From NCBI GenBank assembly GCA_017543835.1, contig JAFYFJ010000001.1, positions 1 through 42,254 of the forward strand: a stretch of DNA of 42,254 nucleotides, given 5' to 3'. Positions 1-42,254 of the stretch are shown here, one piece after another. The DNA comes from Alphaproteobacteria bacterium (lineage in GTDB: Bacteria > Pseudomonadota > Alphaproteobacteria > RF32 > CAG-239). Position 1 is the stretch's first letter. Each line of letters starts with the position of its first letter. The position numbers were made by a program, and so were the translations under genes. Under the pieces are notes generated by a model. The model did not search any database, was not told the origin of the DNA, and saw nothing but the letters and a program-made list of their open reading frames with translations.

Positions 1-3000
1 CGCACACCCAAATCGCGCACATATTCTTCCGGAATCAACAACGGCACGCCGGTTGTGATTTGCGGCGCCCAGTCGGAATTGGTCAGCGCGGCATTCATCT
101 CGGCCTCGTGTCCGGCTTTTTGGCGCTGAATTTCCTCATCAAGCATTTGATGATAAAGCGCAATACCCACGTCCTTAATATGCCCTGACTGTTCGGTGCC
201 CAAAACATTACCGGAGCCGCGAATATCCATATCGTGACTGGCAAGCGAAAAGCCCGCACCGAGCGTATCTAACGCCTGCAGAATATTGAGCCGCTTTTCC
301 GCCACCGCATTGAGTTTTTTCTTCGGCGGCACCGTAAAGTAGCAATAGCCGCGGATTTTTGAGCGCCCTATTCTGCCGCGCAGTTGATAGAGCTGCGCCA
401 AGCCGAACATATCGGCGCGATAAATAATCATGGTGTTGACGCGCGGCATATCAATTCCGGACTCAATAATCGTGGTCGAGAGCAAAACATCATATTGTCC
501 GTCGGCAAACGCACCGATAATATCTTCAAGCTGTTTCGGCGGCATTTGTCCGTGCGCCACCGCGATTTTAACATCAGGCACCAACGCGCGCAAAACTTTT
601 TCCATTTGCGGAATATCCGACACCCGCGGACATACAAAAAACGTTTGTCCGCCGCGGAATTTTTCGCGATATATCGCCTCTTTAATCATCACCGTGTCAA
701 ACGGCATCACAAACGTGCGCGCGGCCAAACGGTCTATCGGCGGCGTCGCGATAATGCTGAGTTGCTTCACGCCGGTCAGCGAAAGTTGCAACGTGCGCGG
801 AATCGGCGTTGCGCTCAAGGTCAGAACGTGCACATCGGATTTAAGTGCTTTGAGCTTTTCCTTATGAGCCACACCAAAGTGCTGCTCCTCGTCGATAATC
901 AGCAAGCCCAAATCCGAAAATGCCACATCTTTGGCCAACAGCGCGTGTGTGCCGATAACAATATCCACCGCGCCAGATTTCAAGCCCTCTTTGGTTTCGC
1001 GCGCTTCTTTGGCGGTTGTTAAACGCGAAAGCATACGCACATTCAAAGGAAAGCCCTGCATACGTTCGACAAAGTTGAGATAATGCTGACGCGCGAGCAA
1101 AGTTGTCGGCACCACCAATGCCACCTGCGAGCCCGACATCGCCACCGTGAACGCCGCCCTAAGCGCCACTTCGGTTTTGCCGAAGCCGACATCGCCGCAA
1201 ACAAGCCGGTCCATCGGCTCGCCTGCGCCCAAATCTTGCAACACGTCTTGAATAGCGTGCAACTGGTCATCTGTTTCCGTGAACGGAAACTTTGAGCAAA
1301 ACTCGTCATAAACACCGCCTTGTGTGATAAAACATTCGGCCGATTTCAAGTGTCTTTCTGCCGCAATTTTAATCAGCTTTTCGGCAATATCCTTGATTTT
1401 TTCTTTGACTTTGGCCTTTTTCGCCTGCCATGCCGAACCGCCCAAAACATCGAGCTGAACGTTTTCATCATCCGAGCCGTAACGCGACAAAACATCAATA
1501 TTTTCAACCGGCACAAACAACTTATCGTCGTGCGCATACATAATTTTCAAACAATCGTGCGGCGCACCGCCGGCCGTAATATTTTCAAGCCCCATAAAGC
1601 GCCCGATACCGTGTTCGATATGCACCACCAACTCGCCGACAGAGAGCGCCGACACGTCGGCTATCAAATCTTTCGAGGTAACTTTTTTGGCTTTGCGATG
1701 TTGGCGCTCGCCCAAAATATCCTGCTCGGAAATCAGGCAAAATTCGCCATCGCGAAAACCGTGTGCCAAATCCGCCAACACTAACGGAATCTTTTTGGCC
1801 GACGCCAGTTTTTCCGCCTCATCCCAATTTTGCGCCGTCACAACATTTTTGATTCCGTGTTCGCTCATCAAATTCAGCAAACGCTCACGCGAACCCTCGG
1901 CATAACAACACACTATGCGTTTGAGTTTACCGTTTTCGCTCAAATAATCTTTAAGCTCGGCATAAACCGCCGCACCTTTGGCGTGGGCAAAATCGCGCCC
2001 CGGAATTGTTTTCATATCCGCAACATCATCTGCCGCCACAGCCGATAATGCGCTGAACAGAGCGGCCTTTTTGTCGTGCAGTTTTTGCTCAAATTCATCG
2101 GCAGTCAGATACAACATCTCCGGCTTAATCGGACGATACGGCTCGTCATCAAGCTTGCCGCGCCGCATATTGAGTGCTTCAAGACGCGCGGTATAATAAT
2201 CGGCAACACCCTCCGTTTTGGACTTGAGCGCCTCATCAACATTACGGCCGACCGCTATCGCCGCATTCGGCACATAATCAAACAATGTCGGTAGCGCGTC
2301 TTCATAAAACAGCGGCAGCCAATTTTCCATACCGATATATTTGCGGCGCTCGGAAATCGCTTCGTAAATCTCGTCTTTCATACCGTCGGCACCGAAAAGT
2401 TCGCGGTATTTTTCTCTGAAATTGCGCACGGTGTCCGCGTCCAACACCACTTCGCTCGCCACCTGAAAATCGTATTCTTTAAGCTCGCCCAATGTGCGTT
2501 GCGTCAAGGCATCGAAAAAGCGCAGACGTTCAATTTCGTCATCAAACAAATCAATGCGCAGCGGATAGTCCGCACCGCTCGGAAAAATATCGACAATATC
2601 ACCGCGCACCGCGTATTCGCCGGCTTCCATCACCTGCTCGACGCGGGTATAGCCGTTGAGTGAAATATAATGCAGAAAATCATCAAAATTAAGTGTGCCG
2701 CCAACCGCGATTTTTTTGCGGGCGTTGCGAAAGATTTTGGCCGGCGGCAGTTTTTGCAACACCGCACCCAAGCTCGTTACGATTACAAGCGGTTGCTTGA
2801 ATTCGCCGAACACCAACTGCGAAAGCGTAAAAATACGTTTTGCCTCAATGTTGGGATTGGGCGAAACGCGGTCAAACGGCACCGTATCCCACGCCGGGAA
2901 TTCGAGCACAACAAACTCGGGGTGCGTCAAACGCAACATAGATGCGGTCTGCGCCAACGCATTACCATCGGCGGCAACATAGACCAGCGGACGTTCGGTT

Positions 3001-3089
3001 GCCGCCATCCGCGCCAGCACAAACGGCTCATAGCCGTCGCACACAGATGTTACTTTTTTGCCGCAAAATGCGTTAAAATCGTGTTGCAT
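1..3089 (-). CDS. mfd: Transcription-repair coupling factor Mfd (C-terminal end runs off the left edge of the window)
   Basis: The minus-strand frame is open from the window edge to the ATG at 3089-3087. It is absent from the ORF track because it has no stop in the window. My translation starts MQHDFNAFCGKKV...LEFPAWDTVPFDRVSP. It contains GDVGFGKTEVALRAAF (Walker A), IIDEEQHFGV, LSATPIPRT and LYQLRGRIGRS. The plus-strand ORFs at 384-3212 are shadows of this gene. Confidence 0.93.
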   Translation of the reverse strand, partial: MQHDFNAFCGKKVTSVCDGYEPFVLARMAATERPLVYVAADGNALAQTASMLRLTHPEFVVLEFPAWDTVPFDRVSPNPNIEAKRIFTLSQLVFGEFKQPLVIVTSLGAVLQKLPPAKIFRNARKKIAVGGTLNFDDFLHYISLNGYTRVEQVMEAGEYAVRGDIVDIFPSGADYPLRIDLFDDEIERLRFFDALTQRTLGELKEYDFQVASEVVLDADTVRNFREKYRELFGADGMKDEIYEAISERRKYIGMENWLPLFYEDALPTLFDYVPNAAIAVGRNVDEALKSKTEGVADYYTARLEALNMRRGKLDDEPYRPIKPEMLYLTADEFEQKLHDKKAALFSALSAVAADDVADMKTIPGRDFAHAKGAAVYAELKDYLSENGKLKRIVCCYAEGSRERLLNLMSEHGIKNVVTAQNWDEAEKLASAKKIPLVLADLAHGFRDGEFCLISEQDILGERQHRKAKKVTSKDLIADVSALSVGELVVHIEHGIGRFMGLENITAGGAPHDCLKIMYAHDDKLFVPVENIDVLSRYGSDDENVQLDVLGGSAWQAKKAKVKEKIKDIAEKLIKIAAERHLKSAECFITQGGVYDEFCSKFPFTETDDQLHAIQDVLQDLGAGEPMDRLVCGDVGFGKTEVALRAAFTVAMSGSQVALVVPTTLLARQHYLNFVERMQGFPLNVRMLSRLTTAKEARETKEGLKSGAVDIVIGTHALLAKDVAFSDLGLLIIDEEQHFGVAHKEKLKALKSDVHVLTLSATPIPRTLQLSLTGVKQLSIIATPPIDRLAARTFVMPFDTVMIKEAIYREKFRGGQTFFVCPRVSDIPQMEKVLRALVPDVKIAVAHGQMPPKQLEDIIGAFADGQYDVLLSTTIIESGIDMPRVNTMIIYRADMFGLAQLYQLRGRIGRSKIRGYCYFTVPPKKKLNAVAEKRLNILQALDTLGAGFSLASHDMDIRGSGNVLGTEQSGHIKDVGIALYHQMLDEEIQRQKAGHEAEMNAALTNSDWAPQITTGVPLLIPEEYVRDLGV

Positions 3090-3171
3090 ATCTCTTTCTT
3101 TCTCATAGACAAACTTGATTTGAATATATACAATGCAAATATTATCGCAACAAAAAAGAAGAATAATCAAC

Positions 3172-4035
3172 ATGCGCCCGAGTATTTTATATCCGCTTTT
3201 TGCCCCGATTGATACGCTGACCGGCATCGGCAAGCGCTATTGCACGTTGATGAGTAACCTGTGCGGCGGCAAGGTGCTCGACTTGTTGTGGCATTTTCCG
3301 AGCGGATTTGTGGACCGGCGTTGTAATGTGCCGCTGTGCCGCGCCGCCGACGGCAAAATCTGGACCGGAAAAGTGCGCGTGGTAGAACACGCGGTGCCAA
3401 AAACCAAAAAGCAACCGTATCGCATTGCGGTTGAAGACAATACCGACCAGATGACTTTGGTGTTTTTCAAAGTGTTCGGTGACAGTATTGTCAAGCAATT
3501 TCCGGTGGGGGCGGAAAGGATTATCAGCGGCAAAATCGAAATTTTTAACGGCTTGTTGCAGATGAGCCACCCCGATTATGTGGTTGACCCTGCCAAACCG
3601 GAGTTGATGCCGCTGATTGAAACGGTATATCCGCTGACTGCCGGCGTCACCAACAAAATGCTTAATCGGCAAATTATGCAAGCGCTCGAGCGGGTGCCGG
3701 ATTTGCCGGAGTGGCTCGACGAGCGCTATGTGGCGCAACAAAATTGGCCGCGCTTCAAAGAGGCGGTGTGGACGGTGCATCATCCGCAAACCCTTGCCGA
3801 TATTGAGCCGAATGCACCGGCGCGGCGACGTTTGGCTTATGACGAATTACTCGCCAACCAGCTTTCACTCGCGATTGTGCGCGGTCGGCTCAAAAAGCAA
3901 AAAGGCCGCTCGCTTGCGGGTAACGGTGCACTCAAAGAAAAACTGCGCGCGGTGTTGCCGTTTGCGCTCACCGCCGCTCAAGAGCGCGTGATTGCAGAAA
4001 TCGAGAGCGATTTGTTCAGTGATTATCGAATGTAA
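3172..4035 (+). CDS. recG: ATP-dependent DNA helicase RecG, N-terminal (wedge/OB) fragment, ended by an in-frame TAA at 4033-4035
   Basis: The ORF is 3133-4035. The likely start is Met14 (MRPSILYPLFAPIDTLTGIGKRY, a typical RecG N-terminus). It is in the same frame as ORF 4039-5253, and the TAA falls one residue before the RLLQGDVGSGKT Walker A motif. Confidence 0.85.
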   Translation: MRPSILYPLFAPIDTLTGIGKRYCTLMSNLCGGKVLDLLWHFPSGFVDRRCNVPLCRAADGKIWTGKVRVVEHAVPKTKKQPYRIAVEDNTDQMTLVFFKVFGDSIVKQFPVGAERIISGKIEIFNGLLQMSHPDYVVDPAKPELMPLIETVYPLTAGVTNKMLNRQIMQALERVPDLPEWLDERYVAQQNWPRFKEAVWTVHHPQTLADIEPNAPARRRLAYDELLANQLSLAIVRGRLKKQKGRSLAGNGALKEKLRAVLPFALTAAQERVIAEIESDLFSDYRM

Positions 4036-4038
4036 CGT

Positions 4039-5253
4039 TTGTTGCAAGGTGATGTCGGCAGCGGCAAAACGATTGTGGCGCTGATGACAATGCTCAACGC
4101 GGTCGAGTGCGGGTGTCAGGCGGCAATTATGGCACCGACCGAGATTTTGGCTCAGCAACACGCCGAAACAATTTCCGAGCTGTGTGCCAAAATCGGTGTC
4201 AAAACGGCACTGCTGACGAGCAATATCAAGGGCAAAGCGCGCAAAACTCTTTTGGAAGAACTGGCGGCCGGAAATATCGATATCCTTATCGGAACGCACG
4301 CCCTGTTCACCGAAGATGTGACGTTCAAAGATTTGGCTTATGCGATTGTGGACGAGCAACACCGTTTCGGCGTCAAACAGCGACTGAGTTTGTCGGAAAA
4401 AGGTAATCTCTGTGATGTGCTTGTGATGACGGCAACGCCTATTCCGCGCACGCTTGTGTTGACGCAATTCGGCGATATGGAATATTCTAAAATTGATGAA
4501 CTTCCGGCGGGGCGCAAACCGGTGCGGACAACCGTTATGCCGTTAAGCAAAATCAACAATGTGGTCGAGGCGTTGGCGCGCAAATTATCAACCGGCACAC
4601 AGGCCTATTGGGTGTGTCCGTTGGTGGAGGAGTCCGAAAAAATCGACCTTTCCGCCGCTACCGAGCGCTTTGAGAGTTTGCAAAAAATCTTCGGTAATGC
4701 CGTCGGACTGGTGCACGGTAAAATGAAGGAAGCCGAGAAAAATGCGGTGATGGAAGACTTTAAGCAAGGTAAACTCAAACTCCTTGTTTCGACCACCGTG
4801 ATTGAAGTCGGCGTCAATGTGCCGAATGCGACGATTATGGTGGTGGAACACGCCGAGCGTTTCGGTTTGGCGCAGTTGCATCAGTTGCGCGGGCGGATTA
4901 AGCGCGGCTCGGAGCAAGGAAGCTGTATTTTGATGTATGGCTATCCGCTCAGTGCCGTTTCGCACGAGCGGCTGAACACAATGAAGGCGACCGAGGACGG
5001 CTTTTTAATTGCCGAAGAAGATTTGAAGTTGCGCGGCGGCGGCGAAGTTTTGGGCACACGACAGTCGGGATTTAATAATTTTAAGGTGGCGGATTTGAGC
5101 GTGCACGGCGATTTACTCTTAACGGCGAGCAAAGATGCGGCACTTTTATTGCGGCAAGACCCGAACTTGCAATCGGCGCGCGGCCAAGCCCTCCGCACCC
5201 TACTCTATCTGTTTGAACAAGACGAAATGATACGCACCTACAAAGCGGGATAA
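4039..5253 (+). CDS. recG: RecG helicase core, C-terminal fragment (same frame as 3172-4035; a real independent start is doubtful)
   Basis: It carries LQGDVGSGKT, VDEQHRFGV (DEQH box), MTATPIPRT, QLHQLRGRIKRG and the C-terminal TRG-like LKLRGGGEVLGTRQSG. The track start is a TTG immediately after the stop. Confidence 0.85.
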   Translation: MLQGDVGSGKTIVALMTMLNAVECGCQAAIMAPTEILAQQHAETISELCAKIGVKTALLTSNIKGKARKTLLEELAAGNIDILIGTHALFTEDVTFKDLAYAIVDEQHRFGVKQRLSLSEKGNLCDVLVMTATPIPRTLVLTQFGDMEYSKIDELPAGRKPVRTTVMPLSKINNVVEALARKLSTGTQAYWVCPLVEESEKIDLSAATERFESLQKIFGNAVGLVHGKMKEAEKNAVMEDFKQGKLKLLVSTTVIEVGVNVPNATIMVVEHAERFGLAQLHQLRGRIKRGSEQGSCILMYGYPLSAVSHERLNTMKATEDGFLIAEEDLKLRGGGEVLGTRQSGFNNFKVADLSVHGDLLLTASKDAALLLRQDPNLQSARGQALRTLLYLFEQDEMIRTYKAG

Positions 5254-5321
5254 GGAAAAGAGGTTACAGATAATACTCTGATTTCATTTGCACAATTCCA
5301 AAATTAAGAACACATTTTGAA

Positions 5322-5379
5322 AAATCATCCATCACGTCTTAAATTTGCGGTTTGCAAATTTAAGGCGTGCCCCGAAGGG
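5322..5379 (+). repeat. Hairpin repeat element copy E1 (short form, + orientation)
   Basis: The sequence is AAATCATCCATCAC-GTCTTAAATTTGC-GGTTT-GCAAATTTAAGGC-GTGCCCCGAAGGG. Its first 52 nt are identical to 7048-7099. The family is defined in the findings. Confidence 0.85.
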
Positions 5380-5441
5380 AAGAGTTTACAATACAATTTT
5401 CTCTCAACTATGTTATTTATTCCCTACACAACAAAAATACG

Positions 5442-5471
5442 TTGACAAACATCAGCCGATTGTTTTATGCT
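5442..5471 (+). promoter_or_regulatory. Sigma70-like promoter (TTGACA-N18-TATGCT)
   Basis: TTGACA lies at 5442-5447 and TATGCT at 5466-5471. It sits about 270 nt upstream of the first ORF (5745), with an intrinsic terminator in between. Confidence 0.4.
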
Positions 5472-5685
5472 GAACACGAATGCGAGAGATTGCATTTGGG
5501 GCGTGGAAACCTCTTTATAGGCGTTTGTGCAAAGCGTTAATTTTGCGCGCCGTGATGGTTATATATAGTATGACCGGAGGGCGGCAAAATAAGCCGTTTT
5601 ACATAACATTCATATAGATACTAGTGATATATGCCTGTTTAGGCAAATATGTCGCGCTATTCCTATAAATAGTTTCCAACGTCCG

Positions 5686-5711
5686 GTCGCTTATTCTTAA
5701 GCGACTTTTTT
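5686..5711 (+). terminator. Rho-independent terminator
   Basis: The hairpin is GTCGCTTA-TTCT-TAAGCGAC, followed by TTTTTT. Confidence 0.6.
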
Positions 5712-5744
5712 GTTGGTTAACTTCTTATGGGAAAGGGATAAAAA

Positions 5745-5951
5745 ATGAAAAAGTCGTGTTTTTTCACATTGGGAAGCATTTTGTTATTAGTCTCTTTTAT
5801 TACGTCCTGTTCGTATAGTGAGGAAGAAAAGGCTTGTAGAAAAGATTGTTTGGAAAATCCATATTACGATCAATTTTCAACTTTTATAGAAGGTGAAAAG
5901 AGAAATATGTGTCTAAAAAGATGTCGACATATTACAAGAAAGGATAATTAA
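5745..5951 (+). CDS. Small Cys-rich lipoprotein (68 aa), hypothetical
   Basis: It has the signal peptide MKKSCFFTLGSILLLVSFITSC with an I-T-S-C lipobox. It is the first gene of a tightly packed, AT-rich three-gene operon. Confidence 0.6.
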   Translation: MKKSCFFTLGSILLLVSFITSCSYSEEEKACRKDCLENPYYDQFSTFIEGEKRNMCLKRCRHITRKDN

Positions 5952-5952
5952 A

Positions 5953-6705
5953 ATGTCAAGTGGAGATGATTTTTTTGCTTCATTAATATTAGGTTTAATA
6001 TTTATTGGAGGACCGATTGCTGTGTGTATTGATGTAAATAGAGAAAATAGAGAAAATCAGCAACGAAAAAATGGTTGGCAAGAAAGACGAGATACATTTC
6101 GAACACAACGAAATATAGAACGAACAAACTTTTATAGCTATACAAGTTTTAATAATGATACCGATGCAGAATTTATATTAGATGAAAAACATAGAACGGT
6201 TTGGGCTTCCGATTCTACAGGACAATATGTTGAAATTCCTTTTAAGGAAATTGTTGGTTGCGAAACAATAATTGATAATCAATCTGTTGGAGGAATCGGA
6301 CGAGCTATTGCAGGAGGAATTCTGGCTGGTGGAGCAGGAGCTATTGTTGGAGCACTTACAACGCATAAAAAAATAGCATCTTTCAAATTTGTGATATATC
6401 GTAATAATCTTCAAAAACCGAGTTATTATTATGAATTAATTCATAGCATCTCAAATAATCAAACTGAAAATAATATAAATTACGAAAAAGCTATGCGCTT
6501 TTCTCAAAATGTAACAGCTAGCATTAAAGCAATTATAGCACAGAATGAATCTAAATCTAAATCTGAAATAGAAAAAGAGAATAAGCAAAATAACGAAATC
6601 AATTTAGAAAAACGCCTCAAATCATTAGATAATTTACTGAAAAAAGGACTAATTTCGGACAAAGAATACAACGAAAAACGTAGTCAACTATTGAATGATT
6701 TATAA
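5953..6705 (+). CDS. Membrane protein with a glycine-zipper segment and a C-terminal SHOCT domain
   Basis: It has an N-terminal TM (FFASLILGLIFIGGPIAVCI) and an internal GGIGRAIAGGILAGGAGAIVGAL segment. The C-terminal LEKRLKSLDNLLKKGLISDKEYNEKRSQLL matches the SHOCT pattern from memory. The start lies 1 nt after the upstream stop. Confidence 0.75.
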   Translation: MSSGDDFFASLILGLIFIGGPIAVCIDVNRENRENQQRKNGWQERRDTFRTQRNIERTNFYSYTSFNNDTDAEFILDEKHRTVWASDSTGQYVEIPFKEIVGCETIIDNQSVGGIGRAIAGGILAGGAGAIVGALTTHKKIASFKFVIYRNNLQKPSYYYELIHSISNNQTENNINYEKAMRFSQNVTASIKAIIAQNESKSKSEIEKENKQNNEINLEKRLKSLDNLLKKGLISDKEYNEKRSQLLNDL

Positions 6706-7043
6706 TGAAAAGATGGAAATATTTTGGCATTAAACCTCTGTGTAATCTCAGAGAAGATACAGCACTGCATATTGGAAATTTCTGCTTTCCTTTATGCTAT
6801 CGTTGTAGTGCAATAATTATAAATTTTATTGTTGCCACTATTTTATTGAAAAACGATATTTTTTCAATAGTAATTGGATTTTTATTGATGTTACCTTGTT
6901 TGATAGATGGAATCCTTCAGTATTGTTTTAAAATTAGAAGCACTAATACCAGAAGAATTATAACAGGTTCAATAGCGGGCTGGGGATTAGCTGTGTTATA
7001 TATTTACCTTATCAACTTAATACATTCCCAAAGCACTATTTGA
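6705..7043 (+). CDS. DUF2085-like small membrane protein
   Basis: It carries the CNLREDTALHIGNFCFPLCYRCSAI motif (C-x-R...P-x-C-x-R-C) plus three hydrophobic segments. Its ATG overlaps the upstream TAA by 1 nt. Confidence 0.7.
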   Translation: MKRWKYFGIKPLCNLREDTALHIGNFCFPLCYRCSAIIINFIVATILLKNDIFSIVIGFLLMLPCLIDGILQYCFKIRSTNTRRIITGSIAGWGLAVLYIYLINLIHSQSTI

Positions 7044-7047
7044 TAAC

Positions 7048-7290
7048 AAATCATCCATCACGTCTTAAATTTGCGGTTTGCAAATTTAAGGCGTGCCCCA
7101 AAGGGTAAAATCCGCACCCTCGATGTTCGTCAGCGCCGCCGAACTTCCCCCATTCTTGCGCGCTACCGCACCTCCCCTTCTTCCGCCCTGCCGCACATCT
7201 TACCCTATTCCGCGTCGTGCACAGACCGGTCACAGCCGCCGGCATCGCCTTCTTTGCCGCCAACGCGCGTCGTGCGTTTGCACCTCGGCC
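7048..7290 (+). repeat. Hairpin repeat element copy E2 (long form: hairpin module plus GC-rich module, + orientation)
   Basis: 7048-7099 is identical to E1. The following GC-rich approximately 190 nt aligns, with indels, to the reverse complement of 17215-17348. Shared strings include GGGTAAA(A)TCCGC, CGCCGAACTTCCCC and CCGCCGGCA. Confidence 0.75.
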
Positions 7291-7568
7291 ACATAATCCC
7301 CGCCCGCACTTATACTCGGCATTATGCGTAATAAGTTCGTCATCTGAATACGGCTTTTCGCCTGATGTTTCCAACTCATAACCTTGCCCTTTGCGTATAA
7401 AATACTATATTATTAAGTGTATTCTTTTATATCAACTTCTAAAAGTAATTATAGCAAGCTATTCTTAATGTCAAGCGAAAAAACGCTTGATTTATGCCGC
7501 ACTTTCATCTAAAGTTACTCTCGCAAATCAATTATGAAGATATTTTTACAACTCTAAACTTACAGCTT

Positions 7569-7814
7569 ATGATAACAAATTGCAGAGAAGCGTTGTTGTT
7601 TTTGGTGCAAAAACAGCAAGGTCAATGGAACGAGCTACAATCTCAGATTGAGCCGAAAATGCTCGATTGGTTCAAAACCATGGGGTATATCCGTCACGGC
7701 AAGGATAAGTGGCAGATTACTTCCGCCGGCGTGAAGCAGTCGTTGTTCTATCGCGAGCCGACGCCCGAAGAGCGCGAGCAAGGTCTTTTGATGTATCAGT
7801 TAGGTATACTTTAA
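7569..7814 (+). CDS. Small hypothetical protein, possibly winged-helix-like (81 aa from the ATG at 7569; the ORF is open from 7494)
   Basis: The ATG at 7569 sits in the island-specific GCTTATG context. The sequence is LLFLVQKQQGQWNELQSQI...WFKTMGYIRHGKDKWQITSAG. The function call is weak. Confidence 0.45.
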   Translation: MITNCREALLFLVQKQQGQWNELQSQIEPKMLDWFKTMGYIRHGKDKWQITSAGVKQSLFYREPTPEEREQGLLMYQLGIL

Positions 7815-7825
7815 AATTTTGGCTT

Positions 7826-8131
7826 ATGGATAAAATTGGTGTAACTGAGGTTCGGAAGATTCTGTTAGAAGTGCTCAGCGAATATACCGGACTTTGTGAA
7901 GGTTTGGCAAGTATGGAGAGTATACCCGATGAGAAGTTGCTGAAGACAAATCTTCGTGACGAGTTTGGTATGGACTCGATGGACTTCGAAAGTATGTTTG
8001 ACGAGCTTTATGACCTCTACGGCATCGTCGTTGATGTGCATAATCCGCTGACTCAATTTTCTTTTAAGGAAGAGCCGACTGTGGAGAATTTTATCGAAAT
8101 GGTCAATTATTGCCTGAGTATTGAGGCATAA
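7826..8131 (+). CDS. Acyl-carrier-protein-like protein (101 aa)
   Basis: LRDEFGMDSMDFESMFDELYDLYGIVV matches the ACP phosphopantetheine-site pattern (D-S-hydrophobic-D ... E-x-x-F-G-I). The ATG at 7826 is in the frame of track ORF 7709-8131, and the upstream part of that ORF overlaps the previous gene. Confidence 0.7.
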   Translation: MDKIGVTEVRKILLEVLSEYTGLCEGLASMESIPDEKLLKTNLRDEFGMDSMDFESMFDELYDLYGIVVDVHNPLTQFSFKEEPTVENFIEMVNYCLSIEA

Positions 8132-8137
8132 ATTCTG

Positions 8138-8178
8138 AAAATCCCCCGCCGCCACCGTGCCGCGAGGGATTTTTTTTG
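8138..8178 (+). terminator. Rho-independent terminator T1a (48-nt block identical to 10138-10185)
   Basis: The sequence is AAAATCCCCCGCCGCCACCGTGCCGCGAGGGATTTTTTTT. Confidence 0.75.
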
Positions 8179-8179
8179 T

Positions 8180-8218
8180 TTGACTTTTCCAAAATTTTCG
8201 TCTATAAATCTATTTCAG
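8180..8218 (+). promoter_or_regulatory. Junction promoter module P1
   Basis: TTGACT lies at 8180-8185 directly after the terminator T-run, and TATAAA lies at 8213-8218. It is homologous to P2 and P3. Confidence 0.45.
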
Positions 8219-8264
8219 AATGTAATTATCAAGTTAATCTTTATATTAATTATTTTATTTGCTT

Positions 8265-8651
8265 ATGACAACAGTAATAATTATCGGTATCGTAGGCTTG
8301 TGCATTGTTGCCTTGCACTACGCGTTTGGTTTCCACTATTATTATATTAGTGAGAAACAGTCGTATCACTCAAAAGAAGAGTGGTGGTATAAGAGATGCA
8401 TGGTTGCCGGCGCTTGTTGGAACTTCGCTCTGTTTGTTTTTACGTTTATGTCTTTTATCTTACTTGACCATGCCAACGATGTGACTGTTTCACAAGGAAT
8501 TATCTGCTTTCTGCTGGTAATATGTGAAATTTTTGCCATCGTCGTCGGCTGGGGATTCTGGGCTATCGGAAGAATAGCGCTCGGTTTTGTAGAGGTGTTT
8601 AGTGATGCATTCACTATTCTCTTCTCTAAGGGACAATACGAAAAATGTTGA
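8265..8651 (+). CDS. Small integral membrane protein (128 aa), hypothetical
   Basis: It has four hydrophobic segments. The ATG at 8265 is in the GCTTATG context, and the track start at 8259 is a TTG. Confidence 0.6.
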   Translation: MTTVIIIGIVGLCIVALHYAFGFHYYYISEKQSYHSKEEWWYKRCMVAGACWNFALFVFTFMSFILLDHANDVTVSQGIICFLLVICEIFAIVVGWGFWAIGRIALGFVEVFSDAFTILFSKGQYEKC

Positions 8652-8680
8652 GTAAGTAAAATCAACGATTTAGATTAAGA

Positions 8681-8717
8681 AAATCCGCAGAACCTTTGCG
8701 TTCCGCGGATTTTTTTT
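8681..8717 (+). terminator. Rho-independent terminator T2
   Basis: The sequence is AAATCCGCAGAAC-CTTTGC-GTTCCGCGGATTTTTTTT. It is homologous to the terminator at 10894-10934. Confidence 0.75.
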
Positions 8718-8719
8718 AT

Positions 8720-8769
8720 TTGACTCTGATATGTTTTTTATTTAAGGTAGCGGTTAGAAAATCTATAAT
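8720..8769 (+). promoter_or_regulatory. Junction promoter module P2
   Basis: The module reads TTGACT(8720-8725)-N17-TAAGGT, with a downstream TATAAT at 8764-8769. About 55 nt are nearly identical to 10180-10229. Confidence 0.55.
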
Positions 8770-8803
8770 TATAACAACATGTATCATTAAAATATAATTG
8801 CGT

Positions 8804-9313
8804 ATGGAAAAGACTTCTTTAGCTAAGTACATCGTCGGTTTGGCATTGTTTATCATAACCGGTATTCTTGCCGCCGCGACCATCTATTTTGACGTGTTTA
8901 CGCCGTTTTTTAAGGGGATTCAGACACCTGACGATTATGCTTTTATAGCCGTAATCACGTTGCTTTTCGGGCCATGGGTTGTTTTGTTTCTGTCTCCGGT
9001 GTTTGTCACTATTTGGGATTATATCGGAGAGAAATACGGCAAAAAACAACATCTGTTAAATGTCTGTTGGTTGGTCTTGTGTTGCGCATTTGCTTATTTT
9101 GCGGGTAATTTTCCGAGTGTTTTGATAAAAATCGGTAAACTTCCCGCCATAAGTGAATTATCTCTTCAGTTATATCGCTTGGTGATTATCCTTATAACAT
9201 TGTTTTTGTTATGTTGGCTTTGTCACTTGGTTGATTATTTTACAAACACCTTTTGGAATCTCAAAACACCAATGAGAAAACCACGAGGTGAAAACATTGT
9301 GAGTGCAAACTAA
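8804..9313 (+). CDS. Integral membrane protein (169 aa), hypothetical
   Basis: It has 4-5 hydrophobic segments. The ATG at 8804 is in the GCGTATG context. Confidence 0.6.
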   Translation: MEKTSLAKYIVGLALFIITGILAAATIYFDVFTPFFKGIQTPDDYAFIAVITLLFGPWVVLFLSPVFVTIWDYIGEKYGKKQHLLNVCWLVLCCAFAYFAGNFPSVLIKIGKLPAISELSLQLYRLVIILITLFLLCWLCHLVDYFTNTFWNLKTPMRKPRGENIVSAN

Positions 9314-9326
9314 ATAATAAACGCGT

Positions 9327-9770
9327 ATGAAAAAGTTAGTCTTTGCGTTAATTGCCGCGCTCAGCGTAGCATTAACTGGTTGCTCTGCTTTTGAAAGCGA
9401 GCCGATTGAACCGAATATCATCGGCACCGGCAATCTGCAATATGAGGCAAAAAGCGGCACTTGGTTTGTGGTTGTTGACTCAACTCAATACACCGTTGCC
9501 ACTGTAACTATTCTTGACAACAATCCGCATTCATATGGCAAAACGCAGAATGTTGAGCCGGTTGAGGGAATGTTGGTTACCGTGTTCACTTCACCGCGTA
9601 TGAATGGTATTCAGGCGGTTACCGGTAGGCAATCAATTGAGCAGATTGAGGAATTGTATCACACCGACGAAACTGGAGTTGTTGTTGTTTTTGGGCTCTT
9701 ACTGCTGTGTGTCTTAGGTATTGCTATACCAAACACCAAAAAAGTTCCTGTGGTGAATGCCGATGTATAA
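9327..9770 (+). CDS. Lipoprotein with a C-terminal TM segment (147 aa), hypothetical
   Basis: MKKLVFALIAALSVALTGC carries an L-T-G-C lipobox, and the C-terminal segment is VVVVFGLLLLCVLGIAIP. The start context is GCGTATG. Confidence 0.65.
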   Translation: MKKLVFALIAALSVALTGCSAFESEPIEPNIIGTGNLQYEAKSGTWFVVVDSTQYTVATVTILDNNPHSYGKTQNVEPVEGMLVTVFTSPRMNGIQAVTGRQSIEQIEELYHTDETGVVVVFGLLLLCVLGIAIPNTKKVPVVNADV

Positions 9771-9788
9771 CGAAAACCCTGAAAGCGT

Positions 9789-10133
9789 ATGGAAAAACAG
9801 AAATTGACTTTCCGCCAAGAGGTTGCTTATGCGCATTGGTCAGCTAAGATTGCATTTGACTTTCCGCACGTCGGATATGGCCTTATGCTTATTGCGATGG
9901 CAATTTATTTCGGGCTGGCATATTGGTTCTTCGAGCCGGAAATCCGATTTTGGGAACATTTGTCCGGTTCGCACGCTCTGGGCAAGGCCTACTTCTATCG
10001 CTTGGGTGGTGTTCTTCTGATAGTGGCTTTGAGTTACCTCACGGTGTATATCATCTACTTCATTCATGCATTGTTTGATAAGGATGAGGTTTGCCGCAAG
10101 CACTTCTTGAAGAATCATTATCGCAAACACTAA
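9789..10133 (+). CDS. Small membrane protein (114 aa), hypothetical
   Basis: It has two or three hydrophobic segments and the GCGTATG start context. It is the last gene of a three-gene unit. Confidence 0.6.
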   Translation: MEKQKLTFRQEVAYAHWSAKIAFDFPHVGYGLMLIAMAIYFGLAYWFFEPEIRFWEHLSGSHALGKAYFYRLGGVLLIVALSYLTVYIIYFIHALFDKDEVCRKHFLKNHYRKH

Positions 10134-10137
10134 ACAA

Positions 10138-10178
10138 AAAATCCCCCGCCGCCACCGTGCCGCGAGGGATTTTTTTTG
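10138..10178 (+). terminator. Rho-independent terminator T1b (copy of 8138-8178)
   Basis: A 48-nt string is identical to 8138-8185, exactly 2000 bp downstream of the first copy. Confidence 0.75.
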
Positions 10179-10179
10179 T

Positions 10180-10227
10180 TTGACTCTGATGTATTTTTTA
10201 TTTATGGTGCGTGTAGAAATTTATAAT
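10180..10227 (+). promoter_or_regulatory. Junction promoter module P3
   Basis: TTGACT lies at 10180-10185 and TATAAT at 10222-10227. The sequence is nearly identical to P2. Confidence 0.55.
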
Positions 10228-10269
10228 TATACCAAAAAAATTATTTACAAAACAAAATATTATTAGCGT

Positions 10270-10890
10270 ATGGAACAAATTATCGATTCAAAAACTTCAA
10301 CAAAGAAGAAGTCTGCCCAAAAGCATTGGTTTACGCCAAAAGTTGCGGCTCTGGTCAAGAAAATTTCAACAGAAAAATGGTTCGTCAGCGAAGTCATTTA
10401 TCCCAAAGAAGTCCCCGGATGCGAGATTTTCGATTATAACGGTTGTATGCGGCTGTATCATAATAAAGCTCGATTTTTTGCAATGAATGATGAGCGGCTG
10501 AATACCGAAATCGGCAAATATTGCAACCTGAATATCGATTTTGTCAGCGCCGAAAAAATCATTATCCGACAACCCGACGAAACGGCCTTTGATAAATGGA
10601 ATAACGGTGCGCAATTTGAGTTGACTTCTCTATGGCCCGGACGACAGCTGGTTGTTGCCACAAACCACACAACTCATCAGCTTATGGCACTTGCGCCGAT
10701 TTTTGTTGTATCTACTCCGGAATTTCGTTCTACCAGTGACCTTGGAAGATTCTATGAGTTTGAAAAGGAGTTTAAACTCTGCCGGAAGCATTTGGAAACA
10801 CGACAAATCAAGGCCTTACATCCGGAAACGCCGGACTTTTTGCAAAACTCGTATAATTTGCTGATTTGGTTGAAAAATCATTGTTATTGA
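10270..10890 (+). CDS. Hypothetical cytoplasmic protein (206 aa)
   Basis: It is a complete ORF with the GCGTATG start context. It has its own promoter module upstream and a terminator downstream. I recognise no motif. Confidence 0.6.
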   Translation: MEQIIDSKTSTKKKSAQKHWFTPKVAALVKKISTEKWFVSEVIYPKEVPGCEIFDYNGCMRLYHNKARFFAMNDERLNTEIGKYCNLNIDFVSAEKIIIRQPDETAFDKWNNGAQFELTSLWPGRQLVVATNHTTHQLMALAPIFVVSTPEFRSTSDLGRFYEFEKEFKLCRKHLETRQIKALHPETPDFLQNSYNLLIWLKNHCY

Positions 10891-10893
10891 ACT

Positions 10894-10934
10894 AAAAAAA
10901 ATCCGTCGAACTTAGCGTTTCGGCGGATTTTTTT
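10894..10934. terminator. Bidirectional terminator between the cassette array and the convergent U32 gene
   Basis: The sequence is AAAAAAA-ATCCGTCGAAC-TTAGC-GTTTCGGCGGAT-TTTTTT, with A- and T-runs on both sides. Confidence 0.7.
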
Positions 10935-10945
10935 GTTGCACGCAT

Positions 10946-13216
10946 CTAAATATTTTTATTTAAAAAGTTTCCATTAATACAATCAGATACATTTTCAAAT
11001 TTAAGTAATTTATCAACTATTTTTTGCACCATTTCCGCCGTATACGGACGATACACAAAGTCCATACGGAAGAAGTCCGGCGATAAATCTTGCGCTTCGG
11101 CCGCAATGCAATACGGCTTGTCGTCAAACACCATCATCTGACAATCTTTCGACAATGCCTTGTAGTTGCGTCCCTGACGCTCTAAATCAAACCACATCGG
11201 CTGACCGGAACATTGTTTGCAATTGTTGTCGCGAATACAACCGACACTCGTGAACAACGGCACATCCTGATACACAATAAGCGCCGTTTTAATATTTGAT
11301 TTTTCTGTTACATTACAAATATTTGTTTTAATATCTTCAAGTGATAATGTAATTTGAGAAGCACCCATTTCCGCCGCCATAGACATCGCCTGCGTGTTCA
11401 AGATATAGAGCGATGAATCAAAACTGATGTCAAGTTTTTCGGTCGGCAATACTTCGAGCGCCCAATAATTTGCGACTTCCCACTTGCAATAGCCGCCGTC
11501 AAGCAGACGCCGGATTATATCGGCAAAAAGCGCCGGATGCCGACAAACCGCCGGCAACGCAAGCCGCACCTTGTTTTTCGGCAACTTATTCAAAGCGCTG
11601 ATATCACTTTGCGGGCTGATGAGATAAATCACCTCGGCGAAGTTATCTAAATCAAGTAAATTCAAATAATTAATGTCATCAATTTTGATGGCAAAACGCG
11701 GTTGTGCCGGCTCTTTACCGCGCACCGCTACCGGTGGCAGTTCGCCGTGGAATTCCGGCACCGTAATTTGCACATATAAATCGCGCCGCAGTTCATTCAA
11801 CAATGATGCCGGCGTAAATAAATTTTGCGTATTTTCAATAGTTAACGCGTGCAAATTAAATGCCGTATCGCCGGTCTTGGCAAATGCCGCCTTAATGGCC
11901 TCCGCGCTTTTTTGCGGATTATTCGCCGGCGTAAATGCGCCGTTAATCGTTGCCGAATAATTGCCGCAAATCGCCGTAATTTTGTTCGGCTCGACCGTCA
12001 CAACAACATCTATGTCTTTGTTATTGCGGAACATATTCGGTTTCGGCCTGTCATAACGATAAGCACCTTTCACCGCGCCCGACGATGCCAAATAAATTTT
12101 ATCGCCTTTTTCGAGGTGCGGATACCCTTTCGGCAACTCGATTTCAACCGTTTCGCCGGCGGCCGCCTCAAACACGTTCTTTTTGCCGACAAACAGCTTT
12201 TGCACCGAAAATCCGAACGGCTTTTCATCGCCGGCGGCATCGATTTGCAAGCCGTCGTGCCGCGCCACAATATGATTTGGGACAAAGCGCAATTTGCCGT
12301 GTGTCACACTTTCGACCGCGCCGACGAGCAAGCCGCGATGCCCGACAAAATCGCGGTCGATAACCGCCTTATCCTTGCCGTTGAAATGGAATTTGCACCA
12401 CGGGCGCGAAAAAATCTGCTTAATATTTTCCTCTTTATGCGTATCGGCGCCCTTACCGTCGAGAATGCCGCGATAATAATCGGTGACGGCCGCCACATAA
12501 AGCGCGGATTTTTTGCGTCCCTCGATTTTGAGGGAATCAACCGGCATATCAAGCACATCTTCTTGCAGAGCCATATCTTTCATCGAAAACAGATGACTTT
12601 TCTTGCCGTCGCACATAAACGCCGCACGGCACGGATACACGCATTTGCCGCGATTGGCACTGCGCCCGTATTCGAGTGCGGAAAACTGGCACAAACCGCT
12701 GTATGAGTAGCACAGCGCGCCGTGAATAAACGCTTCGGTTTCGAGGTTCGGAATCGCGGCAATTTCCTTGATTTCCGCCTTTGTCAGCTCGCGCGCCAAA
12801 ACCACGCGCTTAAAGCCCATTTTTTGCAAAAACAGTGCGCCTTCTTTGTTGTGCACCGCCATTTGCGTGCTGGCGTGCATTTCAAACCACGGATATTGCT
12901 CGCGCAACACCCGCGCCACACCCAAATCCTGAATAATCAGCCCATCAACTTTGCAACGTGTGCAAACGTCCAAACTTTTGATTAAATCCGGCAATTCGCT
13001 TTCTTGCAAAACGGTGTTGAGTGCCACATACACCTTACGATTGAGGGCGTGCGCATAGGCGGTAAATTCGTCGAGCGTATCGGCATCAAAGTTGGTTGCG
13101 GTTGCGCGTGCCGAAAACTTCGACAAGCCCAAATAGACGGCATCGGCGCCGTAATAAAGCGCGGCATATCCGGCCTCAACATCGCCCGCCGGCGCCAACA
13201 GTTCTTGTTTTTTCAT
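10946..13216 (-). CDS. Peptidase U32 family protein, long form (about 756 aa)
   Basis: ELLAPAGDVEAGYAALYYGADAVYLG, IIQDLG and the Cys cluster CYSYSGLCQFS...GKCVYPCR are typical of U32/PrtC-like proteins. The SD GAGGA lies 8 nt before the ATG at 13216, and the track start is at 13225. Confidence 0.9.
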   Translation of the reverse strand: MKKQELLAPAGDVEAGYAALYYGADAVYLGLSKFSARATATNFDADTLDEFTAYAHALNRKVYVALNTVLQESELPDLIKSLDVCTRCKVDGLIIQDLGVARVLREQYPWFEMHASTQMAVHNKEGALFLQKMGFKRVVLARELTKAEIKEIAAIPNLETEAFIHGALCYSYSGLCQFSALEYGRSANRGKCVYPCRAAFMCDGKKSHLFSMKDMALQEDVLDMPVDSLKIEGRKKSALYVAAVTDYYRGILDGKGADTHKEENIKQIFSRPWCKFHFNGKDKAVIDRDFVGHRGLLVGAVESVTHGKLRFVPNHIVARHDGLQIDAAGDEKPFGFSVQKLFVGKKNVFEAAAGETVEIELPKGYPHLEKGDKIYLASSGAVKGAYRYDRPKPNMFRNNKDIDVVVTVEPNKITAICGNYSATINGAFTPANNPQKSAEAIKAAFAKTGDTAFNLHALTIENTQNLFTPASLLNELRRDLYVQITVPEFHGELPPVAVRGKEPAQPRFAIKIDDINYLNLLDLDNFAEVIYLISPQSDISALNKLPKNKVRLALPAVCRHPALFADIIRRLLDGGYCKWEVANYWALEVLPTEKLDISFDSSLYILNTQAMSMAAEMGASQITLSLEDIKTNICNVTEKSNIKTALIVYQDVPLFTSVGCIRDNNCKQCSGQPMWFDLERQGRNYKALSKDCQMMVFDDKPYCIAAEAQDLSPDFFRMDFVYRPYTAEMVQKIVDKLLKFENVSDCINGNFLNKNI

Positions 13217-13247
13217 CAGGACCATCCTCTAAATTCAGCTTAGCGCT

Positions 13248-13276
13248 AAGTTACGGCAAATCCGCCGCGTTGTCAA
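13248..13276 (-). promoter_or_regulatory. Sigma70-like promoter for the U32 gene (TTGACA-N17-TAACTT on the minus strand)
   Basis: The -35 box is at 13276-13271 and the -10 box at 13253-13248. It is flanked by two direct copies of GCGGCGGATTTG (13257-13268 and 13287-13298). Confidence 0.5.
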
Positions 13277-13302
13277 GAGGCGATAACAAATCCGCCGCAA
13301 AC

Positions 13303-13338
13303 AAAAAAGCCGTCGGATTTTACTCCGACAGCTTTTTT
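13303..13338. terminator. Terminator downstream of 13350-14675
   Basis: The hairpin is AGCCGTCGGA-TTTTAC-TCCGACAGCT, flanked by A- and T-runs. Confidence 0.65.
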
Positions 13339-13349
13339 ATGAATTAGGG

Positions 13350-14675
13350 TCAGGCATCTTCCGGCGGGTCAAGACGATAGCCGCGTTTCTTACATTCTTC
13401 CGCAACTTCCGTGTCGAGCTGATAAGCGCTCAGCAACCAACATTGTGAAATGTAGAATTGCAGAGCTCCCTCATTTTTCGGCTCAAGCAGACGTTTGTGC
13501 AGCGCCTTCGGCAGAGGATAATGAGAGATGTATTCAAGCGCCAAATCATTGGAATCCGGACAATCAAACATCTTATCCAACTTCTCCTCGGTCAATTCCT
13601 GACGGTCATAAATGCGCCTGTGCAGGTCTTTTTCAACCTCTTTAATAATCTCCTGCAAGGTCGGACGCAGATAGTCGTGCTTGTCCAAGATGAAGTCAAT
13701 CTTGTCGTTCAGAATACCAAACTGCGGCTCATTAACGAAAATCATCTCAGCAAAGTCTTTGTCTTTATACCACAGCATATGCATAATGGCTCTTGCGTCA
13801 AGACGGTGACCGTTCCGATGGAACATCTGATATTGCAAAGCGCTCATTTCCTTTTGAGCGGCAACGCTGATTTTCTTCTTCGAGGCGCAAAACTCTGCCC
13901 ATTCGTCGATTTTTTCAATCGTATCCATGTTAAACAGGCGCTTGGTCGTGAGTTTCTGCAAATAGACATCTTCGCTGTCGACAACGGCTTGTTTGAGGGC
14001 TTCAGAGGCCTTGTCACAGGTCGTGACGTTTTCCATCATCTCCCGGCTGATACCGCATCTTTCGATGTATTCGCACAGAATACGACCGACAACCCCCGAC
14101 GCATACTTTTCGCTCTCGGCGCATGCCTTTTCAATCAGAATTTCGGCCTGCGTTTTAGGTAATGTGCCGGCTTCCATATATCCTCTGATTAAGGCACGCA
14201 CCTTTTGCTCAGAAACGGTCAAGTCCAGCAAAGCCGAGAACAAGTCGTTGCGTTCCTTCATCCCCTTGGCCAGACACTCGAAAGGAAAATAACCGTTGTT
14301 TTTTACCAACCTTGCCCAAGCTTCAGGACTAAGCTTCCAAAGCGCTTCTTCTGAGCTGTTGACGAGCCGGAAATAAGTAATTTGTTCATCAATGGTGTAG
14401 TTTTGGAGCAAATCCGGTGTAATCCACCATTTTGCCCACTTAAACGGCCATTTCAGCGCCAACCGAGTGTAAAGCTTGCAGACAGTTTTGCCGCAATAGT
14501 CCTTGGTATGGACCATAGCTGCCGCAAACGCCGGAGCAACCAAGTTGATAACCAACAACACGAGAGGATTGAAAAGCACCACAAACCAGAAAATTGCACC
14601 CGTGTAAAAAACAATGTAAAGACACATGGTGGAGACAGGCACCCTTTGGGATGCACTCAAATTTTTGGAAGACAT
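13350..14675 (-). CDS. Membrane-anchored orphan protein (441 aa), paralog of 30746-31903
   Basis: It has an N-terminal double TM (MCLYIVFYTGAIFWFVVLFNPLVLLVINLVAPAFAAAMV) and a large helical domain. WAEFCASKKKISVAAQKEMSALQYQMFHRNGHRLD aligns to WTNFCKSKKDICRAAQKKMGHRQYQIFAETGHKLE in the paralog. Confidence 0.75.
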   Translation of the reverse strand: MSSKNLSASQRVPVSTMCLYIVFYTGAIFWFVVLFNPLVLLVINLVAPAFAAAMVHTKDYCGKTVCKLYTRLALKWPFKWAKWWITPDLLQNYTIDEQITYFRLVNSSEEALWKLSPEAWARLVKNNGYFPFECLAKGMKERNDLFSALLDLTVSEQKVRALIRGYMEAGTLPKTQAEILIEKACAESEKYASGVVGRILCEYIERCGISREMMENVTTCDKASEALKQAVVDSEDVYLQKLTTKRLFNMDTIEKIDEWAEFCASKKKISVAAQKEMSALQYQMFHRNGHRLDARAIMHMLWYKDKDFAEMIFVNEPQFGILNDKIDFILDKHDYLRPTLQEIIKEVEKDLHRRIYDRQELTEEKLDKMFDCPDSNDLALEYISHYPLPKALHKRLLEPKNEGALQFYISQCWLLSAYQLDTEVAEECKKRGYRLDPPEDA

Positions 14676-14912
14676 AATTTTGAAATTTAAGTCTTTCGCC
14701 CAGTTCCTCGCGGGCCAAACTTAGTGAGATTGTCAGGGGGAACTTGAACACTGCCGTAAAACAGCGATCAGACAGACAATCTGCTTTACTTTTAATGAAC
14801 ATCATTCGGACTTATCTCGCATTTTCCATGCATTTACCTTTAGGCCACTAAAACCTAATCCGATAAATAATAAATCATCATTATAGAATATCATTATACA
14901 TAAAACGTCGCC

Positions 14913-14941
14913 AGTTTAGCATTGGCCAAAACTTTTGTCAA
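14913..14941 (-). promoter_or_regulatory. Sigma70-like promoter (TTGACA-N17-TAAACT, minus strand), about 230 nt upstream of the ATG at 14675
   Basis: The -35 box is at 14941-14936 and the -10 box at 14918-14913. Confidence 0.5.
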
Positions 14942-14960
14942 GTGATTATTTTTAATGCTT

Positions 14961-15008
14961 TATGTAATTGCGGTCGGCAAATCGTAGCCGTGCCCCGAAA
15001 GGTTACCC
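14961..15008 (+). repeat. Hairpin repeat element copy E3 (degenerate, + orientation)
   Basis: TATGTAATTGCGGTCGGCAAATCGTAGCCGTGCCCCGAAAGGTTACCC retains the GTGCCCC-GAAA-GG module and a decayed stem. Confidence 0.55.
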
Positions 15009-15659
15009 TATTCCTACACATCTTTGCACCGCGCCTAAGGAGATTTTTCGCCAATGATTAAGGGGTGCGGTCAAAGCAATGTTAAAATACGCATTTTCAA
15101 TATCATACCAAAAAGAAAACGGGTTTTTTTCGGCTGATTTCGAGAGCGGCGGTGCACACTTTAAGTTCGGATGCACAACTGCGAATCGGTTAAAATCATA
15201 TAATATTGCGCAAAATCAATATATTATTTTATAAGTTGCGCCTTTATCACACCCTCGGCCGCAATATATGTTGTAAATTCCGCAAACAATTCTCATTGGC
15301 CGCAAAACAAAATTTCTTCACAAAATCAATGCGTTATCAATACTCGTAAAAATTATTCTATTTTTAAGCTTGATTATTATAAATTGTATTATATTGTTTA
15401 ACGCGTTGAGAGTATTTTTTATTATATGTTTCTTAATAAGATATATAACGGGTTATATACTTTCGACATCGGGCGTAATCTTTGGACGTGCAAAATTTTT
15501 TGGACTATCGACATCGTTACTTCCGGAAAATATTGTGAAATACGCGGTGCAAGCCAAAATTTTGACACGTTTCGAGATTGCATTTTTTGCTAATTTCTTG
15601 AACTTTGAGGACATTTAACGATGAACTTGAATTTCAAACTTTTTAAGGAGAAAAAAACG

Positions 15660-15863
15660 ATGTTAACCGGAACGGTAAAATGGTTTAATACGCGTAAGGG
15701 CTACGGATTTATCGAGCCGACAGACGGCGGAAAAGATATTTTCGTGCATATCACAAAACTCGAAGAAAAAGGCATACGGCGCCTTTATGAAGGCCAGCAT
15801 GTCAGCTACGAGCCATACGATGACAGAGGCCGTATTGCCGCCGGCAGCATCGTTTTGCTCTAG
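15660..15863 (+). CDS. cspA: Cold-shock protein, CspA family (67 aa)
   Basis: MLTGTVKWFNTRKGYGFIEPTDGGKDIFVHIT carries the RNP1/RNP2 motifs. The SD AAGGAG lies about 9 nt upstream of the ATG at 15660. The track start at 15621 is probably too far upstream. Confidence 0.92.
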   Translation: MLTGTVKWFNTRKGYGFIEPTDGGKDIFVHITKLEEKGIRRLYEGQHVSYEPYDDRGRIAAGSIVLL

Positions 15864-15972
15864 ATTTTATAAGCGCATTCTCTCCGCCATTGGCATCTTC
15901 CACCTCGCTACTGACGGAGAGAGGCGCTTGCCTGTTTTTAGGGCAGAAAATCAGCGAGTAAACTCTTAAACA

Positions 15973-16009
15973 CATATCTGAGATTTGTTTTTGATGAATC
16001 TCAGATATG
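15973..16009 (+). terminator. Perfect 12-bp inverted repeat downstream of csp (terminator or operator)
   Basis: CATATCTGAGAT-N13-ATCTCAGATATG is followed by ATTTTATTT. Its 3' arm contains the first ATG of track ORF 16007. Confidence 0.35.
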
Positions 16010-16066
16010 ATTTTATTTATCTTCAAGAACAGGATTATAAATGACGCAAATGGTAATCTTTATGAT

Positions 16067-16759
16067 ATGAAAACCGTTTACGGCACTATAAGAGATATTA
16101 AGGAAAAATATGGTAATTCTGTTGCTTCGATAAGAAAAGAAACCAAGAAATCAAATATTATGGCTTCTGAAACACTTGATTGGGTGGATGAGCCTGACGG
16201 GTTTATCACTACGGCAAACGGAAATGTAGTTCCTATCGAATATCTTGATGTAACTGATGTATCAGAAACATTTGAGGGTTTGCAAGAATATACTCGTGAA
16301 GAAGTTATTGATAAACTGAATTCCGAGTTAAACAAACTTATTGATGAAAAATATGATACAGGAACTCCGCCTTTACAAATTCGTATAGATAAAGGTAAAG
16401 TCCCGCATATTGTTGATAATGGTAAATCTTTACGCCCTACTCAACAAAAACAAAAAGGTGCGGCATTATTAACATTAAAAGAAATCATCAGTAAAGCAAA
16501 AAAAACTGAAAGAGATGGAACTGTTGATTTAAATCATAATAAAGGAAGAAATAAACAGCGAAAAGAAGATACCGTTGAAAAGTATGTTTATTTTGAAGCA
16601 TTTGTGAAAATCAAGGCTAAAAACAAAGATACTGGTAAATATGAAGTCAGAGTTCATCCGGTAGAATTGGCAACTGAACAGATAAAAGGTCAAGATGCTA
16701 ACTTATTGGATTTATATAATGTTCACGTAAAAAAGGGACGCGCTGCAAATAGTAATTAA
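16067..16759 (+). CDS. Hypothetical protein, AT-rich, probably MGE-derived (start uncertain: 16007 or 16067)
   Basis: It is a complete ORF, Lys-rich and visibly more AT-rich than the backbone. The segment KVPHIVDNGKSLRP...LTLKEIISKAKKTE...YVYFEAFVKI...YEVRVHPVE resembles phage or conjugative polyvalent-protein modules only loosely, from memory. A long imperfect hairpin spans the stop (about 16735-16790). Confidence 0.55.
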   Translation: MKTVYGTIRDIKEKYGNSVASIRKETKKSNIMASETLDWVDEPDGFITTANGNVVPIEYLDVTDVSETFEGLQEYTREEVIDKLNSELNKLIDEKYDTGTPPLQIRIDKGKVPHIVDNGKSLRPTQQKQKGAALLTLKEIISKAKKTERDGTVDLNHNKGRNKQRKEDTVEKYVYFEAFVKIKAKNKDTGKYEVRVHPVELATEQIKGQDANLLDLYNVHVKKGRAANSN

Positions 16760-16853
16760 CTATTTATGCTGCAGACCGCGTCCCTTTCTGATTATATTAT
16801 AACCCATTTTTTCAAAAAAATAAATAAAAAAATGGTATATTTCGGAAAAAAAT

Positions 16854-17057
16854 ATGAAACAGGGGAAAGCATTAAGGCATAATGTCGGCATTGCCAAGTG
16901 GTATAATGACGAAATACAGTCGTTATGTCGGGAAATGTTTGATGATACGCAAAAAGAGCTTATGCCGTTATACGCTAAGTATGATTATGTGGCTATGGAT
17001 AGTCTTTCGTTTGACTTTACTTCCCTTCGGGGCACTTCTGCACGTCATAATTTATGA
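16854..17057 (+). pseudogene. Gene fragment (67 aa) truncated by repeat copy E4
   Basis: The reading frame runs into the repeat, which supplies the last approximately 13 codons and the stop. The N-terminal part (GIAKWYNDEIQSLCREMFDDTQKELMPLYAKY) looks like the start of a larger protein. Confidence 0.35.
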
Positions 17058-17075
17058 CGCACAGAAGTGATAGAT
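17017..17075 (-). repeat. Hairpin repeat element copy E4 (- orientation, different stem sequence)
   Basis: The sequence is TTACTTCCCTTCGGGG-CACTTCTGCACGTCATA-ATT-TATGACGCACAGAAGTG-ATAGAT. Confidence 0.7.
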
Positions 17076-17150
17076 ATTTTTAGTAATACACTGTTTCAAA
17101 ATAAGTGTCTGCAAAATATACCGGTAATGGCTATTGCGACAGATAAGATT

Positions 17151-17205
17151 TTACCCTTTTGGGCACGCCTTAAATTATTGGCAAAATGCTGAAATGTTTA
17201 TGGTT
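17151..17205 (-). repeat. Hairpin repeat element copy E5 (- orientation, degenerate)
   Basis: In TTACCCTTTTGGGCACGCCTTAAATTATTGGCAAAATGCTG the left arm is conserved and the right arm has decayed. Confidence 0.55.
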
Positions 17206-17214
17206 TAGAAACAG

Positions 17215-17406
17215 AGCGTATTTGAACAATATATCTGCCACATTTTGCGCTTGCGAAAAATGTGCCGGCGGTAGCCGTTACGGCGGGAAAAAAGTGCTAC
17301 GGCGCGGAAAAAGGGGAAGTTCGGCGACGCGAATAACAAACTGAGCGGATTTACCCTTCGGGGCACGCCTACAATTTGCGGACAGCAAATTGTAGGCGTG
17401 ATGGAT
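17215..17406 (-). repeat. Hairpin repeat element copy E6 (long form, - orientation)
   Basis: The core is ATTTACCCTTCGGGG-CACGCCTACAATTTGC-GGACA-GCAAATTGTAGGCGTG-ATGGAT, with a perfect 16-bp stem. It is preceded by a GC-rich module homologous to 7100-7290 in inverted orientation. It is followed by a 33-nt direct duplication (17401-17433 and 17442-17474). Confidence 0.8.
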
Positions 17407-17499
17407 AAAAGATTATAAAAGTGACCGTTTTTCTCAACGGTATGGATAAATGGTTATAAAAGTGAGCATTTTTCGGTAATTTTGTTATCAAAAAATCTT

Positions 17500-18501
17500 T
17501 TATACCAAGCCGGTGCGGCACAGAGCGGCATAAACCGGCTTATCTAATCCGAGCTGTTTAATCAGCACGGACGGGCGGCTTTCCACTTGTAAATCGCGCT
17601 CGCCGCAAGCGTTATCTTTGCGCCATTTCAGCACCGCGCTCGGCAGTTCTGCCTTGCCGATACACGACGAAAGATACACCCACACCTCGTCATTATCCGC
17701 CAGATTTTCCACCGCCAAACGCCGCGCGTATAAGTTCAGCGTTAAATCGGCTTTGGTCGCATCCTTGGTCCACGGCGAACCGCCGCCGACGGCACTCGCG
17801 GTCGAATAAAAATCCACCGCCAGTTTACGCCCCGTAATGCCGCAATCGGCAATACTCGAGTGCGTGGTGTAATTCCCTGCCCCGTTGATGATGATTTGCG
17901 CCGGTTGTTCACCCAAAACTTCGGCAATAAAGCTGCTCAAATCTTCCGGCTCAAGCATCGGCACCGCCGCCACCGCCGTCAAGATTCGGCCGCTGTCATC
18001 AAGCGTGATTTGCGTTTTAATATCAAGCCCTAAGTTATTGCTTTGACGCGCTTTTTTATAAATTTCACGATTAAGTTTGCGTGCCAAATAAAGCTCGCGA
18101 TTCAGATTTTCCGCGCCTTTGCAGGCATACCCGACAAACACGCCTTGGTCGCCCCACCCGTCATTATCGACGCCCTGTGCAATTTCACACGACTGCGTGC
18201 CGACAAGGTTGATGACTTCCACTTTGCGCACATCAATCGCCTTATCTCCCCAAATTTTTGCATAGCGCTCGTCATAACCGATTTCGCGCAATGCGGCTTT
18301 TACATACTGCTCAAATGGCGCGTTTTGCACCTTAGAGCATATTTCTCCGCCCAAAACGACAGTATTACCCTTAACCATCACTTCGACGGCATAACGCGTT
18401 TTTGCGTCTTGCTCGATAAAGCGGTCTAAAATGTAGCTGGTAATGTAATCGGCAATTTTATCAGGGTGTCCCAAAGACACATATTCTGCTGTTTTTATCA
18501 T
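17500..18501 (-). CDS. metK: S-adenosylmethionine synthetase-like protein, short divergent form (333 aa)
   Basis: MetK-like motifs are present: GHPDKIAD, GWGDQGVFVGY, LDIKTQI, ADCGITGRK and GGGSPWTKDATKADLT (canonically GGGAFSGKDPSKVDRS). It is about 50-60 aa shorter than canonical bacterial MetK. Confidence 0.75.
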   Translation of the reverse strand: MIKTAEYVSLGHPDKIADYITSYILDRFIEQDAKTRYAVEVMVKGNTVVLGGEICSKVQNAPFEQYVKAALREIGYDERYAKIWGDKAIDVRKVEVINLVGTQSCEIAQGVDNDGWGDQGVFVGYACKGAENLNRELYLARKLNREIYKKARQSNNLGLDIKTQITLDDSGRILTAVAAVPMLEPEDLSSFIAEVLGEQPAQIIINGAGNYTTHSSIADCGITGRKLAVDFYSTASAVGGGSPWTKDATKADLTLNLYARRLAVENLADNDEVWVYLSSCIGKAELPSAVLKWRKDNACGERDLQVESRPSVLIKQLGLDKPVYAALCRTGLV

Positions 18502-18609
18502 ATTATTTCTCCTATTTAGTCCATTTAATGCTGGACAATTCGGTTAAATCCACATTTACGGCGTTTCCCGTAACATTGTCCGTTATAGTGCATTTATTCA
18601 CATTGTCAA
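18502..18609 (-). promoter_or_regulatory. metK-like promoter (TTGACA-N16-TATAAC) plus an approximately 75-nt structured leader
   Basis: The -35 box is at 18609-18604 and the -10 box at 18587-18582. In the leader, GGACAAU pairs with AUUGUCC around an inner UUACGG/CCGUAA hairpin. The AUUGUCCA strand can alternatively pair with a downstream UGGAC just before the SD (AGGAGA). Confidence 0.45.
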
Positions 18610-18667
18610 GGTTTAATGTTGTGATTTGTGCAAGTCGTGTTATAATTGCGCACAAAGGAGAAAAATA

Positions 18668-19336
18668 ATGAAACATATCGGACTAATGTTTGCAATGGAC
18701 AAGGAAATGGCATTTTTTGCCTCAATGCTTGAAAATTTACAACAAAAAACTATACATCAACGCACTTTTTATACCGGTGTTGTCGGTGACAAAGTCATAA
18801 CTGCCGTCGTTTCCGGTATGGGCAAGGTTAATGCGGCAATTTGCACCGCAGATTTAATCAGTGTTTTTAATGCAGATTTGATTTTGAATATCGGTATTTC
18901 CGGCGGCGCAGACAGTTCGCTCAACATCGGCGATTTTGTAGTGGGAACCGATATCGTATATCATGATGTATGGTGCGGTAATCCGTATAAATACGGGCAA
19001 GTTCAGGGTTTGCCGGAAATGTATCACAGCGAACCGACATTGGTGGCAAAACTTACAAAATATCGGCAAGGACTGCTCTGCTGCGGCGATTATTTTGTGG
19101 AAAAAGCCGAAACATTACAGGCCATCAAAAATAATTTTCCGGCCGCACTCGCGGTTGATATGGAAAGCGGTGCAATCGCTCAAACTTGCTATTTGTATAA
19201 CGTGCCGCTGTTGTCTGTGCGACAAATCAGCGATGTTCCGGGAAGCGAAAATCACGCCGAACAATATGCTACTTTTTGGGAAAATGCGCCGGCGCACTCC
19301 ATCAACCTTTTGCGCGAAGTTCTGAAAGTTCTGTAA
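18668..19336 (+). CDS. mtnN: 5'-methylthioadenosine / S-adenosylhomocysteine nucleosidase
   Basis: MKHIGLMFAMDKE...VVSGMGKVNAA...GISGG...AVDMESGAIAQ is the Pfs/MtnN pattern. The SD AAAGGAGA precedes the ATG at 18668. An extended -10 (TGTTATAAT) lies at 18638-18646. Confidence 0.88.
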   Translation: MKHIGLMFAMDKEMAFFASMLENLQQKTIHQRTFYTGVVGDKVITAVVSGMGKVNAAICTADLISVFNADLILNIGISGGADSSLNIGDFVVGTDIVYHDVWCGNPYKYGQVQGLPEMYHSEPTLVAKLTKYRQGLLCCGDYFVEKAETLQAIKNNFPAALAVDMESGAIAQTCYLYNVPLLSVRQISDVPGSENHAEQYATFWENAPAHSINLLREVLKVL

Positions 19337-21054
19337 TGTCAAGATTGCAGAAAATCGGTCATCAATCGGCGAAGTTCTTTTATGAGCATTATATTGCAGG
19401 CGCATTCTTGCTGACTATAATTGTTTCGCTCTTACAATGCGGCGTATATTATGCATATAACGGCGAGCTGTTTTATACCGATACCGATTGTTACACGCGT
19501 GCGCTCAGAATTATTGACTGGCTTTCGGATTTTCAATGGGCGGAAAAAATGTTTCCGTATTATAATCCGGCAAGTTCCGGCTTTGAATTGCATTTTACGC
19601 GGATTTGCGATGTGATTTGGCTTGTTTTTGCCCTGCCGTTTTTGCTGTTTTTTCCGCTTAAAGAGGCGGTGTTTTACGGTGGTATGTTCTTTTCGCCGCT
19701 GTTTTGGGCGCTGACGATGACCGTGGTGCTATGGGGTTTGCGCCCGTATCAACCGAACCGCAAAAATAAGCAAATTGTGTTTGCCGTGTTTGCTTTGCTC
19801 GCGATGTGTTTGCTCGGTAAATTAATCAATGTTTTCGGATTTCATCGGCCGGACCATCATTCGCTGATGTGCTTTATTGCCTGCGCCGTTATTGCGGTAA
19901 CCCTGCGCCGACAAATTCGGCCGAACATCAACATTTTGTTTTGGCTCAGCGTGTTGTGCGGTTGCGGTATGTGGGCATCATCGGCAATTGAGGGGTTGTT
20001 TGTGACGGCTCTGACCCTAGGTTCGCTCGCCATCGACCGCATTTTTTATCGGCACGGCGGCAAAGGTTTGCTTTATTACGGCATCGGGCTGTTTTTAAGC
20101 GTTACGTTTGCGTGGCTGATTAACCCGCCGCTTAACGGTTATTTTGCGCTCGACATCAATCGGCTTTCGCTCATACACGTTGTTTTGACGGCGTTGATGA
20201 TGTTTGCTTTTTGGGCGTTGGCTTGGCTCAAGGCAGACAATAAAATCGCGCTGATGTGCGGTTTTATCGGGGCGGCCGCGGTGTGCGCCGTTTTAATGTT
20301 GCTGATTTTCGGCACACAAAATCTGTTTACGCCGATTTATGATGCACAAGTTTATGAGATGTTTGTGCAACGTATTACCGAAATGAAGCCGCAAGCTTTT
20401 TGGGCATACGAAACACCGAGCTTTATTCTCGGACTTTTGATTATGGGCGGATTAGTTTATCTCAGCCGTCTGAAGCAATCGTATGTTGTGCATTTGCTGT
20501 TCTTTTTTGTTTGCACTGCCCTCGCCGCGCTGATTTGCAAGCGGTTTTATCCGTATTATGTTGCCGTGTTTGTGTTTCTTTACGGTATCGGGTGGTTTTT
20601 GCTGATGTTCCGTGCCGAAACGAGCGACAAATGCAAAGCTTTGGCAATGCTGTATTTTTTGGTGCCGATTTTCTATTTGAGCACCTTTTATACCGCGCCG
20701 AAAAGGTTAGAGATTCCGCCGATGAAGGAAAACGCGCTGATGAATCTTTTTTATGCGCCGGAGTTGATGTTTTATCAAGGCATTGATACAGTCGGCGGTC
20801 CGTATCACTCAAACATTGAAGGCATACGCGATAATCACACGATGTGGTTTTCCGAAGACGAAGAAGAAATTAAGACGCTGATTAAAAAACACAATGTGCA
20901 TTCGATTTATGTAAAATATGATGAAAAACTCGAGCCGGAAAAACATACAGACCAACTGTTCGGGCAAATTATGAGCGGGCAGAATCTTTATCCGTGGCTT
21001 GTCAAAATCGGTGACGGCCATTACGAAGTCGATTATGATATGCTTGAAAAATAA
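19336..21054 (+). CDS. Large polytopic membrane protein (572 aa) with a C-terminal soluble domain; possible GT-C fold (STT3/AglB-like) glycosyltransferase
   Basis: It has at least 11 hydrophobic segments. The first loop has YTDTDCYTRALR (compare the D-x-D-x-Y-x-x-x-R loop of STT3/AglB, from memory). The C-terminal IRDNHTMWFSEDEEEIKTLIKKHNVHSIYV resembles the STT3 DNNTWN...VDYVLV segment. No WWDYG motif is present. The ATG at 19336 overlaps the mtnN TAA by 1 nt. Confidence 0.7.
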   Translation: MSRLQKIGHQSAKFFYEHYIAGAFLLTIIVSLLQCGVYYAYNGELFYTDTDCYTRALRIIDWLSDFQWAEKMFPYYNPASSGFELHFTRICDVIWLVFALPFLLFFPLKEAVFYGGMFFSPLFWALTMTVVLWGLRPYQPNRKNKQIVFAVFALLAMCLLGKLINVFGFHRPDHHSLMCFIACAVIAVTLRRQIRPNINILFWLSVLCGCGMWASSAIEGLFVTALTLGSLAIDRIFYRHGGKGLLYYGIGLFLSVTFAWLINPPLNGYFALDINRLSLIHVVLTALMMFAFWALAWLKADNKIALMCGFIGAAAVCAVLMLLIFGTQNLFTPIYDAQVYEMFVQRITEMKPQAFWAYETPSFILGLLIMGGLVYLSRLKQSYVVHLLFFFVCTALAALICKRFYPYYVAVFVFLYGIGWFLLMFRAETSDKCKALAMLYFLVPIFYLSTFYTAPKRLEIPPMKENALMNLFYAPELMFYQGIDTVGGPYHSNIEGIRDNHTMWFSEDEEEIKTLIKKHNVHSIYVKYDEKLEPEKHTDQLFGQIMSGQNLYPWLVKIGDGHYEVDYDMLEK

Positions 21055-21060
21055 TACCGA

Positions 21061-22728
21061 TTAAATAGAATTCTGACGCTGTGTTTTTTCCAGAATATTG
21101 GCGGCGGCAATATTTTGCTTTTGCTCCTGCGCGTTTCTTTGCTCTTGCGCAATTCTTTGTTGCTCTTGCGCATATTTTTGCTCATCAACCAAGCCGGATA
21201 ATGTCTTGTCACCGGTCTGCATTACCAAACGCATTTTATCATCATTAACCAAATTTTTGCTCTGCCGCTCACTTTCCTGCAAAACACGTTTGCTGATTAC
21301 CTCGTCATCGCGGCTTTTGCGCTGTGCATCTTGCTGCAATTCGGTTCTGACCTTTTCGCGCGATTTATCTTCGACATAAATCTTGTTTTTGAGTGTATCG
21401 TCGGCCTGCCGTTTGCTTTTTATGTTTTCTTCATAAACTTTTTGTTTCGGCACTTTCGGGTATATTTTGCGGAAGTTGTGGTGCCATTGGAAATACACCA
21501 AAAACACCGACGGAAACGCCACGATAAATTGCTGGTCGAGGATGCGGGTGCGCGATGTTTCATAAGCGTGTTGTGCAAGCATTCGCCGCGTATGTTCGAT
21601 AAAGCGCTCCATCCGTTTTTTCTTTTTGCTGTCCGGACGGCCCAAACGATATTCGCACATTTCTATCAGGCGGGCAATAATCGGGTCACTGTTACCCATT
21701 GCCAGTTGCCGCAGAATTTTGAGCATTTTCTGCATATTTGAACTTTTGTTCCAAAACGAGCGAATAGTTTTGGCGGCAATTCCTTCAAAGCCGAGCGCGC
21801 GCAGATTTTCCATACCGCCGCAATTTGCAATAACTTCATCCACAAAGTCATAAATCGCTTCCCAATTCATTGCGCCGTGGGGCATAACCAGCTCTTTAAC
21901 ACGTCCGTCTTTGAGTTGCCGCAACAGCTCCTTAACCAGCGGAAAATCAATAACCGGCACACTTTCGCCCTGAAGTAGCAAATAGATTTGAGATGACGCC
22001 GTGTCCATAATAAAATCTTCCATCGCCTCGGTTTCGCCGAACAAAAACGATTTGGCATATAAATAAGCATAAGCAAACAAACTTGAGTGCACCGCACGCA
22101 GCATACCGATTGTTTTAAGTGTGATTTTATACTTATCGCGAAAATCGAGCATTTTTTTCAAGCGCTCATCGCCGGTCATATTCTGCCGGATATATTGATA
22201 GCGATACCCGAATTTGCGCATTTGTTCCGGATACATTTTTTTGAAATCGAGAGCCATACCCCACTCGCGCACCATCGAATAAATCGAGAAAATCGGGTCG
22301 CGTGAATAGCCGGTAATCACGGTGGCAATTACGCCGTCATAACCGACAAAATACGGCTCCATGTGCGAGCAATACGCGTTTTTACGGAATTCAGATTCCA
22401 GCATATAAAGATATTGTTCGATTTCTTCATCACTCATATTAAGCGACGCAAAATCTTCCTGTAAATCTTGTTTCAATTGCTTAAAATCGACCTGCGGCGT
22501 CATATTTTCGCCGTCATCAATGTAATCGGTCACATACTCATCGTAGTATATGCTTTGGAATACATATTCTTCATCGTCGTAAAATGCTTTGAAATCACAT
22601 AAATCGTCATAAATAAATTCTTTGACTTCGTCCACAAAAGCCGGCTGATACACTTGTGTTTTCAAAAAGTGTATGGCATCATTTTCCAGCTCTTCGCGGC
22701 TGTATTTCAAATCAGAAAAGCGCATCAT
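21061..22728 (-). CDS. Orphan protein (555 aa): acidic D/E/Y-rich N-terminus, helical core, K/R/Q-rich coiled-coil-like C-terminus
   Basis: It is a long complete ORF. The C-terminus reads QEQQRIAQEQRNAQEQKQN. I recognise no motif. It converges on the previous gene with a 6-nt gap. Confidence 0.75.
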   Translation of the reverse strand: MMRFSDLKYSREELENDAIHFLKTQVYQPAFVDEVKEFIYDDLCDFKAFYDDEEYVFQSIYYDEYVTDYIDDGENMTPQVDFKQLKQDLQEDFASLNMSDEEIEQYLYMLESEFRKNAYCSHMEPYFVGYDGVIATVITGYSRDPIFSIYSMVREWGMALDFKKMYPEQMRKFGYRYQYIRQNMTGDERLKKMLDFRDKYKITLKTIGMLRAVHSSLFAYAYLYAKSFLFGETEAMEDFIMDTASSQIYLLLQGESVPVIDFPLVKELLRQLKDGRVKELVMPHGAMNWEAIYDFVDEVIANCGGMENLRALGFEGIAAKTIRSFWNKSSNMQKMLKILRQLAMGNSDPIIARLIEMCEYRLGRPDSKKKKRMERFIEHTRRMLAQHAYETSRTRILDQQFIVAFPSVFLVYFQWHHNFRKIYPKVPKQKVYEENIKSKRQADDTLKNKIYVEDKSREKVRTELQQDAQRKSRDDEVISKRVLQESERQSKNLVNDDKMRLVMQTGDKTLSGLVDEQKYAQEQQRIAQEQRNAQEQKQNIAAANILEKTQRQNSI

Positions 22729-22800
22729 AGCGGACTATCCTCTGATTTTATGATAAACAAATTTTATGCCGAGTCAATACGAAAAATCATAAGTTGCCAC

Positions 22801-22842
22801 AAAAACAGAAAGGATAAAACGCCACCGGCATTTTATCCTTTC
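22801..22842 (-). terminator. Rho-independent terminator after 22854-23315
   Basis: A perfect 12-bp stem (GAAAGGATAAAA / TTTTATCCTTTC) is followed by a T-run on the minus strand. Confidence 0.7.
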
Positions 22843-22853
22843 GTTTGTTTATA

Positions 22854-23315
22854 TTACGCTTTATTTTCGCGATAAATCAAAATACCGCAACAAGCAAGCG
22901 CCGTCGCCGTTAATACGGCATCAACCCATTCGAGTATCGGGTCACCCATCAGATAGAAAGCAATGTCACAGGTCAGAATATACAGCACCAATGTGCTGAC
23001 ATACTCCACAATTTCCAAATCCTTGCTTTTCCACAGGCCGCCGATAATGGCCGCACCGGCGATAGTCGCAATCCATACTTCCGGAAACCAGATGGTGTAG
23101 AGATACAGCGCGGCGGTCGCAATCACAAACCATAGTTTATTCATTTTGCTTGCCTGCGTGTTGTCTAACCCGATGAGGCCGGCAATGGCAAAAATGGTCA
23201 GGACCATTAAAATGGCAAATCCGAAATACCCCATCCAAATCAGAGCGCAATTCAGCAACACACCGAGGGCGAAAACAATAAGCCCTAACAGAATACTCTT
23301 AAAAGTCTGTTTCAT
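22854..23315 (-). CDS. Small polytopic membrane protein (153 aa), hypothetical
   Basis: It has five hydrophobic segments. The likely start is MKQTFKSILLGLIVF at 23315. The track start at 23387 lies inside a palindromic promoter region. Confidence 0.65.
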   Translation of the reverse strand: MKQTFKSILLGLIVFALGVLLNCALIWMGYFGFAILMVLTIFAIAGLIGLDNTQASKMNKLWFVIATAALYLYTIWFPEVWIATIAGAAIIGGLWKSKDLEIVEYVSTLVLYILTCDIAFYLMGDPILEWVDAVLTATALACCGILIYRENKA

Positions 23316-23469
23316 AAATGTAAGCGTTTTGTAATGTTTGGTAAATAATATTATAATTACTGCTTTTGTGTTATCGAGATAACACATTTTTTATATTTTG
23401 TCAATAATGATGTTTCCGATATGCCGATTTTTCTTAAGTTAAATGAAATTATCGTGGCAAAACAGTAAT

Positions 23470-25311
23470 TTATCTGCGTTCAAAGAGTTTTTCGATGTCC
23501 GCCAGTTTGATTTTAACATAGGTCGGGCGACCGTGATTACATTGACCGGAGTGTTCGGTTTTTTCCATATCACGCAAAAGCCGGTTCATTTCTTCGATAT
23601 TGAGCGCCCTACCCGCACGCACCGAGCCGTGACAGGCGATGGTAGCGCAAATATGATGAATTTTATCGGTTAAGGCATACGCACTGCCCCACTCGGCAAT
23701 TTCCGCCGACAAATCTTTAATCAGCTTTTTGATGTCGGTATCGCCCAGAAGCGCCGGAATCTCACGCACCAACACCGCCGTTGCGCCGAATTCTTCCACC
23801 GCCAGACCAAGCTCGGCAAGTGTGTCGGCATATTCCAAAATATTTTCCTTTTCGAGCAACGACAGCTCGACAACTTCCGGAATCAGCAGCATTTGTGCCG
23901 GCACACGCTCGTGCTTTTGCATACTCTGCTTGAGGTGTTCCATCGTGATGCGTTCGTGCGCCGCGTGCTGGTCGATAATAACGATACTGTCCTCGGTTTG
24001 CGAAATAATGTATGTGTTGTGGAATTGCGCTTTAGCCAAACCGAGTTCGCCGACCTGTTCCACCGTTTGCGGCAACGGCGCGTCCGCCACCCGCACCGAA
24101 TATTGATTTTCCAACTCCGGAAGATTAATTTCCGGTGTTGAGCGGCGACCGCCAGTATGGTTGCCGAGCGGCATTTGCGGCCGTCTGAAATCACGACTCG
24201 GCTCATGCACGGCATGATACGGTCCCATCGAAACAGAGTGCAAGCGTTCGGTTTCGGCCAAAATCTGTTGCGTCAACAAATGTTCCAAACCACCGGTATC
24301 GGCACTATGCTGACCGCCCAAACTCAGCGCGTTGCGAATAGCTCCGACCAGCAAACCGCGCACCGCACCGCCGTCATAAAAACGCACTTCGGCTTTGGTC
24401 GGGTGAACATTTACATCGACATAGCGCGGATTAACATGAATAAAAATCGCACACAACGGATAGCGGCCGGACATCATCATATCCTGATACGCACCCTTAA
24501 TCGCGCCCAAAATAAGCTTATCACGCACCGGACGGTTGTTCACAAACAAAAACTCCGACAGCGAATTGGCTTTATGATAAGTCGGCAAACTGACCAAACC
24601 GCTGATGTCGCAAAATTCATTCTGCGCCGTAATCGGCACCGAATTTTCTTTAAACTCCGCGCCCATTACATCGGCAATACGTTGTCGCCGCGCCGCCGGA
24701 AGTTCACCGTCGCACGCATTGAGCGCCAACTTTTTCTTGCCGTCGGCATAAAGATAAAACGCAATATGCGGATTAGCCAGCGCAATACGTTGCAACATAT
24801 CGACGCATTGTGCCGTTTCCGCCGCGTCCGCCTTCAAAAACTTGAGCCGCGCCGGTGTGGTATAAAACAAATCACGCACTTCTATCCGCGTGCCGCTGCT
24901 GATGGCCGCCGGCTCAACCGCACCTTTTTCGCCGTTTTCGACGCTGATTTTATAGCCCTCGCCGCTGCCTTGTTTGCGTGAGGTTATCGTCAGCCGCGCC
25001 ACCGAGCCGATAGAAGGCAACGCCTCGCCGCGAAAGCCCAAAAAATTGATATGAAACAAATCATCATCCGGTAATTTTGAAGTCGCGTGCCGCTCAACCG
25101 CCAAATCCAACTCGTCGGGCGACATTCCGCAACCGTCATCAGCCACCGACAGCATATTTTTGCCGCCGCCGGTCAACGAAACTTCGATTTTGTGTGCACC
25201 GGCATCAATCGCATTTTCCACCAACTCTTTCAACACCGATGCCGGACGCTCGATAACTTCGCCGGCGGCGATTTGGTTCACAAGATTAGACGGTAAAACG
25301 CGAATGGCCAT
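23470..25311 (-). CDS. mutL: DNA mismatch repair protein MutL
   Basis: MAIRVLPSNLVNQIAAGEVIERPASVLKELVENAIDAGA and DDGCGM are GHKL ATPase motifs. The C-terminal dimerisation region carries QHAAHERI. Confidence 0.95.
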   Translation of the reverse strand: MAIRVLPSNLVNQIAAGEVIERPASVLKELVENAIDAGAHKIEVSLTGGGKNMLSVADDGCGMSPDELDLAVERHATSKLPDDDLFHINFLGFRGEALPSIGSVARLTITSRKQGSGEGYKISVENGEKGAVEPAAISSGTRIEVRDLFYTTPARLKFLKADAAETAQCVDMLQRIALANPHIAFYLYADGKKKLALNACDGELPAARRQRIADVMGAEFKENSVPITAQNEFCDISGLVSLPTYHKANSLSEFLFVNNRPVRDKLILGAIKGAYQDMMMSGRYPLCAIFIHVNPRYVDVNVHPTKAEVRFYDGGAVRGLLVGAIRNALSLGGQHSADTGGLEHLLTQQILAETERLHSVSMGPYHAVHEPSRDFRRPQMPLGNHTGGRRSTPEINLPELENQYSVRVADAPLPQTVEQVGELGLAKAQFHNTYIISQTEDSIVIIDQHAAHERITMEHLKQSMQKHERVPAQMLLIPEVVELSLLEKENILEYADTLAELGLAVEEFGATAVLVREIPALLGDTDIKKLIKDLSAEIAEWGSAYALTDKIHHICATIACHGSVRAGRALNIEEMNRLLRDMEKTEHSGQCNHGRPTYVKIKLADIEKLFERR

Positions 25312-25321
25312 ATTTTTTTCC

Positions 25322-26965
25322 TTATTTGCGGATTTTTTTGATATGCTTAATCAGCGCCGCCGTTGAGCTGTCGTGCGCAACATTGTGCGCCGTTCCCTGA
25401 AGTTCCGGCAAAATGTTAAGCGCCAGCTTTTTACCGAGTTCAACGCCGAATTGGTCAAACGAATCAATGTTCCAGATTACACCCTGAACAAACACTTTGT
25501 GCTCATACATTGCCACCAACATACCGAGCGTGAACGGGTCAATTTTTTTCAAAATAATCGTATTGGTCGGGCGATTACCGGTAAAGCTCTTATATTTTTT
25601 CAGCCGATTGATTTCCGCCTGCGATTTGCCTGCCGCTTCTAATTCGGCGGCGGCTTCCTCTTCGGTTTTGCCGCGCATCAACGCTTCGCCCTGCGCCAAA
25701 ATATTGGCAAGCAAAATCTGGTGATGCGCCCCGATTTCATTATGCGAAATCGCCGGCACGATTAAGTCGAGCGGCACAATTTCCGTCCCTTGATGTAAAA
25801 GCTGGAAAAACGAATGCTGAACATTGGTGCCCGCACCGCCGAACAACACCGGACCGGTCGCGCAGTCAACAAATTTGTTATCCAGCGTCACCGACTTACC
25901 GTTGCTCTCCATATCGAGCTGTTGCAAATACGCCGGCAGATATTGCAAATATTGGTCATACGGAATAACCCCGTAACGATGCACACCATAAAAATTGTTA
26001 TACCATACCCCGATAAGCGCCAGAATTACCGGAATATTATGCTCAAATGCGGTGTTTTTGAAGTGCTCATCCATCGCAAATGCGCCTTCAAGCATACGTT
26101 CAAAATTCTTAAAGCCGATAGCTATCGCAATAATCATACCGATGGCCGACCACATCGAATAGCGCCCGCCGACAAAGTCCCAAAACGCGAACATATTGTC
26201 GGGGTTAATGCCGAATTTTTCGACTTCTTCTTTGTTGGTCGAAAGCGCGATAAAATGCTTTGCCACCGCGTGTTCGCCCAAAGCATCTATCAGCCATTTG
26301 CGGCAAGTGCGTGCGTTGGTCAAAGTTTCAATGGTGGTAAAGGTTTTGGACGCCACGATAAACAAAGTTGTTTCCGGGTCGATTTTGTTCAGCACTTCGG
26401 CGCAAGCGGTGCCGTCAATGTTGGAAATAAAGTAGCAGTTGATGTCTTTGGCCCAATAGTGCCGCAACGCCTCACACGCCATAAACGGTCCCAAATCGGA
26501 GCCGCCGATACCGATATTGACAATGTTAGTCAGCTTTTTGCCGGTATAGCCGGTAAAACGTCCCAAACGCACGGCCTCGGAAAAATCCTTCATCTTTTCC
26601 AAAACGGCATTGATTTGCGGCATCACATCACGCCCGTCAACATAAATCGGGGTATTGGCACGATTACGCAAAGCAATATGCAACACCGCGCGATTCTCGG
26701 TTGCGTTGATTTTTTTGCCGCTGAACATATCGGCAATTTTTTCTTTAAGGCCGCGCTCTTCAGCCAGCGCAAACAACGCTTCCAACACATTGTCATCAAT
26801 ACGGTTTTTGGAATAATCGACAAGCATTGTTTCGAGCTGTTCTGAATAGAGCTCGCCGCGTTTTGCATCAGCCGCAAACAAATCTTTCATCTGCGTCTTT
26901 TTGAAATGCTTATAAATACTGTCCAATCTATCCCATGCTTTTGATTTATTTCTGTTGAACAACAT
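25322..26965 (-). CDS. pgi: Glucose-6-phosphate isomerase
   Basis: ENRAVLHIALR, IGIGGSDLGP, FIVASKTFTT, GGRYS.WSAIG and DQFGVELGK are PGI signature segments. Its start abuts the stop of the upstream M16 gene with a 0-nt gap. Confidence 0.95.
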   Translation of the reverse strand: MLFNRNKSKAWDRLDSIYKHFKKTQMKDLFAADAKRGELYSEQLETMLVDYSKNRIDDNVLEALFALAEERGLKEKIADMFSGKKINATENRAVLHIALRNRANTPIYVDGRDVMPQINAVLEKMKDFSEAVRLGRFTGYTGKKLTNIVNIGIGGSDLGPFMACEALRHYWAKDINCYFISNIDGTACAEVLNKIDPETTLFIVASKTFTTIETLTNARTCRKWLIDALGEHAVAKHFIALSTNKEEVEKFGINPDNMFAFWDFVGGRYSMWSAIGMIIAIAIGFKNFERMLEGAFAMDEHFKNTAFEHNIPVILALIGVWYNNFYGVHRYGVIPYDQYLQYLPAYLQQLDMESNGKSVTLDNKFVDCATGPVLFGGAGTNVQHSFFQLLHQGTEIVPLDLIVPAISHNEIGAHHQILLANILAQGEALMRGKTEEEAAAELEAAGKSQAEINRLKKYKSFTGNRPTNTIILKKIDPFTLGMLVAMYEHKVFVQGVIWNIDSFDQFGVELGKKLALNILPELQGTAHNVAHDSSTAALIKHIKKIRK

Positions 26966-28360
26966 TTAGTTTTCCTCCTTGTCTGAAGACAGATTACCGA
27001 TGGTCACAAAATCCGGCAATCCGCCAAAATACTCTTTTGCCGCCGCATTAACCTGCTCGAGCGTGACGGCACGCACATAGTCGTTGCGTTTTTCCAAAAA
27101 ATCGATACCCAGTTGATATTGCTGCATCGCCACCAACATTTCGGCAATACCGCCGATGGAAGCAAAGCGCAAATTATGCGCGGCAATCATCGAATCTTTT
27201 GCCTGTTGCAATTCTTGCGCCGTGACGCCGGCAGCACCCAATTTTTGCCACTCTTGCAACAAAATATCCTTGGCTTTGTTGAAGTTTTCGGGCGTCGAAG
27301 AATAACCTCCCGAAAGTAAAGCGGCCGTTTCTTTAGAAGTTAAATACGTGTAAATTCCGTAAGTTAACCCTTCCTTTTCACGCACAACTTTAGAAATTCG
27401 CGAATTCAAACCGGAACCGCCGAAGATATAATTGGCCAAATACAGCGGATAAAAATCGTCGCTGTTGCGATGCGTGCCTTTGGTCACAAAATGCGTAATT
27501 GCCTGCGGTGAATTATGTGCAATATCATGCTCGGCGCCGCTCGTTTCAGGCACAAATTCATCAATGCGCGCAACCGCAAAATCATCCGGCAAAGCCCCAA
27601 ACAAATCGCGTATCAACTGCTCGGCATCGGCGGCGTTAATATCGCCGGCAATACCGATAATGATATTTTGCTTGGTCAAGTGCTCGTGCATAAACCGCAT
27701 CAAATCGCCGCGCGTCAAACTTTCGATTGTTTCCGCCGTGCCGATGGCCGGACGCGCATAAGGGTGACCGGCAAATATAATCTCGGCATATTTATCCGCC
27801 AAAATACCGTTCGGCTTCTCTTTATGGTTGCGCAAAGCGGTTTGCATCTGATTTTTGGTCAGCGCGATGTAGTCATAAGTAAAATACGGCTTATACAATG
27901 TCGAAGTCAGCAATTTTATTGCCATATCTTTCGCCGCCGTCGGTGTTTCCATAAAGCCGCCGAAATCATCGACACCGTTTTCAAAACCGATACGCACACC
28001 GTATTCTTCGCTGATGTCTTTGAATTGTAAAGCGTCGTAATCGCCGGCGCCGTTCAGTAACATAGCGCTCAAAAGCGTGGTTAAGCCCTGCTTATCTTCC
28101 GCCTCATAGGCCGAACCGGCGTTGGCAAACATAAACGAAACGGCGATAATCGGGTTGGAATGTTCTTCCAAAAGATACGCCTTCATACCGTCCGCCTCGA
28201 TTTCCTGCACTTTAGAGGCAAAAGTTTTATCTTTCAAAACCGAATGCGCCAAAATCTTGTCGGCATCTATCCGGTCGGCGTGCCGATATACACCGAGCGC
28301 GGCCGCGACAAACACGCATACCGCAACCAGAAACAGCGCATATTTAACGCATTTATTCAT
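26966..28360 (-). CDS. M16-family peptidase-like protein lacking the HxxEH zinc motif (probable non-catalytic subunit)
   Basis: It has an M16 fold-type sequence (GLTTLLSAMLLNGAG replaces HxxEH) and an N-terminal signal/anchor MNKCVKYALFLVAVCVFVAAALG. It overlaps the upstream M16 gene by 8 nt. Confidence 0.85.
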   Translation of the reverse strand: MNKCVKYALFLVAVCVFVAAALGVYRHADRIDADKILAHSVLKDKTFASKVQEIEADGMKAYLLEEHSNPIIAVSFMFANAGSAYEAEDKQGLTTLLSAMLLNGAGDYDALQFKDISEEYGVRIGFENGVDDFGGFMETPTAAKDMAIKLLTSTLYKPYFTYDYIALTKNQMQTALRNHKEKPNGILADKYAEIIFAGHPYARPAIGTAETIESLTRGDLMRFMHEHLTKQNIIIGIAGDINAADAEQLIRDLFGALPDDFAVARIDEFVPETSGAEHDIAHNSPQAITHFVTKGTHRNSDDFYPLYLANYIFGGSGLNSRISKVVREKEGLTYGIYTYLTSKETAALLSGGYSSTPENFNKAKDILLQEWQKLGAAGVTAQELQQAKDSMIAAHNLRFASIGGIAEMLVAMQQYQLGIDFLEKRNDYVRAVTLEQVNAAAKEYFGGLPDFVTIGNLSSDKEEN

Positions 28361-29705
28361 CTGCGCCTCCCGTATGTTCTTGCGGCAACAAAACCGCCGT
28401 CATATCGGACGCTTTGAGCAAATCTTCATACGCTTGTTGCACGGCTTCCAATGTTACCGCATTGATTTTTTCTTCATAATTCTGCACATCGGCCAGCTCA
28501 AAACCCATCGAAAGCATATAACCGAGCCAATTTGCCGCCGTTTCCGGATTATCATTCAGATAGACCATATTGGCGGATATTTTGCGCTTAACTTGTGCCA
28601 AACGCTCGGTGGTCAGGGCTTTTTTGGCTTTAAGCAAAGCGTTGTTTAGGGTTTGCACCGCCGTTTCGGGCGCGAACGGCTTTTCCATATTCGGTGTCAT
28701 CGCCACACCAAACACCGTGTTGGAACGCGTCATATAGTTGTAAGATGCGCTGACGCTGACGGCCTGACGCGACTGCAAAACCAAATCGCGATAGAGTTGC
28801 GCTGTTTCGCCACCGCCCAACAATTCGGCCAAAATGTCATAAGCATAGATTTTTTCTTGCAATTCTTCGCGCGGCGGCAACATAAACGACCGCATTACGC
28901 GCGGTGTTGCAATGTTCGGCAAGCGCATTTGCAAAGTTTGATGCGTATCTTCGGTAATCGGCGCAATCTTTTCGCGCACCACCGGTCGCTTTTCGAGTTT
29001 ACCGTAATATTTTTCGACCAAAGGACGCACCGTTGCCGCGTCAATATCGCCGGAAAGCACCAAAATTGCATTGTTCGGCGCATAATATTTGTGATAAAAA
29101 TCGAGCGTATCGGCATATTTAAGCGCCGTAATTTCTTCCGGCAGACCGGTAATCGGCTGACCGTAAGGCGAAGTCCCCCACATCATCATCCGCATTTTTT
29201 CGGAAAACGGCGACGACGGATTATTTTCCACCACCTGCTTGCGCTCCTGAAACACGATTTTGCGCTCGGCTTCAAAATCTTCTTCGCTGATGTTCAGATT
29301 TTGCATTCTGTCGGCCTCGAGCGCCAACAAAACTTCAAGCCGGCTGACATCGGCAAATTGATGATACACCGTCACATCATAACTGGTAAAAGCATTTGAA
29401 TCCGCGCCGTTTTTTTCCATAATGCGATTAAAATCTTCGCCGCTGACTTTATCGGTGCCGCGAAACAAAAGATGCTCCAACAGGTGCGCACTGCCGCCGC
29501 GACCGCGAAATTCATCGACCGCACCAACCTGATACCACAGCATTTGCTTGACCAGCGGCGCTTTGTGATTTTCGACCGTCACAACGCGCAAACCGTTGTC
29601 GAGCGTCCATTCTTGCGCTTTAAAAATTGCTGTATGCGCTACTGTCGGCATAACAAGTAGCGCAAAAAGCAAAAACAATTTATTTATTTTAATTTGCAGA
29701 AACAT
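28353..29705 (-). CDS. M16-family zinc peptidase (pitrilysin-like, catalytic subunit)
   Basis: GSAHLLEHLLFRGT carries the inverted zinc motif HxxEH. The signal peptide MFLQIKINKLFLLFALLVMPTVAHT starts at the ATG at 29705. The alternative upstream start is 29738. Confidence 0.87.
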   Translation of the reverse strand: MFLQIKINKLFLLFALLVMPTVAHTAIFKAQEWTLDNGLRVVTVENHKAPLVKQMLWYQVGAVDEFRGRGGSAHLLEHLLFRGTDKVSGEDFNRIMEKNGADSNAFTSYDVTVYHQFADVSRLEVLLALEADRMQNLNISEEDFEAERKIVFQERKQVVENNPSSPFSEKMRMMMWGTSPYGQPITGLPEEITALKYADTLDFYHKYYAPNNAILVLSGDIDAATVRPLVEKYYGKLEKRPVVREKIAPITEDTHQTLQMRLPNIATPRVMRSFMLPPREELQEKIYAYDILAELLGGGETAQLYRDLVLQSRQAVSVSASYNYMTRSNTVFGVAMTPNMEKPFAPETAVQTLNNALLKAKKALTTERLAQVKRKISANMVYLNDNPETAANWLGYMLSMGFELADVQNYEEKINAVTLEAVQQAYEDLLKASDMTAVLLPQEHTGGADE

Positions 29706-29925
29706 CTTCTTGTGTATCCGCCTCATCTTCGTCTTCATCTTGCGACTTTATCAAAACTTTGTTCGGACGGGCATCATATTCCGGCGGCAAAATCAGCGGA
29801 CGATTCGTATGCACAAGTGTTTCATCCGGTCCGGTTTTGGCCATACCGAGTGTTTTCTTGGTCCATCCGCAAGCACTTGTTGCCAACAGCGCGGCCACCG
29901 CCAAAATCACATATATTTTTTTCAT
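29689..29925 (-). CDS. Small lipoprotein, DUF3035-like (78 aa)
   Basis: MKKIYVILAVAALLATSAC is a signal peptide plus Cys. GPDETLVHTNRPLILPPEYDARP matches my memory of the DUF3035 family common in Alphaproteobacteria. It has an ATGA overlap with the lspA stop. Confidence 0.7.
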   Translation of the reverse strand: MKKIYVILAVAALLATSACGWTKKTLGMAKTGPDETLVHTNRPLILPPEYDARPNKVLIKSQDEDEDEADTQEDVSAN

Positions 29926-30458
29926 TTTTCTTCCTTTCCTTTCTTTTGTCCGTATAACAATTCCAAAAAAATCAAAATGCCGGCACCGATACAAATAAAG
30001 CTGTCCGCCAAATTAAACGCCGGCCAATGATGCGATGCGATATGAAAATCCAAAAAATCAAGCACCGCGCCAAACCGCACGCGGTCAATCACATTTCCGA
30101 GCGCACCGCCGATAATCAGTCCCAAACTGACAATTTTTATTTTATCTTTTTCTTTTTTCATCCACCACAGCAAAAACGCGCAAACAACCAGCGACAAGAC
30201 ACACAGCGCAATTCGTCCGAGGTTTCCGTAATCGTTGAACATCGAAAAACTGACGCCGGTGTTCCATACTTTCACCCAATTAAAAAAATCGCCGAACGCG
30301 ATGATGTCGCCGTTGCTGAGTTGCGCCGCCAACCAATACTTACTCAGTTGGTCGGCAGACAATGCAAAAATTATGGCGGCAATACCCAAAATCAAAATAT
30401 TTCTCCTCCGAAATTCCACGCAAAATAATATAATACGCTTGTTCTTAATCCGCCACAT
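29922..30458 (-). CDS. lspA: Lipoprotein signal peptidase (signal peptidase II)
   Basis: DQLSKYW, VWNTGVSFSMF and GGALGNVIDR...DFLDFH...WPAFNLADS are LspA motifs. Confidence 0.9.
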   Translation of the reverse strand: MWRIKNKRIILFCVEFRRRNILILGIAAIIFALSADQLSKYWLAAQLSNGDIIAFGDFFNWVKVWNTGVSFSMFNDYGNLGRIALCVLSLVVCAFLLWWMKKEKDKIKIVSLGLIIGGALGNVIDRVRFGAVLDFLDFHIASHHWPAFNLADSFICIGAGILIFLELLYGQKKGKEEK

Positions 30459-30551
30459 TAAGATGAAAATAATCTACAAGTTTTTTTATAAAAAAGCGCT
30501 AGTAAAAAATAGTGTTGTTGTTTTTTTGCGTTGTGTAACACATTATTTCGC

Positions 30552-30647
30552 CGTCATACTGAGCGTCAGCGAAGTATCTAGTGATGCAAAGCATCACATC
30601 GTTTCCTGCGAAACGATTGGATTCTTCGGCTATGCCTCAGAATGACG
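30552..30647. other. 96-nt compound palindromic / Y-shaped structured element (strand undetermined)
   Basis: The outer stem pairs 30552-30563 with 30636-30647 (11/12 bp). A second stem pairs 30570-30578 with 30620-30628 (8/9 bp). These enclose two perfect hairpins: GTGATGC-AAA-GCATCAC (30581-30597) and ATCGTTTC-CTGC-GAAACGAT (30598-30617). Confidence 0.5.
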
Positions 30648-30696
30648 TTTAGTCGTTTTAGCAACACTTTTCTTTACTTAAGTCTTTATAAAAAAG

Positions 30697-30736
30697 CAAA
30701 AATCTCCCACCCTCGCGGATAGGAGATTTTTTTTTA
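30697..30736. terminator. Terminator downstream of 30746-31903
   Basis: AAAAATCTCC-N14-GGAGATTTTTTTTT has A- and T-runs on both sides. Confidence 0.6.
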
Positions 30737-30745
30737 ATTACGGAG

Positions 30746-31903
30746 TTAAGCTGCCTTGGTGGCGTTGCGACGCTCTTCCTCGACCTCGAGATAAGTGCTG
30801 TAACGCCAGTAGTCTGCCTTGAGCGCTGTCTGCAGGCGCGAGTCGATATTCTCGAACTCGTTTGCGATTATCTCTTTGAGGTAGTCGCGCTGGCCCTGAG
30901 CCAAACTCAGACACAAATGCTGAAGTGCATAATACTCGAGCTTGTGACCGGTCTCGGCAAAGATTTGATATTGCCTGTGTCCCATCTTCTTTTGAGCGGC
31001 GCGACAGATGTCTTTCTTGCTCTTGCAGAAGTTGGTCCAGCGTTCGCCGATGATGCGCTGCTTTTCCTCGTCACTCACGCCATTGATGCTCTGAGTTCCG
31101 AAGTCGACGGCATCGACATCGGCATACGAGTCGATAACCTCGTTGACTTTCTTGATGAAACCATCGTTCTGCGTGCAGAGCAGTTTACCGATAATCTCGG
31201 CGTTCGGCCGCTGCTGGCGAATGAGGTTGATGAGTGTCTCGGCCGGAGCCGCATAACCTTCACGCACATATTTGAGCAGAAGGTCATACATTTCCTTGCT
31301 CGGCGTGCGCTGCTTAAAGTAGCGCCACAGTTGCTTACCGCTGCCTTTCTGGCAAAGGTCGGCGACCTGACTGCGCGACAACTCTACACCGCAAGCGAGC
31401 CAATTCTCTCTTTCCGTTTCGTCGAACCAAAGTGTTGCGCGCACCTCCGGAGAAAATACGCCGCTGGACAGCAACGACTGTTTGCTCTCGTCATCGTGCG
31501 ACTTGTAGTAAGCAATTTGCTTTTTCGGTGAGTATTCACATACTCTCTTCTTTCCCCACCGGATGAACTCGGCGCGATAACGCATCGGAAGCAACGCGAT
31601 GAACGGGGTGTTCACCCAAAGACTTGAGTGACACAGTGCCCATGTGCACCTCTTAAGATAGCGCGCCACCCACCCCTTGACATAGTCATTAGACATATTC
31701 AAATGTCTGGCGCAGCTGTCAGGGTCTCGCAAAGTCCACACCGTCACCCACAGCGGGCTGATGATGATAAGAGCAATACACACCAACGACCAGATAAGGC
31801 AGATTGCCCCTGCGATAATCCACCGTATGGCGTTATCCCATACGAAACAAAACACACTTGCGCATACTGCGCTAACTCCATTGTTTTTGAAATTTTTTGC
31901 CAT
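30746..31903 (-). CDS. Membrane-anchored orphan protein (385 aa from MAKNFKNNG), paralog of 13350-14675
   Basis: It has the same architecture as the paralog (N-terminal double TM plus a helical domain) and a shared approximately 35-aa block near the C-terminus. The track ORF extends to a TTG at 31999. ATGs at 31909 and 31903 are more likely starts. Confidence 0.75.
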   Translation of the reverse strand: MAKNFKNNGVSAVCASVFCFVWDNAIRWIIAGAICLIWSLVCIALIIISPLWVTVWTLRDPDSCARHLNMSNDYVKGWVARYLKRCTWALCHSSLWVNTPFIALLPMRYRAEFIRWGKKRVCEYSPKKQIAYYKSHDDESKQSLLSSGVFSPEVRATLWFDETERENWLACGVELSRSQVADLCQKGSGKQLWRYFKQRTPSKEMYDLLLKYVREGYAAPAETLINLIRQQRPNAEIIGKLLCTQNDGFIKKVNEVIDSYADVDAVDFGTQSINGVSDEEKQRIIGERWTNFCKSKKDICRAAQKKMGHRQYQIFAETGHKLEYYALQHLCLSLAQGQRDYLKEIIANEFENIDSRLQTALKADYWRYSTYLEVEEERRNATKAA

Positions 31904-32119
31904 AATCATAAATTTCTTGGCACCCTTAGTTTCCAATCGGGATATGAATAAAATGTTAGTCGTTCCGTGGAAACAAAGCTTGACGCTCATCCGAAACAAC
32001 GCTCATCTTCAGAAATAAAGAATCTTTCACATTCATTCATAAATCGGAATCTGAATAAATTTCAAAAACGACCCAAAAATAAACATAAAAACATCTCTAA
32101 TCCTTAAATAAGCAAGATT

Positions 32120-32148
32120 AGTATATTGTTTTTAATTAATTTTGTCAA
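32120..32148 (-). promoter_or_regulatory. Near-consensus sigma70 promoter (TTGACA-N17-TATACT, minus strand), about 205 nt upstream of the paralog ATG
   Basis: The -35 box is at 32148-32143 and the -10 box at 32125-32120, directly downstream of the corA stop. Confidence 0.55.
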
Positions 32149-32174
32149 GATTTTTTTATAAAAAAGCGGAAATT

Positions 32175-33128
32175 TTAGAACAATCCCTTTTTGCGGAAGA
32201 AGAAGCCGACCACAATCGTAATCAGCGCCGAAAGTGCAATAACCGTCGGAAAGCCGTAAGCAAAATTGCCAAACGGCATCGGCACGTTCATACCCCAAAA
32301 ACTGCCCATCATCGTCGGCACGGAAAGCACAATCGTAATTGCCGCCAAAAACTTCATAATCTGGTTCAAATTATTGTTGATAATCGAGGCAAAACCATCC
32401 ATCATACCCTCAAGAATCGAGCGGTGCATATCCACCATTTCGATGGCCTGTTTGTTTTCGACGATGACATCTTCCAATAAATCGGTATCATCTTCGGTAA
32501 AAGCCAAAAGCCGTGCGCTTGCCGGCGACTTGGTCATACGCAGAATTTTTTCCAAAACAAGCTGATTATCGCGCAAAGCGGTCGTAAAATAAACGAGTGA
32601 TTTTTGGATTTCCATCAGCTGAAACAGCTCCTCGTTATGCGTCGTTTGTTTGAGCGAATCTTCGATATGCTCGGTTTTGCGGTTGATAATCGCCAAATAG
32701 CGCAAATAAAACTGCGTGATTTTGTAGAGAATCGAGAGCATAAACTTAGTGCGTTCGCGCGTATCAAACGATTTGGCGGTGTTTTTGTTAAACGAGCTTA
32801 AAATACGGTTGTCTTTGGAGCAAATCGTCAAAAAGTTTTCACCGCTGAACACCAAACCGCACGGCAACGTATCAAAATTGCCCTCCTCATCCAAAAGCGG
32901 TAAGTTCACAATGGTGGAGAAAATGCCTTCATCGAGCTCAACCCGCGAGCGTTCGTCCGCATCCAAAGAATTGCGCAAAATATCCGAATCGACTTTTAAT
33001 AAAGACGAAACTTTCGAGATTTCGGCACTTGTCGGATTGATTAAATTGAACCAGGATTGCGCTACTTTGCTGAATCTTTTGAGCTTAACCAGTTTGCCGC
33101 CGTCTTCCGTTTTATAAATGCGTAGCAT
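32175..33128 (-). CDS. corA: Magnesium/cobalt transporter CorA
   Basis: The C-terminal FWGMNVPMPF carries the GMN motif between two TM helices. The SD AAGGAGA lies 8 nt before the ATG at 33128. The track start at 33161 is a TTG. Confidence 0.9.
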   Translation of the reverse strand: MLRIYKTEDGGKLVKLKRFSKVAQSWFNLINPTSAEISKVSSLLKVDSDILRNSLDADERSRVELDEGIFSTIVNLPLLDEEGNFDTLPCGLVFSGENFLTICSKDNRILSSFNKNTAKSFDTRERTKFMLSILYKITQFYLRYLAIINRKTEHIEDSLKQTTHNEELFQLMEIQKSLVYFTTALRDNQLVLEKILRMTKSPASARLLAFTEDDTDLLEDVIVENKQAIEMVDMHRSILEGMMDGFASIINNNLNQIMKFLAAITIVLSVPTMMGSFWGMNVPMPFGNFAYGFPTVIALSALITIVVGFFFRKKGLF

Positions 33129-33175
33129 AATTAAGCTCTCCTTTGATGACAACATTTTCAAAGTCAGTTTTGAAT

Positions 33176-33261
33176 TGGTGCGGCCAAGAAGACTTGAACT
33201 TCCACGAGCTTAGCTCATAACGACCTCAACGTTACGCGTCTACCAATTCCGCCATGGCCGC
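33176..33261 (-). tRNA. tRNA-Leu (anticodon GAG), 86 nt, CCA encoded
   Basis: The reverse complement reads GCGGCCA-TG-GCG-GAATTGGTAGA-CGC-G-TAACG-TTGAGGT-CGTTA-TGAGCTAAGCTCGT-GGAAG-TTCAAGT-CTTCT-TGGCCGC-ACCA. It has a perfect 7-bp acceptor stem, the long variable arm typical of class II tRNAs, and U33-GAG-G37 in the anticodon loop. Confidence 0.95.
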
Positions 33262-33353
33262 ATTCAAAACAACATATAATTATTATAATATTTTTTATAA
33301 ATCAAGTTTTTTTTACATTTAAATCGCTTTTTTACACAATTTTTATTTTTATC

Positions 33354-33382
33354 TTGACAAAATCAACACAATATGTTATGTT
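33354..33382 (+). promoter_or_regulatory. Sigma70-like promoter (TTGACA-N17-TATGTT)
   Basis: The -35 box is at 33354-33359 and the -10 box at 33377-33382, about 80 nt upstream of the ATG at 33461. Confidence 0.5.
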
Positions 33383-33460
33383 TTCAGCTGTTTGAAAAGT
33401 TATTTTACCTATATATATGCGAGAATTTCATCTTTTGTTTTACCAAAAAAATTTTACAAA

Positions 33461-34165
33461 ATGAAAAAGAAAGTATTATTTAGTTTGACGCTGTGTGCAA
33501 TGTTTGTTGCTGCAGTGAGTGTTTTTTGCTCATGTGATTCCAAGAAGGAAGCCGTGAAGGTTGGCCCGTATGAACAGACGGAGGCCAATGGCAAATTCGG
33601 TATCAAGGACGCTGACGGCCACGTTGTTCTCGCGCCCGAATACGACAAGCTCGAATGGCGTGCCGACTGGGATGCGCTGATTGCCGACAAGGGTGACCTG
33701 TCAACCATCGTGGTCAACGGCTCGGTCGTGCTCGACGGTGTTGATGTATCCAGCTTTGAGCCCGTTGAGGGAACAGAGTATGTGTATATCAAAAGTTTCT
33801 CCGAAAGTGCCGAGGGCTCCGTGGTGCGTTTGTGGAAGGTCAAGAGTTCTTACCTTATCGGTCCGTTTAACGACATTAAGCTGATTGGCGATATTGTGTT
33901 CATGAACACAAACGGTGACTGGGGTGCCGCAACCCTCGACCATACGGGGTTGGCACCGCGCAAGTATGAACGCATCATCATCGTCAAGACAGACAAGACC
34001 CGTGCCGTGCTGGTTAAGGACAAGTCCGGTTGGGCTATGTTCGACAAAGACGGCGTGAGCGACGGCGTTCGTTATGATACCCCGTCAAAAGTGCTTGAAA
34101 AGCAAATCAAGCAGCTCGGCGTTGATGGCGAAATCGCGGTCGTTGATGTGAACTGGAAACTCTGA
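33461..34165 (+). CDS. Lipoprotein with WG-containing beta repeats (234 aa)
   Basis: MKKKVLFSLTLCAMFVAAVSVFCSC is a signal peptide plus Cys. The repeats are NGKFGIKDADGHVVLAPEYD, NGDWGAATLDHTGLAPRKYE and KSGWAMFDKDG (WG repeat pattern). The track start at 33392 is too far upstream. Confidence 0.8.
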   Translation: MKKKVLFSLTLCAMFVAAVSVFCSCDSKKEAVKVGPYEQTEANGKFGIKDADGHVVLAPEYDKLEWRADWDALIADKGDLSTIVVNGSVVLDGVDVSSFEPVEGTEYVYIKSFSESAEGSVVRLWKVKSSYLIGPFNDIKLIGDIVFMNTNGDWGAATLDHTGLAPRKYERIIIVKTDKTRAVLVKDKSGWAMFDKDGVSDGVRYDTPSKVLEKQIKQLGVDGEIAVVDVNWKL

Positions 34166-34424
34166 TGAGCCGAGGGCGCTTTTCTTCGCAAAGAGGAGAG
34201 CGCCTTGGCACAAAACCCAAAAATTATCACGATGAACAGAGCAACTGAACCTCCAAAGAAACACCCGTCGTTGCTGGTGCAAGAGCGCGACGACTTGCTC
34301 GGTAAAAACCATACGCGAAGCGTGAACGGTGATGCCCCTGAGGGACCGTTCCACGGCGAACCGCCGTATCGGAAACGCACCGAGGATTTAGACGACAGTC
34401 TTTAAAACGGTCGTTTTTCTCTAC

Positions 34425-34465
34425 AAAAAATCCCCTTAAGCCGTTGAGCTAAGGGGATTTTTCTT
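34425..34465. terminator. Bidirectional rho-independent terminator
   Basis: The sequence is AAAAAATCCCCTTAAG-CCGTTGAG-CTAAGGGGATTTTT. Confidence 0.75.
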
Positions 34466-34476
34466 TTAAGACAAGT

Positions 34477-34758
34477 TTACATCACCGTCTTTACCAACAT
34501 TTTTTGTGCCGGAACACATAAGGTGTGGCGTTCAAGCTGACGCAGAAGAACATTTTTCATACGCAATTCCACCAGTCGAATCTGTGCCTTTTCGCAAAAA
34601 GAAAAACGCGTTGCGTATTCAATCAAAATTTCCTCATCCTGCCGTTCTGCCAAAACAACCTGGGCTTCGTGGCTAAAGAAGGTGTGGTCCCACCATTTGC
34701 GCAATTCTTCCGGACTACCGTTTTGCGCCAATTCCATCTCAAAAGTCATTTTTTTCAT
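34477..34758 (-). CDS. Small helical protein (93 aa) built of three [FL]-[SC]-x-x-AQ-x-x-L-V units
   Basis: FFSHEAQVVLAE, FSFCEKAQIRLVE and TLCVPAQKMLVK show the same short motif as ISVAAQKEM and ICRAAQKKM in the two large paralogs. Confidence 0.55.
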   Translation of the reverse strand: MKKMTFEMELAQNGSPEELRKWWDHTFFSHEAQVVLAERQDEEILIEYATRFSFCEKAQIRLVELRMKNVLLRQLERHTLCVPAQKMLVKTVM

Positions 34759-34805
34759 AATGATACGAGTTTGAATAATGATGTGTAAAATAATAATTTG
34801 AAACT

Positions 34806-35219
34806 TTACTTTTTCAGCTCGGCGCGAATAGCGGTTGTCGAGCGCACCGGCAACAAATCTTTCGGAATACGGTTACTGACGACATAACGCACACCCAAAC
34901 CCTCGACAAACGCACGTTTTTCGGCACTGTCGCCATCGGTATTCACAAAGAAAATATCCGGCTTGATTTGCTTGATTTCTTCAGCAAAATCGAGCTTACC
35001 GCTGCCTTGAGCCACAAATGCCTGATGCACAAAACGTATGGCCGAAACCATATACAGACGCTCGTCTTCGTTATAGAGCGTCGGGCGATGTTTAAGCTCT
35101 TCCACCGTTTTATCCGAACCGATGGAAACATACAAATCACCGTATTGCGAGGCCTCCTCAAAAAAGCGGATATGCCCGCTGTGCAACACATCAAAACAAC
35201 CCGATACAAATACTTTCAT
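34806..35219 (-). CDS. Cytidylyl/adenylyltransferase-family protein (TagD/RfaE-domain-II-like, 137 aa)
   Basis: VFVSGCFDVLHSGHIRFF is the HxGH nucleotidyltransferase motif. It is the last gene of the glycan operon, 1 nt after the GT8 stop. Confidence 0.85.
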   Translation of the reverse strand: MKVFVSGCFDVLHSGHIRFFEEASQYGDLYVSIGSDKTVEELKHRPTLYNEDERLYMVSAIRFVHQAFVAQGSGKLDFAEEIKQIKPDIFFVNTDGDSAEKRAFVEGLGVRYVVSNRIPKDLLPVRSTTAIRAELKK

Positions 35220-35220
35220 C

Positions 35221-36132
35221 TTATTTATCCTCTATACTTAACAGTGGAATAACTCCGAAAAGTTTATATTTTGTCTGATTCGTCTTTTTATTAAGTTCTG
35301 CCATCACTTTAGCCAACACATCCTGAAACTCCTGATAAAACAGAATAAAGCGGGTATTCCAAGGCTTTGCCGCACCGGCATAATGGATAATAAACGGATT
35401 TTGAAAACCCTCAATCATTTCCTGATTGCCTTCTGTTTTGCTGTGAGTATGAACGGTAACACCATATTTGAAATGCAGTTTTTTGTAATTATTGGCAAAC
35501 ACCATATTAAATGCATCCAAATCTGCCGCAACCAACTTGTCGTGATATTGTATAGCTTTCTCAACCAGCTTGGCGGTAATATCATATTTTCGCCAATAAG
35601 CGCAATTAATAATGATATTGGCCGACTGAAAATATAAGTGACTTTCATCAATCGAAAATGTTTTCTTGCGTAACCGATGATTAAATATCCCCTCATGTTC
35701 TTTGCCGATTTCTTCGACGGTTGCCGCAATTCCGTAATTACCTAAATCAATGGCATAATACTTGGCAATATCCCCCATAAATATGCAATCCGCATCGGTA
35801 TAAATAACTTTGTCATATTTCTTGCATATTTCCGGAATAAAAAAGCGTGAATATGCCGACGTGCTGAAATGAAAAAGATTGGGAAAACGTTGCAAATCAT
35901 ATCGTTTCATATCAACAAAAGACAGCTTACAATTTTCAAAACGCTCCATCGCCTTTTTGATTTGCTTTTTATGCTCGGATGTTACGCCATCAGCCAAAAG
36001 AAAAAAGTGAATGAAAGATTTTGTTTTTTCCAAAATGGAATATATACAAACCGTCGTCGGTATTGTATAATTATCGTTCAGTGCCAAAACAACCGGAATC
36101 ACTTTTTTTTTTGTTTTTTTGCCGAATATCAT
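35221..36132 (-). CDS. Glycosyltransferase family 8 (LgtC/RfaJ-like), with the C-terminal KLFGVIPLLSIEDK tail
   Basis: IPVVLALNDNYTIPTTVCIYSI, YTDADCIFMGD (DxD) and HYAGAAKPW are GT8 motifs. Confidence 0.88.
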   Translation of the reverse strand: MIFGKKTKKKVIPVVLALNDNYTIPTTVCIYSILEKTKSFIHFFLLADGVTSEHKKQIKKAMERFENCKLSFVDMKRYDLQRFPNLFHFSTSAYSRFFIPEICKKYDKVIYTDADCIFMGDIAKYYAIDLGNYGIAATVEEIGKEHEGIFNHRLRKKTFSIDESHLYFQSANIIINCAYWRKYDITAKLVEKAIQYHDKLVAADLDAFNMVFANNYKKLHFKYGVTVHTHSKTEGNQEMIEGFQNPFIIHYAGAAKPWNTRFILFYQEFQDVLAKVMAELNKKTNQTKYKLFGVIPLLSIEDK

Positions 36133-36160
36133 TTTATAGTCCCTGCTTTATGGTATTATT

Positions 36161-36994
36161 TCAGTTATCATCTATACTTAATAACGGAATAAAACCAAAA
36201 AGTCTATAAGATTTTTTCTGTGAGAAATGGATATGTTTCCACTCATTTTGTTCGGCTCGTTTCTGGCGCGCCAATTTTTGGTGCCTCTCAAAATCGTCCA
36301 ATTCCTGCCGCGTATAATAAATATTGTTAAATCGGCTATGCTCTATTTTCCGCAACTGTTCATTTTTCGGATTTGCCGTTGCACCATCGAGCCAAAAACG
36401 TCCGACCAATGTATGAAGCATTTTGACCTTCTCGCCGGCGCTAATCAGGCGTAAATTCATTTCCGTGTCGGCCGAAATTTTGTAGCTTTCATCATACAGA
36501 CCGTATTTTTCAAACAAGGCTCGACGATAAAAAGCCGACTGATGCGCCATCGAATATTTCAAAAAAGTCATCTTATCAATCGGACTTTGATGGCGCCAAA
36601 CATACGCCAACTTTTTGTCCGAATTAAAACGTTCTTCTTCGGCTTGCAAAATGTTTTCGGTATATGTGTTATTCTTGAAAACTTTTTCAAGCGCATCACA
36701 AATCGCATATTCGTCGCCGCCGTTCATAAAATTAAGCCACTCGCCGTGCGCCAGTTTAATTCCCTTATTCATGGCATTGTATATGCCCTTGTCTTTTTCG
36801 GAAATCAGAATATTGATGCGGTCGGCATATTCTTTGAGCACATCAACTGTGCCGTCGGTGGAACCGCCGTCAACCACAATCCACTCAAAATCCTGCCAAC
36901 TCTGATTAACGATGCTCTTGCAGGTGCGCTCGATTGTGTCTTTGATATTGTAACTGACTGTAATAATACTCAATGTCGGATTTTGTTTTTTCAT
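36161..36994 (-). CDS. Glycosyltransferase family 2, with the C-terminal RLFGFIPLLSIDDN tail
   Basis: LSIITVSYNIKDTIERTCKSIVNQSWQDFEWIVVDGGSTDGT is a GT2 N-terminal pattern. The ATG at 36994 has the SD GAGGA 8 nt upstream. The track TTG start is 37009. Confidence 0.88.
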   Translation of the reverse strand: MKKQNPTLSIITVSYNIKDTIERTCKSIVNQSWQDFEWIVVDGGSTDGTVDVLKEYADRINILISEKDKGIYNAMNKGIKLAHGEWLNFMNGGDEYAICDALEKVFKNNTYTENILQAEEERFNSDKKLAYVWRHQSPIDKMTFLKYSMAHQSAFYRRALFEKYGLYDESYKISADTEMNLRLISAGEKVKMLHTLVGRFWLDGATANPKNEQLRKIEHSRFNNIYYTRQELDDFERHQKLARQKRAEQNEWKHIHFSQKKSYRLFGFIPLLSIDDN

Positions 36995-36995
36995 C

Positions 36996-37970
36996 TTACT
37001 TATCCTCAATACTCAAGAACGGAATAAAGCCGAAAAGTTTATAGATTTTAATACTGCGGGTCGGAGCTTTCAAACTGCGGGTCGGAGCTTTCAAAACGGG
37101 TTGAACCGTCTTAGTTACGCCCTTTCTGAAAGGGTTTTGCAAATTATAAAAATGTTTCCACAAAACAGCATTCATCAGATATACCCGTTGGTCCGAATGA
37201 TATTTTTTTATATCCAGTTTAAATGTGGGCGAGAAGAGCCGTTGGTCCTTGCTGCTGTAATGTGCCCCTTCTTCACCGATATTGGATATTAAATTTTTGG
37301 TCGGAAAAATTGTCAGGCCTTTCTGCTCGGCAATACAAAAATTCCATGGGAAATACCAACTGTTGATTTCGTTTCTTTTAACTCTTTGCAGAATATAATT
37401 CCAATATTGTTTTATGTTGAAAAATGATGAGATATTCTCAACAACATCATCATTGATATCCGAAACATCCAAGCGAAATTTCTGCCATCTGTCTGCCCAA
37501 GTTGCCCAGCCCCAACAATGTGAAACCGAGGCAAATTCATAAGCATACGGGCTTTCAACTTGTGCCACAGGCAAATAACCGACGATACTGAATACCTTTT
37601 TATCGTTTTTATATTTATCGAGCAATTTTTCGCAAAATGTAAAAAACGACGGTGAAGGCAGACAATCGTCTTCCAAAATTATGCCTTCCGGCTCGTTTTC
37701 CAAAAACCAGGTTATCGCGCCCGAAACACCTTTACCGCAACCGCCGGAATTAACCTCCAGAAAACGCGTTTTCACTACACAATCCCAATCAATGTGACTC
37801 AAAAGATAATCGCGCACTTTCTGCACTTTTTCTTTTTCACCCTCTTTATCCGGACGCGGACCGTCGGACGCAATATACAACCGCGGCGGTTTAGCTTTGG
37901 CAACCGCGGCAAACACATCTTTTAAGCAATCCAACCGATTAAATGTCGGCAGAAGTATGGCCGTTTTCAT
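36996..37970 (-). CDS. Nucleotide-diphospho-sugar glycosyltransferase, GnT-I (GT13)-like, with the C-terminal KLFGFIPFLSIEDK tail
   Basis: ILLPTFNRLDCLKDV and GIILEDDCLPSPSFF match the E-D-D plus SP-x-FF pattern of GnT-I-type enzymes, from memory. The SD GGAGA lies 5 nt before the ATG at 37970. Confidence 0.72.
   Translation of the reverse strand: MKTAILLPTFNRLDCLKDVFAAVAKAKPPRLYIASDGPRPDKEGEKEKVQKVRDYLLSHIDWDCVVKTRFLEVNSGGCGKGVSGAITWFLENEPEGIILEDDCLPSPSFFTFCEKLLDKYKNDKKVFSIVGYLPVAQVESPYAYEFASVSHCWGWATWADRWQKFRLDVSDINDDVVENISSFFNIKQYWNYILQRVKRNEINSWYFPWNFCIAEQKGLTIFPTKNLISNIGEEGAHYSSKDQRLFSPTFKLDIKKYHSDQRVYLMNAVLWKHFYNLQNPFRKGVTKTVQPVLKAPTRSLKAPTRSIKIYKLFGFIPFLSIEDK
37053..37094. repeat. Perfect 21-bp tandem duplication (2 units) inside the GT gene 36996-37970
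   Basis: ACTGCGGGTCGGAGCTTTCAA occurs at 37053-37073 and again at 37074-37094. It is in frame and encodes LKAPTRS twice, immediately upstream of the tail motif. Confidence 0.95.
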
Positions 37971-38631
37971 CAGCATCTCCGTATTTTTTAACAAATTCTT
38001 CTACATCAAAGAACATTTTTTCAACTTGCCGCAACTTGTCATCCGGCCAATTCCACCATTGAATTTTTTGCATTTTTTCAATGACATGCGGCGGAAAACG
38101 ATACTTGATGATATGTGCCGGCACCCCGACGGCAATGGCATACGGCGGAATATCTTTGTTGACAACCGCACCGGCACCGATAACGGCACCGTCGCCGATT
38201 GTGACACCGTCTAAAATGCAAACATTCATGCCTATAAAAACATCATTGCCGATAACGATCGGTTTACGTTCTTCTATTTTATTCTCGGCGCAGAAAGTCA
38301 TCCCGTTTTGTTTGCCTGTCGAATAAAAGCACGGAGCTGTCGATATGCCGTTTGTCGGATGAATGCCCCAACCGCAAATTAAGTTAGGGCCGATGGAACA
38401 GAACTTCCCTATTTTTGTCATAGATATATGTGAATTACTTGAAACATAAGTTCCGCGCCCGATTTCAACCTGTTTCCCTATTTGATACGGCTTATACATT
38501 TTCACTTCAGGGAAAGACTTCTCTTCCGACTTAGCATTACCCGAATAAGGATAATTAGGTTCGGTCGTCTTTTCCTTAATCGAGAACAGCGGTATAAAAC
38601 CAAACAACTTCCAGCGTATTTCTTTTTTCAT
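37939..38631 (-). CDS. Hexapeptide-repeat (XAT/Vat/CatB-like) acetyltransferase with the N-terminal WKLFGFIPLFSIKEK motif
   Basis: IGKFCSIGPNL...HPTNGISTAPCFY...IGNDVFIGMNVCILDGVTIGDGAVIGAGAVV...WWNWPDDKL is an XAT signature. The ATG at 38631 lies 2 nt after the stop of the small ORF. The track ORF extends upstream to 38775. Confidence 0.83.
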   Translation of the reverse strand: MKKEIRWKLFGFIPLFSIKEKTTEPNYPYSGNAKSEEKSFPEVKMYKPYQIGKQVEIGRGTYVSSNSHISMTKIGKFCSIGPNLICGWGIHPTNGISTAPCFYSTGKQNGMTFCAENKIEERKPIVIGNDVFIGMNVCILDGVTIGDGAVIGAGAVVNKDIPPYAIAVGVPAHIIKYRFPPHVIEKMQKIQWWNWPDDKLRQVEKMFFDVEEFVKKYGDADENGHTSADI

Positions 38632-38633
38632 TT

Positions 38634-38843
38634 TTACACCTTTTTTTTGCTCACTTTGAGCATCAAAATGCCTAAAATATAATATTTCGATACGCCTTTT
38701 GCTTGATCGTGAACACGGCCATATATCGGCAAGCCCAAAACTTTCCAAGTTTTTCTGCCGCCGCGATGTGTCCAACCGTATAACGGCAAAAAGCCGAATA
38801 ATTTGATTTTATGTGTATGTTTAACTGTTTGTTCTTTAGCCAT
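38634..38843 (-). CDS. 69-aa ORF consisting only of three tail-motif units
   Basis: MAKEQTVKHTHKIKLFGFLPLYGWTHRGGRKTWKVLGLPIYGRVHDQAKGVSKYYILGILMLKVSKKKV is collinear with the last approximately 62 aa of GT2 39027-40157. The ATG is preceded by GGGGA, and the ORF is tightly coupled to the acetyltransferase gene. Confidence 0.5.
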   Translation of the reverse strand: MAKEQTVKHTHKIKLFGFLPLYGWTHRGGRKTWKVLGLPIYGRVHDQAKGVSKYYILGILMLKVSKKKV

Positions 38844-39026
38844 TTGTTTCCCCGTTCGTTTGAAAAAATTACAACTTATATTTGTATTTTTTATATTATT
38901 TGTTCTTATACTTCACTCGAATATAAATGTCAACCCCTAAAAAACACTTTATACAGCATTATCGGGGGTTGTTTGAAAACAGACCCCGATACCTCATCTA
39001 ATATTGTGTAAAAACAATATGTTATG

Positions 39027-40157
39027 TTAAATCTGCGGCAATTCTTCTTTTTTGCTGATTTTTACGACCGGCAAAAAGCCGAACAGATAATACTTTATGG
39101 AGCCGTCGTTGGCCATTTTGCGCCGTTTCAACATCGGAATACCCAAGATATTCCAAACTTTTTTACCGCCTTTTTCCTTCCATCCGCCAAGCGGTAAAAA
39201 GAACAGGAGTTTATATGTTTGAGAACGTTTTGCCACTATATCATCTTTCATTTCCTTAAAACGCTTGGTTTCGTATAAGTCGTGATACAGGCGCTCCGAA
39301 AGGTGTTGTTTTGCCAAATCGCGCAACAGGCGGATATCGTCTTGCGTTTCCCAACGCAAACTGCTGGCCAAAGTATAGAACATTTTTTCATAAAACTTGT
39401 CATATAATCCGAGTCTTTGCAGATTCTTTTCGAGTGCCGCCGCCGCTTGAATAAAGTATTCGTTTTTGCCGAATCGGTCGCTCGAAGTTTGCGTGCCGGT
39501 ATTCGAGCGATAATGCACAAACGGCTTGTTAATAAAGCTGATTTTCTGCGCCGTCGCGATGGTTAGATAAATGCAGGTCAAATCGTTGCACTTTTTCAGA
39601 TTTTCAAAGCGCAGATTATATTTTGTGAACAAATCGTGCTTAATCAGCTTTGTCCACGGTGTCGGAAAGCAAAAGTTAAACAGCTTGTCGGAATATTCTT
39701 CCGGCTTAATCGGCGCATCAAGCATCATTTGCGGATTAAGCTTGCGCCGAAAAGTATTTCTTTCACGCATTTGGTCATAGGTGTAATAACCGCAGACAAC
39801 CATATCCGCTTCTTCGTCCTCGGCTTTGTTATACATTTCTTCAAGCATCTCCGGCTCAAAGAAATCATCGGAATCCAAAAAGCTTAAGTATTCGCCCTGA
39901 GCCGCATCAAGTCCGGCATTACGCGCCGCACCGGCAAATTTGTTTTGTTGCTTGATGATTTTGATACGTTTATCCTGTTTGGCGTATTTGTTCAAAATCG
40001 TCAGCGAGCGGTCGGTCGAGCCGTCATCCACGCAAATAATCTCAATATCCGGCAATGTTTGATTAATCACGCTATCCAAACATTGCGGCAGATATTTTTC
40101 CACATTGTATACCGGTATTACGACCGAAACTTTTGGCTTTTGTTGTTTTTTTCTCAT
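39027..40157 (-). CDS. Glycosyltransferase family 2 with a triple tail motif at the C-terminus (376 aa)
   Basis: VSVVIPVYNVEKYLPQCLDSVINQTLPDIEIICVDDGSTD and LDSDDFF are GT2 motifs. The ATG at 40157 has the SD AAGGA. The track start is 40214. Confidence 0.88.
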   Translation of the reverse strand: MRKKQQKPKVSVVIPVYNVEKYLPQCLDSVINQTLPDIEIICVDDGSTDRSLTILNKYAKQDKRIKIIKQQNKFAGAARNAGLDAAQGEYLSFLDSDDFFEPEMLEEMYNKAEDEEADMVVCGYYTYDQMRERNTFRRKLNPQMMLDAPIKPEEYSDKLFNFCFPTPWTKLIKHDLFTKYNLRFENLKKCNDLTCIYLTIATAQKISFINKPFVHYRSNTGTQTSSDRFGKNEYFIQAAAALEKNLQRLGLYDKFYEKMFYTLASSLRWETQDDIRLLRDLAKQHLSERLYHDLYETKRFKEMKDDIVAKRSQTYKLLFFLPLGGWKEKGGKKVWNILGIPMLKRRKMANDGSIKYYLFGFLPVVKISKKEELPQI

Positions 40158-40387
40158 AAATATTCCTTTGATTTTGTTATGTTTATGGCTCGAAGATATA
40201 AGAGCCGCCGCCAAATGTCAAGCGCTAATGTCGGCTTATAAGACATTGCGGCGAATATCCCTTTTTCGCCAATAAGCCGCATACTTTCTGACACATTTTT
40301 CTCATCTTTTGTGGCATAGAGCGTTGAAAGCCCGAAAAACATACATATCTAGGTAGAGGTTTTTGTTAACAATAAAGGAGAAAGGTT

Positions 40388-40771
40388 ATGAAATATAAGT
40401 TTTTATCACTTTTTGCGGCGGCAGGTATGCTGTTTGGCGCGTTTTCGGCGGCAAATGCCGGAACAACACCTTCCGCTTCGGGCGCCGAAAAGCCCATCAG
40501 CCAAGTCAGCGATGTCAGCAATATGCCGGATGATACAACCGTTTATATTCAAGGTTATTTAACCCAAAACTTAGGCAACGAAATGTATATGTTTCAAGAC
40601 AACAGCGGCACGATAACAATCGAAATAGATGACGATTTGCTTGCCTCAAATGCCGCCCAACCGAATACTTTGGTGTGGATTATGGCCGAAGTTAATCAAG
40701 ACGGTCAGGTCACATCTCTCGAAGCCGAAGAAATCCAATTTTTACCGTCGCAGGCAACCAATACAAAATAG
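40388..40771 (+). CDS. YgiW/YdeI-family periplasmic OB-fold (BOF) protein
   Basis: It has the signal peptide MKYKFLSLFAAAGMLFGAFSAANA. PDDTTVYIQGYLTQNLGNEMYMFQDNSGTITIEIDDD matches the BOF pattern. The SD AAAGGAGA is present. Confidence 0.85.
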   Translation: MKYKFLSLFAAAGMLFGAFSAANAGTTPSASGAEKPISQVSDVSNMPDDTTVYIQGYLTQNLGNEMYMFQDNSGTITIEIDDDLLASNAAQPNTLVWIMAEVNQDGQVTSLEAEEIQFLPSQATNTK

Positions 40772-40781
40772 TGATACTTTA

Positions 40782-40819
40782 ATCCTCCGGCTTTGCTCAC
40801 CGCACCGGAGGATTTTTTT
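40782..40819 (+). terminator. Rho-independent terminator
   Basis: The sequence is ATCCTCCGG-N14-CCGGAGGAT followed by TTTTTTT. Confidence 0.8.
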
Positions 40820-40862
40820 AGCGGTCGTAATAAGAAAAATATCATAAATAATAAGAAAATAC

Positions 40863-40891
40863 TTGACATATGGTAACCGATATGTTATAAA
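40863..40891 (+). promoter_or_regulatory. Near-consensus sigma70 promoter (TTGACA-N17-TATAAA)
   Basis: The -35 box is at 40863-40868 and the -10 box at 40886-40891, about 150 nt upstream of the ATG at 41043. Confidence 0.55.
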
Positions 40892-40935
40892 GTTTGTCAG
40901 AATGGATTTCTCGGCGAATTTCATTCTACCGAGCG

Positions 40936-40970
40936 GAATACTGTTTTGCAAAAACAGTATTCTTTTTTTT
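40936..40970 (+). terminator. Strong intrinsic terminator inside the leader of the 41043 gene (attenuator or end of a short RNA)
   Basis: GAATACTGTTTT-GCA-AAAACAGTATTC is a perfect 12-bp stem, followed by eight T residues. Confidence 0.7.
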
Positions 40971-41042
40971 AAACATCAGAAACCGAGCGTTTTTTTTGGA
41001 CGTGCGGTTGCTTTTTTATAACATATTAAAAAGGAGGAAAAA

Positions 41043-42254
41043 ATGGATATTTGGGATGAAATAAAAAAGTTGCAGGGCTATCAATCCGGCAACGGCAGGG
41101 TGGACAGTTACGGCGTTGACCACAGCGGATTTTCAACGCGTGATGAGTTGGAGTATCAAAGCGCACGGCTGGCAAGAGAAAATTTACTGGCGGAGAATTT
41201 CAGCAAGCAAGGGATAGCCGAAGAAAACTATCCGCAGTTCGGCACAAACTTTTGGGGCGGCTCGCCGGAAAACAACTACGGCTTCGGCACTTCAAACATT
41301 AAGCAAAATATTGAAAATGTTACAAATCGGCTTAATAACAACACAAATAACGGGCAGGTCTTTGCAAACTCTGATTATACAGTCAACACCGAAAGCTTAG
41401 TCGGCAAACCAAGCAGTTATTTCCAGAATAATAACTCTGTCTTCGCAAATTCTGACTATACTGTCAACACCGAAAGCTTAGTCGGCAAACCGAGCAGTTA
41501 TTTTCAAAATAACAACTCCACCGGCGGATGGGGAAATAATAACACAAGTGGTTGGAATAACAACACTGTCGGTTTCGGCGGAAATACAAGCAACGGGTTT
41601 AATCAAAATACAAATTTTAGCGCAAATCCGAATTATGGCACAGCGCCAACATTACAAAATCAAACCCCAACGCCGTGGAGTTATAACGAACCGCAAACAG
41701 CCTCGACACCATGGAGCAACGGCACAACGACAGCCACGCCAACACTGTGGAGCAATAACGCAACCAATGTACAGTCATCACCGACAGTCCAAAATGTCAG
41801 CAATTATAATAACATTGATGCGCAAAAACAGGCACAAATATTACAAGCACAGCGTAATGCGGTCAATCAGATTTTGATGAACGGTATGGATGTGTTGTAT
41901 GGAATGAACCGAACCATAAACGGAATGACATTTGGCGGTTTGGACTATCTGGGGCAAAAATTCGGATTTGATTCACAGATGAACAATTATTTGCAGCTAA
42001 AAAATCCGCAAGAACGTGAGCTGGCGCAAAATGTCGGGCAACTTGTGCAATTGGGCGGCGGTGCTTTGACCGGTGGCGCATTGGCTAAAGCCGGATTGAA
42101 TCAAGCCAATATAGCGTATAATAAACTTACTCAATGGAATAGTAAGCGTAATCTTACAAACCAATTACAACGTGGAAATAATTTTAAGGATATTTATATG
42201 GGGAAAATTGATAGAGATAAGTTAAATACTCTTAATTCTGTTCGTCGTTCAGAA
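41043..42254 (+). CDS. Large N/Q/W-rich protein, N-terminal 404 aa (runs off the right edge); function unknown
   Basis: It is not in the ORF track because it has no stop in the window. I translated the frame from the ATG at 41043 (SD AAAGGAGGA) and found no stop through 42254. It starts MDIWDEIKKLQGYQSGNG and contains an exact 27-aa tandem repeat, TPW/LW repeats and a Gly-rich hydrophobic segment LVQLGGGALTGGALAKAGL. Confidence 0.75.
   Translation, partial: MDIWDEIKKLQGYQSGNGRVDSYGVDHSGFSTRDELEYQSARLARENLLAENFSKQGIAEENYPQFGTNFWGGSPENNYGFGTSNIKQNIENVTNRLNNNTNNGQVFANSDYTVNTESLVGKPSSYFQNNNSVFANSDYTVNTESLVGKPSSYFQNNNSTGGWGNNNTSGWNNNTVGFGGNTSNGFNQNTNFSANPNYGTAPTLQNQTPTPWSYNEPQTASTPWSNGTTTATPTLWSNNATNVQSSPTVQNVSNYNNIDAQKQAQILQAQRNAVNQILMNGMDVLYGMNRTINGMTFGGLDYLGQKFGFDSQMNNYLQLKNPQERELAQNVGQLVQLGGGALTGGALAKAGLNQANIAYNKLTQWNSKRNLTNQLQRGNNFKDIYMGKIDRDKLNTLNSVRRSE
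41358..41519 (+). repeat. 81-nt tandem repeat (2 units) encoding the identical 27-aa peptide VFANSDYTVNTESLVGKPSSYFQNNNS
   Basis: The units are 41358-41438 and 41439-41519. They differ at 9 nt, all at synonymous third-codon positions. Confidence 0.95.

Follow-up and report, generated by a model that had tools for sequence, protein, structure and literature searches.

Gene array between recG and the U32 peptidase gene

The window (the whole stretch of DNA analysed, 42,254 nt) belongs to the chromosome of an uncultured ruminant-gut (rumen) alphaproteobacterium, and the data covered these 42 kb together with fragments of relatives' genomes. Here recG and a U32 peptidase gene are separated by 5.7 kb of low-GC DNA (38-44% GC versus ~50% in the upstream core genes). 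Because the two genes are contiguous in relatives (gap of 0-40 nt in L014, L017, L021, L028, L032 and L035), the 5.7 kb is inserted DNA. Other inserts, 0.8-3.7 kb long, occupy the same site in L015, L016, L024 and L025. The array contains small genes, encoding envelope proteins for the most part. Everything that the first-pass annotation described was confirmed at the positions it gave, and the following features were located in the array or beyond it.

7375-7568 (+): J0, degenerate junction/leader upstream of c1; GCTT before ATG
7569-7814 (+): c1 (W), 81-aa small winged-helix-like protein
7826-8131 (+): c2 (P), 101-aa ACP-like protein with a GMDSMD motif
8138-8185 (+): T1a, 48-nt block, same as T1b; -17.9 kcal/mol, z = -3.9
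8171-8264 (+): J1, variant candidate promoter/leader; TTGACT (8180-8185), 17-nt spacer, TATAAA; GCTT before ATG
8265-8651 (+): c3, 128-aa membrane protein, 3-4 TM segments
8677-8717 (+): T2, intrinsic terminator, frame AAAATCCG..CGGATTTTTTTT; -19.3 kcal/mol, z = -5.6
8707-8803 (+): J2, canonical module; T-run, TTTGACTC (candidate -35, 8720-8725), TTTTTTATTTAAGGT (candidate -10, 8743-8748), palindrome TATAATTATA (TATAAT, 8764-8769), then AT-rich leader ending GCGT
8804-9313 (+): c4, 169-aa membrane protein, ~4 TM segments; heads a three-gene unit
9314-9326 (+): c4-c5 linker, ATAATAAACGCGT; also behind c4 homologues with other downstream genes
9327-9770 (+): c5, 147-aa lipoprotein; lipobox LTGC, C-terminal TM anchor
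9789-10133 (+): c6, 114-aa membrane protein, 2 TM segments
10138-10185 (+): T1b, second copy of the 48-nt block, 100% identical to T1a
10167-10269 (+): J3, canonical module; TTGACT (10180-10185), TATGGT (10203-10208), TATAAT (10222-10227); leader end GCGT
10270-10890 (+): c7, 206-aa soluble protein
10895-10934 (no strand assigned): T4, bidirectional terminator common to c7 and the convergent U32 gene; -19.6 kcal/mol, z = -5.2
13350-14675 (-): p441, 441-aa protein with N-terminal TM segments

No homology was found among the seven cargo proteins, in agreement with the first-pass annotation. Three are soluble (c1, c2 and c7) and three are multi-TM (c3, c4 and c6); with the lipoprotein c5, the annotated membrane/lipoprotein/membrane trio was confirmed. 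The AF2 model of c1 (pLDDT 93.7) matched MarR-family proteins, AspA and Sso10a best in the PDB (fold-match probability ~1, E = 5e-3 to 6e-2), and on this model c1 is winged-helix-like at the fold level, as had been proposed. The ACP likeness claimed for its partner c2, the start of which was corrected to 7826, is weak (Pfam PP-binding, E = 0.013, below the cut-off). Homologues of c1 fall into just 25 clusters, none of them named, and c1 is invariably paired with c2 (W-P in L084, L099, L100-103, L112 and L116); conversely, c2 homologues (48-80% identity) adjoin W in other arrays. Homologues of c7 form 22 clusters, again none named, and are found elsewhere in the chromosome (lonC/clpP in L109-111; also L112); for the AF2 model of c7 (pLDDT 82), neither PDB nor BFVD gave a match at E <= 1e-3. 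The suggested analogy to immunity or effector islands was not borne out: the cargo had no Pfam, PHROG or PADLOC match indicating immunity or defence, and no toxin or recombinase was found near it.

The p441 gene comes from the same accessory pool as the array genes, although it lies beyond the U32 gene. Its product is 53% identical to the first gene product of the L112 array, 32% to L100 and 29% to L116, and the p441 terminator (13297-13342) matches the one behind the L116/L117 homologue at 95.6% identity.

Terminators run directly into candidate promoters

All four predicted terminators lie between an A-run and a T-run and have folding energies of -18 to -20 kcal/mol (z = -3.9 to -5.6). T1a consists of a bidirectional intrinsic terminator, with its core stem at 8143-8168 and its T-run at 8170-8177, followed by G and TTTGACT, and no identical pair like T1a and T1b occurred in 100 shuffles. 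The exact 2000-bp spacing of the two copies, pointed out in the first-pass annotation, is correct but has no meaning in itself. The copies enclose a block (8186-10185) holding c3 and c4-c5-c6 between P and c7; in L112, where the order is W-P-(117 aa)-c7, this block is missing. T1-type terminators also lie behind P, c5 or c6 homologues in L084, L011, L007, L085 and L092.

T2 and T4, which had been described as homologous, are 71% identical across 49 nt, but this homology is weak because the likeness comes largely from a common frame, AAAATCCG...CGGATTTTTTT, within which the inner stems differ with compensating changes. A T2-type terminator was also found in L096. The terminator frame of the units reads AAAATCC...GGATTTTTTTT. 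T4, which precedes the U32 stop codon at 10946, has no downstream promoter and therefore marks the end of the array.

Every terminator T-run passes directly into TTTGACT. The conserved module previously noted at this position is longer than described: J2 (8707-8809) and J3 (10167-10275) are 78% identical across 112 nt (blastn E = 3e-15), and the ~110-nt homology extends from the T-run through the start codon and codon 2. J2 gave profile matches with nhmmer E values of 1e-20 to 1e-30. TTGACT-17-TATGGT was scored as promoter-like by prediction, and the leaders have less structure than their shuffled counterparts (z = +0.8 and +1.8). The whole J3 junction is chimeric: a J2-type promoter follows the T1 hairpin and T-run found in J1. 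J1 itself (8167-8208) has diverged, as annotated, and shows 64% identity to J2. Because the J1 promoter together with c3 (8171-8656) shares 95.7% identity with metagenome contig L088, which encodes a 97% identical c3 protein and differs on both outer sides, J1 is a genuine, stable variant despite its divergence. J0 holds GTAATTATAGCAAG, similar to the TATAATTATAAC box; a recognisable module precedes the c1 homologue in L116, and positions 7045-7896 are conserved at 94% in strain contig L113.

All seven cargo genes have GC[GT]T immediately upstream of ATG, and none has a Shine-Dalgarno site. Among ~27 host genes, none has GCKT before its ATG and at least 10 have clear AGGAG-type sites. The linkers inside units (6-15 nt) likewise end in GCKT-ATG, and the same context upstream of internal genes in conserved operons fits a translation signal.

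Module and cargo recur in different combinations

Pattern scans and profile searches located 39 copies of the ~110-nt module on more than 25 metagenome/MAG contigs, upstream of 15 non-homologous protein families. The 24 unique copies are conserved from GGATTTTTTTT through ATG, and eight contigs carry two or three copies each (L082, L085, L087, L090, L091, L093, L095 and L105). None of the 39 copies adjoins a housekeeping gene. There was no match in the remaining 38 kb of the window, and in 80 related species the ~1.5 Mb surrounding the U32 gene gave none except in the L011 and L007 arrays. IMG/VR gave no matches for the module, T1, c5 or family B, and GenBank phages and plasmids gave no blastn match.

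The cargo belongs to a lineage-restricted pool, of which c5 is the commonest family, and reappears in varied orders at varied chromosomal sites (U32, ccrM-like Mtase/HPr, ftsY/miaB, proS and lonC/clpP); one MAG (MAG-R073) holds at least two arrays, L007 and L112. Units are sometimes operons of 2-5 genes. Several species (L011, L105-108) have the core subset A-c4-B-S-c5 in one and the same order, so some of the array genes may form a single functional operon instead of being independent cargo.

Sequence relationships within the array are mosaic. J2 is 92.5% identical to the L085 and L092 modules, which precede a different gene (B), versus 78% to J3. Homologues of c4 (75-83% identity) occur in L011, L091 and L105-108, and behind c4, L011 has B, the window has c5 and L091 has a 72-aa gene; DNA homology with L091 spans 8711-9331, from the T-run to the next ATG. 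The c5 protein is 95-97% identical to those of L096 and L100-103, where B is upstream, and this homology starts at 9323, at the GCGT-ATG boundary. Homologues of c6 (~60% identity) in L007 and L085 are both followed by a T1-type terminator. Homology blocks thus end at T-runs (8171, 8711), directly past a stop codon (8656) or at GCKT-ATG (9323, 9331), and even against the single relative L100 the cassettes diverge unevenly (c5 95%, W-P 78.5%).

Near-identical strains differ by entire units. Between flanks that are 99.7% and 97.9% identical, the pair L104/L100 shows W-P-117aa-terminator-MITE (1.3 kb) versus a 29-aa ORF plus T1, and the right breakpoint is the exact module start. A separate MITE targets junctions of these arrays. 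These mosaic breakpoints suggest recombination at the junctions; neither an intermediate nor a recombinase was seen in these data. Many breakpoints, however, lie in short gene-to-gene linkers (10-25 nt) and not in the promoter module. Such linkers offer little length for RecA-dependent exchange, and these breakpoints may therefore reflect a dedicated mechanism or selection on rare illegitimate events.

The first-pass annotation had compared the layout to cassettes with variable cargo and had named in advance two outcomes that would speak against it, namely junctions confined to this locus with one fixed gene order, or a generic terminator/REP family. We found neither: the module occurs far beyond this locus, pool families are reordered, strains with near-identical flanks differ by a whole multi-gene unit, and the sequence surveyed outside arrays is free of copies.

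Discussion

We consider it likely that the array is made of self-contained expression units from a lineage-specific accessory pool, the junctions of which insulate the units and supply portable homology for recombinational shuffling. Each unit starts with a predicted sigma-70-type promoter, composed of a T-run/UP-like tract, TTGACT, 17 nt and TAAGGT or TATGGT, with a second, perfect TATAAT following within the palindrome. An unstructured, AT-rich leader leads to the body of 1-5 small ORFs, chiefly for membrane proteins or lipoproteins, and a predicted bidirectional intrinsic terminator closes the unit. Since the T-run of each terminator adjoins the promoter that follows, a conserved composite junction of ~110-150 nt lies between neighbouring units. 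This junction would both insulate and drive each unit and offer homology at which RecA-type recombination could insert, delete or swap units, whether by unequal crossing-over, by excision of circles and their Campbell-type insertion or by allelic replacement following inter-strain DNA transfer, and the outcome would be strain-specific arrays at several chromosomal sites. The T1 pair around the 2-kb block may be a footprint of such recombination; alternatively, each T1 copy could be native to its upstream gene, the two having been homogenised by gene conversion rather than made by insertion. The module stands before at least 15 unrelated genes in relatives and so marks a strain-variable, reshuffled cassette system. 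This system probably supplies envelope proteins that vary from strain to strain, and the winged-helix protein c1 may control them.

The sharpness of the breakpoints and their recurrence at GCKT-ATG and the T-run, linkers too short for efficient RecA exchange, and superficially attC-like hairpins, with conserved outer arms and variable, compensated inner stems, would also suit a dedicated site-specific system, integron-like or rAID-like, in which an unlinked recombinase inserts and excises units at a core site (GCKT-ATG, or the outer hairpin arms AAAATCC/GGATTTT). We regard this as unlikely, because no integrase or recombinase was found in the window or beside ~12 arrays whose neighbours were annotated with Pfam, the hairpins have the canonical GC-rich stem and T-run of terminators and lack R'/R'' boxes, and GCKT also precedes internal operon genes. 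The first-pass annotation had likewise seen no recombinase or attC-type site.

It is quite improbable that the region is phage-derived, either a cryptic prophage remnant or a captured moron/PeSL-type hyperplastic region with genes for membrane proteins and lipoproteins of the superinfection-exclusion type. Low GC, small ORFan membrane/lipoprotein genes and the promoter-gene-terminator layout are as expected of such DNA, the formal match to PeSLs is close (PMC2839356), and there are very weak PHROG matches of c5 to Cor (E = 0.019, confined to the signal peptide) and of family D to phage ACP (E = 0.0095). However, phage structural, replication and integrase genes were absent from the window and from the surroundings of every array, housekeeping genes flank the arrays on either side, and the searches of IMG/VR and of GenBank phages and plasmids described above gave no match.

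Intergenic DNA often contains short AT-rich repeats that resemble promoters, and a MITE does target these junctions, yet we see very little chance that the module is a generic genome-wide repeat (REP/MITE/Correia-like) or the organism's standard strong promoter, placed here by chance: the conserved block always stops exactly at the start codon of a restricted-pool gene, it has no terminal inverted repeats or target duplications, no housekeeping-gene copies occurred in the DNA surveyed, and host genes rely on Shine-Dalgarno sites and different promoters. A simple tandem duplication of a single promoter/terminator at this locus, with later divergence and no link to gene content, would account for the identical T1 pair and the two similar promoter modules found within 2 kb but is hardly credible, being contradicted by the module distribution, the affinity of J2 to modules on other contigs and the different cargo of near-identical strains.

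Comparison with known systems

Read as expression units shuffled through their junctions, the array shares features with several known systems. Integron cassettes are promoterless for the most part. Like integron arrays, the units here are tandem cassettes of small unrelated genes with hairpin-forming 3' ends, whose outer arms are conserved and centres variable; unlike them, they lack IntI, attI and attC (R''/R' boxes), and each has a predicted promoter and a predicted true intrinsic terminator of its own. Phage morons (Juhala/Hendrix 2000) are reportedly promoter-gene-terminator units. They are single insertions between prophage genes, without one common recycled junction. The units here are similarly autonomous and differ in base composition from neighbouring DNA, but they share one recycled junction and there is no prophage.

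In Neisseria minimal mobile elements, alternative cassettes at one chromosomal site undergo homologous exchange via conserved flanks with no dedicated recombinase. Our array is alike in having alternative cassettes at the same site and in its proposed exchange without a dedicated recombinase, but the homology of those elements lies in flanking core genes, whereas cassettes here bring their own (the junction module) and occupy many sites. These elements are mentioned in PMC3787668. The rAID-1 regions, recombinase-associated orphan-immunity arrays of Bacteroidales (Ross et al. 2019, bioRxiv 10.1101/471110), are also head-to-tail arrays of small, unrelated, strain-variable genes in gut bacteria, with skewed GC content and repetitive intergenic sequences; they are defined by an adjacent XerD-family recombinase and T6SS immunity-gene homology, both of which were looked for around our arrays and not found.

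The nearest parallel is the promoter-early stem-loops (PeSLs), composite terminator/promoter cassettes in the hyperplastic regions of T4-type phages, for which homologous recombination, including circle excision and re-insertion, was proposed (Arbiol et al. 2010, PMC2839356; Comeau et al. 2014, PMC4122927). In both systems the motif lies between small ORFan genes in plastic regions and bounds indels of close relatives, the junctions are chimeric, and homologous recombination is the proposed mechanism. The module has no sequence similarity to PeSLs, and it differs in residing on a bacterial chromosome among housekeeping genes, in a stem-loop that is always upstream of the promoter, in a leader that lacks a Shine-Dalgarno site and ends in GCKT-ATG, and in units that are often multi-gene. 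We read the array as a chromosomal counterpart of a system so far known from T4-type phages only.

Organization of the array and its junctions

The stretch at 7400-10940 holds seven ORFs, all on the plus strand, arranged in four units that are separated by three junctions (J1, J2 and J3), each made up of a terminator, a promoter and a leader. A further terminator closes the array.

Cargo genes of the array
7569-7814, plus strand: ORF c1 (W)
7826-8131, plus strand: ORF c2 (P)
8265-8651, plus strand: ORF c3
8804-9313, plus strand: ORF c4
9327-9770, plus strand: ORF c5
9789-10133, plus strand: ORF c6
10270-10890, plus strand: ORF c7

The 48-nt block AAAATCCCCCGCCGCCACCGTGCCGCGAGGGATTTTTTTTGTTTGACT, reported as an identical pair in the first-pass annotation, occurs without a mismatch at 8138-8185 and 10138-10185 (the two copies of terminator T1), and such a pair appeared in 0/100 shuffles. 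The exact 2000-bp spacing of the copies has no meaning except that they bracket the c3-c6 block. Self-BLAST aligned J2 (8707-8809) with J3 (10167-10275) at 78% identity over 112 nt (E = 3e-15), from the T-run to the ATG and the second codon, and J1 is a diverged copy, in agreement with the conserved promoter module originally described. J3 is a chimeric junction: it is identical to J1 from the terminator through TTTGACT and J2-like in promoter and leader. Terminators T2 and T4, which had been called homologous, are indeed 71% identical, but most of this similarity is confined to the outer frame AAAATCCG...CGGATTTTTTT.

The hairpins of T1, T2 and T4 have folding energies of -17.9 to -19.6 kcal/mol (z = -3.9 to -5.6). 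All three show the GC-rich hairpin and following U-run of a Rho-independent terminator, with 7-8 U directly 3' of each. Because they sit between an A-run and a T-run, they are predicted to be bidirectional intrinsic terminators; the junction hairpins would thereby end transcription. A region-wide promoter and terminator scan yielded 18 terminator-like sites against 14.9 expected, a count that carries no statistical weight. Rfam at its gathering thresholds detected only tRNA in the window, and a permissive scan gave sub-threshold matches on terminators only (His_leader, 29 bits against a threshold of 49). The promoter and leader portions of the junctions folded worse than shuffled controls, and a structured-RNA reading was rejected on these grounds.

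In 7/7 cargo genes GC[GT]T directly precedes the ATG and no Shine-Dalgarno motif is present. This GCKT-ATG context (K = G or T) was found in 0 of ~27 host genes, at least 10 of which have clear AGGAG-type sites. The window has 26 GCKTATG sites, and ten of these fall within the 3-kb array stretch on its plus strand.

Anatomy and distribution of the junction module

A search pattern derived from J2 and J3 (TTTGACT-N8-TTTTTTATTTAWGGT) matched 18 metagenome contigs, 16 of which carried the complete module, that is, the conserved ~110-nt junction from the T-run to the start codon. With profile searches and further contigs, we collected 39 module copies (24 unique), and several single contigs contained 2-3 modules. 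The copies are conserved from GGATTTTTTTT to the ATG and contain, in order, GGATTTTTTTTG, TTTGACTC, N7, TTTTTTATTTAAGGT, ~8 nt, AGAAAATCTATAATTATAAC, AATTATTAA and AATATTATTGCGTATG. The hairpin 5' of the module occurs in at least six stem types with the outer arms kept, and the genes directly 3' of the module copies represent 15 non-homologous families. This composite terminator/promoter/leader junction is tied exclusively to a restricted gene pool.

The sequence of the module predicts a sigma-70-type promoter with two candidate -10 elements: one, TAAGGT/TATGGT, lies 17 nt past TTGACT, and the other, a perfect TATAAT, is part of the palindrome TATAATTATA. Phase variation via the T-run was rejected, because the run lies 5' of the -35 element and all module copies have the same promoter spacer. 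Most pool genes elsewhere, operon-internal ones included, have GCKT-ATG or its variant AAAGT-ATG at their start, and identical linkers such as TAAATAATAAACGCGT-ATG occur 3' of c4 ahead of three different genes.

Two array contigs (L011, ~3940-4110; L100, 9597-9905) contain a MITE-like element, 200-300 nt long, whose terminal inverted repeats are GTCATCCCTC...GAGGRATGAC; it also occurs upstream of modules in two others (L091 and L095). It is inserted in the T-run between terminator and TTTGACT, with the T-run apparently duplicated, or beside T1, and seems to target array junctions.

Chromosomal setting

The window is ordinary chromosome, with recG, a U32 peptidase gene, metK, mtnN, mutL, pgi, M16 peptidase genes, lspA and corA. 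Protein matches to the U32 peptidase came only from uncultured alphaproteobacterial MAGs from rumen and gut (best, 84% identity). Many of these species share the order p555-p592-mtnN-metK-U32 with recG convergent on U32, and the U32-recG gap is 0-40 nt in six relatives' loci (L014, L017, L021, L028, L032 and L035). In the window, 5.7 kb separate recG (ends at 5253) from U32 (ends at 10946) and 4.2 kb separate U32 from metK. The DNA inserted between recG and U32 has 31-44% GC, compared with ~50% in the upstream core genes. The array is therefore accessory DNA at a rearrangement-prone spot.

The recG gene contains one in-frame TAA (4033-4035), just 5' of the RLLQGDVGSGKT Walker A motif, which splits it into a wedge-domain ORF (3133-4035) and a helicase ORF (4039-5253) in one frame; recG is intact in relatives, and the stop reflects either a pseudogene or a sequencing error. 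The SAM synthetase (17500-18501, minus strand) is short, at 333 aa, and its matches to the three MetK Pfam domains are weak (E = 4e-22, 5e-13 and 3e-7). Since it is kept at 63-83% identity in relatives, it is a divergent MetK of the lineage. Immediately 3' of its stop (17500, minus strand), two 33-nt direct repeats (17401-17474; 88% identical, 41 nt apart) adjoin an inverted copy of a second repeat family, the E elements.

E elements in the window
5322-5379, plus strand: E element
7048-7105, plus strand: E element
14945-15002, plus strand: E element
17349-17416, minus strand: E element
17150-17176, minus strand: E element

An E element is a ~58-nt hairpin with a 16-nt stem and a 5-nt loop; the flanks AAATCATCYATCA and GCCCCGAAGGGTAAA are conserved, and from copy to copy the stems show covariation. 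Between E1 and E2, which are 98% identical, lies a 1.67-kb low-GC islet that encodes a 68-aa lipoprotein, a SHOCT-domain protein and a DUF2085 protein. A contig of a 94%-identical strain (L113) has a single E element with another stem, and, judging from the 74 nt covered upstream of that element, apparently lacks the islet. The islet therefore resembles an insertion by which the E site was duplicated. The E elements were not found in ~115 other loci. They were rejected as array boundaries, being limited to contigs of this species and flanking a different islet.

In three consecutive genes on the minus strand (35221-36132, 36161-37009 and 36996-37994), the start codon and the sequence 5' of it are covered by a 55-nt direct repeat (35214-35268, 36154-36208 and 36989-37043; 76-85% identity), which may be another reused 5' region or reflect tandem paralogues. 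Near the window end, two tandem 80-nt copies (41358-41518; 90% identical, 81 nt apart) are probably a repeat inside a coding region. The stretch 5572-5696 (plus strand) resembles the Rfam family sRNA-Xcc1 below threshold (27 bits, threshold 53; E = 0.14) and ends in a terminator-like hairpin (5685-5706), with 5626-5692 being 88% conserved in a relative's locus (L034). It may be a small RNA or a mere leader.

Cargo proteins and the accessory gene pool

The seven cargo proteins have no mutual homology, as the first-pass annotation had claimed. Three (c3, c4 and c6) have several TM segments each, c5 has the lipobox LTGC of a lipoprotein and a C-terminal anchor, and c1, c2 and c7 are soluble. The model of c1 (pLDDT 93.7) had as its best PDB neighbours exclusively winged-helix DNA binders (MarR family, AspA and Sso10a), at E-values of only 5e-3 to 6e-2. 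c2 and pool family D are weakly ACP-like, and the AF2 model of c7 is confident (pLDDT 82), but neither PDB nor BFVD held a structural neighbour at E <= 1e-3. No Pfam match above cut-off was obtained for the 7 window and 10 pool proteins, and PHROGs and PADLOC profiles had no significant match to the cargo (best E = 0.002-0.1). The suggested relation to immunity families was not borne out, the sole toxin- or immunity-related Pfam match among the 17 proteins being Ntox46 at E = 0.15. Homologues of family B, c7 and c1 formed just 53, 22 and 25 clusters, respectively, among 5.8 billion, all unnamed and all from this lineage.

Clustering of the ORFs on array contigs revealed recurrent families: the c5 lipoprotein family (ten loci), family B (MERTDEAIALF...; eight copies), the W-P pair (c1-c2), and c4, A, F, D, E, c3, c6 and S. 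These families recur in differing orders across loci.

Gene orders of representative arrays (slash, unit boundary)
Window: W P / c3 / c4 c5 c6 / c7
L011: A c4 B c5
L085: F / B c6 / c5 D'
L091: A x D / c4 y
L100: p446 x W P z / B c5
L112: p441-like / x W P z c7

The neighbours of the arrays also differ (U32; a ccrM-like methylase gene and HPr; ftsY/miaB; proS; lonC/clpP), and at least two arrays (L007 and L112) come from a single MAG, MAG-R073. The composition of the pool and its variability among strains would fit functions in envelope variation or exclusion.

A 441-aa protein with N-terminal TM segments, encoded upstream of U32 (13350-14675, minus strand), belongs to the same accessory pool, which therefore lies on both sides of the U32 gene. 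It is 53%, 32% and 29% identical to homologues in L112, L100 and L116, respectively, and its terminator (13297-13342) is 95.6% identical to that of the L116/L117 homologue. Several unrelated pool proteins (in L087, L090, L085 and L091) end in a similar motif (-DDLPF, -NDLPL, -NILLPF and -TFEPF), which may be a common C-terminal signal.

Mosaic breakpoints at unit boundaries

When the window was compared with the contig DNA, blocks of homology ended at unit boundaries. The J1 promoter and c3 (8171-8656) are 95.7% identical to L088, with unrelated flanks on both sides; J2, c4 and the linker (8711-9331) are 88% identical to L091; and c5 is 96.6% identical to L096, starting at 9323 (GCGT|ATG). Relative to L100 alone, c5 is 95% and W-P 78.5% identical. 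J2 has 92.5% identity to the modules ahead of family B in L085 and L092, but only 78% to J3. In other samples, contigs that represent the window's own strain are broken at 8197 and 9576.

The flanks of L104 and L100 are 99.7% and 97.9% identical. Between these flanks, L100 has 1.3 kb comprising W-P, a 117-aa ORF, a terminator and the MITE, and L104 has a 29-aa ORF and T1; on the right, the break falls at the module's first base. The proposed combination of conserved boundaries with variable cargo thus holds for these contigs. L112 reads W-P-(117 aa)-c7, and the window has the 2000-bp block c3 / c4-c5-c6, bracketed by both identical T1 copies, between P and c7. Cargo and chromosomal position are variable, and the mosaic breakpoints lie at unit boundaries.

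Possible mechanism of cassette exchange

Junctions of 110-150 nt probably provide the homology for RecA-type exchange, both within one chromosome and between strains. We propose tentatively, with the balance still somewhat against it, a recombinase-independent shuffling of chromosomal cassettes that would be the cellular counterpart of the promoter-early stem-loops (PeSLs) of T4-type phages. Each unit would combine a portable module with a private GCKT-ATG lacking a Shine-Dalgarno motif; units would be excised, circularised and swapped between strains, and any other module would be a site for their re-insertion. The outcome would be hypervariable envelope repertoires, which the winged-helix protein carried by the cassettes might co-regulate by binding to the TATAATTATA palindrome.

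Site-specific exchange by an unlinked recombinase would account for the sharp GCKT|ATG joints, but no recombinase lies near any of ~12 arrays, and we consider this explanation unlikely. A phage origin is quite improbable, and searches gave no support to a plasmid origin either: the module had 0 matches in IMG/VR (pattern scan) and in GenBank phages or PLSDB plasmids (blastn), and IMG/VR gave 0 matches to T1 (pattern scan) and to the c5 and B proteins. It is very improbable that the module is a generic genome-wide repeat, as its profile had no match outside the arrays, in either the rest of the window or ~1.5 Mb around U32 of 80 species. The module also differs from MITE, REP and Correia elements in that it has no terminal inverted repeats, all copies end exactly at the ATG, and it occurs only before pool genes. 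Local duplication is scarcely credible, given that the module is not restricted to the window locus and the cargo order is not fixed in relatives.

Chromosomal gene-cassette plasticity is usually ascribed to integrons, recombinase-driven islands or exchange via flanking core genes. Here, the exchange unit appears to bring its own regulatory junction, which doubles as recombination homology, a principle so far documented for T4-type phages. If cassettes are indeed shuffled through their junctions, this mode of modular evolution operates in cellular genomes too, and it would explain the fragmented assembly of these loci in rumen metagenomes (most family-B contigs were <3 kb; see also the breaks at 8197 and 9576). 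The 110-nt module would then serve as a sequence handle to catalogue envelope proteins that vary among strains and are entirely uncharacterised, in Alphaproteobacteria that abound in the ruminant and human gut but are uncultured. The uniform GCKT-ATG context without a Shine-Dalgarno motif is a further oddity of translation initiation.

Comparison with known systems

The rAID-1 (recombinase-associated acquired interbacterial defence) arrays of Bacteroidales are defined by a XerD-type recombinase and immunity homologues (bioRxiv 10.1101/471110). Head-to-tail variable genes, skewed GC and repetitive intergenic sequence are also found in the window array; however, Pfam scans of the window ORFs and array neighbours revealed no XerD-family recombinase, and the 17 cargo proteins had no Pfam homology above the cut-off to T6SS or other immunity genes. 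Unlike integrons, the window has no IntI with attI and no integrase domain (Pfam). Its 3' hairpins are perfect GC-rich stems followed by T8, with no GTTRRRY core, whereas attC sites have the structure R''-L''...L'-R'. The missing integrase and R'/R'' cores ruled out an attC/integron reading, consistent with the initial impression that no recombinase or attC-type site was visible.

PeSLs are conserved ~100-nt composites of a terminator and a sigma-70 promoter between ORFans of T4-type phages; they bound indels between close relatives, and homologous recombination with mini-circles is the proposed route (PMC2839356; PMC4122927). The window motif likewise combines, in ~100 nt, a terminator stem-loop with a sigma-70-like promoter that has an AT-rich tract upstream, reaching the start codon, and it preferentially flanks lineage-restricted small ORFans in plastic regions and bounds indels between close relatives. 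As defined, a PeSL serves as a phage early promoter, whereas the window arrays are not located in a T4-type phage genome: the module is chromosomal (recG, U32, metK, mutL and pgi) and has no viral matches in IMG/VR or GenBank phages. The modules also differ from PeSLs in lacking sequence similarity to them, in having the terminator always upstream and no Shine-Dalgarno motif, and in often preceding operons. The array shares the logic of PeSLs but differs in these respects, and it lacks the defining features of rAID-1 arrays and integrons; it is therefore not a member of these families, and its nearest described system, by analogy, is the PeSL of T4-type phages.

Follow-up and report, generated by a model that had tools for sequence, protein, structure and literature searches.

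A putative REP/BIME-like family of structured intergenic repeats bordering variable regions in an uncultured alphaproteobacterium

What kind of element is a repeat that keeps its fold while much of its sequence changes, and is it recognized as RNA, as single-stranded DNA or as a recombination site? The question is raised by a 42,254-nucleotide stretch of DNA from an uncultured gut-type alphaproteobacterium (the window), in which an earlier note had described six copies, E1 to E6, of a mini-hairpin joined to a long hairpin. The family is genuine. The 13-mer CCCTTCGGGGCAC (up to two mismatches allowed) occurs six times, exactly at the positions of the six copies, against 0.61 expected, and none of 100 shuffled sequences reaches six. 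E1, E2, E4 and E6 fold as a mini-hairpin plus a long hairpin (z −5.1 to −8.2; no fold as good in 200 shuffles), while E3 and E5, previously called degenerate and decayed, are indeed decayed and have no fold (z −0.7 and −0.3). About 13 uninterrupted hairpins of at least 13 bp are present in the window, five of which are family members, each exactly 37 nt long, and a seventh, hairpin-only copy (E7) was found at 15973–16009. The seven copies all lie within 12 kb (5.3–17.4 kb), the remaining 25 kb of the window containing none. Close relatives contribute eight further copies across five metagenome contigs, and the family is now known from at least five independent loci in the clade. The copies and their surroundings are as follows.

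5322–5379, + strand: E1, intact (covariance model score 79.6 bits).
5380–7047, + strand: cassette bracketed by E1 and E2, also found in the metK array of the related contig L015.
7048–7105, + strand: E2, intact (79.0 bits).
7106–7375, unstranded: GC-rich non-coding flank of E2, an M3-like module with homology to the E6 flank.
14945–15008, + strand: E3, decayed (17.6 bits).
15973–16009, − strand: E7, 37-nt hairpin only, CAT ATCTGAGATT...ATG.
16040–17016, + strand: prophage remnant (body of a 250-aa ORF and about 55 MuF-like N-terminal codons), absent from the related contig L014.
17017–17078, − strand: E4, intact, class B stem (71.0 bits).
17079–17150, unstranded: spacer module TTTTTAGTAATACACTGTTTCAAAAT... 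between E4 and E5, kept in L014 and L015.
17148–17205, − strand: E5, decayed.
17206–17348, unstranded: interval from E5 to E6, holding mosaic-unit modules M1-M2-M3.
17230–17292, + strand: degenerate inverted E-like two-hairpin module (14.6 bits).
17349–17409, − strand: E6, intact, perfect 16-bp stem of class A' (80.3 bits).
17401–17474, unstranded: tandem outer flank, two 41-nt copies, ATGGATAAA(A/T)G(A/G)TTATAAAAGTGA...

The core module spans about 60 nt and consists of a 37-nt hairpin with a variable, co-varying stem and a tiny GAA-loop hairpin. Along the functional strand, 5'-ATC(C/T)AT is followed by CAC, a 13-bp variable stem, a loop of 3–5 nt, the complementary arm, GTG and CC-C(GAA)G-GG-3', the long hairpin being flanked by the conserved ATC(C/T)AT and CCCCGAAGGG. 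Hairpin length is 37 nt in 12 of 12 intact copies, and the A+T-rich stems are uninterrupted over 16–17 pairs. The stem sequence, described earlier as free, is so over the distal nine or so pairs; the first seven, CAC-N-Y-C-T, are semi-conserved, and both flanks are conserved.

The individual copies differ in preservation. E1, read on the + strand as ATCCAT-CAC[stem A, one T.G]GTG-CCCCGAAGGG, lies 70 nt past the stop codon of recG and bounds the cassette on the left. E2 begins 5 nt past the stop of the DUF2085 gene; its hairpin is identical to that of E1 (37/37), and its mini-hairpin loop is AAA, not GAA. E3 retains one arm and a CGAAAG mini-hairpin within a 140-nt block, in place of which L014 has unrelated sequence. 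E4 has a class B stem that is unrelated to those of E1, E2 and E6, as had been noticed, but is perfect on the − strand only, where it includes two G.T pairs; the + strand has two A.C mismatches. L015 carries an ortholog of E4 whose inner flank differs. E5 belongs to the E1 type, with the mini-hairpin and one arm kept and the loop and the other arm lost; its remaining half is 97% identical to the matching half of E2. E6 lies 94 nt past the stop of the metK-like gene and in the same sense. E7 is akin to the class D stem of contig L032, has an E1-type flank (GTAAACTCTT), lacks the mini-hairpin and is conserved in L014. On the + strand this degenerate copy has a T-rich tail after csp and could serve as the terminator of csp; it is the only copy called as a terminator.

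Covariation was assessed on 12 distinct copies from the window and contigs L013, L014, L015 and L032. Of the 16 long-helix pairs, 12 show two-sided changes, and the stems fall into about six classes, although many of the copies are orthologs or recent duplicates and the independent events are fewer than the cell counts suggest. The observed covariation was reached by none of 500 shuffles, and when partners were slid by 1–3 columns pairing dropped to 23–46%. The compensated difference reported earlier between E1/E2 and E6 (TA to AC in one arm, TA to GT in the other) is present, and the closing pair itself was compensated once, from CAC/GTG to CAT/ATG in L032. The element is constrained as a folded single strand, in support of this part of the earlier proposal, and the data demonstrate that the hairpin is maintained by selection through compensatory change. 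They also establish one particular strand as the folded one. Long-helix cells are paired in 98.4% of cases on the bottom strand and in 91.7% on the top strand, and wobbles read on the bottom strand (5'-ATCCATCAC...GTGCCCCGAAGGG-3') comprise 10 independent G.T against one A.C, an asymmetry that identifies which strand folds.

On the folded strand the loop of the mini-hairpin is GAA or GAAA. Mini-hairpins with d(GAA) or d(GAAA) loops are extraordinarily stable as DNA, far more so than in their RNA form, and CC/GG closing pairs are acceptable (PMC13037366). The CC-C(GAA)G-GG of the window corresponds to the CC/GG form of the d(GCGAAGC)/d(GCGAAAGC) mini-hairpins found at signals for single-strand replication and priming (phage G4 origin, ssiA), and in G4-type origins, too, the mini-hairpin adjoins a larger hairpin (PMC13037366). 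Unlike those signals, the present family is a chromosomal multi-copy repeat with no evidence of priming, and the likeness is limited to 7–8 nt.

The sense of the folded strand equals that of the upstream gene at all independent intact loci (recG to E1, DUF2085 to E2, metK to E6/E4, and a tatA-like gene to the copy in L013), a rule that covers four loci and has a chance of about 1/16 for that orientation, or 1/8 for agreement either way. This uniform orientation also fits a role in RNA.

The element is longer than the 58 nt noted at first, with homology of about 100 nt between the flanks of E2 and E6, and the E2 flank is 86% conserved in L032. The core module is embedded in a mosaic unit of 230–250 nt, which also holds the degenerate inverted two-hairpin copy (17230–17292), reading CAC ATTTT...AAAAT GTG followed by a GC hairpin. 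These units form tandem arrays downstream of genes, in which all copies share one orientation and the number of units varies between relatives: one in L014, three in the window and three to four in L015. The 41-nt outer-flank repeat likewise occurs once in L014 and twice in the window. Four metagenome contigs end inside mosaic units. Tandem arrays are clear; inverted pairing of the BIME type would be represented by the one degenerate partner (14.6 bits only).

Copies of the element stand at the ends of accessory DNA. The 1.7-kb, phage-type cassette between E1 and E2 has its own leader with a terminator and encodes a small lipoprotein, a PH_gly_zipper/SHOCT protein (5953–6705) and a DUF2085 protein (6705–7043). 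With a copy at each end (5325–7105) it follows recG in the window, while in L015 it occupies the very spot of the metK array at which the window carries the decayed E5. The PH_gly_zipper protein matches PHROG 888, and the PH_gly_zipper/DUF2085 gene pair elsewhere adjoins Phage_Mu_F and BREX genes. Cassette homologs in the more distant contigs L020–L028 and L035 have no flanking element. The idea that L032 shows the recG-side site cleanly empty of its cassette was rejected, since the L032 outer flank shares only about 22 nt with the flank of E1.

The prophage remnant carries a copy at one end only. Relative to the window, L014 lacks 16040–17078 (1,036 bp), and the right junction of this indel is the outer end of E4 (GTGATAGAT plus ATT), with 9–12 nt between the end of E4 and the junction. 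The junction shows no target-site duplication, just the ATT microhomology. The truncated ORF at 16854–17057 ends inside E4, as stated earlier, and over its first 55 or so residues it matches the N-terminal ends of longer proteins, one of which, 278 aa long, has a weak Phage_Mu_F hit. The similarity is to other MuF-like N-termini; the MuF gene of L024, tried as a homolog of this 67-aa ORF, has none. The further claim, that the element had inserted into genes, was not borne out here: the far side of E4 is its own flank, common to L014 and L015, and the remainder of the MuF-like gene is absent there. E4 therefore marks a junction or deletion end point of the prophage remnant and is not a simple insertion into a gene. 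Taken together, these comparisons show that copies of the element border a relocating phage-type cassette, a prophage remnant and expansions and contractions of arrays. Neither a transposase remnant nor the terminal inverted repeats expected of a MITE were found around a unit, and the loci compared provided no clean case of an element-only presence/absence polymorphism or of a target-site signature; given this, the mobility of the element itself is putative.

Searches beyond the window returned few relatives. In Rfam nothing overlaps the elements at the gathering threshold or at E values up to 10 (tRNA-Leu alone passes), and the comparison proposed earlier thus gave no match. The pattern CCCTTYGGGGCACN{26,44}GTGATRGAT had no real match among 185,579 species genomes, a set that does not include the source genome: its eight matches are in unrelated taxa, lack the hairpin and are at chance level. 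In JGI metagenomes the same pattern gave two matches, one of them real (L013). Three element patterns had no match in 2.9 million viral contigs, and blastn found nothing with E6 in plasmids or in 50,697 phage records. A translation of the repeat (the 107-aa ORF at 7051–7374), used as a query, gave one extra contig, L032. Relatives of the metK locus at 83–85% identity (L016–L018 and L029–L031) have no element, and in L029 and L030 a convergent gene directly follows metK. As the earlier note had stated of the window, no cognate transposase or recombinase domain is present among the ORFs tested, nor is a Phage_integrase domain; the 42 kb of the window and roughly 165 kb from related loci contain neither RAYT (Y1 HUH, PF01797) nor integrase. 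No recombinase stands beside the copies in L013–L015, where the neighbors encode an LRR protein and an HTH protein.

Among known systems, the repetitive extragenic palindromes (REPs) come closest. They are palindromes of 20–50 nt that fall into several classes per genome (y, z1 and z2 in E. coli, z2 being 37 nt), occur as inverted pairs in tandem, are recognized on one strand as single-stranded DNA and are linked with recombination (PMC8266576, PMC3184786). The hairpins described here are 37 nt long and all intergenic. A REP family usually numbers tens to hundreds of copies across the chromosome, in a genome with a RAYT gene that REPs typically flank. Like the REP/BIME/REPIN elements associated with RAYT in Enterobacteria, Pseudomonas and Stenotrophomonas, the family combines extragenic palindromes, stem classes, conserved single-stranded flanks and one substrate strand with tandem clusters, candidate inverted pairs, linker motifs, links to recombination and mRNA stability, and compensatory changes (PMC8266576, PMC3116915, PMC3184786). 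REP/RAYT elements carry a conserved tetranucleotide, mostly GTAG, directly 5' of the palindrome (PMC8266576); here GTAG stands beside no copy on either strand, its sole occurrences being within the E6 and E3 stems, and there is no similar shared tetranucleotide. The RAYT-type candidate put forward earlier failed on this feature; the best reading is a REP/BIME-like family. The family further differs from REPs in the extra, invariant mini-hairpin abutting the long hairpin, in stems that are A+T-rich instead of G+C-rich, and in its apparent clustering at variable regions.

Two systems that act on folded single strands share other features. Integron attC sites are similar in their conserved structure and largely free sequence, strand selectivity, GAA loop, location at the 3' ends of cassettes and single orientation per array (PMC5027507). 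Sequence excludes an attC-type site: the RYYYAAC/GTTRRRY core is absent within 40 nt of any copy on both strands, neither extrahelical bases nor an unpaired central spacer occur, the hairpin is a constant 37 nt against 57–141 nt in attC, the strand that folds has the coding sense of the cassette, the cassette has its own leader and terminator whereas those between attC sites are promoterless, and no IntI was found. The end hairpins of IS200/IS605 are subterminal and recognized as single-stranded DNA by a Y1 HUH enzyme, with a junction a few nucleotides outside the hairpin, as at E4; the window family differs in having no TnpA, TnpB or omega-RNA, no distinct left and right ends and no definable target tetranucleotide. 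Orphan IS200/IS605 stem-loops with compensatory changes and no transposase are known directly downstream of lipoprotein genes in Borrelia (PMC3184786).

Mosaic organization has its own parallels. The window family shares no sequence similarity with Neisseria NIME, Rhizobium RIME or pneumococcal BOX, none of which has the hairpin plus GAA mini-hairpin core, and the dRS3 motif and BOX modules are unrelated to it. NIME, RIME and BOX are iterated in variable number, intergenic and often beside variable genes, and the dRS3 motif is ATTCCC-N8-GGGAAT. The likeness to the present family lies in their being modular mosaics that combine palindromes with short blocks, some conserved and some variable, as in the RS units between dRS3 of NIME (PMC3184786). 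An uptake sequence of the Neisseriaceae/Pasteurellaceae type was considered as the identity of the repeat and dropped.

The choice among RNA, single-stranded DNA and recombination site is narrowed, not settled, by these results, and we lean towards a lineage-restricted family of the REP/BIME kind, acting in single-stranded DNA form as a recombination hotspot. That the folded form would be DNA is suggested, by indirect thermodynamic reasoning, because on the folded strand the long stem with its G.T pairs and the d(C-GAA-G)/d(C-GAAA-G) mini-hairpin are both optimal as DNA. A structure-specific enzyme encoded elsewhere, HUH/Y1 RAYT-like or of another type, may recognize the stem base and flanks in trans. 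Combined with RecA recombination among the copies, its activity would turn them into hotspots where accessory DNA is inserted, deleted and shuffled. An RNA element in the 3' UTR of the upstream gene (a 3'-exonuclease barrier, an RNase III/E site or an unconventional terminator, with the links to rearrangement incidental) is less probable. It accommodates the folded strand lying in the upstream gene's sense at every independent intact locus, G.U wobbles typical of RNA helices, GAAA variants as GNRA tetraloops, the T-rich tail of E7 and the mRNA stabilization known for REP and BIME (PMC3184786). Yet the orientation rule comes from four independent loci only, the majority loop CGAA/GAA is not a stable RNA tetraloop, and cUUCGg, which is stable as an RNA loop, belongs to the opposite strand, whose long stem has A.C mismatches. 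Neither strand of the intact copies carries a U-tract, terminator calling picks out none of them, Rfam has no match, and the coincidence of indel and cassette junctions with element ends is left unexplained.

A dedicated cassette system is doubtful. It would make the repeat a strand-specific site that resembles attC without being one, present in one copy per circular cassette; equally doubtful is its fuller form, an undescribed system unrelated to integrons, in which an enzyme from another locus, a recombinase or an HUH protein, would read the 37-nt hairpin, the stem base, the GAA mini-hairpin and the ATCCAT flank by shape and not by stem sequence, and phage-derived accessory cassettes would move between resident copies. 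Structure, length and flanks conserved over a varying stem, the uniform orientation within each array, a folded-strand GAA loop like the terminal loop of attC (PMC5027507), and a promoter-bearing 1.7-kb cassette that two relatives carry at different resident sites, each time between two direct copies, all fit, and the identical hairpins of E1 and E2 are expected after recent integration. The pattern is seen in one cassette only, however, and the picture follows equally from homologous recombination among copies that are about 85% identical; the single copy at the prophage remnant, the distant cassette homologs lacking the element, about 165 kb of related DNA lacking an integrase, and perfect stems with no extrahelical bases, unpaired spacer or AAC/GTT core also weigh against it. 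We give still less credence to a linker or terminator of a temperate phage or gene-transfer agent, which would have stayed in the chromosome alongside moron-type cassettes and multiplied only through homologous recombination and duplication. Adjacent DNA is phage-like, as seen in the PHROG 888 match, the association of the gene pair with Phage_Mu_F and BREX genes and the MuF-like fragment abutting E4; but copies also follow core genes (recG, metK and the tatA-like gene), the viral contigs and phage records have no match, and compensatory evolution with constant length implies that the structure itself is under selection. Chance palindromes or ordinary intrinsic terminators, suggested by the intergenic location downstream of genes and the many ordinary terminators of the window, are highly improbable: the motif is tenfold over chance, covariation is far above controls, and the copies share flanks and a constant 37 nt. 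Terminator calling on both strands did not call E1, E2, E4 or E6, which have no T-run, while canonical terminators of the window differ (A-run, GC stem, T-run).

The REP/BIME-like family, which appears on sequence comparison to be previously undescribed, adds to structured interspersed repeats that are familiar from a handful of cultured model groups and nearly unexplored in uncultured gut Alphaproteobacteria. Its constant length, about six stem classes and strand read-out make it a clean natural dataset for the evolution of structure-specific recognition of DNA or RNA. The repeat breaks metagenome assemblies of this lineage, and it marks variable regions that accumulate phage-derived genes. 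If its link to cassette borders reflects a dedicated enzyme, it would represent a second, independent case of structure-guided gene-cassette recombination besides integrons.

The 13-mer CCCTTCGGGGCAC, with at most two mismatches allowed, occurs six times in the window, at the copies E1 to E6 of the earlier note, versus 0.61 expected; 0/100 dinucleotide shuffles reach six. Folded as single strands, the intact copies E1, E2, E4 and E6 form a 16-17-bp hairpin with a 3-bp mini-hairpin immediately next to it, with z-scores of -5.1 to -8.2 (0/200 shuffles fold equally well); the decayed copies E3 and E5 gave no fold in the same shuffle-tested analysis. A census of the 42 kb returned about 13 uninterrupted hairpins of at least 13 bp. 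Five are family members, all exactly 37 nt from CA(C/T) to (G/A)TG, and the others are ordinary A-run/stem/T-run terminators. The repeat family of the earlier note is confirmed, and the census adds a further member:

15973-16009: E7, the fifth hairpin member, with an E1-type flank GTAAACTCTT and without the mini-hairpin

Twelve distinct intact copies, from the window and related contigs, align without gaps across the hairpin. Standard pairs fill 98.4% of the long-helix cells on the bottom strand (5'-ATCCATCAC...GTGCCCCGAAGGG-3') and 91.7% on its complement, and 12/16 stem pairs have changed on both sides; since several copies are orthologous or recently duplicated, the independent events are fewer than these cell counts. 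The observed covariation was reached by 0/500 shuffles, and pairing falls to 23-46% when the 3' partners are shifted by 1-3 columns. Both-sided changes and both controls support the earlier proposal of a structure-constrained, single-strand element. Its stem sequence, described as free, does sort into about six classes, but the stem base is semi-conserved (CAC-N-Y-C-T) and hairpin length invariant. In the related contig L032 the closing triplet is itself compensated, from CAC/GTG to CAT/ATG.

Stem classes in the intact-copy alignment
A: GCCTTAAATTTGC
A': GCCTACAATTTGC
A'': GCCTATGGTTT
B: TTCTGCACGTCATA
C: GTCTTTGGCGTTGT
D: ATCTGCAATTTAT

The folded strand is the bottom strand. Non-Watson-Crick positions of its long helix comprise ten independent G.T, one A.C and two symmetric T.T; a 10-to-1 or more extreme split has a probability of about 0.006 if both directions are equally likely. 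Most copies have a GAA mini-hairpin loop on this strand; three (E3 and two copies in the related contig L015) have GAAA. On the opposite strand the GAAA variants abolish the UUCG tetraloop described in the earlier note. As DNA, the mini-hairpins d(GCGAAGC) and d(GCGAAAGC) have extraordinary stability, far above that of the RNA forms, and CC/GG closing pairs are acceptable (PMC13037366). Single-stranded DNA of the bottom strand would be the only reading with both sub-structures optimal.

The family is real, limited to a narrow clade and new to the libraries that were searched: contigs of close relatives carry copies, and relatives at 83-85% identity (L016-18, L029-31) have none. The window itself is matched solely by ENA and Logan metagenome contigs. 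The strict element pattern gave eight matches in 185,579 species genomes (chance level, unrelated taxa, all without the hairpin), one genuine copy in JGI metagenomes (contig L013) and zero in viral contigs; blastn returned no match from plasmid or phage records. The Rfam comparison proposed in the earlier note returned no family for the element even at E up to 10. Named homologues of the MetK-like protein beside the element come only from 'MAG: Alphaproteobacteria bacterium'. This short 333-aa 'methionine adenosyltransferase domain-containing' protein (17500-18501, - strand, beside E6) is encoded divergently to a PNP_UDP_1 nucleosidase-type gene (18626-19336, + strand), a pairing kept in all fetched relatives. 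The clade also carries a second, unrelated repeat family (GTCATCCTGAGGAGG...GAGGATCTCCGAAC...GTTCGG), in tandem beside the element in L013 (3060-3330) and upstream of a cassette homologue in L028 (60-240).

Syntenic contigs with element copies
L014: MetK 95% identical; two copies
L015: 89% identical; four copies
L032: a single copy, at the orthologous position of E2

Homology between the flanks of E2 and E6 extends about 100 nt past the mini-hairpin, and the window, L014 and L015 share a recurring order (+ strand at 17 kb) of E, three modules and the next E:

M1, after E: GGCAAAATGCTGAAATG...GAAACAGAGCG
M2, after M1: CACATTTT-loop-AAAATGTG
M3, after M2 and before the next E: GC-rich

M2 with the start of M3 gives a weak covariance-model match (14.6 bits, inverted orientation) and resembles an inverted, degenerate version of the two-hairpin module. 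Relatives differ in how many units they have and in what order: after metK, L014 has one, the window three, of which one is decayed, and L015 three to four. Four independent metagenome contigs end inside E/M units, namely L010 (= window 17172), L014 (18224), L033 and L034, as expected of a multi-copy repeat; assemblies of this lineage fragment at it. In contig L009, N-gaps occur at two positions elsewhere.

Element copies are associated with rearrangements. E1 and E2, with identical 37-nt hairpins, bracket a phage-type cassette in direct orientation:

5325-7105: cassette of a leader with terminator, a small lipoprotein, a PH_gly_zipper/SHOCT protein and a DUF2085 protein

This cassette also occurs in L015, inside the metK array with one element copy at each end and exactly at the position of decayed E5 in the window; similarity between the two genomes begins and ends at the outer ends of the element copies, and the leader is 98% identical. 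Part of the leader (5572-5706, + strand) weakly matches Rfam sRNA-Xcc1 (27.3 bits, gathering score 53), the match containing a 45-nt insertion; an intrinsic terminator (5685-5706) follows, and the leader moves with the cassette. sRNA-Xcc1 is an sRNA family associated with integron cassettes. The PH_gly_zipper protein matches PHROG 888, and its pairing with DUF2085 recurs in L024 (531-3239), L025 (1-11109), L026 and L027, adjoining a Phage_Mu_F gene and directly downstream of BREX genes (PglZ, BrxL); the two genes may form a module associated with phages or defence islands. Distant cassette-protein homologues (adjoining lepA, BREX genes or a MuF gene) carry no element.

Relative to L014, the window has 1,036 bp extra (16040-17078), a prophage remnant. 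One junction is the outer end of E4 (window ...GTGATAGATATT|TTTAGTAATAC versus L014 ...AACAGGATTAT|TTTTAGTAATAC), and the two sequences have no more in common there than a short GAT(T)AT-type microhomology. The first ~55 residues of ORF 16854-17057 match the N-terminal ends of longer proteins, among them one of 278 aa that weakly matches Phage_Mu_F, and this homology ends where E4 starts. The earlier note took the element to have inserted into genes, a claim that is not supported: the remainder of the gene is absent beyond E4, which therefore marks a junction or deletion end point rather than a gene insertion. The orthologous E4 in L015 keeps the outer flank and has different DNA on the mini-hairpin side, E3 sits in a 140-nt block replaced by unrelated sequence in L014, and the class D copy of L032 at the E2 site has a different outer neighbourhood. 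Window-relative comparisons gave no clean presence/absence of the element alone and no target duplication.

In line with the earlier note, the window ORFs tested (including Mfd, RecG, U32 peptidase, MetK-like, PNP, MutL, PGI, M16 peptidases and glycosyltransferases) contain no recombinase or transposase domain, and none lies beside copies in relatives. Further observations on the window are:

3133-5253 (+): recG frame with an in-frame TAA at 4033-4035, immediately ahead of the Walker A motif (..RM*RLLQGDVGSGKT); could be a pseudogene, strain-specific nonsense mutation or assembly error
7494-10934: small membrane-protein and lipoprotein genes, no Pfam or PHROG match, with repeated junctions (terminator and TTGACT promoter-like site) at 8138-8208, 8677-8748 and 10138-10208, the first and last sharing 48 identical nt; resembles an orphan immunity or accessory gene array
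35214-35268, 36154-36208, 36989-37043, also 38781 and 39066: ~55-nt sequence (27-nt core) preceding successive glycosyltransferase-type genes (- strand); might serve a polysaccharide locus as common promoter or leader
41022-42254 (+): ORF of >411 aa, no Pfam match, running past the window end, with two 81-nt tandem repeats (90% identical) at 41358-41518

Among known kinds, the REP/BIME/REPIN class comes closest. It shares with the element extragenic palindromes of 20-50 nt, the presence of several classes in one genome, tandem mosaics, hairpins kept by compensatory change and ties to recombination, and it may also share recognition of one particular single strand, inverted pairs and a tie to mRNA stability (PMC8266576, PMC3116915, PMC3184786). 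Unlike in REP, no GTAG stands beside the palindrome. Given the shared features, we somewhat favor a new family of this general kind, though one without the GTAG of RAYT-dependent REPs. Such an element would most likely work as folded single-stranded DNA and be a hotspot of recombination. Its chief rival as a reading, an RNA role in 3' UTRs, draws support from the uniform sense orientation of copies after recG, DUF2085, metK and a tatA-like gene; it is compatible with a REP/BIME-like reading and seems rather unlikely.

A dedicated attC-like cassette site is still less probable: the attC core (RYYYAAC/GTTRRRY) is absent and, unlike integron attC, the element has neither extrahelical bases nor an unpaired spacer. 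A phage-derived boundary sequence is doubtful, and chance or ordinary terminators are very improbable; a T-run terminator accompanies E7 alone among the copies.

Follow-up and report, generated by a model that had tools for sequence, protein, structure and literature searches.

A short peptide unit with a predicted β-hairpin fold on the enzymes of an alphaproteobacterial glycan operon: a candidate interfacial membrane anchor

The operon and its tail-bearing enzymes

The window analysed here is a stretch of 42,254 nucleotides of alphaproteobacterial DNA from an uncultured gut bacterium. An operon on its minus strand (34806–40214) encodes five enzymes that carry the same peptide unit, Y-K-L-F-G-F-I-P-L-L-S-I-E-D-K. 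One C-terminal copy is found on each of a GT8 glycosyltransferase, a GT2 glycosyltransferase (GT2a) and a GnT-I-like glycosyltransferase, one N-terminal copy on an acetyltransferase and three copies on a second GT2 glycosyltransferase (GT2b). Nearly all enzymes of the operon are thereby tail-bearing, and every transferase has one to three predicted hairpins. The features of the locus are as follows.

34477..34758, minus strand: conserved, tail-less ORF of 93 aa located downstream of the cytidylyltransferase gene (list of open reading frames)
34806..35219, minus strand: tail-less cytidylyltransferase-like enzyme (Pfam CTP_transf_like, E = 5.7e-13)
35221..36132, minus strand: GT8 glycosyltransferase (Pfam Glyco_transf_8, E = 1.8e-43)
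36161..36994, minus strand: GT2a, a GT2 glycosyltransferase (Pfam Glycos_transf_2, E = 3.6e-23)
36996..37970, minus strand: GnT-I-like (GT13-like) GT-A glycosyltransferase (AlphaFold2 and Foldseek)
37939..38631, minus strand, ATG at 38631: hexapeptide-repeat (left-handed β-helix, LbH) acetyltransferase (Pfam Hexapep, E = 9.8e-15)
38634..38843, minus strand: free-standing 69-aa protein of three units, KIKLFGFLPLYGW, KTWKVLGLPIYGR and KYYILGILMLKVSKK (list of open reading frames; conservation)
38844..39026, minus strand: intergenic region between GT2b and the 69-aa ORF, with an inverted repeat (38961–38990) and a promoter-like TTGACA-17 nt-TATAAG (38933–38905), both read from the sequence
39027..40157, minus strand: GT2b, a GT2 glycosyltransferase (Pfam Glycos_transf_2, E = 3.2e-46)

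GT8 ends in TKYKLFGVIPLLSIEDK, with a single unit at 35224–35268 (YKLFGVIPLLSIEDK), and GT2a in KSYRLFGFIPLLSIDDN, with a single unit at 36164–36208 (YRLFGFIPLLSIDDN). The GnT-I-like enzyme ends in IKIYKLFGFIPFLSIEDK; a disordered linker precedes its one unit at 36999–37043 (YKLFGFIPFLSIEDK). A Pfam scan of this whole protein gave no family, and its AlphaFold2 model (pLDDT 91) matches GnT-I (PDB entry 1foa; Foldseek E = 1e-10) and SpsA (PDB entry 1h7l; E = 1e-6). GT8, GT2a, GT2b and the GnT-I-like enzyme are all GT-A glycosyltransferases, as given by their Pfam GT2/GT8 matches or by the GT-A fold of the model. The three-unit module at the C-terminus of GT2b (39048–39221) is 44% identical to the 69-aa ORF, its paralogue. 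The entire GT2b gene is missing in two related loci (L001 and L035).

The acetyltransferase begins with MKKEIRWKLFGFIPLFSIKEK, and its unit (38569–38613; WKLFGFIPLFSIKEK) lies about 25 residues before the catalytic domain; the NCBIfam matches (Vat/CatB-type) start at residues 47–53. This N-terminal unit is kept in loci L001, L002 and L035. We considered a start at MYKPYQ, which would leave the unit untranslated, and rejected it: the extension is conserved in L002, whose acetyltransferase has no internal Met at the equivalent position, so that translation must begin upstream and include the unit.

All five tails lie where the preliminary description had placed them. It had overlooked a sixth carrier, the free-standing three-unit ORF at 38634–38843 (minus strand), and had named the cytidylyltransferase as the only member without a tail, which is not the case, as the conserved 93-aa ORF (34477–34758) is also tail-less. 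Its count of four unrelated folds was too high: GT8, GT2 and the GnT-I-like enzyme are separate sequence families that all have the GT-A fold, so the window has two folds, GT-A and the left-handed β-helix. In L001, L002, L016, L020 and L028 the cytidylyltransferase comes after the final tailed enzyme, as the conserved 3′ partner of a variable run of cassettes; its product is a soluble precursor. For the 93-aa ORF, loci L002, L020 and L028 have equally placed counterparts of 91–115 aa; it matches no family in Pfam or NCBIfam and is probably the last gene of the locus. The promoter-like site upstream of the 69-aa ORF was not listed by a consensus scan, since its −10 hexamer ends in G.

Sequence, predicted fold and distribution of the unit

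A degenerate DNA pattern for L-F-G-x-x-P-x has six matches in the 42-kb window, all on the minus strand in this operon, compared with 0.05 expected from shuffled sequences. Chance does not explain the repetition of the tail. Neither a peptide regular expression nor a local HMM found other convincing copies in the window. In a profile of 61 units, Lys or Arg accounts for 23–43% at positions −9 to −5, followed by Tyr at −4 (72%), Lys at −3 and L-F-G-(F/I)-(I/L)-P-(L/I/F)-(L/F) from −2 to +5, with charged residues from +8; in the core, the Gly reaches 89% conservation and the Pro 98%.

The C-terminal position and the charges that flank a hydrophobic stretch are what one would expect of a transmembrane tail-anchor, or of a sorting, secretion or degradation signal. 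However, the hydrophobic run spans only 9–10 residues (−2 to +7) and is broken by the conserved Gly and Pro, which makes it too short for a helix across the bilayer, and the unit lacks the unbroken hydrophobic stretch of at least about 18 residues by which tail-anchored or single-pass proteins are recognised. Moreover, the predicted structure is β rather than helical, the unit also occurs N-terminally and internally, the enzymes need cytoplasmic nucleotide-activated donors, and we see in the sequence no likeness to the LPXTG, PEP-CTERM or GlyGly-CTERM architectures. We regard such an anchor or signal as extremely improbable.

In the AlphaFold2 model of the GnT-I-like enzyme, residues 286–303 (pLDDT < 50) form an 18-residue disordered linker, and residues 306–312 and 316–323 (pLDDT 63–84) form a β-hairpin with F-G-F at the turn. 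AlphaFold2 places the Gly of each unit at the tip of a β-hairpin, surrounded by the hydrophobic residues, and Lys/Tyr at its base. An amphipathic α-helix is not predicted: the single tail is modelled as strand–turn–strand and the triple module as six strands, with no helix in either.

This triple module is also found free-standing. The 69-aa ORF is the first gene of its transcription unit, its stop codon lying 2 nt ahead of the acetyltransferase ATG, and the protein is kept at 64–71 aa in eight other loci that we retrieved (L002, L020, L021, L028, L033, L042, L043 and L044; L043 holds the same small protein as L042). The ORF is under purifying selection, with pN/pS from 0.03/0.64 to 0.26/0.47 and dN/dS of 0.02–0.45. 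We rejected the idea that it is a nonfunctional leftover from the tail of an enzyme since lost, given the intact 64–71-aa frame in the eight other loci and dN/dS values down to 0.02. Its AlphaFold2 model (pLDDT 83.7, pTM 0.60) has six strands arranged as three hairpins in one sheet, with the tips FGF, LG and LG on one edge; the sheet is single-layered and has two open edges. As a lone homology query the ORF retrieved only itself, the word index being too coarse for short proteins; a 19-sequence profile of the modules gave 28 matches, all of them unnamed. No match to the three-unit module was found by tblastn in plasmid and phage collections.

The preliminary description did not recognise the tail as a named domain, and our searches agree. 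Five tail or module sequences gave no Pfam family at E up to 10, the 69-aa ORF no NCBIfam family at E up to 1, and whole-protein scans of the carriers left the tails covered by no domain. The best hit of the 19-module profile among PDB sequences (E = 0.25) is spurious, and Foldseek with the 69-aa model returned nothing at E ≤ 0.001 (best 0.27). No paper was found with the motif strings, and concept searches of the literature gave nothing relevant. The source annotations name the relatives 'hypothetical protein' or, for some GnT-I-like homologues, 'nucleotide-diphospho-sugar transferase'. With no match in Pfam, NCBIfam, the PDB sequences or our literature searches, the tail is an undescribed and uncurated module.

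It is also portable, as had been proposed. Beyond the window, the module is attached to at least 15 families of glycan enzymes (GT-A, GT-B, LbH, Stealth, aldo-keto reductase, ATP-grasp and methyltransferase), in C-terminal, N-terminal, internal or free-standing position. Carriers of the unit or of its three-unit form include GT2, GT4, GT8, GnT-I-like (GT13-like), Stealth, aldo-keto reductase, hexapeptide acetyltransferase, TagF-like, ATP-grasp, FkbM methyltransferase, RgpF, WcbI and DUF4422 proteins, among others. They come mainly from uncultured gut Alphaproteobacteria, Melainabacteria and Bacteroidetes; units in other phyla end differently (KIKEK). The three-unit module is furthermore fused to the N-terminus of eight coiled-coil proteins (P0155, P0158, P0160, P0170, P0172, P0189, P0190 and P0198). 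Among 120 GnT-I-like homologues, 23 carry this tail as judged by HMM and about eight more carry close variants (manual count); a second tail type, ending in ILGIKIKFKRKK, is present in 17, or about 22 if variants are included, and the remainder mostly have other Lys/Arg-plus-aromatic tails. Orthologues of this enzyme bear other basic/hydrophobic tails at the same position.

Gene junctions and exchange of cassettes

As the preliminary description had reported, near-repeats of about 45 nt are present at the 3′ ends of three genes (35224–35268, 36164–36208 and 36999–37043). They are 80–82% identical, and exact identity runs among them do not exceed 8 nt. The tail junction reads ...GAG GAT AAA TAA G ATG, and the last tail codons (GAG GAT or GAA GAG) double as the Shine–Dalgarno sequence of the next gene, a role that had been overlooked. 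At nearly every junction in related loci, stop and start are 1 nt apart.

One may wonder whether these 45 nt are selected as DNA or RNA, serving to join exchanged cassettes by recombination or to couple translation, with the peptide as a by-product. Besides the embedded Shine–Dalgarno sequence and the nearly uniform spacing, this is favoured by the GT8 cassette, which is missing in the 90%-identical locus L001: the right edge of the indel coincides exactly with base 35268, where the GT8 tail begins. Likewise, 117 of the 302 ends of homology blocks between related loci lie within 30 nt of a tail, an approximately sevenfold enrichment over the background of 5.6%. Viable breakpoints would show at gene ends in any case.

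The substitution pattern speaks against this reading. The tails differ from one another at 48–68% of synonymous sites, near saturation, whereas their amino acids are kept (pN 0.06–0.11 versus pS 0.48–0.68); judged from these values, selection acts on the tail peptide. The repeats themselves are kept by peptide-level selection and, at 80% identity with such short exact runs, are poor substrates for homologous, RecA-dependent recombination. The unit also occurs away from gene junctions (N-terminally, in internal tandem and as a free-standing ORF), has a different ending in other phyla and has a defined fold in AlphaFold2. We therefore find it very unlikely that the junction element is what is selected. 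Recent gene conversion as the origin of the repeats was rejected because of the same synonymous divergence. Of the proposal that the repeats are ready-made homology for swapping whole cassettes, the exchange itself finds partial support in the GT8 edge and the enriched block ends; as homology the repeats are poor, given the low identity and the 48–68% synonymous difference.

Membrane anchoring and possible co-assembly

With some reserve, we favour as the likely explanation that the tail is a structurally new kind of interfacial anchor, acting at the inner face of the cytoplasmic membrane. Each unit would be a β-hairpin of about 17 residues, with a hydrophobic tip (L-F-G-F-I then P-L-L) and a base carrying Lys/Arg and Tyr or Trp, tied by a flexible linker to an otherwise soluble cytoplasmic enzyme that depends on nucleotide sugars or CoA. 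In the inner membrane, the tip would enter the cytoplasmic leaflet, and the basic/aromatic collar would lie at the phospholipid head-groups. We infer this insertion and the co-localisation of the tailed enzymes: those acting in sequence would all be kept on the surface that harbours the lipid-linked glycan acceptor. One, two or three units may tune avidity, and the three-unit form, which also exists as the free 69-aa protein, could be a mini-domain in its own right, its three greasy tips lined up along one edge of a single sheet. Such an anchor, one of the two readings put forward in the preliminary description, fits the predicted structure and the swapping of tails among orthologues, since the interchange of Lys/Arg-plus-aromatic tails is what a generic membrane anchor predicts. 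The nature of the carriers also speaks for it: they are cytoplasmic enzymes of glycan assembly with many different folds, and the cytidylyltransferase, which produces a soluble precursor, has no tail.

Several points weigh against this anchor. A lone β-hairpin has unsatisfied hydrogen bonds at its edges, so that deep insertion would be costly and strand pairing favoured; AlphaFold2 confidence for the single hairpin is only moderate; and the end of the tail is acidic in the alphaproteobacterial loci (IEDK, IEEK), which is unusual for anionic lipids, the same codons encoding the Shine–Dalgarno sequence. The operon encodes no integral-membrane partner through which a defined lipid-linked acceptor could be assigned to it, and the conserved free three-hairpin protein has no obvious role if the enzymes anchor themselves.

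A rival reading, which we hold tentatively and consider on the whole unlikely, is that of a docking or co-assembly tag: the hairpins would pair edge to edge (β-augmentation) with one another and with the free protein, and the shared sheet would gather the enzymes of the pathway, at the membrane or not. The hairpins on every transferase of the operon, the two open edges of the modelled sheet and the N-terminal module of the coiled-coil proteins are in line with it, as is the three-hairpin protein itself: it has no other domain, its gene heads such an operon or lies within one in the window as well as in the eight further loci that we retrieved, and it evolves under purifying selection. On the other hand, loci of Melainabacteria, Paludibacter and other Alphaproteobacteria with tailed enzymes have no free-standing protein within the 8-kb stretch examined, and the replacement of the hairpin by unrelated basic/aromatic tails in orthologues suits lipid binding better than a protein–protein code. 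Docking and anchoring do not conflict, and the former may supplement the latter. In a combined form, which we find decidedly doubtful, the hairpins would be strands of a shared β-sheet at the membrane surface, nucleated by the three-hairpin protein and extended at its open edges by the enzyme tails; the pathway metabolon would be built through a swappable connector that also carries the ribosome-binding site of the next cassette.

Returning to the membrane anchor, C-terminal tails for membrane association are present in LgtC, WaaJ, CstII and Helicobacter pylori FucT. Glycosyltransferases of LPS and teichoic acid at the membrane surface use basic/hydrophobic surfaces, amphipathic helices or C-terminal appendages (PMC6286764; PMC6493773), as in the basic–hydrophobic surfaces of LpxK/WaaA (PMC6286764) and the C-terminal appendage of TagA (PMC6493773). 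The LPS/LOS and teichoic acid tails resemble the module in being short basic-plus-hydrophobic extensions of a soluble catalytic domain with a lipid-linked acceptor, dispensable for the fold, placed behind a linker and variable between orthologues. They are, however, amphipathic α-helices or surface patches confined to one family, whereas the module has a Gly/Pro motif and a predicted β-hairpin, spans at least 15 enzyme families, is repeatable (one to three units) and has a free-standing form. The amphipathic-helix targeting sequences of MinD, FtsA, MreB and RNase E are also transplantable peptides of about 10–20 residues that bind the membrane peripherally with an avidity that rises on multimerisation, as proposed for the tail, but they are helical, have no conserved motif and are unlinked to glycan enzymes.

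Similar in predicted architecture are MORN repeats, choline/cell-wall-binding repeats and the central sheet of OspA, with hairpin units of about 20 residues, a conserved turn Gly and aromatics; tandem hairpins in a single sheet are predicted here, and MORN repeats have been linked to the binding of membranes or lipids. Among the best Foldseek matches of the 69-aa model, none of them significant (E = 0.27 or worse), are the single-layer sheet of OspA and the N-terminal, MORN-containing domain of SET7/9. The module has no sequence match to the Pfam models, has a different consensus and would be cytoplasmic with hydrophobic tips. By analogy, the discoidin C2 domains of factor V/VIII and lactadherin have hydrophobic spikes, β-hairpin tips of Leu, Phe or Trp within a basic ring, that insert into one leaflet; these spikes are loops of a large β-sandwich in eukaryotic secreted proteins with no homology to the module.

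To our knowledge, bacterial peripheral membrane anchors have so far been essentially all helical, and the module, if it is such an anchor, would add a β-hairpin class. An easily recognised sequence would then mark glycan-assembly enzymes of many folds as membrane-surface proteins in little-known gut lineages (RF32-like Alphaproteobacteria, Melainabacteria and Bacteroidetes), which would aid annotation and the expression of soluble constructs, the tail being simply removable; the module also offers a compact, transplantable tag. If co-assembly holds, it would offer a simple genetic route to pathway metabolons. Finally, the standard junction (tail with internal Shine–Dalgarno sequence, stop, 1 nt, ATG), together with the mosaic loci, illustrates how glycan operons may diversify by the exchange of whole cassettes.

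Tailed enzymes and a free-standing protein in the glycan operon

ORF calling and a Pfam scan of the window place nine ORFs within 34477–40214, all on the minus strand. The features discussed here are as follows.

39027–40157, minus strand: GT2b (Pfam GT2 match)
38844–39026: 183 nt spacer between GT2b and the small ORF, holding an inverted repeat (38961–38990) and TTGACA-17 nt-TATAAG (38933–38905)
38634–38843, minus strand: small ORF, 69 aa, three units
37939–38631, minus strand: hexapeptide acetyltransferase
36996–37970, minus strand: GnT-I-like GT (no Pfam family found)
36161–36994, minus strand: GT2a (Pfam GT2 match)
35221–36132, minus strand: GT8 (Pfam GT8 match)
34806–35219, minus strand: cytidylyltransferase-like enzyme
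34477–34758, minus strand: 93-aa ORF directly 3′ of the cytidylyltransferase, without a tail

Each of the tails quoted in the preliminary description was found again in the window. The five enzymes named there do carry a tail, but a sixth carrier had been overlooked, namely the 69-aa ORF (MAKEQTVKHTHKIKLFGFLPLYGWTHRGGRKTWKVLGLPIYGRVHDQAKGVSKYYILGILMLKVSKKKV), which is paralogous to the three-unit end of GT2b (44% identity). A degenerate DNA pattern for L-F-G-x-x-P-x gave six matches in the window, all six in the operon on the minus strand (0.05 expected from shuffles), and a local HMM of the unit, run over the window's six-frame ORFs, added no further copy. The frame of the 69-aa ORF, at 64–71 codons, is intact in eight other loci fetched from other genomes (L002, L020, L021, L028, L033, L042, L043 and L044, the L042 and L043 proteins being the same), has an altered N-terminus in L001 and L035, and is cut by the locus end in L039. 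Its dN/dS is 0.02–0.45 at a high synonymous divergence (dS 0.7–1.5). Intact across loci and with so low a ratio, the ORF is, as judged from sequence comparison, a real gene under purifying selection; it usually opens the series of genes for tailed enzymes.

The assignment of a GnT-I-like enzyme holds, the AlphaFold2 model (pLDDT 91) matching GnT-I (1foa; E 1e-10) and other GT-A enzymes. The tailed enzymes had been said to represent four unrelated folds; with this match, three of the four turn out to be one GT-A fold. Family matches of the acetyltransferase, a left-handed β-helix enzyme, begin near residue 47, so that its unit lies on an N-terminal extension. This extension is kept in L002, where the internal methionine is absent at the equivalent position, and the unit must therefore be translated. 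No Pfam or NCBIfam family was found for the 93-aa ORF, which has counterparts of 91–115 aa at the equivalent position in L002, L020 and L028.

Distribution of the module across genomes and enzymes

The tail occurs well beyond the window. Scanning one genome per species (185,579 species) for Y-K-L-F-G-x-I-P-L-L gave 39 matches, against about three expected by our own pattern-frequency estimate, and about 27 of the 39 lie within the last 13–65 residues of ORFs of 190–530 aa. Matching genomes come chiefly from uncultured gut Alphaproteobacteria, Melainabacteria/Gastranaerophilales and Bacteroidetes (Paludibacter). One matching locus, L035, from an alphaproteobacterial MAG, is about 89% identical to the window, which therefore probably derives from an organism of this kind. 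The carriers in the scanned genomes are GT2, GT8, Stealth and aldo-keto reductase. The reductases, TIM-barrel carriers that are not transferases, bear a two-unit tail in an alphaproteobacterial MAG (L012, 4166–5203, plus strand) and a Gastranaerophilales MAG (L027, 1657–2667, minus strand), with Pfam Aldo_ket_red matches at E 1e-39 and 1e-46, respectively.

A profile of the three-unit module, built from two modules, retrieved 78 clusters among 1.84 billion representative proteins. In most clusters the module is C-terminal on enzymes of 340–1300 aa; about 20 of the 78 are free-standing modules of 52–93 aa, some have it at the N-terminus of coiled-coil proteins, and one has it between GT2 and GT4 domains. 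Pfam families of 42 carriers comprise GT2 (22), GT4 (six), GT8 (five), TupA-like ATP-grasp (two) and single cases of DUF4422, Stealth, RgpF, WcbI, TagF-like, DUF1796, FUT8-like, FkbM methyltransferase, DUF6492 and NTP_transf_3. The source databases label the module-bearing proteins ‘hypothetical protein’. We found no model of the module in Pfam or NCBIfam, no sequence or fold match in the PDB, no occurrence of the motif strings in 8.3 million papers and no match in plasmid or phage collections. The N-terminal modules include those of 126–266-aa proteins with a Gln/Glu-rich, coiled-coil-like middle (P0155, P0158, P0160, P0170, P0172, P0189, P0190 and P0198), several of which finish ...R(V/I)(R/K)VYHAE(L/V)LERLDNLP.

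Predicted hairpin structure and a possible role at the membrane

In the AlphaFold2 model of the GnT-I-like enzyme, residues 286–303 are disordered (pLDDT below 50) and the tail forms a strand (306–312), a turn (F313-G314-F315) and a second strand (316–323), with a pLDDT of 63–84. The 69-aa protein, modelled from 19 homologous sequences, has six strands in three hairpins (pLDDT 83.7, pTM 0.60), with hairpin turns at F16-G17-F18, L36-G37 and L57-G58 and connecting turns at G28-G29 and Q47-G50. As the turns alternate in an up-and-down sheet, we infer an arrangement with all three hydrophobic tips along one edge and the Lys/Arg-rich ends along the opposite one. A profile of 61 units is K/R-rich at positions −9 to −5, has Tyr at −4, Lys at −3 and L-F-G-(F/I)-(I/L)-P-L-(L/F) at −2 to +5 (positions −4 to +5 being biased by the retrieval pattern), and is charged from +8. 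The core YKLFGFIPLLSI scores about −3.9 kcal/mol on the Wimley–White interfacial scale. In the GnT-I-like enzyme, the disordered linker also holds a perfect seven-residue tandem duplication, LKAPTRS LKAPTRS (37053–37094, minus strand), present as a single copy in a 95%-identical orthologue (P0001, locus L001).

We sorted the GnT-I-like enzyme's 120 best homologues by their type of C-terminal tail. An automatic classifier assigned 23 to the KLFGFIP type (18 single, five double), 17 to a second type (IFSIKN...KVITILGIKIKFKRKK), nine as truncated or fused and 71 as ‘other’; by eye, about eight of these 71 are close KLFGFIP-type variants (e.g. KLFGKIPLFHWRK) and about five others belong with the second type as variants. 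The remaining ‘other’ tails mostly combine Lys/Arg with aromatic residues (e.g. YPLFLFRKDFW and LRRWNHRRINRK). Nearly all full-length orthologues thus have a basic/hydrophobic end, of interchangeable type. Such interchange points to a generic role of the tail, for example binding to the membrane surface, and is the strongest, albeit indirect, argument for one. LgtC and WaaJ are transferases that bind the membrane surface. The same behaviour is known for lipopolysaccharide and teichoic-acid transferases (PMC6286764, PMC6493773). The second tail type, IFSIKN..NHK(V/I)(L/I)TILGIKIKFKRKK, replaces the KLFGFIP tail in P0003, P0009, P0011, P0012 and others; it also occurs near the N-terminus of a TagF-like enzyme (L002, 14–1534; VIKFFGLTLKIKRR) and of a 301-aa protein (L042, 4362–6240).

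We lean towards a β-hairpin anchor at the membrane interface, whose structure is predicted and whose membrane binding is inferred. The hairpin tip would enter the cytoplasmic leaflet, with the Lys/Tyr collar at the head-groups and extra units adding avidity. On this reading, every enzyme acting on the lipid-linked glycan is tailed, and the cytidylyltransferase, which makes a soluble precursor, is not. Independent anchoring leaves the free-standing three-hairpin protein unexplained, and the predicted sheet is single-layered with open edges, so that hairpins may pair with each other and co-assemble the enzymes, an arrangement compatible with anchoring that we consider possible but rather unlikely. 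An obligatory scaffold, on the other hand, fits poorly with tailed enzymes in loci that lack the free-standing protein within the 8 kb fetched, and with the GT4 enzymes of L042, which have no tail. The preliminary interpretation is partly supported: the module is an undescribed, portable β-hairpin on glycan-assembly enzymes and, most likely, a structurally new form of the peripheral membrane anchor. Its novelty would reside in the β-hairpin structure, peripheral membrane anchors being known as a functional kind.

Tails at cassette boundaries and gene junctions

The three single tails are 80–82% identical in nucleotides to each other, with 48–68% of synonymous sites but only 6–11% of non-synonymous sites different. 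Selection on the tails is, by this measure, at the level of the peptide and not of the DNA: near-saturated synonymous sites indicate that the near-repeats are old and kept by amino-acid selection. The same synonymous divergence rules out the 45 nt near-repeats as recent copies.

L001 and L035, about 90% identical to the window, both lack GT8 and GT2b. Their homology to the window spans 38796–36288 and restarts at 35268, precisely where the GT8 tail starts. Compared with the GT8 tail, the L001 tail has seven mismatches in its first 30 nt, whereas its last 22 nt and the downstream gene match perfectly, a pattern compatible with a crossover within the tail. A second deletion (40271–38796) has one breakpoint within unit 1 of the small ORF; relative to window positions 38796–40271, L001 (9143–9175) and L035 lack all of GT2b, the spacer and the 16 N-terminal codons of the small ORF. 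Of the 302 homology-block ends in 11 related loci, 117 fall within 30 nt of a tail (background 5.6%), although the tails are conserved, so that alignments extend into them, and coincide with gene ends, a place where viable breakpoints would be expected regardless. Moreover, 80% identity makes a poor recombination substrate. For these reasons, of the cassette swapping proposed earlier we retain the tails as markers of cassette boundaries rather than as an established cause of exchange.

Two of the tails in the window finish ...GAG GAT AAA/AAG TAA G ATG; the Glu-Asp/Glu codons of the tail (GAG GAT or GAA GAG) form a GAGGA-type Shine–Dalgarno sequence for the next gene.

35221–35235, minus strand: Shine–Dalgarno tail junction
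36996–37010, minus strand: Shine–Dalgarno tail junction

Almost all junctions in the alphaproteobacterial loci (including L002, L016, L020, L028 and L033) have a stop–start spacing of 1 nt. The overlap of tail and Shine–Dalgarno sequence probably accounts for the acidic residues that close the tail in the alphaproteobacterial lineage; in other lineages the tail ends in KIKEK.

L002 (3374–5777) has a segment of about 85 residues (MKKPTLSIITICYNIKDEIERTCKSIVNQTWQDFEWIVVDGGSTDG...) that is nearly identical at the N-terminus of a 247-aa GT2 and of the C-terminal half in a 553-aa GT2–GT2 fusion; together with the preceding tail, this segment recurs, at 70–86% nucleotide identity, in the window, L001, L016, L020, L028, L033 and L039. 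On these alignments, this GT2-internal segment is a second recurrent mosaic boundary. Finally, the GT2 of L020 (3180–3847, reverse-complement), intact in related loci, is split into pieces of 68 and 155 aa, which could reflect a frameshift, a pseudogene or phase variation; its GT8-like and Stealth neighbours appear N-terminally shortened.
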